Of a DNA stretch of 64,000 bases, positions 1 through 64,000 are shown one piece after another (position 1 is the stretch's first letter; every line of letters begins with the position of its first letter). Under the pieces are notes generated by a model. It did not search any database, was not told where the DNA came from, and saw only the letters and a list, made by a program, of their open reading frames with translations. Origin of the DNA: Raja brachyura (Eukaryota). Position numbers and translations under genes: made by a program. Location: NCBI GenBank assembly GCA_963514005.1, contig OY740783.1, positions 92,814,001 through 92,878,000 on the forward strand, read 5' to 3'.

Positions 1-207
1 TACATCTTATATTATTTTTAGCTTTAATGTGGCTTTATGCACTTCAGATCCTTTTGTAATATAGTGCAAAGTGCATTCTATAAAGCACATTTCCACTCAT
101 TCTGCCAACTCACCAAGAGGTCTCTTCATGCATAAAATTAATTATCATCATTATTTTCAATCTTTGCAATTTTGGACATCTCCCTCCAACCAGCTTTCTA
201 AGACATA

Positions 208-500
208 CCAGACCAAGTGGGACCCGTTGGGTCCCTGTCACACGGGAGGCCTGGTCCCCCAACGCAGCCCGTTCCCCCAATGCAATATTCCACCACTCAA
301 CCATAGCCCCCACGGGAGGCCTGGTCCCCCAATGCAACATGTTCCCAACGCAATATTCCACCACTCACCCATTCCCCCAATGCAAACTGCTCCCCCATCG
401 CAATATTCCACTACTCACCCATAGCCCCCAACTGCGCAGGGGTGACTCATTTCCCCTTATCCCCAGCACTCCCTCCCACTCCTCTTCACCCTCCCTCTTT
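208..500 (-). mobile_element. Non-autonomous Helitron, 3' part
   Basis: On the minus strand a GGGACCC-AAC-GGGTCCC hairpin (219-235) is followed by CTGG|T, fitting the CTRR end. The subterminal CAATATTCCACCACTCA repeats match the end of the Helitron at 34080-34239. Confidence 0.7.
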
Positions 501-834
501 TTAAACTTAAAAAATTGACTTTTCACTTTACAAAATCCAATTGCACTTGCTGCCAGGACTCAGTGTCCTGTGATTTGCAACATTGTAATGGGCAGGACCA
601 GTAAGTGTTAAGTTGGCAGTTTATGTAAATTAGATGACATTATGTGACATCATAAATGTCACATGCTTAAAACTACAGAGAAGCCAAGGATTAGCAAGAC
701 AAAAGGCAATGTCTGCATCACAATTGAAACCAAAAACTTGACTGCCACAAGTTTTGATGCTGGTGCCAACTGATGGAGGTTCACTAATCACAGTTGGTGT
801 GAATGGGGGAAAAAAAGAGTTTTTTTAGAAATCT

Positions 835-1250
835 GTGATATGAAATACTGCAGGTGTTGGAAATCTGAAAGAAAACAGAATACTGGAAAGACTCTGTAGA
901 TCTGAAATATCTGCATTGACAGCAATGCAGACTTAATGTCGCAGGTTAATGACCTCACAGTTCCAGATTTGTTTTCTTTCCTTCTCTTCTTATCAGTTAT
1001 CATTCATCTCCTTCTATTTGCATCTCCTCCATGCAGACCAGCAGCAAGTAACAAGTATACACCACTTTCTCTCAGCCGGCACATCTCCTGCATCAGCCAG
1101 TCAATTCTTCTCCACACTTTTTCAGACATTCCCTTTTTTCTCTGAATCCCTCACTTCTGCAACTTTAAATGTGTTTGATTCCTACCTTTCACCTTTGGTC
1201 ATCTACAGATATTGTCTGATCAAACTATTCCCACCATTTTGATTGTTAAA
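835..1250. repeat. Old decayed Penelope-type terminal-repeat remnants in both orientations
   Basis: Degenerate similarity to the GCAGATGCTGG...CAGCATCT terminal-repeat sequence seen in younger copies. Confidence 0.4.
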
Positions 1251-4090
1251 TATCTTCCCAATTTCATTTCAACATGAAACTTAGTGTGCTTCTAATATTA
1301 CTGTATCACACAATAGAAAATGCACTGATTTACTCAACGCAACCATTGGTTTTCATTTGCATGTCAACAACAAGATAGTAATCTGCATTCATGTTTTAAA
1401 TCTAAACAAAATTAGATTCTATTTTCAAACATAAAGGAGCTGTAAAGCCCCACAATTTGTATCTGAATTGCTTGGTTAAAGCGAATCTGAAATGCAAAAT
1501 TAGACCTTCACTAACTCCTTTGATCTCAAAGGAGAAAAAAACTAAAATGTGAAAATATACCACACTGAACAATCACACACTTGAGTGTGAAAATGTCTAC
1601 CATACATGTTATATATTGCATCCACTGTCACAATCTGTACAGTGCAGTGTGGAATAAACCAATAAGCAATATAATTATGAATGCTGTGATTCTTTAGCCA
1701 CACTGTTATCAATACAGTATATCACGTTACTATCTGCAACCCAGGCTAATTAGATATACTTAATTCTTCTTTCATCTGGTAATTTCAATTTTCCATGCCA
1801 CGCAAAATGTTCCAATTGATGTTCATCAGTTATCAAAAGGAATAATCTTGAAACTTTATCCTGATAAATCCGATTATTAAATAATAAAGCTATTTTAATC
1901 TTATAGGAGATATTTCCAATTGTGCTTAAGAAATTGTACCAGTGCATCTTTTTGTTGGCTCAAGTAACAAGTTAGCACATTAATGTGTTTCAAAGAAAAG
2001 ACTGATGACAGACAAGTTTTTTTTCAATCAATGATGACCGAAAAGATAGTTTGAAATATTCATCTTTCACTCTGACCTGTGTCTTTAGATTCCTACATTG
2101 TTCCAATGATATGCAATGCAAATTCATCTCATCTTTGACGGCATGATACAGCCTTCAGGCAAAAAACTGAATTCATTAAATTCAGATTACCAATGTTTCT
2201 AGTTTGCATCAGAATTGTCCTGAAATGTTAACTTCGTTTATCTCTCCATAGATGCTGTGCAAAATTCAGAGTATTTCCAGCGTTCCCTGCTTTTATTTCA
2301 AATCTGAAGTAGTTACTGTTGTATTGAAACACAGTTGTCAATTTGTAAAAGGTGTGCTGGCCCAAGGAAAAAAAAAAAGTAATAAACAACACTAGATTCA
2401 AAAGCATCAAATATTGTAAGGATGGATTTATAGCAAAACATTCTAAATTCTCAAAGCCCGGAAACAAAATTAATCAGTCAGGCATGAACAGGTCTCAAAA
2501 ATGATTTAGGGAACCACATAAATCTCTGATTCAGACCAAAAGCAACAAGAAAAAACACTGATTATTACCCACTATAATTTTTAGTTCATGAAGTCGTGGT
2601 GCTGCTACATAGTTGTTTTGAGGATAAAGATGATGGCATGAAGCCCTCCAACTGGAGTATAAAGAGCATCACAAGAGTGGTTCAGCAGTATTACCACGAA
2701 TCATCCTGAAGGACACAGCTCGTGATGAAAATAAAACATACCTTCAGGGGTCTCACAGTTACAGAGTGCTATGCTCAGTTGAGCTTTGCTAACACTGACT
2801 ATGAGTGGTGTTGTGGTTTTTGGAGGCCAAACATTTTGATCCTGGAAGCTCACATCACAGCTGGATTCCTCAGAGAATCAACAGCAATCCTACCTTCATC
2901 ATGTGGTCAGATGTATAGAAGCAGCACAATTTTTCAGCTCCACATACAGGTTTTATAATAAAGGAGCAGCCCACATACATGTGAAAGGATCTGGACAACG
3001 TTCAGATGTCAGATGATAATTGGCAAGTAAAATCATGGTACAAGGTTTCAGGCTATGATCATTTGAATGACCAAGAATGAGTTTAATAAGCATCCTTTGG
3101 CATAACAGCATTAGATTACTAAACATATTCTCCAAACCTCATTCTCTCATTCTCTAAAGCTTATTGAACTGTTTCTCTAAACCTCATATCAACATTGCCA
3201 TGATCCAGAAACTCAACTGGAACATTCATATAAATAGCATTGCTATAAGAATTGATCATAGATGGGATATTCTATCAATGGCTCACCTCATGTCTCATCA
3301 AAGGCTCCTTATACCTGACACAGCAGGAACAATTGAGATAAAACACTCCCTATCCAGAAGGATGTCACAGCAATATGTTTAAAATTCAGTGCTATCATCA
3401 ACAAAGCAAGCCACTTAATCAAGACCACCGCACACACCCATAGTTCTGAAGTGTGATGCATGGAAGGAGAGGGATTGAGGCTATATTCCTACATTCCACA
3501 TGCTTAAATATAAAGATGGTAAAAGTGTTTGGTCAGTTACTAGTTTTAGGGGCAATTATGTACATGGTTGAAATATTGAGTAGTTGTTTTTTGTTAGAAG
3601 GTGCTCAATAGGAAACCGTCAAGAATGAATACACACACGATTGAAAGATAATTAAAGCAAGAAATAACCAATAAGAACATTGGCGACAGAGAAAGATCTA
3701 AATGTTCAGTCAACAGGGACAAAAAGTGAATAATAGTTTAATGTGGACAATAAAACACAGGTGTGACAGCTAATATACATCACAGATGCAAGAAACCTTT
3801 GGTTTAAAAGGTGAATTGCAGTACACAAAGCCATTTGTATCTTACGCATGGGAGCCTCATTCAATTTCAATACGTTTCTGATTTATCCCTCAAACAGAAA
3901 ACATGGAATTGTTGTGCACTGTGCTCAGCAAAACACCATGCCATAATAGGTGATGTTCTTGCATTTGCTGTGTTCAAGATGCAATGCACTATGCTTAACC
4001 AATAACTGATGTTCCAGCTTGTCCTATTGCTCCAGGTGCAATACATACACTAAACAACAACTGGTGATCATGCTTACCCTGGTAGTCTTA

Positions 4091-4800
4091 AGGAGCTGTT
4101 CCACTGCGGCGACCTTACCTGCGAGTTTCGAAGAGTTTGCCCTCAACTCAAACTCGCAGCATGGTCGACACATGGTCCTAGGAGGTCATATGAGGTCACT
4201 GGAACTCTCCTTCATGATCAAGGGAGGTTCATGCATACTCGCGGCCTCAGTTAGGTCGCGGAAAATTTTTCAGCATGTTGAAACATTTTCCGCGAGTAAA
4301 ATATGGTCGGCATGGTTCTTTTTAACTCGTAGTGCAGTGGAGTGGAGTCACTATTTAGTTAGTCAGTCAGTCGAGGGCACCCGTAGGCAATCTCCTTCGC
4401 TGACCGGGCATTTTGATTAGCTCATTGGAGTTTTCAGGACCAAAGAAAACCGACCGGTAGATAAAATGCCCGCTAAACTTTATTATACTTCTTTAAAGTG
4501 TCTCCACTCCATCTCTCCTCCCCCCCCCCCTTCTACTCCCCCCTCTGCCGCGGTCTCTAAAGGACTTACCGTACACTGTGCAGCCGTCTTTTACCTTCCT
4601 CTTCATCGCGGGTGTGAATTTCAGACAGCGCTCCCCCGCTTTCCCCGAACCGCTCCTTTCGATGTGTTTGTGTATGTGATTGTGTGTGGTCGGTCGATCC
4701 AGCTCGCCGTTTCAACGCGAACGGTCGATCCAGCTCGAGGTTGAAGGTCGAAGACACTCTTCTTAACTCGCAGATTAGGTCGCCGCAGTGGACAGCCCCT
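4091..4800. mobile_element. PIF/Harbinger-type MITE (710 bp)
   Basis: Imperfect TIRs of about 37 bp (AGGAGCTGTTCCACTGCGGCGACCT.. / ..AGGTCGCCGCAGTGGACAGCCCCT) with TTA TSD at 4088-4090 and 4801-4803. No transposase ORF. Confidence 0.9.
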
Positions 4801-5216
4801 TTAGTGTTCTATATTAACTTTGTTTGGTTATCACTAAAATTGCTTAAACAGGAATGAGTTGAGCACACAAGTGAGTTGAATTGGAGATCAGGACATGTAG
4901 ATAATTGCAGCACCCAACAAGATCAATCGATGCAAAGATATTTGCTTGCCATTTTTATTCAAATGTCTACTATATCCAACACACTGAGATTTTGGATGTT
5001 ATTCATCAACATAAACCACGCTATAATGCACTGTTATTCCACTAAAATATAAAATGCAATTTTTAAATCTTTCAAGAATTATTGTATTGTCAGATTCTGC
5101 AAATGTAAGTCTGGTTTAAGAACAAATTTTGGATCCCAAGTCAGTTCATTGCTTTGAGGGTTTCTAACGTCGATTTATCTGCTGTTTGATTGGACTTCCA
5201 CATCATTGCCACTTAC

Positions 5217-5333
5217 CCATCTGTTCACCATAAAATGCAACTCGTTTTCTGTGGTCAGTTGTGCCCCAGTGATTCACAGGGACCAAAACTGTTTCCATAT
5301 AAATTAGATAGACACTTGTGTGTTAAGATGCCA
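5217..5333 (-). other. Putative non-coding exon, copy A
   Basis: Minus-strand acceptor TTGTTGTTAG and donor TGG|GTAAGT. All three frames contain stops. Paralogous to 11149-11300. Confidence 0.4.
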
Positions 5334-5394
5334 CTAACAACAACAGCACCACAAAGACAGTGATTTCAAGAGGGATTCACAAAGATATGACCTA

Positions 5395-5840
5395 GACTTA
5401 GGGGCTTGAGTTATAAGGGGAGACTTGATAGACTTCTTTGATTGAAGTGTGGGTGGCCTTAAGTGTACAAAATCTTGAGGGGCATGGATAAAGTGAATAC
5501 TCACAGCATTTCCTGCCTGCCCCCCTTCCCTCAACCCATAAAGAGGAGATTATTCCAAAATTAGAGGGCATAGGCTTAAGTTGAGAGGGGAGATATTGAA
5601 GATGGGTCTCAGGGGCAGCTTTTTCACTCAGAGGATAATATGTATCTAAACAAATTGCCAGAGGAAGCTGTTGAAGTGGATAGATACAATTACAACTTAC
5701 AAAAGACATTTGGACAGATATATGGATTGGAAGAGTTTAGAGATATGGTTCAAATGTAAGCACATGGAACTTGCCCAGAATGTCAAATTAGCATAGACAA
5801 ATTGGATCAAAGTGTTTCTGTTTTGTGTAACTCTCTAGTT
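5395..5840 (+). mobile_element. Decayed CR1 LINE 3' fragment
   Basis: Degenerate CR1 3' end (AGAGGGCATAGGCTTAAG...TTTTCACTCAGAGG...GACATTTGGACAG). Confidence 0.75.
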
Positions 5841-7166
5841 CAGCCATTCACAGGAATTAATGCTTTTACACATAATTTTTGAATTTAACAATATTATGGG
5901 AGCTCGTTCATAGTTCATAATCTGGGCATGCATAACCTGGGTTATGAATGTTATTTATACTTCATCTCCTGCTGACCTGATCCAGTGTCTTACAACATGG
6001 TGTTTCTTGGCAAGATGAGCATCAAACAATGAATTGATGACTTATACCAATTTCAAAACTAAACCAAATTCTCACACTGGGTGCTCAGCTTTGATACTAG
6101 CTTCTTCCTTTCGCAGTTGACAAGGGTGACTGTACAATACATCTTGATTAGTGAAATTCACTGTTAATAGAAACATGTTCCATCTGCAAAACATTTTGTC
6201 AGGAAAAATGAAACATATGCTTGCTCCATATATAATAGAAAGTGCACCAAAAATAAATTATTAGTGTCAGTGATTTGTAAAACCAGCTTTGAACCTTTCT
6301 ACTAAATTCCAATCACACCAACTTGTTATTAACAATTGAATTATTATATTTTTAAATGACTGAGTAGACATTATCCCCAGGAATATTAGTCTACCAAAAA
6401 TATGTTTTTTTAAATGGGACCTTGTGAATGCAAGGCATTAAAATGGAAGACATTCTCCCAAGGAATTAATGATCGACATACGTGTACAGGCTTCAACTCT
6501 AAAGGCCCTGTCTCACGGTGCGAGTTGACACACGAGTGACAGACTCGTGGTTGTGTACGATATTCCAAGTTGATGTGCAAGTGTTTGAGGCGAGTTCCCA
6601 CGTGTATGGTAATCTGCGATGTTCCGAGATCGTCTCCAGAGTTACCAAGTTCCCCTCCCGTTTGCTCTTGAGTTACCAAGTTCCTCTCCCGCTCAGGGCG
6701 TGTGTTGTTGCTGCAGTCCGGGATTCGCATTTAAAGCACTCGGTTATCTTCAGCAGTTCAGGCGAGGACAGGTTTTGGGGGGGGGGGGGGGGGCGAGGGA
6801 TGGTGGAATTGGGAGAAGGCAAAGACTATGGGTGGGGAGGAGTGAGAGGGGGGGCTAGGAACGGCATCTGCGAAACGGGTAGTCAACCTTTAGGGTCCCG
6901 GCCCGAAACATCCCTGTACATTTTATGATTTCCCTCCAAAGATGCAGTCTCCCGTGGTTTGTTTGCACAACTCTCTTCCCTCTCTCTCCCAACATTGGGG
7001 GGGGGGGGGGGAACGACGACAAGATAGTTTAAACGGACCTTACCCCCACTTCATGCTTCTGTTGCGCATAATTCAGCAGTAAAACCTCTCTTCCCCTTAC
7101 CCAGCTACGCCCGATTCCTCGCACCCCCACAAGTTCACATCGACGAGGGAAGAATGAGCGGGGAGT

Positions 7167-7194
7167 CTGAAGAAGGGTCCCGACCCGAAACATC
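7167..7194 (+). ncRNA. Hammerhead-like core in a Penelope terminal-repeat fragment
   Basis: CTGAAGA-A-GGGTCCCGACCC-GAAA-CATC. Confidence 0.5.
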
Positions 7195-7406
7195 ACCCAT
7201 TCCTTCTCTCCAGATGCGATGCCTGTCCCGCTGAGTTACTCCAGCATGTTTGTGTCTATCGTCGGTGTAAACCAGCATCTGCAGTTCCTTCCTACACACG
7301 GACAGTGAAGTGCCTCGGCCAAATTATAGGAACATTAGGATTCTCTGATGTGAAGGTAGTCTGGTTTGCGTTTCTTACACTTGATCATATCCGAAACTAA
7401 AGTATA

Positions 7407-7568
7407 GATAGACACAAAATGCTTGCGTAACTCGGCGGGACAGGCCGCATATCTGGAGAGAAGGAATGGGTGGCGTTTTGGGTAAGTCTGAAGAAGGGTC
7501 TCGACTCCATTCCTTCTCTCCAGAGATGCTGCCTGGTCCGCTGAGTTACTCCAGCATTTTGTGTCTAT
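7407..7568. repeat. Fold-back Penelope terminal-repeat mini-element
   Basis: ATAGACACAAAATGCT...GAGAAGGAATGG is imperfectly inverted against CCATTCCTTCTC...AGCATTTTGTGTCTAT, around a truncated CTGAAGAAGGGTCTCGAC core. Confidence 0.7.
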
Positions 7569-8499
7569 TAAAGAGTTCCCACGTTAGTCGCACGAATCAC
7601 TAAACTTAACACACGGGCCACGACGATATAACTCTGAGTTTAAATGTTTCAATTTTAAACTTGACCACGAAATTTGACTCGTGAAAAAAGTCAAACATGT
7701 TCACAAGTTTCACAGGTACCTGCCGTTAGCGTCACGAGTGGACAAGTTGATCGCGCGAGTTCCGATGTTCCCACTACGTTGGCTGTACGTGATCACGAGT
7801 GAAAACTCGGGGTCACTCGTGGGCCAACTCGCACCGTGAGACAGGGGTTTAAGCAGTTCAGAGAATTGCCGATTTTGTCTGCCCTTGAAAATTATTTAAA
7901 GAACATGTCCTATAGTATCTTTTTAACGCTACTAAAATATTGTCAGGATATGAAACTCCTTGTTCAAAATTTTACAGAGGTCACTACTTTGCAATTGCAC
8001 CTTATTATTAATTGTGATCATCACAGCATATCAGTCCACAAATGCAGGGTCTGATAAAAGGGATTTATTTTTCTTATATGTACATCTATGTCTTTTGTTG
8101 TGGACCTCATGTATGCTATCAGATCTGGTCTTTCCCACAGGCTGCTGCATTGGAACATTAAAGGGACCACTGTGTAAACTCAATCCACACCAAACAGTGC
8201 CCTGTGAAATTATTCTGAGAACTGTTGACCAAAAGTCAAAAGGTAACCAAGGAATATATTGCGCACAAAGAAAAACTTGAAATTGAGATTACGAGGCAAA
8301 ATGCTTAGAGACCAATGTAAGTCAGCAGAGACAGAATTACCAAAGTGTCAACCAAGCATGTAAATCGCTATTGAGTTGTAGAATATGCCATTTCAACGCA
8401 AGTTTTGATAAACAATGTCAAGTTGTTTTTTTTAAATGCACATCATACATGTTGAAGTACCAGGAAAATAAATCTCAGGCCAACAAGCATGTTAGATTG

Positions 8500-8930
8500 T
8501 AGAAACCAATAATTGCAAATGCTGGTTTATATCAAAGACAGACACAAAGTCTTGGAGTAACTCAACATGTCAGGCAGCAACTCTGGAGAAAAAGGATGGG
8601 TGACATTTTGGTTGTTTACTTAAGTGAACCTTCTCCAGTGTGATGTTGGCAGAGGAGTTGCAAATGCTGGTTTAAAGATAAGACAGAGTGTTGGAGCAAA
8701 TCAACAGGTCAGGCAGCATTGCTGGCGAACATGGATTAACATCATTTTGGGTTGGGAACTTCTTCAGTCAGAAGAAGGGTTCCAACACAAAACATCACCT
8801 CTCCATGTTCTCCAGAGCTGCCAGACCAGCGGAGTTACTCCAGTATTTTGGGACCAGAGATCTCTTTCATGCAACAAAACCTTTACACTGTACCTCGGTA
8901 CATGTGATAATAAACTAAACTAAACTAGTA
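8500..8930. repeat. Cluster of decayed Penelope terminal-repeat pieces plus a Rex1-type 3' tail
   Basis: GCAAATGCTGG...CAGGCAGCA segments in both orientations, then a (TAAAC)n tail at about 8910-8926. Confidence 0.6.
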
Positions 8931-9190
8931 ATCATCAAAATTAGATGAAGCACATGCTTCCCATTCACTCCCAGTATACAATATTTTCTCATTTAGTTAT
9001 TTTTTACTTAATTAATAATGCTCCTCATTTTTGTTTCCATTTTGGATTATTCCTTGAATGTTTAATGCTTCAATTTTTTAATTGCATTAATATGTTGGTT
9101 ATTGCATCACATACATTAAGTACACAATATGTATATATTCGCACAGATAATATATAAATATTGTGCTACTTCTGAGAAAAGGTTGAAAAC

Positions 9191-9810
9191 TGAAGAGAAA
9201 AAGGTTAGTTAAAACAAATGTAGGTCCCTTGCAGTCAGGAACTTGTGAATTGGTCATGGGGAACAAGGACATGGCAGACCAATTGAATAACTACTCTGGT
9301 TTTGTCTTCACTCAGGAAGACATAAATAATCTGCCAGAAATAACAGGGAACCGGGTGTCAAATAAGATGGAGGAACTGAGTGAAATCCAGGTTAGCTGGG
9401 AAGTGGTGTTAGGTAAATTGAATGGATTAAAGGTTGATAAATCGCCAGGGCCAGATAGGCTGCATCCCAGAGCACCTAAGGAAGTAAACCCAGAAATAGT
9501 GGATGCATTAGTGATAATTTTTCAAAACTCTTTAGATTCTGGAGTTGTTCATGAGGACTGGAGGGTAGCTAATGTAACCCCACTTTTTAAAAAGGGAGGG
9601 AGAGAGAAAACGGGGAATTGCAGACCAGTTAGTCTAACATCGGTAGTGGGGACAATGCTAGAATCAGTTATTAAAGATGGGATAGCAGCACATTTGGAAA
9701 GTGGTGAAATTATTGGTCAAAGTCAGCATGGATTTACGAAAGGTAAATCATGTCTGACGAATCTTATAGAATTTTACGAGGATGTAACTAGTAGAGTGGA
9801 TAAGGGAGAA
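9191..9810 (+). mobile_element. CR1 (HER1-like) LINE fragment, N-terminal RT region
   Basis: ORF 9229-9816 has KSPGPDRLHPR, WRVANVTPLFKKG and QHGFTKGKSCLTNL. Close to the copy at 57121-57736. Confidence 0.95.
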
Positions 9811-10353
9811 TGTTAAAGAAGGAACTGCAGATGCTGGAGAATCGAGGGTTACACAAAAACCTGGAGAAACTCAGCGGGTGCAGCAGCATCTAAGGAGCGA
9901 AGGAGATAGGCGACGTTTCGGGTCGAGATCCTTCTTCAGACTGGTCAGGGAAACGAGAGATATAAACAGTGATGTGGAGAGATAAAGAACAATGAATGAA
10001 AGATGCAAAAAAGTATTGATGATAAAAGAAACAGGCCATTGTAAGCGGTTTGTAGTGTGAAAATGAGAAGCTAGTGCGACTTGGGTGGGGGGGGGGGGGG
10101 GAGAGAGATGGAGAAGGAATGTCAGGGACCAAGGGCTGAGGGAGAGGTGGGGAGGGGGAGGGGGCAGTCTGGGTTAACAGAATTGAGAAAATTCAATGTT
10201 TAAGCCCAGAGGATGCAGACTCCCCAAGTGGAATATGAGGTGCTGTTCCTCCAACTTGCGGTGTTGCTCACTCTGGCCATGGAGGAGGCCCAGGACCGAG
10301 AGGTCGGATACGGAATGGGAAGGGGAGTTGAAGTGCTGAGCCACTGGGAGGTC
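9811..10353 (-). mobile_element. 5'-truncated Penelope-like element (GIY-YIG C-terminus plus terminal repeat)
   Basis: Reverse complement of the 3' end of 45857-47930, with a hammerhead-like core at 9912-9939. Confidence 0.9.
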
Positions 10354-10644
10354 ACAGTTTAAGGATACGGGGGAAGTCTTTTAGTACCGAGATGAGAAGA
10401 TCACTTTTCACACAGTGGTGAATCTGTGGAATTCTCTGCCGCAGAAGGGAGTTAAAGCCATATTTAACGCCATATGGCTATATTTAAGAGGGAGTTAGAT
10501 GTGGCCCTTGTGGCTAATGGGATCAAGGGATATGGAGAGAAGGCAGGTACAGGATACTGAGTTGGATGATCAGCCATGATCATATTGAGTGGCGGTGCAG
10601 GCTCGAAGGGCCTACTCCTGCACCTATTTTCTATGATTCTCTAT
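10350..10644 (+). mobile_element. CR1 3' end, continuation of the copy at 9191
   Basis: GGTCACAGTTTAAGG...GATGATCAGCCATGATCATATTG...TTTCTATG tail. Confidence 0.9.
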
Positions 10645-10911
10645 AGCTTGTTTGATTATATCACTATTTAAATGTACGTGAGAATTATCATGACTGCCAA
10701 GGAGGAAATGTTTTAATTTATTGCAATTTGTAAGGTAGGTACCCTGAAGTTCATTCCACACATGTTCTTGGATTCTCTCACTTAATTATTAACTTTATTA
10801 GATTTCATTAGAACATAGAAATTAATGGATTAATGAATTAAATGACTGGGCAGAATGGTGGGAAAGGATTCTATGATGTGGAGCCCTGAAAATCAACATC
10901 TATAAGAGCTA

Positions 10912-11044
10912 GGAAATGAGTCTGAAGAAGGGTTTTGGCCCGAAACGTTGCCCATTTCCTTCGCTCCATAGATGCCGTCTCACCCGCTGAGTTTCTCCAG
11001 CACTTTTGTCTACCTTTGATTTTCCAGCATCTGCAGTTCCTTCT
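10912..11044 (+). mobile_element. 133-bp Penelope-derived mini-insertion with a hammerhead-like motif
   Basis: Flanked by the 19-bp direct repeat TCAACATCTATAAGAGCTA (10893-10911 and 11045-11063). Core CTGAAGAAGGGTTTTGGCCCGAAACGTT at 10922-10949. Confidence 0.85.
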
Positions 11045-11148
11045 TCAACATCTATAAGAGCTATACATGCGAGTGAGATATTCACTTGCCATTCAGTGAG
11101 AGATGGTCTGTGTGGGACTCAGTACCCAAGGGGAAAGATGATGCTTAC

Positions 11149-11300
11149 GCATCTGTCTCCACCAGAGTGCAGTTATTCTTGGGTTTTGTTGGCTCCAATG
11201 GTTTCAGCTTGTTTCCTGTGGTCAGTTGTGCCCCCGTGATTGATAGGGACCAAAACTATTTCCATATAAATTAGACAGACTCTTTTGTGTTAAGATGCCA
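11149..11300 (-). other. Putative non-coding exon, copy B
   Basis: Minus-strand acceptor TTGTTGTTAG and donor TGC|GTAAGC. Paralogous to 5217-5333. Confidence 0.35.
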
Positions 11301-13323
11301 CTAACAACAACAGCACAAAGAAGAGAGTGATTTCAAGAGGAGAATCAGCAAACTGACAAAGGGGATTTATTCTGCATATAGTATACAGAATAAAGATTGA
11401 ATGGAAAAACTATGAGCAAAATTATAAGTGTGTTTGTGTGCGTGTGTGTATGCTTGAGCACGCTTAAGGTAGTTTTCTGCTGAGTGAAGGCATTGTGTTA
11501 TGCAAATGTAACTGAAATGCAGATTTTTGAAAAGGGATTTGAAGGAGGTAATGTTGGCTTCACTGTAAATACAAGTAGTTTATGAATATAATATAAAAGA
11601 TATGGAGGATGACGGAATAGATTGGAAAGTGTCGGGTTTAGAGGGATACGGGCCAAATGAGGCCAGCGTTGCTGGGGAACCTTGGTCAGCATAGGCAAGT
11701 TAGGCCGAAGGCATGTTTCCATGCTTTATGACTATATATCTTGGATGTGTTGTACATGGATGTCACTTTAAATATGTTCAATTAAAGTGTCAAATCTGGA
11801 GAAAGTATTCAACTATTCTCTACATAGTAATTAATATATTTGTCTTGAATTTTGTTTCTCAACCCTTTTTTCTCCATAAAAAATCATTTTGAGCTTCTTT
11901 GCAACTCATCACATCATACCACTTGCATTTCATTTAGCAATTTCCTTAAAAGAACACCTCACTATCTTTACATCAGACATTCAAAACATTGAAAGAAAAC
12001 TTATTAACTTTAAAACACATGCCGTTTGTATGACAATGGAGATTGGTATAAGTACTATTTGTTGATAAGGGGCAAGAGGGAGAAATCTTATTACAATATA
12101 TGACAAAAAATCAATGAAGGCAAATTCATAATTACCTATTATCTTTATCCAAGCAATTGCAGTATTTTTATTAAATTGTTTTTGTCATTAGGTGAAAGAC
12201 TGATTGCGTATATATGCCTGAAAGAGTTTAAATGATTTTGCTTTCTCAAAAACACAAATTTCAAGCTTCAATGCCATTAAAAAAAAGATGCTTGAATATT
12301 TATTATGAAGTAGGTCAACATCATGGAAAAAGGACAAATACTTATGTTTATGTATTAGCAAGTATAACAATAATACAAGACTGAAGTGATAATTAAAACA
12401 TATACACTTCAAAAATGGGTAACAAAAAATAAAACTTGAAAAGTGGGCAGTTAAAAATGATTATGTGCTCCACCATTGCCTTTTGATCAGCCAAACATTT
12501 AGCAGGGCAATTTAATATCAACAATTTAATATAAATACCTCGGCAGGTTTGTTGATAATATTTGAACAGCCACGAGGCAAGGACAAAATTCCAGCTCCCA
12601 TTAATAGGAGTATGGTTTGTTGTTTTTTTAACGATCTTCCACCAATTGGGGTATAAACAAGATAATCATGGAGGAAGCCAACTAAAACTCTCTACTGGGC
12701 AAGAATTAAAATTACATTTCTATCCCACATACTGTAGTAGAGCAAATACATTGAAGAACTATTATCGTTCCCTTGACTCTTTGTTACATATACATGGCTC
12801 AACAGAAATAAATGGTTACCTCAAAGTTACAGCATGTAGAATGAGATCTGGTCATAGCGGTGGATGCTGCAAAATCGTTAAGTTAACTGGAATCCTGCTT
12901 CTACTAAAATCAAAATGTTGAACTACAAATTAAGGCTTACGTATCAATTAAACAGCACTAGAATTCAGCCTACGGTTTTGCTGAATACAGCCACATTTCT
13001 TCAGTTCCATGATATATCAAGTGTCAATGATGAGTCAGCCATCCCAGACAGTTCTTATCTTCAAGCACTGCAGACTCATAGGCATCATCAAATTCCTTTT
13101 TTTTGCATCATGCTTTGCAATAATAAGACTGTTTGTCCTTACAAGTAAATGCTGTTACTCTGTCAAATGTGCTGATGCTTCATAACCATGAAAATGGATA
13201 AGAATATTTTGTCAAAATTGAGAACATAACGACAACACAATCGAAACATCATCACCTCAATTTAGCTGTTCCAATATATTTTTTTTAAATCAAATGAGAA
13301 CTATCTATCTACATACCTATCTA

Positions 13324-14390
13324 TCTATATTACTAAAACTCTCATCTTGTACGTTTCTATGTCTGTCTGTGTGTATGTGCCTGTGATGTCCTGAATTACG
13401 CCAAAATGGTCCAGGATAGTGCTGCCATTTTTGGACTGCCTTATTCATCATTGTCATGTGGTGTGGTTTATCAAAGTTTCATTTCGATTGATGTTATATT
13501 TTACAAGGTAGTCACATTTTTTACTTTACACAATCCAGTTTGAAAAATAATCGGTTGAACTTGCAATGCAGTTAGCAGCTATGACATCACAATGGGATCT
13601 CATTTACATGAACTGCCCCTGAGCAGTGCTCCACCCAACAATGACATCACAATAGGATCTCATTTACATAAACTGTCTATCAACAGTGTTCCACCCAGTG
13701 CAATGAGAGATTTGTTACGTTGTTCTAAGGAGGGAGGGAATGGGGAGGGGGGAGGAGGAGATTATGCTTTCTTTAAACATTGTGTACAATGGGGGGGGGG
13801 GTGTGGAATGGGGGTGTTGGCATGGGGTGTTAGCATGGGATGGGTGGGGGGGATGGGAGGGGGGGAGGTGGGATGGGGGAAAGGTCCCCTTCATCCCACC
13901 CCCCCCACGTGTGGGTTTTCATTATGGGGTGGGGTGGGGTGGAATAGTGGAGAGGTTCCATTTACAATTAAAAAAAATCCAGAATTTTCCTTGTGGGGGA
14001 TGTACTGAGAGGGGGGGGGGGGTGGGGGTGAGGTGACTTGAAGTTGCAGTGGCAGTTACAGCTACGATGTCACAATGGGATCTAATTTACATAAACTGCC
14101 CATCAGCAGTGCTCCACCTCACAATGACATCCCAATGGGATCTCATTTACATAGAAAACTAAACAGCAGCTGCCCATCGGCAGTGTTCCATTGGCAGTTA
14201 GCAGCATATGATGTCACAATGGGATATCATTTACATAAACTGCCTGTCAACAGTGTTCCACCCAGTGCTATGAGAGATTTGTTACATTCTTGTAAGGAGA
14301 GGGAGGGAGTGGGGAGGAGGAGAAATCTTATTTAAACATTGTGTTTAGTGGGGTAGTAGGAGAGGGGACAGGTGAGGAGTAAGGAGCAGA
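13324..14390 (+). mobile_element. Helitron-like element, 5' part, with internal tandem repeats
   Basis: Start A|TCTATATTACTAAAACTCT resembles the 5' end at 33168. Repeated TGACATCACAATGGGATCTCATTTACAT units at 13580-14240. No 3' hairpin or CTAG found. Confidence 0.65.
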
Positions 14391-14849
14391 ACATTTTTTA
14401 GGCTTCAACAGTTAAAGTCATTTTTATTAACAGGTAAGTTTAGGAAGTTGAGACTTCCTGAGTTACTGTAGCATTTGCGAAAAACCACATGCCGGAAACA
14501 TCAGCTATCCATGTTCTTCATGGATGTTGCCTGAACTGCCGAGTTACCCAGCAGTTTATTGTTAAGCCAGCATCTCCACTTCCTTGTTTCTTCAAGATTA
14601 GGAAGTTTCCTGTCCAAGTCAATGTAAATCATCAAGTACCCACAGTGATTGGGCAACTTGGGGCAGGCCATCCATTATCTTTTTTTCTGGCATTTTGTTT
14701 GTTTCATCAAATACATCATTTTTATTAGTATAAACATTACAACAAACAAAGAAAACAAGCTCACAGGTACAATGATGGCAATGTTAGGGAAGATTCAAAT
14801 CAGAAATTAGCAAGATGTGCACAGGGAACAGGATATGTGATTATTCACT

Positions 14850-15280
14850 TTTCAGTTCAGTTTATTGTCACATGTGCCGAGGTACAGTGCTTACCAGTCA
14901 GCAGAGCCAATACATGATTATAATCGATCAATTTACAGTTTATTGATATATGATAATGGGAATAACGTTTAGTGCAAGGTAAGGCTAGCAAAGTCTGATC
15001 AAGGATAGCACGAGGGTCATCAACGAGGTAGATAGTAGTTTAGCACTGCTCTCTTGTGGTTGTGGTTAGATGATTCAGTTGCCCAATAACAACTGCGACA
15101 AAACTGTTCCCGTATGATGGTGTGAGTTTTCACACTTCTATTCCTTTTGCCTGATGAGAGAGGGAGTGGCCAGAGTGCGACTTGTCCGTGATTATGTTGT
15201 TGGCCTTGCTGAGGCAGCGCGCGGTATAAATTGAGTCAATAGAAGGGAGGTTGGTTTGTGATGGTCTTGGCTGTCTATTC
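14850..15280 (-). mobile_element. Decayed Rex1/Babar LINE 3' fragment
   Basis: Tail TTCAGTTCAGTTTATTGTCACATG. Body is similar to the reverse complement of 29540-29720. Confidence 0.7.
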
Positions 15281-15469
15281 TAATAAGAAAGTTGTATTCA
15301 GCTCATTTAATTTCAGTCAGTAAATAACCTCTTGGATATAATAATAGAATACAATTCAATAACAGTTTACTACTCATTTAACATCAAGCTTTCCAAACCA
15401 ATGCTTATGTCTGGCCTTGCCTCACAGTTGAAAGCAGAAGGATCTCACTATATCTTAACTGGACCAGGC

Positions 15470-15950
15470 ACATGAAAACTATGGCAACAATGCTGGATGT
15501 TCTACACAAGTAACTCACTGCCTGACACCAGAAAGCCTGTCCAAAATCTATAAGGCACAATTCAGCAGTATGATGTTATAGTCATCACTTGTCTCAATCA
15601 GTGCAGCTCCAATAGTTCTCAGGAAGCTTGATAATTTCCAGTATAGGCAGTGCACTTGACTGGCACCTCATCCACAACCTTATGTATTTATTGCCTCTGT
15701 CACTAACACAAAGATTTCACCATTTACCAAAATGCAAAACAGTTGCTCACCCAGGCTACTCTGACAGCTACTCCTACGTCCACAATCTCCTCCACCAAGG
15801 ATCAACAAGGGCAGCAGGTACACAGGAACACCTCCATCTCCAGGTTCCCATCCATGTTACACATCATCCCGATTTGAAAATATTTTGCCAGTACTTCATC
15901 GTCACTTGGTGTAATCCTGAAACTGCCTTTCAACAACACCATGGGAGTAT
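15470..15950 (+). mobile_element. Ancient CR1/L2-clade LINE 3' fragment
   Basis: Degenerate AAGGCACAA..CAG..GCAGCTCCAA..CTCAGGAAGCTTGA..GGGCAGCAGG..GAACACC. A related piece lies on the minus strand at 44140-44560. Confidence 0.55.
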
Positions 15951-17623
15951 ATGTCCACCACCGATTTTTCAGCACCCTTGTTTCCAGTCTTTCTGGATTA
16001 TCCATTTTGCTGGACCAACAGAGATCACAGCCTTGTGGGGTCAAGATACCAGTTGAGGAAGTTAGCTATGGGAACAGATCTGCTGGCAGATCACTCCAGG
16101 CAACAGAAGGTACTACCTGTCTCTGACACTCATGCCAAAATTATCTCTCCAGGGAGCAAGGATGCAACTTTCTTTCCTTGAAAAAATAGAATGTTCCCGA
16201 GGGTGTTAGAATGTGAATAGGAATGAACCAATGCTTTGACTGGTCAATGTATTGAAATGTGCATTGAAATAGAGGTTATGTGTGAATTATTTTCAAGATC
16301 CTACCTGTTGCAGTTTCTATTGATTTTGATCAGATATGAGAGGTCAATAATTCTTTACAAATCTTGTGACCAGGTGCTGAAGGCATCATGGGGCACTGAT
16401 ACCAACCCCAACCACTGACACTTTATTTCTACTTTGTGGTTTCCTACACTCTCCCATCATGGACTCCCTCATCATACATCCATCTCATTCACCAAGGCCT
16501 CCAAGTCATCAATAGTGCAATGCAATGCCTGCTGTAAATTATGTGATTCCATCCTTCTTCATGCCTTTTATGGCCGATAACTGTATCCAACTCCCCTCCA
16601 CGAAAGCCAGATGCGACATGCCTTAGCACAAATTAGTTTTAAAGACTGCATGAAATACCCCAGGTTTATTAAATCTGTTAATTCTAATTTATTCATTAAT
16701 GGAGAAAATAGATATATAATTAGCATCTTATAAAGGATCAAGTCCCTGCATTAGGGTGTGTTCAAAATCATCAAGCATCAATGGCATTGTTTCAACCTTT
16801 TCTATTATGTAAATACTGACTCTGTTCTATTCTGTTCTGTAGTTTTTTTGCACAATCCGCAGGCATTGCCACTTTCATTTCACTGCACATCTTGTATGTG
16901 TATGTGACAAAGTTGACTTGACTTGGAATGGATCATCATTTTAAACACACACTTAAGCATGAAGTTCATACTTCGATTGTATCCTCCATTCTGCAAGCAC
17001 ATTCCCCGTTACATAATTTGTATGTAGTGGTATTACAGTTTCTTGGCTATATTTACAAAGAATGGAAAAAAACTAAGCACTGTCTGATGGTGCCTTCTTT
17101 TTTTTTTTGATTGTTAAATAGTCCATTTAATTCTCCTACTAAATCCTATAACGTTTCACACAGACTTTAATCCTCCAATTGTCTCTTTTCAGTCAAAATT
17201 AAACATATATCATATTGTCTCATAATCCAACACATTTCAGAAGTTCAAGTCAAGGAACATTCCCCTCAATCCCATTTTCTCTCAGCTTTATGTTCTTTGT
17301 ACAAATATTTTTTTTAAACTTTTAATATACAAACTTTGTGTCATTAATCAATACATTTGGACCTATGTGGCTTCTTTCCCTGCCTCTGCATGCATCAGAC
17401 ATCCTCCAAGAACCCATGCCTCTGGCTCACGATAGCATTGCAGGGGATCCTCTGAGGGGTGGCCGGAACTCAAATGTGTTAAGTAATTTTATCAATGACC
17501 AACTTTGTCCAATTCATAATGTGAGGATATTTTCCAGTGGTGGCTGCTTTCAGCCCCAAACTGTCTGCAACTCCTCAGATACTGAAGCACATCATTCTGA
17601 AAGATCTAGACCTTAAACCTTAA

Positions 17624-19371
17624 AGGGCCTATCTCACTTAAGCAATTTAATAGGCGACTGCCGGCGACTGTCATAGTCGTAGCAGGTCACTGAAAAACCG
17701 GCGACTGGACAACCCAACGACAATGTCTACGACAAGCTACAACAACCTACCACCTAGTCAACGTCAAGCTACGGAAAGCTACCAACAACCAGCGACCTAT
17801 TAGGACGTCCACCTACGACCACACCAGGCACGTGCCGTGAGTAATTACTCTGGGTAGGCACTCAGTCCGCTTTAAAAAAAATGTAAACCGTGCATGCGCA
17901 GATTGTTCTCCCCGTTAAATAAATAAATAAATAAATAAAAACAGTGACTTATCACAAAGTGCTGAATCTTCACTGCCGCACCGCTGCCGCAGCTCTCCGG
18001 GTGCGAAGCCACGGACTGTAGCTGGGGATAGAAGCAGCTCGGAGAGTGGCCACCACTGAACTGGCCACCACTTCAGCGCCTTCTGCCGGCCCGCTCACCT
18101 TTGGCAGTGCTCTCTGTCTGAACACCTGTCACCTGCCGTTCGCCGACTTCACTCATGTCAGCGGCTTCCTGCAAATCCTTAAATTCCCACAGCCGAGTAA
18201 CCTCAATCGCGCTGTTGGAATTTAAGGACATGAGTGAGGCCAGCGAGCGGCAGGAGAGAGGTTTTTAGATGGAGAGCTGCCAGAGGTGAGCGGGTGGTTC
18301 TGGAGCTAAGGTGGCGGCTGGTTCCGCTGTCCAGCCCGGCGGCCGCTCGAGCTACTTCTCTCTCTCTCCCCCCCCCCCCCACCCGGCCTCAGAGCAGTGT
18401 CATTTCATGCCCCCTTGCAAGGAACGTTGCAAGTGGATGCCCCCGACCCCTCATTCATAACATTTGTGCCCTCCCCGCAACGTTACCCCGGGCCAGACTC
18501 CCCACACGCTGTGAAAGGAGCTCTCTCCCCACTCCGACTCCCACACCCCGGCAAATACGGTATTAAAAAAAAAAAATCACAAAATGTACTTACCATATCA
18601 TTGGGACACGACAAACCATGGTTGAAAACCCCGCCAATAAACTTGCGCTGCGCATGCGCGGTAGACTGATGCGCATGCTCAGTATGATGCTGCGCATGCG
18701 CAGTGCTACAAAGGCAGGATTTCTGCTGCCTTCAGCCCCGATTACAATTGACTGCTTCAGGCAGCGCTGACGGCACGGGGGCTGCACAGAGCTTCCCGTG
18801 TCACAAGCGCTGCGGGTGAAAGGCACAGGGAATTATGCCTACCTAAGAGATCAGTCTCTTACATAGGCATAATTCTCCCATGCCTTTACTATTTATATTT
18901 AATAATTCCCATTTCATAATTTTAGTCAGGGTAGGCAGTGCCTACCTTGCCTACCCTGACGGCACGTGCCTGGACCACACCTACGACAACCTATGACTAC
19001 ACAGACGATAACCGAAGTCAACCTACGTCCACCCGTGGGAAGCTACGACAAGTTGTCATTGACAACTGAAGACAATTCAGTCGCCGGTACCTGTCGCCAA
19101 CTGACGTGGGTAGTCACCAAAGGAATTTACCAAATTCAGCACCGGCGACAACCTACGTCATCGTGGTGACAACCTACGTCATCGTGGTGACAACCTATGA
19201 CAGCACCTACGTCAGGAGAAGACAAGCTGTGACAAGCCCACGGTCAACCAGAAAAACGCTACGACTCTTTGGGCGGCTGAGGAGACTTCTCACGATCATA
19301 CAGGCGACAACCCAGCGACCGTGTGGTGACTGCCTAGTCGCCAAAAAAGTCGCGTAAGTGGGCCAGGCCCT
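17624..19371. mobile_element. PIF/Harbinger-type MITE interrupted by a hAT element
   Basis: Termini AGGGCCTATCTCACTTA / TAAGTGGGCCAGGCCCT. TSD TAA versus TAC (one mismatch). Internal CTACGAC/GGCGAC repeats on both sides of the nested insert. Confidence 0.8.
17825..18972. mobile_element. Non-autonomous hAT element (1148 bp)
   Basis: Perfect 14-bp TIR CAGGCACGTGCCGT and perfect 8-bp TSD GACCACAC (17817-17824 and 18973-18980). Confidence 0.92.
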
Positions 19372-21856
19372 TACCTAACTACACCAGTTAGACCAGCCTA
19401 GGAACTTTATAGCAAATAACTCATTATCAGGAGCCCACAAGTCAGGAATTCCTATCATGCACCTGTAAGAAGAGTATATTACAGTCTTTTTGACTGTTAT
19501 TACTTCTACCACTGCCAATGACAGCAGTAATGTGTATTAATCCTACAAAGCATACCAAGAAAATGGCAAAACCCCTTCCACAGCTATCCCAAATCTGTTC
19601 CCTATACCACCTGTGAGGACACTGAATTGCCATCATCTGCATGTGCACTCTACATCGCATGCCATGCTGACTAATGAACACATTATTGTGAATCACATTG
19701 CTGTAAGAGCACTTTCACTGCTGGGACTGCATAATTTTCAGGCATCATAGACCATCCAAGAATAATGCACATCTCCTTACATTTCATCGTACCTTTCTGC
19801 ATTTTGTAATATGAATGAAATTGGAAACTGTGAAAGTAACAGTTTAATGTATTGAGCTCAACGTATTGGCAAAATGTCAGCAAACGATAGATGGCAATTC
19901 TTGTTTTTCAAGTGGCATGTGTAAAATGTTCATCAATGTTAATCACCCAATTCATTGCCTTTATTGACATTGGACTGGGTACGAACATAAGCACTGGTTC
20001 CAACTTATTTTTTTTATTTTAAGCGTTGCAATATCCAACATCCTGTTGGCAGATGACCCATCTAGGGATCAATGAATTTAATGAGGCGACAGTTCCAGTG
20101 GCAGGAATATTCAATACACAAGTAGTTGCAACTCGTCCATCCATTCTGGCATGTCTGATAGATTCTGTCCTCCAGTAGAGTCTGCCTATCAATTTAAACA
20201 ATGAACTAACTCAATGAGGCATCTCTTTGCTTTCCTGCTCATGGAATACGAATGATAAAAATCTTACTCTACTGCACAGCTTTGGTTTACTTTCACGGAA
20301 TTGAATACAAACCCAAAACTAATGTAATCTCAAAAACCCTAAATATACTTCCCAGTTCACAAGTTTGTCAACTTCTTTGTCAGAAAATCCTCAATCTATA
20401 GTTATGTATGTATCCAAAGAAAGAAATTGTAAACTCATTTTGATTGTCTGACCTGGCATAACAAAACATTCTTAGCTATTTAATAAGCTCAGGAAATCTA
20501 GATGAAAAATGCAACTTACAGACAATAAAACATTCAAACAATGTTTACTCTGTAGTTAGAAGTAGAATTTGATTGGCCAAATAACATTCTAATTTACATG
20601 TTCTTTCTCCCCACTTCCAAAAATTATTTTCCCTCAAGATTCACAAGCTCAGCTCCTCAGTCTTTCTCTGATCCAAGATAAGACAAAGATTTATGGACTG
20701 TATTGCACAGTTGTTATCAATTATATGCAATAATGCACAGCTGGCCAATGTTACTACTCTTTAGTTAATTCGTAGCATCTGAAATAAAATAAACTATTTT
20801 TAACTCAGACGTCAAAGAGTCTGTAGTGAGTCTTTGGTCCCCATTCAAATTTAAAAAATGAAGCCATCCCAGTGCCACATGAAGATCTTTTTTTTTGAGA
20901 AGATAATTCAATGTTATGAAAAGATAATGAGAAGATGACGTAGCAGTCTTGATATATTACGATAGTTTTCAATTCACAGGCAGCAGGGGACCTATTTCCA
21001 CAATGAAGCTGTGATGATGTAACACATTTGTAGCCAAGACTTCTGCTGTCCTTTAATGTGTTCCTCACCTGAATATTCAATTATTTTAGGATAGAAGAAC
21101 GACATATCTTCCTGACAGTACATTTTGACTGACACTTTTTGGTACTAAACATTCACACATTTATGTATTCTATTACTTTCTCTTCATCAATATAAAAAAC
21201 ATGACTAAGAAATTCTTTTGATTCCATTGCAAACTTAATAACTGGATTATTTATTTTCTTTTTGTTTTGACACCATGACAGTTACAGGGAAATGAAATGT
21301 ATACTGAAAAAAACATGCATATTACATGGATCCCCCATATACCAGGCGAGATTCTCTTTTGTCTAAAATGGGAATCAAATTTAGTGGCTATTGTGGAACC
21401 GATTACAGGCTGGGAACATTGAACTGCACTTGCTTGCTGTTCATGGCATTTTACCACAAACGAGATGCATCAGTAAAGCAGAAACTGTTTGGATGAATTT
21501 ACCAGATATAGTTTTCCAGAAAGAATCGTTGGAATCAATCACGGCTTTGAATAATGTCAATTCATATTATTAATATTCCACTTTTGGTATCCTCTCTGTG
21601 TGTCCCTCTCACTCTTTCTACATGTTGCACACTCCCTCTCTGCAAATTATCGATTACAATACTTTGCACCTTCTGTGAATTTAAAAGATGTTAGTCTGTG
21701 AATTCACTGCAAAGCAGCGGACTTTAAATGTGCGTGAATGATAATTCACTATGCAGGAGTAATCCCTTTATAATGCTATTTCACCACCTTCATCTGCCAC
21801 ACTGAAATACTGTGCAAGAATGTTCCACTAGATTTATTGTACAAGTTAAACAGTAA

Positions 21857-23488
21857 TGGCCCTGTCTCACGGTGCGAGTCCAGCCAAGAGCGACCCCAAG
21901 TGAAAGAAAAAAAACGGACTCGTGGTTATGCACGAGATTCAAAGTTTATGGTCAAGTGTTTAACCGAGTTCCCACGGGCATGTTCTTTATGCGATGTTCC
22001 AAGGTGCTCTCCCGAGTTACCAAGTTCCTCTCCCGTTACACTTGAGCCAACCGTGAATGAAGGTATGTTTTAATAAAGCAACAATGTTAAAGAAAACATC
22101 TCCATCCTGCGGCTTGGAGTTAAAGATAGAAATCAGCGCGGCTGCATCTATTAATATGACCTACAGAGGGAAAATGCGCATCAGATTGTTGGGAGACAGA
22201 GTTCAGGGTTCGCCTCCTGAGCTGCTTTGGTGCCCAGGCGTGAGGGAGGTTTGGGGGGGGGGGGGGGGGGCGCGGCGCGCGTCATTAATCTGTCTGGGGT
22301 GACAAGGCTCTTGGGTTAGGAGTGGTGTGCAAGGGAGTGGTGTGCAAGGGAGGCTTAATTCTCTCTGAAGCCCCGGACGAGAACAAATGAAACCTATCTT
22401 GCCAGCGCGTACAAGCCCTTGTATAAAAGGGTCTCGACCCGAAACTTCACCTATCTCCTTCACTCCTTCGATGCTGCTGCACCCGCTGAGTTTCTCTTAA
22501 GAAAGAAGGGTCTCGACCCGAAACGCCACCTATCTCCTTCACTCCTTAGATGCTGCTGCATCTCCCGCAAACCCACTGAGTTTCTCCAGCCTTTTGTCTA
22601 CCCCCGTTGTATATAACTTTGCTGCTGACACGCACACACGTGGGGTCCCCTCCACATCCACACCCCCTCTCTCCGACACACACCCAAGACAACGTGAGAG
22701 ACAGAGAGTTTGTAGGGTGTTGGTTTTGTATAAGGATTTATTTTTAAATTATTAGCCAACGTCGGATTTACTTATTTTAAACGAAGTTTGGAGCGCTTGA
22801 CAATACTTTTTTTTTCTCTTTGCGCTCGTTTTCAGAAAGGGTTCAGACCCCGCTTGGCTCGTTGCCCCCTTTGAACCAAGCCCTGCGGGAGGGAGGGAGG
22901 GTGGGAGGGTGGGAAGGTGTGAGTGAACAAGAGCGCCAAGGAGGAGAGGGAAATAGGGGGGGTGGGGGAGTGGGTGGAGGAGAAATAGGGAAGAAGTTAG
23001 TTGTTCAGATCAGAAACCGGTAGGCTGGGAGCCATAATGGTGAAGAGCACACCCAGTTCTTCTGAGGATTGCATAAGAGACTTAGATCGGAAGCAATGTT
23101 CCTCTAGAACTATAACTGAAACCGTGTCAACATCACCTCCTCTTGGCCGGACCGTAAAATCAAATCTACGCGTCAGGAAAATCCAATGTTCATTGATTCA
23201 TCTCCATGGTTTTTATAGCTAATTTTCCAATAAATAACTGCAGTAATCACCCCCCGATAGGGTAGGATAGGGCTCAAGCCCAGTGTTTAGACATTGGAAT
23301 GTTTTTTTTTAAAATCATTCTAATAGAATGATTTTCCACCTCCTTTGGTAATTAAACTTTTTTTTGTCCACGAGTGGACAAGTTGATCGCGCGAGGTCCG
23401 ACGTTCCCGCTACGTTGGCTGTACGTGATCACCACGAGTGAAAACTCAGGGTCACTCGTGGGCCAACTCGCACCGTGAGACAGGGGTT
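21857..23488. mobile_element. Non-autonomous PIF/Harbinger element with patchwork cargo, copy 2
   Basis: TIR TGGCCCTGTCTCACGGTGCGAGT / ACTCGCACCGTGAGACAGGGGTT with TAA TSD at 21854-21856 and 23489-23491. Confidence 0.9.
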
Positions 23489-23825
23489 TAAGTAATCGTA
23501 AATACTTTAAAATACTCTCAGTTGTAACTTTACTCTGAAACTAAATTTAAGCTGTATGATTTTCCATAAATGTGTGCAACATAATGAAAGAGTATAATTA
23601 CATGCTGATTATAACTTAATTTTACAGTTGGGAATCATAAGGTACTTTCAACAGACGGAAAAGGTCTTAAGAAAGACTTACTGTATTAACCAGCCTGCAT
23701 GGTTATCCAGATATAAATATGTTTTAATAACAGACAAACTTAGGTTAATTAGTTCTATGCCCACCTGTCGGAACTTGGTTCTGAGAGTTTGCTGGGACAT
23801 TGGAAAACGGGTAGGATAAATAAAG

Positions 23826-24891
23826 TGTTAAAGAAGGAACTGCAGATGCTGGAGAATCGAGGGTTACACAAAAAGCTGGAGAACCTCAGCGGGTGCAGCA
23901 GCATCTAAGGAGCGAAGGAGATAGGCGACGTTTCGGGTCGAGACCCTTCTTCAGACTGGTCAGGGATCAGGGAAACGAGAGATATAAACAGTGATGTGGA
24001 GAGATAAGGACTCCATCCCCTATTCCCAATTCCTCCGTCTACGCCGCATCTGCTCCCAGGATGACGTGTTCCACACCAGGTAATCGCAAATGTCCTCGTT
24101 CTTCAGAGAACGGGGTTTCCCCTCCCCCACTATAGATGAGGCTCGCACCAGGGTCTCCTCCATACCCCGCAACACTGCCCTCTCTCCCCATTCCCCCACT
24201 CACAACAAGGGCCGAGTCCCCCTGGTCCTCACCTTTCACCCCACCAGCCAGCGCATACAACAGATAGTCCTCCGCCAGTTTCGTCACCTCCAACGTGACC
24301 CCTCCACTCGCCACATCTTCCCATCTCCCCCCGTCTGCCTTCCGCAAAGACCGCTCCCTCCGCAACTCCCTCGTCAATTCTTCCCTTCCCTCCCGCTCCA
24401 CTCTTTCCCCGGGCACTTTCCCTTGCAACCGCAAGAGATGCCACACTTGTCCCTTCACCTCCCCCATCCAATCCTTTCAGGGACCCAAGCAGTCATTCCA
24501 AGTCCGACAGAGGTTCACCTGCACCTCCTCCAACCTCATCTACTGCATCCGTTGCTCCAGATGCCAGCTGATCTACATCGGTGAGACCAAGCATAGGCTG
24601 GGCGATCGTTTCGCCGAACACCTCCGCTCGGTCCGCAATAACCAACCCGACCTCCCGGTGGCTCAGCACTTCAACTCCCCCTCCCACTCCGTATCCGACC
24701 TCTCGGTCCTGGGCCTCCTCCACGGCCAGAGTGATCAACACCGCAAGTTGGAGGAACAGCACCTCATATTCCGCTTGGGGAGTCTGCATCCTCTGGGCTT
24801 AAACATTGAATTTTCTCAATTCTGTTAACCCAGACTGCCTCCCCCCCACCTCTCCCTCAGCCCTCTGGCCCTGACATTCCTTCTCCATCTC
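23826..24891. mobile_element. Rearranged Penelope-like element (minus-strand 3' end plus an inverted RT-end/GIY-YIG segment)
   Basis: 23826-24010 is the terminal repeat on the minus strand, with a hammerhead-like core at 23927-23954. 24005-24891 is nearly identical to 46813-47669. ORF 24295-24828 has NLIYCIRC..IYIGET (GIY-YIG). Confidence 0.93.
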
Positions 24892-26429
24892 CGAAAAAAC
24901 AGGAAGCAGGGAGTAGATCTTTCTTCCATTCAGTACAATTGTGGCTGCTCATCTATTTCACTACCCCATTCCTACCATCTTACCATGTCCTTTAATGGCT
25001 CTGGCATTAAAAAACACACGTGCCAAAATACATCTGCCAATTATACACATATTTCAAATGACCTAGCCTCCGCTGCCGTCTATGGAAAGAATTTCACAGG
25101 TTCTGATTGAAGATTTGTTTTTCTTGATTGATGTTGAAAAAATGCATTCTGCATTTTCCGCACAGCTGGATTCTGGAGTGCAGTCATACGGAAATAAAAT
25201 GTCTGTCAGTTGAAAGTTTAGAGGTTTCACTGAGATTCCTTCTAGTGGGTAGGATAATCATGGTGACAAATTAATAGTAGGGGCTGACCAAAAAAATGAA
25301 GAGAAGAAATTTGTTTTATTATTGTCGAGTGTACTGTGGTACAGGTACATGGATAGGACAGGTTTGGAGGGATATGGATCAAGTGCAGGCAAGTGGGACT
25401 AGTGTAGCTGGGACATCGTTGGCAAGTTGGGTCGAAGAGCCTTTTCCCACACTATCAATCTATAACTGACTCTAAAAGCTTTTTTTTTAATTTTATACAA
25501 GAAACAAATAAATGTTTCTCGGATAAAAAATATAAAATGTTCGATAAACTCACCCTCAACAGCAACTGTGGAAAGGGAAACCAGATTTAATGTGTCAGGC
25601 ACTTGATGATTCACATTGACTTGGATAGGAAACAACCGTTGACCATAAACAATTCATTAACTGGATATTAGATTAACATTGCACGGTTGCCTTGATAGGC
25701 TTGATATGTACGAGGAGACTCGGGAGGGCTCTGATGAAAGGGCAGTGATCTGAAATGTTAGTTGTTATTCTGTCCATAAATAGTGCTCGACCTCCTGAGT
25801 ATTTCCAGCATTTTCCATTGTAATTTTAAGGTGGCCTTAGTGGGGGGGGGGGGGGGTTCTGTATATTTGGTGAATGTATATATTAAATTGGCAAAGAGAT
25901 GATTGGAACAATGTTGAAAGATCAGAACAAATAAGGGAAGAATTTTCTGAATTTAATTCAGGAGCATTTCAATGACGGGAATGTTTCACATCCAATGAAA
26001 AGATAGTGTTTGATCTATTTTTAGACACGAGTTGAACCAAATTGTCCATGTATCCTCCAAGATCAATAATCATTGAATGAGAAGCATTAAATTAATAATT
26101 GCAAGGAGCAAGAAAAAGTACAAAGTAAAGCAAAGTAAATTGAAAAATGGCCAACTTCAATGATGGAGACGGAACCTGGACATGTTGACAAATTTAGTTC
26201 ACCTAACTTGATCAAATTTTTCATGAGTAATATGGAGAGGAGATGAAAGGAATGCAGAAGATGCTCTTCGCATAAATTTTCCCTAAAGATGTTTGATAAA
26301 TCCTGTCCAAAAGGCTTGATCGCAAAACAGATCAATGGCAGCATAAATAAGAAATTATGTGAAAGGCAAATTACGGTAAATGGTTGGATTATTTGTCTTT
26401 AAATTGGAAGATAGTAGAGAATGATATCT

Positions 26430-27450
26430 CCAGTTTTCAACGGCAGGACCTATGTTTTCATTTTGTCGTTCTATTTTATTGACTCGAATGAGTGTGAAGG
26501 AAAAATATTCCATACTTGCAGTGGATACAAGGCATCGTAATTTGGTAAATAGCAAGGAGGATGCTTATAGATTGAAAGAGGATATAGAAAAGCTGCTCAT
26601 GTGAGCAGACAAGTGTCACGTGAAATTTAATGCAGAGAATTATGAAGTGATACACTCTGGAGAATAAACAACTTAGGGTGAGTGGAAATATTCTAAAGGA
26701 ATTGGTACCGCTGCATTGGTCCAGCAACCCAAATCTGATCCTGATCTCAGTATGGATTTTGCATGTTCTCGCTGTATTCTTTGCATTTCCTTTAGGTGCC
26801 CCAATTTCCTCTAATACCCCAAAGACATTCTGGCTGCTTCAAATTGACACTAGTGTAATGAGAGGCAGTAGAGGTGAGGAAGTGGGGGGATTTGGGAGCT
26901 GCTACACATGAAAGTGAAAGGATTACAGCAAAGTAAGTGGAGGGGATTGGAATGACAAGAAAGATTTCAGTGTTGGTATACTTCAAAGGGACAAATGGCC
27001 TCCTATACAAAAGTAGGAAGAACAGGAACCTTGAATGTGAAAGAGCATGTTGAGGGGGTGTGGTTAATGAAGCATATGGGATCCTTTGATACTTAAACAA
27101 AAGCACATAATATTAAAACAGAAACGTATTAACTTTAACTTATATGGTATGCTGCTCAGACTACAAGCAGAATAATTTACCAAGATGGCTCTAGGGCCAG
27201 TGATTCAGCTGTAAAGCTCAACTTGACAATCAGGAATTGTCCTACTTAGAACTTTGACAAAGAGGAAATTTGAGGTGGATAAGTTCATGACTGGTGTAAA
27301 CAGGACAAACAGATGGGATTTTCTCTCATAGGTAGATATTCAGACCCTAGAAGTGTATCGTTTATTATTGAATACAAGGGGGAATGTGAAGAATAATGTT
27401 ATTCAAATGAATCTGAATGAACAGCCTAAATAGGTGGAAAAATTGTTACC
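26430..27450 (+). mobile_element. Old CR1 fragment interrupted by a decayed HE1-like SINE (about 26700-27010)
   Basis: Degenerate KFADDTK- and FNAEKCEV-like coding traces. V-SINE-like GGTGCCCCAATTTCCTC..CCCAAAGAC. Confidence 0.5.
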
Positions 27451-28305
27451 AATACAATACAATCTGTTTTATTCATCACATTGCACATAAAGTGCGAGTG
27501 AAATGAATTTGCCAGCAGTGGAACAATGATAAAGACCAGTGTCTTTTGGAGAATTAAAAAAAACACTTTAATGAGTAATTTGCAGGATTATGGCAGGAAC
27601 AAATGGTGAAATGGGGCAATTGGCATAGATGATGGACTGAATACTTCCCCCCCTATGCTACAATATTTCTATCATGCAGATTGTTAAAATAGTCTCCAAT
27701 GGCATTGTGCAAGTTTTAAGATATGGTTATATGGAAGAAAATTATAGAGGAAGATAATACCCCCTATACAGTAACTCGTGTTCTGGCATATGATGTAGGA
27801 AACCAAATATCTTCTGTTCAATTTTCCACCCTTAAAAAAATTCATAATGGTGATTAACTCACTTGGGTACATTCTTCTTTTTTTGTTTTCAAGGCAGCTC
27901 AGTGACAATCGATAAAATTCTTAGGATCTTCAAAGCATTAGTTAGTTTTATGAGGGTATAAAAATTGGGGAGTTAAAAAAAGAAAAAAAGGAGTTAACTC
28001 TTCAGCTTCCTCCATCTGCTGCACCACCTGTCACTTGCATTATCTGACCCTACAAGTACAGTGCTCCATTGTTGGTCTTGCAGATAAATTCTGCAAATAA
28101 ATATTTCATTTACATCTACAGGAAGTTTGGTTCTTTAAAGTTTGCATCACCTGTATTGGCTGGGCACACTCACCTTCCCGTCTCCAGCAGACTCTTCTTC
28201 CATCAGCTATTTATTTCCAGGTGTTATGGCCAATTACGGAGACTCTTGTGCCTTTTTTGTCGAAACCTTTGAAACTCAGCCCAAATGCATTTCCAATTGC
28301 CATAA

Positions 28306-29960
28306 GCGTTTTACACACGCGTTGATAGGGAGAACTGATGTGCCTTCTCGAGCCGCCATTCACTGTGATGGTATTTCAGTCACAGAGGCCGACATCAGAA
28401 AATCCTTCAGAGGGGTGAACCCTCAAAAAGTGCCTGGAACTGATGGTATACTCGGTCGTGTTCTAAAAACCTGTGTGGACCAACTGGCTGTAGTTTTTAC
28501 GGACATTTTCAACCTCTCACCTCTGAGGTCTGAGGTCCCCACCTGCTTTAAAAGGGCATCAATTATGCCGGTGCCCAAGAAGAGCAAGGTGACATGCCTC
28601 AATGACTATCAATCAGTGGCACTAATGTCTGTAGTGATGAAATGCTTTGAGAGGTTCATCATGGCGCGAATCAAGTCCCACCTCAACAAAAACCTGGACC
28701 CTCTGCAGTTCGCTTACCGCCACAACAGATCAACGGTGGATGCGATCTCGCTGGCTCTCCACTCTGGACCACTTGGACAACAAAAACTCATATGTGAGGC
28801 TGTTATTCATTGATTACCGCTCGGGATTTAATACAATCATCCCCACCAAGCTGGTTACCAAACTCGCAGAACTGGGTCTCTGCTCAGTCCCCTGCAATTG
28901 GATCCTCGACTTCCTCATTCACAGACCACAGTCAGTTCGTATTGGTGGAAATGTGTCAGCTCAATAACAATCAGCATGGGAGCACCTCAAGGCTGCGTGC
29001 TTAGCCCCATGCTATACTCGCGCTATACTCATGACTGCGTAGCCAGTCATAGTGCGAACTCAATCATCAAGTTCGCTGATGATACCACTGTTGTGGGACG
29101 TATCACTGATGGGGCGAGTCAGAGTACAGAAATGACATCAACTGGCTTAAAATGGTGCCAGCACAATAACCTGGCCCTCAACACCAGCAAAACCAAGGAA
29201 CTGATTATGGACTTTGGAAGGGGGAAGATGGGGACCCACAGTCCCATTTATATCAACGGGTCGATGGTGGAAAGGGCCAAGAGCTTCAAATTCCTGGGCG
29301 TGCACATCTCTGAAGATCTCTCCTGGTCCGAGAACACTGATGCAATCATAAAGAACGCCCATCAGCGCCTCTACTTCCTGAGCAGATTACGAAGAGTCGG
29401 TATGTAAAGGAGGACTCTCTCTAATTTCTACAGGTGCTCAGTGGAGAGCATGCTGACTGGTTGCATCGTGGCTTGGTTTGGAAACTTGAACGCCCTGGAG
29501 CGGAAAACACTACAAACCGTAATAAACACTGCCCAGTCCATCATCGGCTCTGACCTCCCATCCATCGAGGGAATCTATCACAGTCGCTGCCTCAAAAAGC
29601 CTGGCAACATCATCAAGGACCCACACCATCCTAGCCACACACTCATCTCACCACTACCTTCAGGTAGAAGGTACAGGAGCCTGAAGACTGCAACGACCAG
29701 GTTCAGGAACAGCTTCTTCCCCTCAGCCATCAGGCCATTAAACTCGGCTCGGACAAAACTCTGAACATTAATAGCCAATAATCTGTTTATTTGCATTTTA
29801 TCAGTTTAATTATTCATGTGTGTATATATTTATGCAATGGTATATGGACAGACTGATCTGTTCAGTATTCGGTATCCGTGCCTACTATGTTCTGGTGTGC
29901 CAAAAGCAAGAATTTCATTGTCCTATCAGGGACACATGACAATAAAACTCTTGAACTTGA
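28306..29960 (+). mobile_element. 5'-truncated, frameshifted Rex1/Babar-clade LINE
   Basis: RT pieces [31 protein letters not shown] and T-RFRNSFFP (ORFs 28142, 28647, 28898, 29441). Ends in AATAAA plus a (TTGAAC)n tail. Confidence 0.93.
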
Positions 29961-31699
29961 GATGACAGCACCTCCACGGTGGATATCTTTGATGATTTAA
30001 CCATTGGCGAGTCCATGATATATCCCTGCCATTTTGAGTAAAGTTAACTCAAAACAACATTTATGCTGTGTAATTGGGCACATTTCAGAACTTGTCAAAC
30101 AGTGTTTATCACCTTGTCATAAAGGTTGCTATTCCATGCTTCTGGAAGCAGTAGTTCCATTAGTCAGTTTGTTCTGGTGTAAAGGGTTCATGTTCATAGA
30201 GTAGAATGCAAAGTCTGACAATGTCGTACAGTTGTACTTTCATTTAACATGTTAAATGTTGATTGTTCCAGGTGCTTAACATCCCTAAGGGGTTGATTCC
30301 TTTCCATTCCTGATGTTGATTTTGATTTCAGGGAAGATTCTCAATGATAGATTGTAAGCCGAAGTATGTGATGCTCTAAGTGTTATCTGAATTGTAAAGT
30401 GTTTATTTTGCATTGTGACTCCTTGGTTTCTCCTATATAACAGCTATTTAAAAAATGTCCTTATCCTGACCCAATTCACAAAATGTGTGACAGAACTGGT
30501 AATAAATTAGTTCGGACATGACATCTTGGTTTCTTCCTTCCTCATCTCCTATGGAGCAGAAGTATCGCTGGGAGCAGCTGTGACAAATTCTAATTAAATG
30601 CTACCCGAATGATGTGCAGAAAAACTGCTTGGTTTGTTTAGTCTTTCACATTCCTGTCTACCACTCACTTACTTCATATGTATGTTCTGGCAGGGATCCA
30701 CTTCACCCAATTCTCCTCTCCAGAATTATTGGCGTTTCCCATATCAAGCAACCTACAATTAGCTGCTCTCACTCTTCCTGCTCTCATGAAATTTAGTACT
30801 GAAATACTACAGTTAGTCACAAAAAACATTGTTTTTCATTGGGAGTCAGCCTGTTGCTGGAAGAATGATCCAACGGGAAATTCTGGGGAAATTATGTAAC
30901 CACTAGATACATTTTATATCTTCTATGATAATGCGATGGAAAAAAAATGTATTTCATGAGTATGTGATTATTTTCTCACAATCAGTTCCTATATGCATTT
31001 CCTAATGAGTTTGATGGTACTGACAGTAGTAAAAGCACAACAAATTAGCTTTGATCGTTCATAGAGGCCAGAAATAAAATGATCTATATGCACTTCCAAT
31101 TATAATTTGCTAGAAGTTAAACTGTACAAACTATGTGAGGAGCAGGATAAATTTGGCTGTAAAAATTCAGTAATATAGTCTGTTGACAAATTGTCCAAAA
31201 ACCCATTTAGAACTGACATGACAAAACTCAGCAAGAATGTAATGGCCCATAGAAAGAAAAGCAATTGGTTATCAGAGCATAAATCAGACATCATTTCCAA
31301 AATCCAGACACAAGCAGTTAGATCCAGAAATAAACTGTCCAAGTTGAATTGTTCCCCCAGAACAATTCACGTACGTTGCCATTTTAGCATTAATAGAAAA
31401 AAAGTGATTGTACAAGTTACCCACCAGATGTCCATGAAGTTCAAAAATAACTCATGGATTTGCCCATTCAAATATTAGTGTAATTTTAATGGGGGCCTTT
31501 GCTCTTAATCTACGTTAAACTGCCTCTCTGGCACTGAAAATTAACTTTTAAAATATTTATTTCCTTTCAATAATTAAATAATTAAAATAAGATGATTGGG
31601 AAAGATTTAAGAGCATTTAAACTGCATTTCTCCTGCTCTTGCATTCAGCATCGTCCTGTTAATAGTGGCTCAGGCAGAAAGCTATAGGTTCAAGTCGCA

Positions 31700-32212
31700 A
31701 ATGGTACCATTGCACTTGTAGTTAGTGTATTGCGTTTGGTTTTGGTAACCCTGCTGTGGGAAAGGTGCTATTAAGCTGGAAAGAGTGCAGAGAAGATGTA
31801 CAAGGATGTTGCCAACATGAGCGACAGGGAGAGGTTGGGCAACCTTGTACTTTATTCCTTGGAGCAAAGGAGGCCAACGGCAGATCCTATATCAGCATAT
31901 AAAATCATGATGGGAAATAGATAGACTGACTGCACATAATCCTTTTCAGATGAATTAAGAACCAGAGGGCAAATATTTTAAGGTGAGAGGGGAAAGCTTT
32001 GACAGAGGATGGTGGGTATGATCTGGAATGATGTGTCAGAGGGAGTAGTTGAGGCACATACAATAACAATACTTAAAGGACATTTGGACAGGTTCATAGG
32101 AAAAGAGGGGCATGGGCCACACTGACGTAAATAGGACCACCTTAGATGCGGCATCATGGTCGGCATGACTGAATTGGGCTGATGGGCCTGTTTCCATGCT
32201 GTATAACTTTAT
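31700..32212 (+). mobile_element. Decayed CR1 3' fragment
   Basis: GAGTGCAGAGAAGATGTACAAGGATGTTGCC...GGGCCTGTTTCCATGCTGTAT. Confidence 0.75.
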
Positions 32213-32219
32213 AACCGAG

Positions 32220-32435
32220 TACCACTCCAGAGACTTAAACATTTCAGCCTAGTACTAATGAAGCATACTTCCTCAAATCATAGCCCCATCTGTTTGCTTG
32301 GATGAACATAAAACATCTCACATCGCTAATTTGAAGGGAGCAAGATAATTATTTCCAGCCCCAAGGCCAGTATACATCCTGTAGCAAATATCATCAAACA
32401 GATAATCTATAATCATGTTATAGTTTGTGGCTATT
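32220..32435 (+). mobile_element. Ancient DeuSINE-like (SacSINE1/AmnSINE1-type) remnant
   Basis: Degenerate resemblance, from memory, to the Deu core: CCCATCTG..TAAAA-ATC-CA..TTTGAAG-GAGCA..AAACAGAT-ATCT..GTTTGTGG. Confidence 0.45.
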
Positions 32436-33167
32436 GATAAATAGATTATCAATTCTCTTCACTTTCAGTTACACTTTCCTCTCTGAACAAAAAGTACTTT
32501 TGTCCGTGTACAATTTGAAAATAAATTTAACTACTTTTGCTTCAGCTATCTGGCTCAAGCATTACACCTTTCTGTAGGGATTCTTCACACTAATTAGTCA
32601 AGGAGAGACTGTCTCGTGTTCACAAATCCTGGATATACCATCGGAGGCACTATACCGTTTTAGTTCCAGTGCAAAGATAGTCCAAAATAAATCATTCATA
32701 TACCTCTCATTCCAAAATACAAGTTAAAATGTTCAAAAGTAACAGAATTTTGTCAAGGAGAGAAAATTAGAATGCCTTGCAGAATGCCAACCTGAAATTT
32801 AGTGAATCTGCAGTTTCTAAATCCTCCAAGTCATGCTAATTCTGAAGTCTCAGTTCAATGAAAACCTGAGTGGACTCTGCCAATAAAAATAATTGGTACT
32901 ATTTACATTTTTAGGTCCAAAAGGAAAATAACATTTTCAGTAAATCATCTGAAAAAGCAGATGGTTTCAGGCAAATATCTTTCTAAATTCCCTTCTTGTT
33001 TTGAAGTTGTTACAGGACATGATAGGTCAGTTTCTGATACCATAAATAACTGATGTGTACAGGTTCATAAGGTACAAACGGACAATCAGGATATTCTGCC
33101 ATCTGATCACCAATGTTCTGGTGACAATAAGCATTGAAATTTGCAGCTCCCAAAAGATGGTGGCGCA

Positions 33168-34239
33168 TCTATACATAACTAAAACTCTGATATTGTGCAC
33201 TTCCGGTTTGCAGGATTTATCTATTTGGTTAAATACGGTACATGATAGCACTACAATTTTTCATCAGGCTACTCACCGTGCTCCTGTGCCGCGAGTGCAA
33301 TAAGTTTTGTTCTGATCAGTGGTATATTTTAAAAGTTATCGAGGTTTAAAAATCTTACAAATTGTGCATGCACAGATTCCCTCAGTCAGCGCCACACAGA
33401 TTGGTCTCTTCTCCTGTCAGTCAATGCCAGGGCCGGGATGGCAACGCCCCTTCCTGCCCCACCAGCGATGGCCTGTCCCGTCTCACTTACAAACTCCTCT
33501 CTCTCCTCCTCACAGGAACTTGTCTACCATCTCCTGCACCACTGGAAGAGGTCGCAGGGGAGGGGTTCAGTGGAGACCCCGTGGAGGCCCTGGTCCTGTC
33601 TCTCTCTCTCTCCCCCTCATCACTTACCCCTCTCCCCGCCCACCCTCTGCGACAATGGCAGCCCCGTCTACCCATACCCCCAGGGTCCGTCTCCTCTGCC
33701 GCCGCTGGCTGAGGGTAGAGGAAAGGAGAGGGAGGGAGAGGTGAGGGAGGGATTGGGAGATGGAGGAGAGGAGGGAAAAGGTACTGGGGAGGTGAGGAGG
33801 GAGAGTGGGGGAAATAGAGGGAGAGGAGGGGGGAGTGGGGGAGGTAGGGAGTGGGGAATAGAGGAAAAGGAGGGCAGTGGAAGAGAACAGGGATTGTGGG
33901 GGGGGATAGGAGTTATGGAGAGAGGAAGGGAGGGAGGGAAGGTGGGAGGGTAGGGGAACGGAGAGGGAGGGATTGGGGGAGGGGAGGAGGAGATAGGAAG
34001 AGGGAGGGTGAATAGGAGGGGGGGAGGGAGTGCCGAGGGATGCCGAGGAAATAAGTCGTGCCTGCGCAGCTGGGGGCTATCTATGCATGAGTGTTGCAAT
34101 ATTGCATGGGGGGGGGGGGGGGGGACAGGTTGCATTGGGGGAAACGCGTGAATGGTGGAATATTACATTGGGGAATGGGTTGCATTGGGGGACCAGGCCT
34201 CATGTATGACAGGGACCCTTCGGGTTCCACCTAGTCTAG
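33168..34239 (+). mobile_element. Complete non-autonomous Helitron (1072 bp)
   Basis: Lies between A33167 and T34240 with no TSD. It has a 5' TC, a 3' CTAG and a subterminal hairpin GGGACCC-TTC-GGGTTCC (34212-34228). Confidence 0.88.
33716..34030 (+). repeat. Polypurine (G/A) low-complexity tract
   Basis: About 310 bp almost entirely G/A with many GGG runs, inside the Helitron. Confidence 0.85.
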
Positions 34240-37200
34240 TTTAAACAAAGTATCACTTGGTGAAGTGAAAATAAGATAAAAGCAGCCTGAAGCAAACAAA
34301 ATGGTGTTGGAGGTTGATGCAAAAATCACGTTGCTATAATGGTTAAATTGGATATTTCAATGATATAACAAGGTATTGCAATAGAGCAGGCTGGTAGGAT
34401 TGGTATAACTGCTTATTTGGTGGGGAAATTAAAGTATCAACTGATGGGACAAAAACGTTTCTATACCATACTATCCTTTTAGATCTATATGAAAATAGCT
34501 GTCCACAATTGAGTGTATTTTTGCAGGAATTTCTTTGAATGCAACCTATGAAATTCTGTATTGATCATCACTGTGTAGTTATGCTTATATATGCAAGTAC
34601 ATGAATTATTAAATCATTAACTTCAAAAGATTATACTTGACCTCACTATTCTCCAAACAGCATCTGTATAGTGATACTGAAACATAGCCATTCAGAATAA
34701 TTAATTACAATTCACACTGTTAACTAGAAAACTGCAAAATTAACGTTTTCAATATTGTAATAATTCCAGATGACAGCAGATTTTAGAATGGCAAGCGACA
34801 TTGGGATCATTTACTTCACACTGAATTATGTGCACACGGTTTTCCGTCCAAATGCAATACAGCATTTTGCCCACTGCAGTGACATAATTAAGGTTTTTTG
34901 AGACGCCACCTATATGCATTTGAGATAAGAAAATAATCAGCCTGGGAGGCATATCAATTAAACGTTTTCTCCAACATCCTATAGAACTTCCATCATTAAC
35001 CCTCCTGATTCATGCAACTTAGTTGCACCTCCCAGTTTAAAAATAGTGTCCATTTCAGGAGTCGATGACTATTATTGTTGGCACAGAAAAAAAATCAGGG
35101 CCAGCAACAAGACTGGAGAAAATCAATTACCTTCTCAGGTTGGTGACCTTCCAGCAGAAATAAAAGATCATTGACCTAAAGTGTTTTGCTGTGTGGAGTT
35201 GTTACGTTTAGGATTAAGTATAATCAATGTGGACCGACTTTAACTTAGATATCCAGAATTGACATTTTTTTTTGCGTTAGCATTTATATGGTACTTTACA
35301 ATAAGATATACGAGGGGAAATAACACCTAACGGAGGGTCCCGGCCATCCTCTTGTCTTCACAGATGCTGCCTGACCTGCAGAATTTCTCCAGAGTTTTTG
35401 TTTTGCTATCTAAAATGCTGTTTCAATAACTGATTTTGCACAAACTGCATCGCTCAAATTCTAAAAACCATAAGGGTAACTGCAAAAGAACATTCAGGGT
35501 ACATTCCAGTGATTTGGGTTTCGTATAGTCTCAGCTGAACCAATCAGAAATAAAAGTACTGAAGCATGTGTTATACATATCACATTAGCAAACTTTTCCA
35601 GGATTTCAGTTTGTAAGCTGTGCCCTTCGGAGCTTAGTAAGTGGCTTAGTGGTAGAACTGAATGGATAAAATGATTGACTACTTAGTTCATTAAAAGAAC
35701 ATTCAAGCTCTTGTGAATGCTAAAGAGTCAGCTTGAGTGCTGCGCTATGAAGCAATAACTCAAACTAACCAATATCCTTAATTTAATTACAGATAGGCAA
35801 TGACTTGTTCCAGTTTACACACTTTACAATAATTCTCTTTTATATTATTGACCTTAAAATAAAATCATATTTTACCACTGTACTGCATACAGCTCAACTG
35901 CTGCAGTTAATTAGTTAGAATGATAAATATATTGTCACACTGATTCAACCAATACAACTTGCTTAACACCAAATGCACAGATGGCAATTCACCAGTAGCT
36001 ATTCTCAGTAGAGCAATCTTGCTATTCTAGTAAACGTGCTATAAACAAAACAACATCCCAGAACACTTCAGTTGATCCATGCAGCCAGGCTTTATTGCTG
36101 TATAACTTGAAAATAGATGTTTTGGGCTGTACAGCCATAAAGTCTCAATAGTTTACTGCTGTGGCATATGCCAATATCAGCCCAGAAGCTCAGATGTGAA
36201 AAATGACCTTAAAATCAAAGCAGTCCTAATGGAAGGAAAACACACCAACTCTCCACATTATTAAACCTTGCAGGATTTTTTACCACAGTGTAAAACATAT
36301 CTTTAAGTCCCCTGGAGGGCAGCTTTTGTGCAGTTATTGAATATACCAGAGACAGATATTTTTAATGCGACTTCATTCAGTTCAGTCAGTTATCATCTCT
36401 TTACTGGGTGCAATGAATAAAACAAGTTGCTTTTTTTTCTGAGAGAAAACTATAAAGTGAAGCACATCCAAATATAGTTTTATCAGTCCTTTTTTTGTGT
36501 AATGCTCTCTATCACATGAAAAGCAAGGGCAGAATACACTGTGCAAGTCATAAGGAAGAATTAAAATATAGAGGGATTAGGAAAGTGACCCACTTCTATT
36601 TTTGGGTGGTATAATGTCTCTTTTTCCCTACCTACCACAAAACCAGAATACTCACCAACACTCAAAAGTGTTTGTATTAGTCTATTCCAAAAAAAAAGTA
36701 TTTCCTAATTAAAATACTTCATTTTACATGGGGATATTGAGGCATCAATTCAATTGACACACAAGTATTTTACTATTTATTGTTTCCTGAAGCCTTTCCA
36801 GGACAGCAAAATGACACATAAATTATAGGTGGACATTATCCTATATGCTCCTTATAGCAAAGGAAACCTACACGCAATTAATCTTCACAAGAATTATTAC
36901 ATCCTTAAAACTTGCTTTTGTCCCCGAGACACCACATAAAATAAAGGAAACTTGAAAATTACCTTCTTCCAAAATAAGTTTTAACTGAATATTAACAATG
37001 AAGAGCTTTGTTTTAGCTTTCAGCTGTCATAAATCGTGACACATTTGGTAATCCAATGATTTGTTCAATTGCAATCCTTTGAAAATGAAGAAGCTAAAAT
37101 TCATTTTTCCATGCGAGTGAAAGGAGCAATTTGCTTAAAATCAGCAGAGAAACATATTCCTAACTGCTCTGAAGTCCCATCTTTCATTGTAATTATAATC

Positions 37201-38989
37201 CTGCAATCTTCAAATCGTATCTACAGTATGAGAATAACACTATGTAGTTTTATAAAGCTGCTCCAAACAAACGGAAACATTGAGCTACAAACAAAATGTA
37301 CACTGGAACCAAAATGAATTGTGTGTGCAATATCACTGCACAAGTTTGTTTGCAGCTTTGATCTTTTTATCATATCAATCATACAGCCACTCCATGTTAG
37401 ATTCTTTCACATCTCTCCATGGATTTAGATGTCACAGCTCTATATGGATCTGACAAATCAGTGTTCGTTCTGATAAATCACTTATGCACAAAGGAATGGA
37501 ACCCTATTTGTTAATTTGACTGTGGCTCAGTCTGAAAGGGTGGAAGGATTTTGATCCTTCCATTTTATCAGATTAAACAGCTTACTTAATATTATTAAGG
37601 AACTATAACTGAAATGCATTTAACAGCTTAATCTGAATGGTATCTTTTCTGAGATTCTTGCTATCGTTTGCACTGACAGCTAACCTAGATTCCATCTCTC
37701 ATCTTCTCAATTGAACCTCAAGGGAAGACAAAATATATTTTGCATTGCACTTTGCCTAAAGGGCTTTTGGTAAAATTTAATTTTCCTACTGCATTGATTT
37801 TCCCATTATAGCATGCAACAGCCGAATAGAATCTCACAAGACTTTACAAATAGAAAAAAAGTATTTGATTTTGTCAGGTGATATTACGACTATATAAGAA
37901 TTAAACACATTTTCTTTCCACAAGATACAATTGTTCCATCATACTAATTTAAAGACAAGCTTATTTTACATGTCAAACAGCTCTTACATTTGATTTAGTT
38001 TCTGGATGCACCTGTTCCCATGAAAAAAACTCTAGCCAGGTCTAATTCGTAGTGATTCACAGAGGAGACCTTTACATGCAGCAAAGCTTTTCTGAGCAGT
38101 TTGCTAGAGTTCTGTGACTTGCAGTTCAATGAAAATGAATGACTTCCAATCTGCTGGGAGTTAACCACTTAGTCATTCCAACCTGAGGACAGAACATTGC
38201 ACAGAGGTACAAGGTCACAAGCCCTTGTCACATTTATTCTGTCTAATGAGGTATCAGAAGCACTGAACTAGTTCAAAAGTCTACAGTGAGGTAGTCCGGT
38301 GCTAAAATTGGAACATTATTTTCAGCCAACAGATTTTGAAACTCAGAAAAATATAAAACAGATTTGCTCCATACCCTGGATATCATTGGGTAATACCCTG
38401 ATATAATTTTAAGAGTTGAAAACTAGATTTGTACTTAATTAAGATGTTATTAATACCCCATTGCTGAGCAGCTGAATTATATTTCTGATACCAAACAAAT
38501 AAAAATCTTACTTCTTAAATATTAATTACCAAGCAAATATTTGCAGAATGTCACTTAGTTCAATGGGTCCCTACTTTAAATGAACGCAAAGGACAAACTA
38601 CTCTGAGCATCCACGTTAGCTGTCACTTTTAGTCAATCTTGTCAAACATTCATGTTTGAATGAACATTACAAAAGTTAGTAAATCTTCCCAATATTTTTA
38701 TCTGAAAATATATTTTTTACAGCCTTGTGTTGGATTAATGAGAAATGGCAGCAAACATGCCATTCGTAATTCATACTAAAATCAGAAAGACGACTGTTGC
38801 TGAAGACGAGGAAACATTTGCATCTCGTTTTTGGCAATGAATTCGTTTGTGAAGTATATAGACTGTTAAGGTTGACAGAATATGTCCAGCAGCTACTATT
38901 GATTTATTTATGGAATTTGCACTTTCACCCTCAATTTATGAAGGCAATTAAAACTAATTTTCTGTACGAAGTATCGCGGTTATTTGGTT

Positions 38990-40760
38990 TTCATTAATGC
39001 GCTTGCCGGAGATTATTAAATAAACCATTGCAACCAAAGCCTCAATGTTACTGGACATCTGAACACTGTCACAATAGTCTAACACACACAACGATGAACT
39101 TGCGTGCAACGCTACACTCTTATCCGACGTTCCGTAATCTGACTTATTACTTAGCATTTTTGCCTCCTGAAAGCGCACAACAAACAAAATAAAAGGATCG
39201 AAAAGTTAACGGGCGAGGGCAAAGATCCACTAGGTGACAACTGTGCAGCTGTCCCGTGTGAAATGTTGGCAGAGCTGTCTAAAAGAAACCAGGTGCGGAG
39301 GAAAGTGAGTACCAGACTTTGGGAACCTAGTAGCGACCACGGCGCGGCAGCGTAATGAACAGGTTCTTCTTTGATCCTTCACGCACGACTATCTGTGGAG
39401 ATGGTACATTCATACCAAGGGGCAGACTTGCTCAGCACTATCACCACCACATTTAGTATCAATAGATAACTTTTGAATTTCTTGCGTTAAAAAAAATGGT
39501 TTGCCACCTCAAAATTCGTAGCGAACATTGCCCTAAAAATAACAAACCATGATGTCCAATTGAAATAACATTAAGTCTTAGCTAAACTCAAGTCTTATTT
39601 CTTTCCTCTTTGGCAATCATTGCATCATTTTGAAAGCACGGCATTAAATCTTCCAAGTGGACATTTTACTTAAAACTCAATCCTCTCCCTTTCCCTTGCC
39701 CCGGGCGCGCTATCATCCACAAAGTTACATCATTTAAAGATACAACCGATTGCATCCGGTAAATCCACAAACACCAGCCTCCACAATGAAACTTCTTCCG
39801 CACTCTCTGTTGCATTTATTTATATATTTTATTTTATAAAAGGAGGATAACTTTTCCGTGCCCGCAAATCATGTGTTCAAAGCAGCAACAATCTCCAAAG
39901 TCCTCCCCGGTTAAGTTTTTAATAAGGAAATAACAAGCAGGGAAACAAGATTTAAACCAACACCTAAAGGGAATGTCATGCGATATCATTAACAATGCCT
40001 CCTGTTCTACACACACACACAGAAAGATCCGAGACCGAAATGAAGACGATATCGCGCACGGAACAAAACCTGCCAGCGAGTTTATGGGAAGCATTAGAAA
40101 GCACAACACTTACTGTTCTCAGTCAATAATATCACCCCACTTGGAAAAACAAAACACCACAAGGATTTCTTTTTTCTTCTTTCTCTCTGTTCCTTCAGTC
40201 AGAAAAGAAGGAGTGCTTTCAATTCACAATGCAGGCCTCGTTTCGAGCTACAAGCAAAAGATAACAATACAAAAAAAAACATATCAGTCATCCTTCGTTG
40301 TCGAAAGTATTCTTTTTGAAAACAAAAACAAAAGCTGAGGTGAAGAATGCAATTCTGGCGGACAGCTGCAGGTCAGTCCGGAGCTGTACCTGCGCGTTGC
40401 GAGAGCGCTTTCCCTCTCGGACCCTGTCCCTCACACGGGGAGAGAGAGGCTCTGGAGGCGGGGGAGACCAGTAGCAGCCCGACACCGTACAATGTGTTCA
40501 ACGACTGACGGAGAGACACACAGAGAGAGAAGGAGGGGAGTGCTGCTGCTTCTCAAACTCGGCAACACGGCAAGAGGACAAAGTGGGTATGGGCGAATGC
40601 TGCCGCACATACACACACATTTCGCTCTGTACCTGCATTTCTTGAGCGAGCCGCTTGATGGCTTACATTCAGGGGACAGTAGCGCGCTTCACCTTGCGGT
40701 GCATCACTGCTTAATTGCCAATGCTCGACACCTGGGTACAACGGACACAGGTTCCCCATA
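38990..40760. promoter_or_regulatory. CpG-rich island, putative promoter and first-exon region
   Basis: Non-repetitive sequence with visibly high CpG density against a CpG-poor background. Minus-strand CAG|GTACAG donors at 40390 and 40633, and a strong acceptor at 39166. Confidence 0.55.
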
Positions 40761-40845
40761 AAAAGACCCCGAAGTATTCAAAAACAGTTTTAAGTGAAGG
40801 ATTTGAAATTATGAGATGTATTTCCAAGCAATGATACATTTATAA

Positions 40846-40960
40846 TGTTTAAGAAGGAACTGCAAATGCTGGAAAATCGAAGGTATACAAAGATACACAA
40901 CATATATGGTGCGAAGGAAATAGGCAACGTTTCGGGCCGAAACCCTTCTCCAGACCCATA
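40846..40960 (-). repeat. Penelope terminal-repeat fragment with a hammerhead-like motif
   Basis: Minus strand reads ATGGGT-CTGGAGA-A-GGGTTTCGGCCC-GAAACGTT-GCCTAT. Confidence 0.75.
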
Positions 40961-41147
40961 AACTTCATTTTCCCGGCTAGATTGAGGGGCATGGTTAAAA
41001 TTGTGTGTGCATTTGTTTTCTATTCGTATGAAAAACAAAACAGGAAAAAAAGAATAACACAGCAATATGAACTAATGGTTTGTCATAAAGTACATGTACA
41101 AATGCAATAGAGAAAGGCATACCTAATTAAATAAAATTATTGAGTAA

Positions 41148-41328
41148 TACATGAAATGCTGGAGTAACTCAACGGGTCAGGCAGCATCCCTGGTGGACAT
41201 GGATAGGCAATGTTTCGGTTTGGGGCCATTCTTCAGGCCTATCCACGTCCTCCAGATATGCTGTCTGACTTTCCCCAGCACTTTTTGTTTTACTCAAGAT
41301 TCCAGCACCTGCAGTTCCCTTTGTCTCC
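41148..41328. repeat. Older fold-back Penelope terminal-repeat mini-element
   Basis: A minus-strand terminal repeat is joined to a plus-strand copy (GGATAGGC / GCCTATCC). Confidence 0.65.
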
Positions 41329-42269
41329 TGAATACAATTATTGCCTCCTTGCTGATATTGGCCCACTGTTGAATGGAGCAGGATAGAAACATAGGATATC
41401 ATAACATGCTCTATTAGTAAGACTGGTTATGTTTTAATATTTAAAAAAAACATTGGCCTTCAAGTTGCTGGATGTGTGAGCTGATAAGAGTAAAGTAAGG
41501 GCATCAAGGCTTTGCACTATTTTTCTTGCCACTTGTTGGGTTCTCCTCAACTATGTGAAAATGAATGAGGCATGGTCCATTCACACCATCATTAATGATG
41601 GAAATGAACACTTCATCCAATCAAACCAAATGATCTTCATATATAACACAATTGCCACCGAAAAGTAAAATATATTCCTTCCCAAGCAAACGATAACATA
41701 CCCAAGTTACCACATAGCCCACTATTCTTTGATTGGACTTTACTGGTTTTATCTTATTCATGTTATTCCCTTCACCATGTATCTGTACACTGAATGGCTG
41801 AATTGTAATTATGTATTGTCTTTCCACTGACTGGTTAGCACACAACTAAAGCTTTTTGCTGTACAGGTAACAATAAACTGAACTAAACTAAACAGTGATC
41901 ACCAAACATATAAACTATTTGGTGCAGACACCACATAGTCCATCTTAGGAACACAGAAGCAATGCATGTAAACAGAACTAACTGTTTTCCACTGTAAGTT
42001 GCTTGATAATTCTACATTATAATGCATAATAATTTTTTGCATTCAGAAGCCATTATATTTTTCTTTGTAACAATCTGGTTCCCTTTAGTGGGATTGCACC
42101 AAAGATGCTTGGTGGTTATGACCGACCATTGTTAGAAACTTTTCCAGCAGACTGATTTTTCTGACAAAAGCAAAATCAAATAGTAAAAGAGCAACAAAAC
42201 CATTAGTCATTTCTTACAATCTTAGTCTTTTTTACAAAGCTATCTTGAATATCGATTGACATCAATTCA

Positions 42270-43390
42270 AAACCTACTGACTCCCACAGCTAACTAGACG
42301 ACACTTCTTCCCACCCTGCTTCCTGTTAAGGCTCTATCTCATACACCCAATTCTTCTGTCTATGCATCTGCTCCACACCAGGACATCTGAGGTCCTCATT
42401 CTTTAGGGAATGAGGGTTCCCCTCTTCCATCATAGATGAGGCCCTCACAAGGGTTTCCTCAATATCTTGCAGCTCCACTCTTGATCCCTCTCCCCCTAGT
42501 CGCAACAGGGACAGAGTCTCCATAGTCCTCACCTTTCACCCCATCAGCTGTTGCATACGGCACATAATCCTCCAACATTTTTGCCACCTCCAACAGGATC
42601 CCATCACTCGCCACATCTTCCCATCTCCATCCTTTCCACTTTCTGCGGAGACTGTTCCCTCTGCAATTCCTTGGCAACTTGTCCCTTCCCACCCAAACCA
42701 CCCCCTCCTACGGTACTTCCCCTGCAACCGCAGGAGATGCAACACCTGTCCCTATACCTCTCATCTCAGCTCCGTCCAAGGACCCCGACAGTTTTTTCAG
42801 GTGAGACAGAGGTTCACTTACACCTCCTCCAACCTCATCTACTGTTTGTACTGTTCCATGTGTGGACTCCTATATATCAGCAAGACCAAGTGCAGGCTCG
42901 GCGATCATTTCATGGAAACCACCTGATCTCCCGGTTGCTAAACACGTTAACTCCCCCTCCCTATCCCACAATGACCTTTCTGTCCTGGGCCTCCTCCATT
43001 GTCAGAGTGAGGCCCAGCGCAAATTGAAGGAACAACACCTCATATTTTGCTTTGGCAGCTAACACCCCAGCGGTATGAATATTGACTTCTCTCACTAAGT
43101 AACCCTTGCTTTCCCTCTCTTTCCATCCCTCCCCCTTTTCCTGTTCTCCGACCAGTCTGACTGACCTTGATTACATTTTATCTGTTTGCATTGTTGTTAC
43201 CTTCTCCTAGCTAACAATGATCTATTCGACATTTCCCTTGATTTCCACCCCCTTTTTAATCATCATCAGACCTTACACTTCTTTATCTCTGTATCCCCTG
43301 ACAAACTGCAGAAGGATCTCAACCCGAAACATCACCCATTCTTTCTATCCACAGATGCTGCCTGTTACTCCAGCATTTTGTGTCTATCTT
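42270..43390 (+). mobile_element. Decayed Penelope-like element, older subfamily
   Basis: Colinear with 46755-47930 (KPTDSHS.., GIY-YIG remnants) with many indels. Degenerate core at 43306-43333. Confidence 0.9.
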
Positions 43391-44735
43391 TAGTCTTATG
43401 GAGGTCTTGTGTATGATCCCATTTAGGATTGTCTTGACAAATCCAATTTTGTTATCCCTTTTTTTTGCTTTTGTGGTGTTTTTCTGTGCAGTTTGTTCAC
43501 TCATTTACACGTTTCCCAGTGTATATTTCTGTTTGTTTTATTATCCTTGTTATTTTCTTTAAATTGCTTTCCTCTCTTTTACACTTGGATACTTTGTTCG
43601 AAGGCAGGCAAACCAAGCAGAAAGGACCTTCTCTGCGGGATGAATTTGTACAATTTGTGAGACACCCGCTCATGCTCCTTCACAGTGGAAACCAGCATAT
43701 GCCAGGTATGTGTGTGGAGAATCTACCAAGGATTCTGTACTATGTGTAGTGCTTAGAGTCAACACAGAGGGTGAATTTACCAGGAGTAGGCGTTGCCACT
43801 TTGGGATTAGGGGAATAGAAACAGAGCAGGAGAATGGACATTTTATTTTTATTCATTTTTATAAAATGTAGCAGGCTAAGCAAGTTCTTATTATCCATTC
43901 CTGGGAGTAACAACTATTGACGCTGGCTATACACGGTGATAAGTGGGGTGCAGAACCTCAAAGCCGTTAGGATAAAAAATCAACTGCAGGAGCTTAGAAT
44001 ATTTCAAGATTTAAGCAAAGGCAATGATGTCAAGAGCATTGTCTTTAAAGACAACAGAGCTCGTGGTGGGGATGGATGATCTGAATATACATTCAGATCA
44101 TCCATTCTGAATGTACTCAGAATGTACAAAGTACTCTCAGTTGTTTGCACATGGTCCATACCTCTCTCTTTCCTGCCTGGTCATGTGCCTTCTTAAACAA
44201 TTCGAGCACATTCGATGAATGTACTTCCCAACTACTGATGGGGACAGGTTCCCAGGGTTTAGACCAAACAATGATGAAGGCGCAATGTATTTCTACATGC
44301 AAATGGTGCACAGCTGGGAGGGGAACATGCAGGAGGTGGTGTTCTGCTGCCCTGATGTCCTCGTTCTTCATGTTAAAAGAAGGTGCAGACTTAAGCCGAA
44401 TAAATAACTATAGTGTATTTTAAAGATGGTGCACAAAGCAGCCATTATGCGTTCGATATAGAGGCCGTGAATACTTAGTGTGGTGTATGATTCCAGTTTC
44501 TGGACAATCCAATGGCTAAGCTGATAGGGTCAGCATGTGGACTATATTGAGTTCAGGTGTGCAGAAGTGAAAATAATCCAGACCTTTGTCCTTTCTTGTC
44601 ATTACCAGCAGCAAGTATTGTGTCCCTGTTTTTGCACAGATTTACAATGATTTGACTGTAGAACATCCAATTGTATGTACCACTTGCAACATACCTGCAA
44701 AAAAATATGCTTGAATTACCATCTAAAAAATATGC

Positions 44736-45504
44736 CAGATTGCTATCTAAATGGTGTCAAGTTGGGAAAAGGGGAAGTACAACGGGATCTGGGGGTCCTT
44801 GTACATCAATCTATGAAAGTAAGCATGCAGGTACAGCAGGCAGTGAAGAAAGTGAATGCAATGTTGGCCTTAATAATAAGAGGAATCGAATATAGGAGCA
44901 AAGAGGTCCTTCTGCAGTTGTACAGAGCCCTAGTGAGACCACACCTGGAGGATTGTGTGCAGTTTTGGTCCCCTAATTTGAGGAAGGACATTCTTGCTAT
45001 TGAGGGAGTGCAGTGTAGGTTTTTACAAGGTTAATTCCCGGGATGGTGGGACTGTCATATGCTGAGAGAATGGAGCAACTGGGCTTGGACACTCTGGAGT
45101 TTAGAAGGATGAGAGGACATCTCATTGAAGCATATACGATTGTTAAGGTCTTGGATACGCTAGAGGCAGGAAACATGTTCCCGATGTTGGGGGAGTCCAG
45201 AACCAGGGGCCACAGATTAAGTATAAGGAGTAAGCCATTTAGAACGAGACGAGGAAACACCTTTTCACGCAGAGGGTTGTGAATCTGTGGAATTCTCTGC
45301 CTCAGAAGGCAGTGGAGGCCAATGTTCTGGATGCTTTCGAGAAAGAGCTCGATATAGCTCTTAAAAATAGTGGAGTCAGGGGAATGGGGAGAAGGCAGGA
45401 ACGGGGTACTGATTGGGGATGATCAGCCATGATCACATTGAATGGCGGTGCTGGCTCGATGGTCCGAATAGCCTACTCATGCAGCTATTGTCTATTGTCT
45501 ATTG
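44736..45504 (+). mobile_element. CR1 (HER1-like) 3' fragment
   Basis: ORFs 44675 and 45043 (RDLGVLV, LYRALVRPHLE). (CTATTGT)n tail. Confidence 0.92.
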
Positions 45505-45865
45505 AATGCTTGAAGGTGGGAAGTGCTTGAAATACTCAGCAGGTCGGGTAAAGAGAAAAAATGAGAAACTGAGAGTGTGGTAAGATGAAATGAGAGAATG
45601 GAAGAGGGCTGGAGAGAGTACAGGAATGTATGAGTGGAAATGAGAGTTGTTCAGATGACACAATGCTTTCAGGGCCTTCTACTTAATAGATGAGAGAGAG
45701 AGGTAACTTGCGAGTTGGAAGGAGGAAATGTTTGAACTGTCAACTGCATAATGTTATAGTTGCTGGAATTCTGAAACAAATTACCTAGCAACTCAGACAA
45801 CAGCTGTAAAGGGGGAGATGTTGAACTAATGTCACAGATGGATGACCTTATAACAGGGAGGTGCT

Positions 45866-47606
45866 GTGGTAGTCTGGTGCGCCGATCTCTACAAAGCAGA
45901 GGCCACGCGCCAACTCTCGGACACCTCCTCCTACTTACCCCTGGACCATGACCCCACTGACGAGCACCAGGCCACCATCTCGAGCACCATAACCGGCTTC
46001 ATCAACTCCGGCTCCCTACCCCCCCGAGCCTCCAACCTCATCGTTCCCCAGCCCCGCACAGCCCGATTTTACCTTCTCCCCAAAATCCACAAACCCGACT
46101 GCCCCGGCAGACCCATTGTCTCTGCCTGTTCATGCCCCACCGAACACATTTCCACATACCTTGACTCCATCCTATCCCCCTTTGTTAAATCCCTCCCCAC
46201 CTATGTTCAAGACACCTCAGATACTCTCCGTCGGCTCCGCACATTCCGTTGTCCAGGCCCCCATTCTCTCATCTTCACCATGGACGTCCAGTCACTATAC
46301 ACCTGCATCCCCCACCAGGATGGTCTCAAAGCCCTCCGGTACTTCCTCGACCAGAGGAGCAACCCATACTCATCCACTGACACCCTCCTCCGCCTAGCGG
46401 AGTTGGTCCTTACCCTCAACAACTTCTCTTTTGACTCCTCCCATTTCCTCCAAACACAAGGCGTAGCTATGGGCACACGCATGGGCCCTAGCTACGCCTG
46501 CCTCTTTGTCGGGCACGTCGAACAATCTTTGTTCTCGGCGTACCAGGGCCCCACCCCCGCCCTTTACCTCCGTTACATTGACGACTGCTTTGGTGTCACC
46601 TCCTGCACCCACGCAGAACTGACTGACTTCATCCATTTCACAACCAACTTCCATCCGGCACTCAAATATACTTGGACCATTTCCGACATTTCCCTACCAT
46701 TCCTTGACCTCACCATCTCTATTGCAGGTGATACACTCCTGACTGACATCCACTACAAACCAACTGACTCCCACAGCTACCTGGACTACTCTTCCTCCCA
46801 CCCTGCTTCCTGTAAGGACTCCATCCCCTATTCCCAATTCCTCCGTCTACGCCGCATCTGCTCCCAGGATGACGTGTTCCACACCCGGTCATCGCAAATG
46901 TCCTCATTCTTCAGAGAACGGGGTTTCCCCTCCCCCACTATAGATGAGGCTCGCACCAGGGTCTCCTCCATACCCCGCAACACTGCCCTCTCTCCCCATT
47001 CCCCCACTCACAACAAGGGCCGAGTCCCCCTGGTCCTCACCTTTCACCCCACCAGCCAGCGCATACAACAGATAGTCCTCCGCCAGTTTCGTCACCTCCA
47101 ACGTGACCCCTCCACTCGCCACATCTTCCCATCTCCCCCCCTGTCTGCCTTCCGCAAAGACCGCTCCCTCCGCAACTCCCTTGTCAATTCTTCCCTTTCC
47201 TCCCGCTCCACTCCTTCCCCGGGCACTTTCCCTTGCAACCGCAAGAGATGCCACACTTGTCCCTTCACCTCCCCCATCCAATCCTTTCAGGGACCCAAGC
47301 AGTCATTCCAAGTCCGACAGAGGTTCACCTCCTCCAACCTCATCTACTGCATCCGTTGCTCCAGATGCCAGCTGATCTACATCGGTGAGACCAAGCGTAG
47401 GCTGGGCGATCGTTTTGCCGAACACCTCCGCTCGGTCCGCTCAGCACTTCAACTCCCCCTCCCACTCCGTATCCGACCTCTCGGTCCTGGGCCTCCTCCA
47501 CGGCCAGAGTGATCAACACCGCAAGTTGGAGGAACAGCACCTCATATTCCGCTTGGGGAGTCTGCATCCTCTGGGCTTAAACATTGAATTTTCTCAATTC
47601 TGTTAA
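45866..47606 (+). pseudogene. Penelope-like RT / GIY-YIG endonuclease ORF, 5'-truncated, frameshift near 47440
   Basis: Motifs (DK)GGAVVVW, LPKIHK, GRPIVS, MDVQSLYT, GVAMG, YIDD and NLIY..IYIGET. A short deletion relative to the 24637 copy shifts the C-terminus into ORF 47385-47606. Confidence 0.93.
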
Positions 47607-47837
47607 CCCAGACTGCCTCCCCCCCACCTCTCCCTCAGCCCTCTGGCCCTGACATTCCTTCTCCATCTCTCCCCCCCCCCCCCCCCAGTCGCACTAGCTT
47701 CTCATTTTCACACCACAAACAGCTTACAATGGCCTGCTTCCTTTATCACCAATACTTTTTTGCATATCTTTCACTCATTGTTCCTTATCTCTCCACATCA
47801 CTGTTTATATCTCTTGTTTCCCTGATCCCTGACCAGT

Positions 47838-47865
47838 CTGAAGAAGGGTCTCGACCCGAAACGTC
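47838..47865 (+). ncRNA. Minimal type I hammerhead ribozyme-like core
   Basis: CTGAAGA-A-GGGT(CTCG)ACCC-GAAA-CGTC, with palindromic loopless helix III (ACGT) and a GUC triplet. Helix I is weak in this copy. Confidence 0.65.
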
Positions 47866-48271
47866 GCCTATCTCCTTCGCTCCTTAGATGCTGCTGCACC
47901 CGCTGAGTTTCTCCAGCTTTTTGTGTAACCGACCTTATAACAGAGTTGGCCTGTGCTGTTACTAACTGGATAATTTATTTCTATTAAATTGTTGAAATTG
48001 ACATCTCTGTCCTGGTTCCTGCTTTTATGATCATATTTCTGTCACATCTTGGGAAATCCTCGATGACCCTGATCTAACATTGCACATATTCAATTCACCT
48101 GCGCCTTCTCGCCATTTTGATGCTGTTCTTTCAACATCCAGGATATGTCTCCAATTATTCTTTGGAACAAGACTTGAAAAATATATTGGAAGTAAAAAAG
48201 AAGTTCCCAAGACAAATTCCTTGTGACATTCTTTGAGTCGCCAAGCTGAGAGAGATCATGTGAACTCTGGA

Positions 48272-49510
48272 CTCTCCACTCTGGACCACTTGGACAACAA
48301 AAACTCATATGTCAGGTTGTTATTCATTGATTATAGCTCGGCATTTAATACTATCATCCCCTCCAAGCTGGGTACAAAACTCGCAGAATTTTGAATTGAA
48401 TTGAATTACCTTTTTTGTCAACTGGGTCTCTGCGCATCCCTCTGCAATTGGATCCTCGGCTTCCTCATTCACAGACCACAGTCTGTTCGTATTGGTGGAA
48501 ATGTGTCAGACTCGATAACAATCAGCACGGGAGCACCTCGAGGCTGCGTGCTCAGCCCCCTGCTGTACTCTTTCTATAGTCATGACTGCGTAGCTGGTCA
48601 CAGTGCAAATTCCATCATCAAGTTCGCTGCTGACACCACTGTTGTGGGACATATCACTGATGGGGATGTCGGAGTACAGAAGAGAGATTGAGCAACTGTC
48701 CATATGGTGCCAGCACAATAACCTGGCCTTCAACACCAGCAAAACCAAGGAACTGATTGTGTTTGGAAGGAGTAGGATGGGGACCCATAGTCCCGTTTAT
48801 ATAAACGGGTCGATGGTTGAAAGGGTCAAGAGCTTCAAATTCCTGGGTGTGCACATCTCCGAAGATCTCTCCTGGTCCGAGAACACTGATGCGATTATCA
48901 AGAAAGTTCACCAGCGTCTCTACTTCCTGAGAAGGTTACAGAGAGTCGGTTTGTCAAGGAGGTCTCTCTCCAACTTCTACAGGTGCACAATGCAGAGCTT
49001 GCTGACCGGTTTCATCGTAGCTTGGTTCGGCAACTTGAACGCCCTAGAGAGGCAAAGACTACAAAAAGTAGGAAGCACTGCCCAGTCCATCATCGGCTCT
49101 GACCTTCCTTCCATCAAAGAGATTTACCGCAGTCGCTGCCTCAAAAAAGCTGGCAGTATCATCAAAGACCTACACCATCCTGGCCACACACTCATCTCCC
49201 TGCTACCTTCAGGTAGAAGGTACAGGGACCTGAAGACTGCAATGACCAGGTTCAGGAATAGCTACTTCCCCACAGCCATCAGGCTATTAAACCTGGCTCG
49301 GACAAAACTCTGATAACTAATTACCCATTATCTGTTATTTGCACTTTATTAGTTTATTTATTCATGTGTGGATATATTTATATATAGTATATGGACACAC
49401 TGATCTGATTTGTAGTAAATGCCTTCTATGTTCTGTGTGCTGATGCAAAGCAAGAATGTAATTGTCCTATCAGGGACACATGACAATAAACTCGCTTGAA
49501 CTTGAACTTA
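48272..49510 (+). mobile_element. 5'-truncated Rex1/Babar-clade LINE
   Basis: ORFs 48401 and 48603 ([27 protein letters not shown]) and a (CTTGAA)n tail. Same family as 28306-29960. Confidence 0.93.
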
Positions 49511-49689
49511 AACAGACCAAATCTTTACTGCTGGACCCATTGCACAAACTATTTCTACAACTGTATGACCTATAGACATTGTGATTTTTTATGATTGTCC
49601 ACTCACCACACTCAGGGGTTATCTAACAGCAAACGTTGAGGCTGTCAGTTCCACAAATATTCAGTGAAACAATGGAAAGTAGATATCAT

Positions 49690-50245
49690 AGGGTCATACA
49701 GTATGGTAACGGGTCCTTCAGCCCAACTTGCCCATGCCTACCAAGATGACCCATCTACACTAGTCTTGATTGTATTCATGTATAATATTTTCTTAGACTG
49801 GATAGAAAGCAAAAAAGAGCTTTTCACTCAGTACATGTGACAATAATAAACTAAACTAAACTAAGCTGGCCCCCCTGCCCTAATTTGGCCCATATTCCTC
49901 CAAACCTTTCCCACCCTTGTACTGATCCAAATGTCTTTTACATTTTGTAAAAGTACCCCGCCTCAACTATCTCCTCTGGCAACTAATTTCTAATACCCAC
50001 TACCCTCTGTGTGAAAACCCACTACCCTCTGTGTGAAAAGATTGTCCCTCAGGTTTCTATTAAAACTTTCCCTTCTTACGTTAAACCTATGTCTGGTTCT
50101 TGATTCCCCTACTCTACGTAATATACTGTGTACAGTACATTGACCCTTTCTATTCCCCTCATGATCTTAAACATTTTTATAAGATTAGCCTTCTCCTCCG
50201 GCATTCTAAGGAATAAAGTCTTTGTCTGCCCAGTCTTCCTCTATG
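49690..50245 (-). mobile_element. Decayed CR1 3' fragment with an inserted Rex1-type tail (about 49765-49864)
   Basis: Reverse complement of a CR1 3' UTR. 22-bp tandem duplication at 49995-50038. Confidence 0.7.
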
Positions 50246-51639
50246 GATCAGGTTTGAGGTCTAAATCGATTGGAACTATTGTTATCATTTGCTTGCGTGT
50301 GCATTTACCATTAATTTTTAATAAACATTTGAACTTAAAGGTGAATAGGTTAGTGGCAAAAAATATTGAATATATTTTCCCTACTTTTAACATTCAGTAT
50401 CAGCATGAGACCTTCTGGGTCAATTTTAGCATGGATTCAATATGGAGTAGAACTCCCATAGTCCTCCCTCACACAATCTGCCTTATTTCAAACTGAAATA
50501 TAATTTAGTGCCAGTTCATGTTGTATTGTTTTAATATTGTGTGGTGAACTGAAGTCTATGAGGAATTAGGATAGGACTACTTGGCACATATTATTTTTAT
50601 CCTTTGAGATTTGAAAGAGAGGAGGCTTTCTTATCTGCCTGAGCTGGCTTTGCACAGTGATATGGTGCACCATAGCAAGTAGATGGTTTTACTTAAAAAT
50701 GCACATAGAGTAAATTCAGAATTTTGCCAGCATATTTTAAAAGTTCTGCATCAGGAATAACCAATGCATACATATTATTTTCACTGTTGAGGAATGTGTT
50801 TTATATATTTGGTTACAAGTGTTCCATCAATTCATAGTCTTGTTCTATCTATTGGTGTTATCAAGTCTTTGTTTGTTTACATTTGAACAAAAACAAAAGC
50901 CGTTCACCTAAAGTATCATTAAAACATTTTCAATTCATGCAATTCATATTACGAGACAGATTTCCAATAAAAATAAACCATCATTTACTTTGATTAATAT
51001 TATATATCTAATTTTCATTTATATCGGAGGAGACCTGTCAATGCAATCAGAATCAGAAGCACCTCTCTATTTTTGTTAACGTGATTACGGTAGTACACAA
51101 AATATCAACCATAAAGTGTTCTTGAAAACTTCAATGTTGTTCCATAGATACATTGCTTCCTCTACAAGTGTATACATGTTCTCAAGGTGCAATATCTTAG
51201 TTATTCCACAGTGTGACATATTTACTCAAGATTTATTGGCATGTATTTCCACCGTGAATAAGCAATGGGGAGGGAAAATCTGCATCCCTTGCAATAAGGC
51301 CCAGGAAATACAGTATTTTACATTGATGTTAGTAGCCTGCTATTTGCAGGCTGCTTGCAAATTCCCATTATTGCTGCACCCAGTCAGTGCTGTTGAGTGA
51401 TTGCTGCCACAGCCAGTGGATAATGTCAGGGCAGGTTAGCACAGCAAATCTAATATTTGCACCACTTTAAACCAGCCTTTCCTCTAAAAGGGGAGGCATG
51501 TTGGGCTGCTGCAAGTCCTGCCAGATGTACTGCTACACAGTTTGATCTTGGAGTCATTGAAGAAAGGCACTATTTTATTTCCTGCACTCTCTTTGGCATT
51601 GGAGGTGGAAAGAAGGAAATATGTCTTCTATCCACCGAG

Positions 51640-52025
51640 CACCAGGAGGTTCTGAAGAACAGCATGTTATATTTTGATGGGCAGCTTACAGCCCAGTGAT
51701 ATGAATATTGAATTCTCGAACTTCAAGTAATCCTTGCTTTCATTCTCGCTCCGTCCCTCCCTCACCCCAGTTCTCCGCCTGATTAATTTTGCTGATTGTA
51801 TGCCTCATTGTCACCTTTCCCTCAGCCAACAACGAACCATTCTATATTTCCTTGAGCATTATCTGCTTTGATTAGTCATTTTCACACATTACCCTTCCAT
51901 ATCTCCAGTCGCCCTCTCCCCTGACTCTCAGTCTGAAGAAGGGTCTCGACCCAAATCGCCACCGATTCCTTCTCTCCGGAGATGCTGCCTGTGATGCTGA
52001 GTTGATCCAACATTTTGTGTCTAAT
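51640..52025 (+). mobile_element. Penelope-like 3' fragment, older subfamily
   Basis: GAAGAACAGC..ATATT..TGAATATTGAATTCTC coding end, plus a terminal repeat with a degenerate core at 51933. Confidence 0.8.
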
Positions 52026-52237
52026 TTGGGTCCTGAAGAGAAACTGCCCAAGGAAAGTCAGAGTGGGCAATAAATACCACAACCCAAGCCCCTGGGCACC
52101 AGAATACAGCAATGCTCATGCAATCAATATAAACATAGGCAACTTCAAATGTTCCATCCTACCAACAATACCACTAATCGCACCGTCTGCTCTCTGTATC
52201 GTCCCTTCACTCTACTTATTATACTTGAGTTTGGCGT

Positions 52238-53315
52238 GTCAAGAGTCGAGTCATGTGTTTAGTTGTAATATGTAACAAAATGGAACAATTAAATTCTTAC
52301 TTGCAGCAGCAGAACAGGATTTTAAACACCTTACTCAATAAATACATAATAGTGAAACAAAAAAGTAGTTCAATAAATAAAACAACGTAGTCCAAAACAA
52401 AAAAAATACTGGAATTCCGAGTGCAAACAAGACAGTTTGTAGTTTGGATTTTAGTGGGAGTTTGTAGTGTTCAATAACCTGATAGTTGTTGGGAAGAAGC
52501 TGCCCTGAACCTTGACGTCACAGATTTAAAGTCTGATGCTTTTTTCACAATGGCTTTTTCTTCTTATTGAGTCCACACACAAGATTAGAAGTTGCTCAGC
52601 CTGAGCTGAACACACTTCTCGGTATCTGCACACAATGGTGTCTGTCTTGCACTTCTTGTGCTTCTTGTGTGTGACGGTGGAAAGATTGGTGAAAACAGGG
52701 CCGCGACGTGAACGCTTCTTCCTTGACCCCTTCACAATGGCTGGAATGAAATGAGAGCATGGCCAGTCCTTGATGATGTTGGGTTCCTTTTTGAGGCAAT
52801 AGGTTCCTTCGATGGTTGGGAAATCAGTACCTGGTCATTGCACAACCAGTCGATATGCTGTCCACTGTACACATGCCAAAGTTCTGGAGTATTTGTCGAA
52901 ATACCAAATCTCCTCAAATGTCTGCGAAAGTAGTGGCATTGATGGGTTTTTTTTTATGATTGCAACAATGTGCGTGGTCCAGGGCAGATCTTCAGAGATA
53001 TGCATGCCTAGGAATTTGAAATTTGTTGACTTTGTCAACCTGACCCATTGTTGAAGACAGGCTGGTGGATCTTCAACCTTCCTTTTCTAAAGTCAACAGT
53101 CAGCTCCTCGCTTTTACTGACATTGAGAGCAAGGTTGTTGTTCGGGTACATTCAGTCAGATGATGGGTCTCCTTCCTGTGCTCTGAATCATCATTTCCCA
53201 TAATTCGTCCAACAACGGTGGTGCAATGGGCAAATTAATAAATGGAAATTGTCTGGCTCCATGGTCATGAATATTGAGTGAATTGAGCAGGGGACTGAGC
53301 ACATATTCTTGAGGC
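52238..53315 (-). mobile_element. Decayed Rex1/Babar LINE
   Basis: ORF 52835-53038 has NFKFLGMHISEDL. Interrupted by a 175-bp insert at 52556-52730. Confidence 0.8.
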
Positions 53316-53351
53316 CACAGTACAGTGCCATTTTTTCCCCATTATTTTGAT

Positions 53352-53672
53352 GTGCAGCGGTATAATTGCTGCCTCAAATCACCAGAAACCTGGGTTCGAT
53401 CCCGATGACTATGGGATGACTGAGACTATGACTGTCTGTACGGAGTATGTATGTTCTCCATGTGACTGTGTGGGTTTACTTTGGGTGCTCCGGTTATCTC
53501 CCACACTCCAAAGACATATACTGTAGGTTTGGAGGTTAATTGGCTTTGGTAAAATTGTAAATTACCCTAGTGTGTAGGATAGTGTTAGTGTAAGGGGCGA
53601 TTGCTGGTCAGTAAGGAATTGGCGGGGTGAAGGATCTGTTTCCATACTGTATCCCTAAAGTCTAAAGTGTAA
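53352..53672 (+). mobile_element. HE1-like tRNA-derived V-SINE
   Basis: B-box GGTTCGATCC, V-domain-like GGGTGCTCCGGTT..CTCCCACACTCCAAAGAC, CR1-type tail and (CTAAAGT)n end. Confidence 0.8.
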
Positions 53673-53869
53673 AGATTGTGTTAATATATAATGCTATCTG
53701 AGTTTGATTGGATAGAATGAAAAACAAAGCACTTCACTGCATCTCAGTACACATGACAATAATAAACCTAAAATTAATCCTTTCATCACCTCATCATTTA
53801 CCCAGCAACACTCTTTGTCAATTGGAACTCATTCCTGCCATTCATAATTGAGCAGTACTGAAAATCTAA

Positions 53870-54199
53870 AGGCCCTGTCCCACTTTCCCGCGTTACTCAC
53901 AAATTCTCCTGAGTTTTCCCCTTGATTCGAACTTGGAGAATTACGGTAATAGCCAATCGTAGGTACTCAAGGCTATTTTCTTTAACTCGTGGACATTTTT
54001 CAACATGTTGAAAAAACGTCCCGACTTACCTGATGCCCCAAGTTGCTAAGGCTGGCATTATGAGCCGCTATGGAACATCTACGGACTCCTACGGCCTCCT
54101 AAAAGCTCACTACCGACATTCCCCGACATTCCCCGAGTTCGAATCAAGAGGAAAACTCGGGAGAGTTTGTGAGTAACTCGGGAAAGTGGTACAGGGCCT
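53870..54199. mobile_element. PIF/Harbinger-type MITE (330 bp)
   Basis: Long imperfect TIRs of about 65 bp (AGGCCCTGTCCCACTTTCCCG.. / ..CGGGAAAGTGGTACAGGGCCT). TSD TAA versus TCA. Confidence 0.88.
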
Positions 54200-55903
54200 T
54201 CATTTTTCAGCTTGCACAAATATCCAGCAATTCAACCAGCTCACCAGCCCAAACACATTGCATGATTTTCATTGACAGATGCCCCTCTCTCGTGCAAGGA
54301 TAAAGGATTCACTGCTGAAGATAGTCTCAGGTGACATTTGGTGAAAATATAAATTCATGACCTTATCGCAATGGAGCATGGAGAAGGAACAAATGGTGAT
54401 GGATCACAGAGCTCCAGAGAAGATGTACAAGTTCTGCTGTACATTATACAAATTAGATCCTTGATGATGGATCATACCAAAGATCCAAACAAAAATATGT
54501 TTGACGCATTCTCCCTAAAATAACATCAGCGAGGAGAGAAAGAGATGTAATATTCCATGTCAAGAAACCTTTGTCACAATGGGAAAAGTGAGAAAACAAG
54601 CCTGATTAATTTCAGAGAGGAGTGAAGAGAACAGAGGGAATATCTATGATGGGATGTAGACCCAAATCACCAAGTTAATAACTACTTTAAACATTCCGAC
54701 AGTTGGGGAAAGAAGCGAGGAAAAAAGAAGCAAACTGAAACAAAAGGGTTCAGCTATACTGGTGGAATGATATCATGGTTACATAAAAAAAAATGTTAAA
54801 TTCAATATGAATGACCCAAGAATGCAATGTACCCAGATGAATATGTTCTTTGAGATTTTGTTGTTTATCATTGGAGTAACAAAGAAGGCAGAAGGTAAAA
54901 AATTTTGAATCATTCGATTACAGTGACAGGTCTCTGGATTGACTGAAAACTCAGAGTTGCTCTTGCAGAATGTTTAGGAGTGACCAGATTAGATTTTCCA
55001 CACCAGAGTATTTAAGATGTCTTCCTTTTTCTATAATCCTAGCCTTGCCTGTATTATAGTTGACAGGGCTCTCAACCATGTCTCCTCTGGTTCTTGCACT
55101 TATGCCTTCACTCTCTCCCTCCTTCCAGCCAGAATGTGTATACAATGTCCTTATTCTCACTTTCCAATCTACCACAATTCACATGCAAAAGACAATTTTC
55201 CAAAATTTCTGTCACCTCCAACAGCCTTTCACCAGCAGACACATCATGCTCTCCTCTCTCAGCATTCCAAAGCAATTGCTTCCGATTTCCAGTTATAACC
55301 GATCTCCAGTTATTTTGCTCCATTTCATGAGAAAGAGATTGATGTGGAAGCACAATGAAATTGTTGATGGTTTATGCTCCCGTTTTGTTGTCTGTCAACA
55401 AGTTGTATGAACTTAAACTGGTATTTGAGAGGCAGTTGTTCAAAGTTGTCCTCCAAGGCCATCTTCGCAACTGCTAGGATAGCATTACTTGGAACATTTG
55501 GAAGGCAAGCCACATGAAAATTAGGCAAGGGAAATTAATTAATATTTCAATAGAATTTTGGAAATGTATTGCTGTTCAGATTTGGTTTGGAATGCTTACA
55601 TTATATCGACTTTTACATTTGTAATATAATTAAATAGATGCTGTAATATTCTGTAGTTATACAAAAGTAGAGCAGGCTAAATGGAGAAATAGTGTTTCAT
55701 TGACTGGAACAAAGGTCAGGTGAACACGTCATAGCGAGCTCATGCAAAAAGAATTTGCCTGGATGTTACCATGACTCGAGAGCTGAGCTAAAGCAACAGG
55801 TTGGGCAGGCTAGCTCCTTGGAGCACAGGAAGTTCCTTGGACCACAGGCTAATTCCTTGGAGCACAGGAAGCTAAGAGGTGATCTTATAGGGGTGCACAA
55901 AAT

Positions 55904-58900
55904 CATAGAAACATAGAAACATAGAAAAATAGGTGCAGGAGTACGCCAATCGGCCCTTCGAGCCTGCACCGCCATTCAATGTGATCATGGCTGATCATCC
56001 AACTCAGTATCCCGTACCTGCCTTTTCTCCATACCCCCTGATCCCTTTAGCCACAAGTGCCACATTTAACGCCCTCTTAAATATAGCCAATGAACTGGCC
56101 TCAACTACCTTGTGTGGCAGAGAATTCCAGAGACTCACCACTCTCTGTGTAAAGAATGTTTTCCTCATCTCGGTCCTAAAGAAATTCTCCCTTATCCTTA
56201 GACTGTGACCCCTTGTTCTGGACTCCCACAACATCGAGAACAATCTTCGAGCATCTAGCTTGTCCAACCCCTTAAGAATTTTGTAAGTTTCTATAAGATC
56301 CCCCTCAACCTTCTAAATTCCAGCGAGTACAAGCCGAGTCTATCCAATCTTTCCTCATATGAAAGTCCTGACATCCCAGGAATCAGTCTGGTGAATCTTC
56401 TCTGTACCCCCTCTATGGCAAGGATGTCTTTCCTCAGATTTGGAGACCAAAACTGTACGCAATACTCCAGGTGTGGCCTCACCAAAACCCTGTACAACTG
56501 CAGTAGAACCTCCCTGCTCCTATACTCAAATCCTTTCGCTAAGAATGCTAACATACCATTTGCTTGTTTCACTGCCTGCTGCACCTGCATGCCTACTAAA
56601 ATGACTGGTGTACCATGACACCCAGGTCTCGTTGCATCTCCCCTTTTCCTAATTTGCCGCCATTCAGATAATAGTCTACCCTCATGTTTTTGCCACCAAA
56701 GTGGATAACCTCACATTTATCCACATTATACTGCATCTGCCATGCATCTGCCCATTCACTCAGCCTATCCAAATCACCCTGCAGCCTCCAAGCATCCTCC
56801 TCACACCTAACTATACCCCCCAACTTGGTGTCATCTGCAAATTTGGAGATGTTGCATTGAATTCCCTCGTCCAAATCATTAATATATATTGTAAATAGCT
56901 GGGGTCCCAGCATTGAGCCTTGCGGTACCCCACTAGTCACTGCCTGCCATTCTGAAAAGGACTTGTTTTCTCCTACCCTTTGCCTCCTGTCTGCTAGCCA
57001 GTTCTCTATCCACATCAATACTGAACCCCCAATACCGTGTGCTTTAAGTTTGTATGCTAATCTCTTATGCGGGACCTTGTCGAAAGCCTTCTGAAAGTCT
57101 AGATATAACACATCCTCTGGTTCTCCCTTATCCACTCTACTAGTTACATCCTCGAAAAATTCTATCAGATTTGTCAGACATGATTTACCTTTCATAAATC
57201 CATGCTGACTTTGCCGATGATTTTACCACTTTCCAAATGCGCTGCTATCCCATCTTTAATAACTGACTCTAGCAGTTTCCCCACTACCGATGTTAGACTA
57301 ACTGGTCTGTAATTCCCCGCTTTCTCTCTCCCTCCTTTTTAAAAAAGTGGAATTACATTAGCTACCCTCCAATCCTCAGGAACTACTCCAGAATCTAAGG
57401 AATTTTGAAAAATCACTAATGCATCCACTATTTTTGTGGCTACCTCCTTGAGTACTCTGGGATGCAGACTATCTGGCCCTGGGGATTTATCGGCCTTCAA
57501 TCCGTTCAATTTACCCAACACCACCTCCCGGCTAACCTGGATTTCACTCAGTTCCTCCATCTTATTTGACCCCCGTTCCACTGCTATTTCCGGCAGATTA
57601 TTTATGTCCTCCTTAGTGAAGACAGACCCAAAGTAGTTATTCAATTGGTCTGCCATGTCCTTGTTCCCCATGATCAATTCACCTGTTTCTGACTGCAAGG
57701 GACCAACATTTGTTTTAACTAGTCTCTTTCTCTTCACATATCTATAAAAACTTTTGCAGTCAGTTTTTATGTTCCCTGCCAGTTTCCTTTCATAATCTAT
57801 TTTCCCTTTCCTAATTAAGCCCTTTGTCCTCCTCTGCTGGATTCTGAATTTCTCCCAGTCCTCCGGTAGGCTGCTTTTTCTGGCAAATTTGTATGCCTCA
57901 TCTTTTCTTTTTATACTATCCCTGATTTCCCTTGTTATCCATGGATGCACCACCTTCCCCGATTTATTCTTTTGCCAAACTGGTATGAACAATTTTTGTA
58001 CTTCACACATGCAGTCTTTAAATACCTTCCATTGCACATCCACTGTCAACCCTTTAAGAATCACCTGCCAGTCTATCTTGGCCAATTCACATCTCATACC
58101 TTCAAAGTTACCTTTGTTCAAGTTCAGAACCCTTGTTTCTGACTTAATTTTGTCACTCTCCATCCTAATGAAGAACTCAACCATATTATGGCCACTCTTG
58201 CCCAAGGGGCCACGCACAACAAGACTGCTAACTAACCCTTCCTCATTACTCAATACCCAGTCTAGAATAGCCTGCTCTCTCATTGGTTCCTCCACATGTT
58301 GGTTGAGAAAACTATCCCGCATACATTCCAAGAAATTCTCTTCCTCAGCACCCCTGCCAATTTGATTCACCCAATCTACATGCAGATTGAAGTCACCCAT
58401 TACAATCGTGTTACCCTTGTTGCACGCATTTTTAATTTCCTGTTTGATGCCATCCCCAACTCCAATACTACTGTTAGGTGGCCTGTACACAGCTCCCACT
58501 AGCGTTTTCTGCCCCTTAGAGTTTCGCAGCTCTACACATATCGATTCCACATCCTCCACGCTAATGTCCTTCCTTTCTATTGCATTAATCTCCTCTCTCA
58601 CCAGCAACGCTACCCCACCTCCTTTTCCTTTTCGTCTATCCCTCCTGAATATTGAATATCCCTGGATGTTCAGCTCCCAGCCTTGGTCCTCCTGGAGCCA
58701 CGTCTCGGTGATCCCAACTATAGCATAGTCATTAATCGCTATCTGCACCTTCAACTCATCCACCTTATTACGAATGCTCCTCGCATTGAGACACAAAGCC
58801 TTCAGGCTTGTTTTTACAACACTCTTACTCCTTATACAATTATGTTGACAAGTGGCCCCTTTCACATCGATCCCTATTACACTTGGCCATACTCTCCTAT

Positions 58901-59087
58901 CCCTTTGTGAGCTTTCTTTCCCATTAATTCTGGGGTCATTAACCATCCCTTTACTCTCTTTCCCTTTAACTCCATCCTCGACTATCCCATTTGACACCCC
59001 ACCCCCCTTATTCAGTTTAAAACCATCCGTGTAGCAGTGGCAAACCTGCCAGCCAGAATGCTGGTCCCCCACCTGTTAAGATGCAAT
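55904..59087 (-). mobile_element. CR1 (HER1-like) LINE with near-complete frameshifted ORF2, nested in an older plus-strand CR1 fragment
   Basis: ORF 57339-59072 has APE motifs (NARS, GITETW, YRPP, MGDFN, LDWV). RT motifs include YLDFQKAFD, GVPQGS and KFADD. (TTTCTATG)n tail at 55904-55926. The host fragment resumes near 59112. Confidence 0.96.
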
Positions 59088-59870
59088 GGGTGGTGGGGGG
59101 TGGGGGGGGGGTGGGTAGACAGGATGAATGCACAGTCCTTTTACCTGGAGTGGGGGAATCAAGGGTCAGAGGACATAGGTTTAAAATGAGAGAGGGAAAA
59201 TGTAATAGAAACCTGTGAAACCACATTTTCACACAGAGGGTAGTGAGTACCTGGAGCAAGTTGCCAGAGGGTAATTGAGGAAGATTCTGGACCAATATTC
59301 CAAATTCATTTGGACAGGTACATGTCCAGGAAAGGTTGAGAGAGATATGGGCCAATTACAGGCACATGGGATTAGCAATGATGGGGAATCTTGGTTGACA
59401 TGGACAGGTTGGAATGAAGTGCGAGTTTCCATGACTCTTGATTGCCTGGAATTCACTGGAATTTAGAAGGATGAGAGGCTATCTTACAGAAACATATAAA
59501 ATTCCAAAAGGATTGTACAGGCTAGATGCAGGAAACATTTTCCTGATGATAGGGGAGTCCACAAATGAAGTGCGAGTTTCCATGACTCTTGATTGCCTTC
59601 TCTCTTCCTCATCTCTTTCCTTCATCTCCTTACTCTTTTATTCACCTTTGCTCTTCCTTCTCCTGCTCCTTGACTGCATCCCAACCTTCCGTTTGCCATA
59701 AGGCTTATGTTGAGGACTGAAGTGTAATTATAACAAGGTGGTGACATGTGATCAGGGTACCATGACATTACACAGGTATTATAGACTGTAGTTCAGGGAT
59801 CCTGCAGAGTGGTCCAGGCACAGGAAAGGTTGTTTCAACATGCCATTTCTTGGCTCCATAATATTTTATA

Positions 59871-60516
59871 GAAAGCTAATGGCATATTGGCCTTCATTGA
59901 GAGTTTAGGAGCAAAGAGGTCCTACAGCAGTTGTACAGGGCACTGGTGAGACTGCACCTGGAGTATTATGTGCAATTTTGATCTCCTAATTTGAGGAAGG
60001 ACAATATTGCTATTGGGGGAGTGCAGTGTAGGTTCACCAGGTTAATTCCCGGGAACGTGGGACTGACATATTATGAAAGAATGGGTCGACTGGGCTTCTA
60101 TTCACTGGAATTTAGAAGGATGAGAGGCTATCTTACAGAAACATATAAAATTCCAAAAGGATTGTACAGGCTAGATGCAGGAAACATTTTCCTGATGATA
60201 GGGGAGTCCACAAACAGGGGTCACAGTTTAGGAATAAGGGGTATGCCATTTAGGACTAAGATGAGGAAAAACATTTCACCCAGAGAGTTGTGAATCTGTG
60301 GAATTCTCTGCCACAGAACATAGTGAGGCAAACTCTGTGGATGTTTTCAAGAGAGAGTTAGATTTAGCTGTTAGGGCTAAAAGAATCAGGGGATATGGGG
60401 AAAATGCAGGAATGGGATACTAATTTTAGATGATCAGCCATAATCATATTGAATGGCAGTGCTGGCTCAAAGGCCCAAATGGCCTGCTCTTGCACTTATT
60501 TTTCTATGTTTCTGTG
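59871..60516 (+). mobile_element. CR1 (HER1-like) 3' fragment
   Basis: ORF 59991 (RFTRLIPG, YSLEFRRMRG) and a TTTCTATG tail. Confidence 0.9.
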
Positions 60517-62094
60517 ACCAAATATTTTTTTTTGCTAATGTGTGCACGGGTTTCTCAATGAAGTAATCTACCATTTCATCAGAGGTTAGTCCTTATTGTA
60601 CATTAAACACCTCTTGGTTTGCCATGGTGCTCAACTGCAAATGGCACAGCAGAATGCCATGCATGTAAGGCATCATGCCCATTAATATGAAGATGAACAT
60701 TGGGTGTTACTGACAAAGAGTTATTGTTCATTTAGCTAATGTATTAACTTAGTAGTTACTTGCTTGTGCAAAAGCTATCAGTTGAATCTGAGAGGAAATG
60801 TTAACAATCAAACTGTTGTATTCCCTCAAGACCTATAATTTGCAGGAAATTAGAGAAAGGGAGTTAAAATAATAGCATATGGTTTATGATCCAGAAAGTT
60901 TCAATATTTTAACGAAACAAGGGGGAGCGAATAAATTGAGTATATCAGATTCCAGTAATGATTAGTATTTTATTGTATGAATGAATCACAATTCCAAGCA
61001 AATGACAAATATTTTGCAATATGCAATATTCACTTATATTAATTTGCTTTGCAGGAGTGTTTAAAAAGATACTCATTGTAAATGTTCTGCTTTGTCTTGA
61101 AGTACATGTCCCTTTTAGGCATTCAAATTTGTGATTAATAGAATTTGAGCTGAATTCAAAAAACTGAATTTCAGCTCTTTGCAAATAATTATTCTCTTTG
61201 AATACAGTGTCAAGTATACAGTTGATCACCACAAAATAAATCTGATGAGTGGATTCAAAATGTCTTGGGTTATATTTTGCATAACATTGTAAAACAATTG
61301 GACAGCTCATTCTTTTCTATTGTTCTGATATGGATTATTCTATTGTGCATTCTTCATTATGAGTTATATAAAATCAAATCCTTATTTAAACCTGTTAACA
61401 TATCTGGGCACTAAGGATGAGAAGCAATCATGGAAAGCTAAAGCTCAGTCCATGCTGTTATTTCAAAATACCTAGTCTGAAGCATCATCTAAATCCTAGG
61501 CTACTGGTGATAGGGATTTGCGGTGGCTTACAATATTGGAATTGTGTACATTTGTCAATGAATGTTGTGTGCTTATTTTTTACATTACAAGTTTGGAGTG
61601 GAAATCTGGAGCCCAGTTGGATACAGAATTACCAAAGTTTCTGTTGCATTGTCTGAAGTCAAAGTCCAGAAAAAAAAACAGTTTAAAATAAAATCAAAGA
61701 ATGATGGCAACACTCAAGAGCTCAGGCAACATCTCTGAATGATTGTCTTTTTGATAAAATGGCTCCAATCTGGATACTTAAATCAGTTCCTCCATTCACA
61801 GATGTTAGCTGACTTGCTAAGTCTTTTCAGATTTCCACCATCTGCAACTTATTCACTTTTCAGAAACATATCTGTTTATTTGATTGGTTAAATAATCGGC
61901 TGTTGCATCTTTATGTGAGATAAGTAGCCTTGATTTTATTTTCAGGCATATCGACAGGACAGATAATCCAGGGGATATAAACTTGTTCTTTTGGTTGCTG
62001 AGATCAATTTCATTGATATAGATATTCCCTGATATTGGCCGTAATTGGAAATATTTTTTGGTCAACTGTTTCACATTATATGTAGAGTAATGGC

Positions 62095-64000
62095 ATTGGA
62101 AAGCACAGATACAAACCTTTAGTCCACCACAACTGTCCAATTTACCATAATTTCATTCACCCACATTAGCCCTATATCCTCCTATACTTTGCCTATTTCA
62201 ATGCCTACCTTAATATTTCTTAACTGTAAAGATCGTATCTGACTTCACCACTTCTTCTGGCAGCAAGTTCCAAAGGTTACACAAAAAGCTGGAGAAACTC
62301 AGCGGGTGCAGCAGCATCTAAGGAGCGAAGGAGATAGGCGACGTTTCGGGTCGAGACCCTTCTTCAGACCCTTCTTAGATGCTGCTGCACCCGCTGAGTT
62401 TCTCCAGCTTTTTGTGTAACCCTCGATTCTCCAGCATCTGCAGTTCCTTCTTTAACAAGTTCCAAAGGTTGATTGCTCTAAGTGTTAAAATTCCTTCCTC
62501 TAACCTTGAATCAATGGTCTTTTATTTTTGACACTCTGAACATGGGCAAAGGATTCTGACTATTTACCCAATTCTTAGAATTCTTAGCATTTTAAAGACC
62601 TCTATCAGGTCAGCCCCAGTATCTTTCTCACCAGGGAAAATAAGTCAAACCTATTTGATGTTTCATATCTAATGCCTTCAATTCAATTCAATTCAATTCA
62701 ATCTTTAATTGTCATTGTGCAGTGTACAATACAGAGACAATGAAATGCAGTTGGTATCTCCGATTCCAGGAACATCTCGGCATACCTCCCCTGCACTCTT
62801 TTCAACATGGTGACCAGAACTGCTCAATCAGTACTCTAAGTGTGCTCTGACATGTTTTATAAAGTTACATCTTAATATCCCAGCATTATATCCCATATTT
62901 CAACCAATGAAAGCAGACTTGCCTTATGCCTTTTTCACTGCTGCCACTATCAGGGAACTATGGACTTGAACCATGTTTCCATTATTCATTGGCATTCCTT
63001 AGCACCTTACTATTCACACTATATGCCCTAGCTCTATTTGACTTACAAACATGCGTCACCTCACATTTGTCAGGGAATAATTCCATCTGCTAATACTCAC
63101 TCATCTTTCCACCTGATCCATATCCTGCTGTAGCAACAACCTGGCTAATGTACTACCACATCACCAATTTTTATGTATTCCGCAAACATACTAATCATAT
63201 TTCCTATATTCATGTACAAGTTGTTAATATTAGGACAAACATTGTGGGTCCCAGCACCCGTCTCTACAGTACAACAGGTGTTAATCAGAAAAAAGTCCTT
63301 GCACCACCATCCTCTACTATCACCAAACCAATTTTGAAACTAATTAACTAGCTCATCTTGGATCCCATGTGCCTTAATCATCTGGACCAGCCTACAATGC
63401 ATGACATTGTCAACTATCAGTAACGTCCATACACGCTAAGTCTACCATCCTTCCTTCATCAATTTTCTTAATTACTTTTTCAAAAAAATTGAATATGAGA
63501 CACAATTTCCCCATTCAAAACATGCTAACAGCCCCTGCTTTTCCAAATGCAAATAAAGCCTATTCCTCATGATTAACTCCGGCATTTTCTCTCTCACTAA
63601 TATAACGTTCACAAGCCTGTAAATACCTGGCTTTACCCTGTTGCCTCATTTAAATAAAGGAACAACATTAGCTACCTTCCAGACTTTGGTCACCTCATCT
63701 GTGGCTAATGAAATGCAATGACTCTTCTGAGGGCCCAGCTATCTCCTTCCTTGCTTCTCATAGCAATCTAGGATGTTTGAAGAAGGGTCTCCACCTGAAA
63801 CGTTATCCATTCCTTCTATCCAGAGTCTGCCTGTCACGCCGAGTTACTCTGTCATTTTGCGTCTATCTTTAGGATAGATCTCAAGTGGGCTTGGTGATTT
63901 GGTAACCCTTATGTGTTCTATGACATCTAACACCTCTCACTTTTACTAAGGACATGCTCCAGATTATCAATAAACCCTATCTGAACTCATTGTCATCCAT
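62095..64000 (-). mobile_element. Old decayed CR1 LINE hosting several small insertions
   Basis: Degenerate reverse-complement CR1 RT and 3' UTR. Interrupted by the 62279 element, a (TTCAA)n Rex1-type tail near 62677 and a Penelope terminal repeat at about 63775-63870. Confidence 0.7.
62279..62455. mobile_element. Young fold-back Penelope mini-element with a hammerhead-like core in the loop
   Basis: 15-bp TSD CAAGTTCCAAAGGTT (62264-62278 and 62456-62470). Perfect 48-bp inverted arms at 62275-62322 and 62374-62421. Minus-strand core at 62340-62367. Confidence 0.9.

Follow-up and report, generated by a model that had tools for sequence, protein, structure and literature searches.

The 64,000-nucleotide stretch of Raja brachyura DNA analysed here (the window) carries a known minimal type I hammerhead motif in the pseudo-LTR (pLTR) of a very abundant Neptune-type Penelope-like element (PLE). 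We think it probable that this motif makes up the first 33 bases of the element's RNA, and that its million or so genomic copies are mostly short run-offs from uncut RNA and not working ribozymes. The motif class has been published and its presence in this genome is ordinary; what is found is a very high-copy member of the class. The interest lies in the position of the motif at the apparent RNA start, in the proposed run-off origin of the short copies, and in the occurrence of long and short forms of helix I in two families.

The hammerhead motif and its carrier element

The motif, at 47838-47865(+), lies 3′ of a frame encoding reverse transcriptase (RT) and a GIY-YIG endonuclease (EN). The features of this locus are as follows.

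45844..45856 (+), target-site duplication, left copy, 13 bp, identical to 47931-47943
45854..47512 (+), open frame of 552 aa with RVT_1, CX4CxxC linker and GIY-YIG
45857..47930 (+), 5′-truncated Neptune-type PLE beginning at the DKG motif: RT, Cys linker, GIY-YIG, 3′ UTR, pLTR
47834..47837 (+), initiator-like CAGT, where copy 5′ ends accumulate; A47835 is the inferred RNA +1, and the GU is the 5′ arm of a 2-bp helix I
47838..47845 (+), core C3-A9 (CUGAAGA) plus an extra A
47846..47857 (+), helix II, 4 bp with a 4-nt loop, closing pair G10.1-C11.1
47858..47867 (+), GAAA, palindromic ACGU (helix III arm, in a dimer only), C17 at 47865 and the 2-nt 3′ arm of helix I
47865/47866 (+), predicted cut, after C17
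47868..47930 (+), remaining pLTR: a pyrimidine tract with predicted pairing to the core, then a hairpin region that stops at the first 3′-end cluster (+93 to +98), the inferred RT start 1
47931..47943 (+), target-site duplication, right copy, 13 bp

Pfam matches to RVT_1 (aa 78-246, E 1.3e-5) and GIY-YIG (aa 496-529, E 6e-4) in the 552-aa frame both fall just under the cut-offs, and comparison with other copies shows its endonuclease end to be out of frame. A DKG-motif RT and, at the C terminus, a GIY-YIG share one ORF, and the CX4CxxC linker fits the CX2-5CxxC pattern that marks Neptune and Nematis elements (PMC8557442). The carrier appears to be of Neptune type, a choice over Nematis that draws on the linker motif and the host group. 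Among 14 long relatives compared, three (L167, L168 and L170) measure about 3.96 kb from hammerhead to hammerhead, with the long ORF beginning about 165 nt past the upstream motif; the sense-strand motif sits between the 3′ UTR of one ORF and the start of the next.

Several further features of these elements were seen. In two relatives (L135 and L164) the full ORF carries, ahead of the RT, a short N-terminal domain followed by about 300 aa rich in Pro and Ser. At positions 3578-3700 of L168, an ATG at +54 starts a short upstream frame before the main ATG near +167; the +54 ATG is kept across subfamilies, which may merely reflect a conserved stem. A pLTR stem of 9-10 bp, pairing +51-59 with +108-118, is present in all subfamilies and in an older family described below. 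The first 3′-end cluster falls inside this stem, which is a candidate RT-binding site.

We compared the motif with several pattern controls. A 28-letter pattern matched the window ten times at up to three mismatches and never in 100 shuffles, and a loose core pattern matched it 14 times against a mean of 4.35. Six sites in the window pass a structure descriptor, as do 68 sites in a 1.0-Mb genomic sample and none in the reversed sequence. The extra nucleotide between 9 and 10.1, A47845, represents the commonest descriptor class (48 of the 68 matches). The minimal core, CUGANGA ... GAAA ... UH, is present at 47838-47865 and unchanged in seven subfamily majorities. Six matches at E ≤ 1 were returned by an Rfam scan of the window, none of them to a hammerhead model, which is no evidence either way because the motif is too minimal. 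The preliminary description of the sequence, which had placed at the 3′ end of an RT/GIY-YIG element a minimal PLE hammerhead that has one additional nucleotide following A9 and whose helix III arm is palindromic, was therefore borne out, and the motif matches the class described in PMC4209133.

Homologous copies in the window

All 17 sites that had been listed as copies in the window (47838 and 16 others) proved by BLAST and direct reading to be homologues of the repeat, but only four of them (47838, 10922, 23927(-) and 62340(-)) are intact in the sense of retaining the core, the 4-bp helix II and ACGU. Elsewhere the core is changed (A6>G at 40926(-)), helix II contains an A.C mismatch (9912(-)), the palindrome has gone through CpG decay (7167), CUGA is absent (6890, 22428 and 22503) or GAAA is absent (7488). 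Among the helix II variants previously reported, GGGT-TTTG-GCCC is the product of CpG decay of the TTCG loop in one copy and not a subfamily form. The CTGATGA site at 25731 is indeed a homologue but belongs to a separate, older family. The copies are as follows.

6892..6915 (+), fragment consisting of just helix II and GAAA
7164..7255 (+), tailed short copy starting at +1; CpG decay has removed the palindrome
7412..7564, two copies head to head: 7412-7483(-), inverted, and 7485-7564(+), which is without GAAA
8765..8850 (+), decayed short copy
9847..10341 (-), young 3′ fragment that includes the pLTR and has a mismatch in helix II
10919..11056 (+), tailed short copy starting at +1, of the U17 subfamily, intact core
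22427..22603 (+), two tandem copies, CUGA missing in both
23862..24891, pLTR in inverted orientation, 23862-24010(-), core intact, connected to an RT/EN fragment on the plus strand, 24005-24891
25727..25830 (+), older CUGAUGA-family copy (family majority helix I 4-5 bp)
40898..40955 (-), short copy, broken core (A6>G)
41148..41236 (-), decayed copy
42254..43383 (+), older PLE 3′ fragment (RT end and EN, 72% identity), decayed hammerhead at 43306
51899..52020 (+), decayed copy without G12
62275..62421, two young copies head to head: 62275-62369(-), core intact, and 62371-62421(+)
63775..63862 (+), decayed copy (C3>U)

More decayed pLTR pieces lie near 2215 (+), at 35362-35401 (+) and near 45521-45549 (-). 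The window contains no tandem arrays of hammerhead units: its copies are solo or head-to-head, and the sole tandem pair (22427-22603) is without CUGA. No host exon was recognized, in that none of the 135 non-repeat open frames of the window reaches a Pfam family cut-off in a scan that, with 10 further frames, covered the 145 largest of 347 candidates.

Other repeats were also observed. Ordinary LINE fragments with APE endonuclease and RT lie at 56599-59075 (-), 28139-29404 (+), 9187-9813 (+) and 48594-49310 (+). A retroposon of about 170 bp at 52560-52730 (-), placed between 12-13-bp duplications and carrying an A-rich tail at its end, opens with a ribozyme fold resembling HDV/CPEB3 (Rfam RF00622, 32.6 bits, E 8e-5, short of the gathering score of 35) in which P4 is apparently minimal. 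Its family is dispersed, with identity of at least 91% in all 40 matches scored, and 3002 candidates.

Genome-wide copy number and decay

We extended the analysis to the whole 2.70-Gb genome, in which there are 77,243 exact matches to a tight version of the motif and none to its reversed control. A profile search of 100 evenly spaced 10-kb stretches (1.0 Mb, contigs C1-C19) returned 398 copies, again with none in the reversed sequence. If this sample is typical, the genome contains about 1.07 million homologues. Set against 398 copies per sampled Mb, an earlier estimate from the window of about one copy per 4 kb is if anything too low.

Most of these copies are decayed. The 11 core bases and H17 are retained in 87 of the 398 sampled copies, and 51 of the 398 also keep ACGU, which corresponds to about 140,000 copies genome-wide. 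G12 is missing in 85 of 239 near-full copies; this base lies in a CpG, and is changed in 72/222 copies compared with 104/441 for downstream CpG bases. Changes are rarer at A in the core than at A downstream of it (36/890 versus 82/1097, p=0.002), whereas core G, T and CpG positions show no such difference. The better-kept core A may be an effect of context or alignment; it speaks slightly against pure neutrality and is not fully explained. We do not claim selection on the copies after insertion, the signal being mixed by base class.

Conservation of the core in subfamilies and in an older family

Subfamilies were defined by clustering the 239 near-full copies, with divergences of 2-19%. Across seven clusters, none of the 11 core positions varies compared with 18 of 61 downstream positions (one-sided Fisher p=0.03); addition of a noisy, most decayed cluster of 13 copies changes this to 1/11 versus 20/61 (p=0.10). 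Greater conservation of the core than of its flanks across subfamilies, one of the tests that the preliminary description had set for its reading, is thus seen, if weakly. Five subfamily changes fall in +1 to +33: two loop bases, a U-A to U.G change in helix II, C17 to U17, and a U-A to U.G change in helix I. All five are in the loop, at H17 or pair-keeping, which together with the invariance of the core supports a ribozyme origin. Covariation adds little: a hand-picked alignment of 18 rows has a single pair altered on both sides, but 28 of 500 shuffles reach the same result, and helix II covariation was rejected as not above shuffles.

Helix I consists of U.G or U-A plus G-C followed by a mismatch. 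It had been described as about 2 bp in the youngest subfamily, but in fact has this length in each of the eight clusters of the main family. The older family's majority arms, (C)AGUU and AACU(G), make helix I 4-5 bp long there, in support of a genuine ribozyme origin. This family has U at N7 and a 5-bp helix II whose closing pair is G.U (27/54) or A-U (22/54) compared with G-C in the main families; its palindrome is the same as the main-family ACGU, with a CpG-type mix of C/T and G/A at the same columns. These counts come from 57 aligned rows, less three that were mis-anchored, gathered by searches seeded with two copies, and are therefore not a random sample. Near-identical older-family copies recur every ~45 kb at 21.6-21.9 Mb of contig C29 of the same genome, G000 (L344-L348, L352 and L353), and on C940, marking a large tandem segmental duplication.

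In summary, the source elements conserved the hammerhead and the inserted copies mostly do not.

Many copies begin at an initiator-like sequence

We used the ends of the copies to ask which RNAs had served as templates. Alignments start at model positions 1-6 in 250 of the 398 sampled copies (including 47 long copies that run on upstream), and near the cut site in few: 13/398 from positions 28-36 and 4/398 from 30-34. The 283 copies that reach the start of the core comprise 47 that continue into the element 3′ UTR, 86 that are head-to-head and 150 that are solo. Information upstream of 102 solo copies is down to background by about −10, and the older family shows the same fading upstream of its AGTT. 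The piling up of copy 5′ ends at an initiator-like CAGT indicates that the motif likely opens the transcript and that most copies are likely run-offs of uncut RNA. The RNA would then likely begin at the A of CAGT, with the motif as its first 33 bases, a start site read from sequence.

CAGT fits the initiator consensus BBCA+1BW, which in Drosophila is TCA+1GTY (PMC5580651), and is conserved in initiator-like form in both families. Where a base other than C precedes +1, this base is G in 48, A in 38 and T in 14 of 100 rows listed and scored by eye (G expected 27%, p=8e-6); for non-inverted +1 copies at the loci examined the counts are G 18, A 15 and T 3. This modest G excess, with A nearly as common, fits a reverse-transcribed cap in part of the events, although a target preference or untemplated purines could give the same excess. 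Mapping of a cap G through target duplications was abandoned for want of clean cases: a duplication of at least 9 bp is found in only 31 of 167 non-inverted copies, and G is the last base in 7 of 12 filler stretches at +1/+2.

The 3′ ends of 166 young copies fall largely into two groups, with 91 at +93-98 and 44 at +129-136. Head-to-head pairs account for 148 of the 398 copies. These pairs often join at a CAG-T-CTG micro-palindrome at +1 (L005/L006, L015/L016, L020 and L070), which is what fold-back second-strand priming would give. At some junctions (L255 (-) near 1201, and 5-6 of 100 rows) the inverted piece ends at +34; such a piece could provide a long helix I 5′ arm with one bulge, making these junctions possibly the best candidates for cutting.

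We also looked for copies starting at the cut site. Among 52,066 young copies recognized by an anchor at +36-59, 743 lack the AAA of GAAA. In 100 listed rows of these, read by eye, about 11 start at +32 (the cut site) and 4 more are ambiguous through CpG decay; other starts are at +28 (6-7), +29 (2), +30 (8), +31 (4), +33 (5), +34 (14), +35 (9) and +36 (about 10), the remaining rows being internal deletions. Copy starts form no sharp peak at C17, and with the filter allowed for, cut-site starts amount to at most about 0.5% of young copies. The scarcity of C17 ends does not imply that there is little cutting, because cut, uncapped RNA may be degraded or integrate poorly.

Folding and the capacity to cut

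Equilibrium folding, computed without protein or Mg2+, predicts that the probability of the 10.1-11.1 pair falls from 0.95 in a 31-nt RNA to 0.02 in one of 41 nt, as the core becomes paired with the tract at +36-44. In 135-nt folds the end of the tail is predicted to pair with the core instead. The ACGU duplex has a predicted worth of −1.7 kcal/mol. Tail-core pairing as a conserved 'off switch' is not claimed: it is predicted for the youngest subfamilies only, is variable at 4-9 bp and does not covary. On these models, unaided cutting of the dispersed copies is unlikely. It is plausible that the transcripts of the element are cut with the help of protein: the hammerhead of PAc, a Poseidon element from Anolis carolinensis, was cleaved only with protein, and ribozyme mutants inserted normally (PMC11167929). 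In that system no RNA-seq ends were reported at the cut site, and RT starts at two internal positions (PMC11167929).

The foremost alternative to the run-off explanation is that the ribozyme is active in vivo, with the two motifs of a pLTR-ORF-pLTR RNA dimerizing in cis to release a 3.96-kb unit that is circularized or degraded, so that uncut copy ends reflect merely the RNAs that survive. The core is invariant across subfamilies and the older family, as this account would have it, and full units in partial tandem exist. Cutting by related motifs also lends it some support: other PLE hammerhead dimers cut weakly in vitro (in Schistosoma the monomer was uncut and dimers cut poorly; PMC4209133), and the PAc motif does cut once protein is present (PMC11167929). 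However, copy starts show no sharp excess at C17, helix I is 2 bp and the ACGU duplex has a predicted −1.7 kcal/mol, and cutting of PAc was dispensable for insertion in vitro (PMC11167929). We regard in vivo activity of this kind as unlikely.

Promoter, splice-site and host-cleavage explanations

A position at +1 to +33 is also where downstream core-promoter elements lie, and the younger families may have kept the motif mainly as a signal in DNA or RNA (an initiator with a downstream promoter, or a site where the element's protein binds the 5′ end) and no longer as a ribozyme. Penelope of Drosophila virilis has an internal, TATA-less promoter in its pLTR that includes a DPE (PMC2377424), the most amplified families here are those with a 2-bp helix I, and in the main family alone 8 of the 10 MTE consensus positions are matched by +18 to +27 (PMC5580651). 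Yet the DPE consensus RGWYV is missed at +28, and the older family, which is without the MTE-like word, shifts the spacing by 1-2 nt while keeping the hammerhead, although Inr-DPE spacing is strict (PMC5580651). The MTE/DPE reading was set aside on this spacing. Subfamily changes that preserve pairs (U-A to U.G twice) are a further point against a signal alone, which we consider improbable.

CAG/T might instead be a 3′ splice site, such that a short first exon lengthens helix I and splicing switches the ribozyme on. The long copies (n=46) do share a pyrimidine tract and CAG (A 96%, G 98%), and D. virilis provides a precedent in which an intron end abuts helix I (PMC4209133). However, the branch-like CTGAC comes after the tract, a few bases from the AG, and the solo copies mostly keep the AG and have no common upstream exon. 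A GT..AG joint was absent from the best 15 of 48 joints in four sets of assembled contigs (two of them probably DNA), drawn from 24 sequence runs represented by assembled contigs only, with the RNA origin of the best ones a guess. The splice-acceptor explanation was rejected on these grounds and is very improbable.

Finally, we give hardly any credence to the proposal that dispersed copies are very many working self-cleavage sites that cut host pre-mRNAs at scale. It goes back to the preliminary description, which had inferred that the genome may hold a great many potential sites, some of them in host introns. Of the 398 sampled copies, 51 do keep the core, H17 and ACGU, and long introns would often contain two same-strand copies. 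Against the proposal stand the 2-bp helix I, the predicted loss of the hammerhead to competing folds, decay of G12 at or above the downstream CpG rate, and the 148 copies in head-to-head pairs, which would fold as long hairpins; no host gene was identified in the window, where a location within introns was not confirmed. The prevalence of single motifs without a partner in the same unit, and copy ends that point to template RNA almost never having been cut, also speak against a large working self-cleaving set.

A model for the origin of the copies

The run-off explanation that we favour can be set out as follows. Pol II would start at the A of CAGT. By analogy with PAc, the element protein would nick DNA and begin cDNA synthesis at one or other of two internal sites of the RNA; cDNA begun on the 5′ pLTR would run off the capped end after 95-135 nt, giving the short copies, and fold-back of the run-off cDNA would give the head-to-head pairs. 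Cutting at C17 is predicted to be rare and confined to element transcripts, and to need two motifs paired through ACGU together with protein help, because helix I is only 2 bp and the core is taken up in pairing with either +36-44 or the tail. Once inserted, the copies decay, also at G12.

A more far-reaching interpretation, possible but short of probable, is that the Penelope hammerhead is here the capped 5′ end of the RNA, with helix I built from +1. With no change in the core, helix I would have shrunk from 4-5 bp in the old family to 2 bp in the families that went on to produce around a million copies. The ribozyme would act as a switch at the transcript start, either silenced or gated by protein, and the genome would hold a million-entry, 'strong-stop'-like cDNA record of how Penelope elements build tandem and inverted insertions.

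If the start-site reading is true, the ribozyme is tied to the promoter and the ~100-bp size of most copies is explained. The ends of around a million copies report which RNAs served as templates, an unusually large natural data set, and the families with long and short helix I form a matched pair for cleavage assays.

Comparison with known hammerheads and Penelope-like elements

The role of PLE hammerheads has been called unclear (PMC8557442). The minimal class, with its extra nucleotide, palindrome and genome-wide dispersal, was described in 2014 (Cervera and De la Peña, PMC4209133), including examples from fish Xena, Poseidon and Neptune elements, and large copy numbers were anticipated there for other vertebrates. 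No shark or skate term occurs in two of the three supplementary files of that study. In literature judged mostly by description, we found no shark or skate PLE hammerhead beyond a preprint on retrozymes, and no placement of a PLE hammerhead at a transcript start.

As in the metazoan PLE motifs of PMC4209133, the type I core lies in the pLTR with an extra nucleotide at 9/10.1 and a G10.1-C11.1 pair, 15.2-16.2 is palindromic with no helix III stem, and thousands of solo copies derive from truncated elements. The dimensions differ. Helix II has 4 bp here compared with 7-8 bp in Schistosoma and 6 bp in D. virilis, and helix I has 2 bp compared with 4-5 bp in Schistosoma. A 2-bp helix I like that at 47838 is given in that study only for an atypical D. 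virilis variant; the older family here has 4-5 bp. The 77,243 exact copies exceed the highest counts given there, about 4,000 in coelacanth and about 9,000 in Xenopus, and the apparent placement of the motif at the RNA start distinguishes it from the hammerheads described there.

Poseidon PAc (Frangieh et al. 2024, PMC11167929) resembles the present element in having two 3′-end clusters 35-40 nt apart, corresponding to the tail, a hammerhead at the pLTR-ORF junction and no sign of RNA ends at the cut site, which here is judged from copy sequences. Unlike PAc, the present element has a Cys linker of Neptune/Nematis type and a long Pro-rich N-terminal region, and the first ATG of its long frame lies about 165 nt downstream of the hammerhead, whereas the PAc ORF starts inside it. 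The C-terminal GIY-YIG, CX2-5CxxC linker, 5′ truncation, partial tandems, inverted 5′ copies and 30-40-bp tail are all present here, as in Neptune-clade EN+ PLEs (Craig et al. 2021, PMC8557442). Non-LTR retrozymes also carry PLE-derived type I hammerheads, and one chondrichthyan genome was positive for them (bioRxiv 10.64898/2026.07.22.740005); those, however, are tandem arrays, whereas the copies described here are solo or head-to-head pieces of a pLTR.
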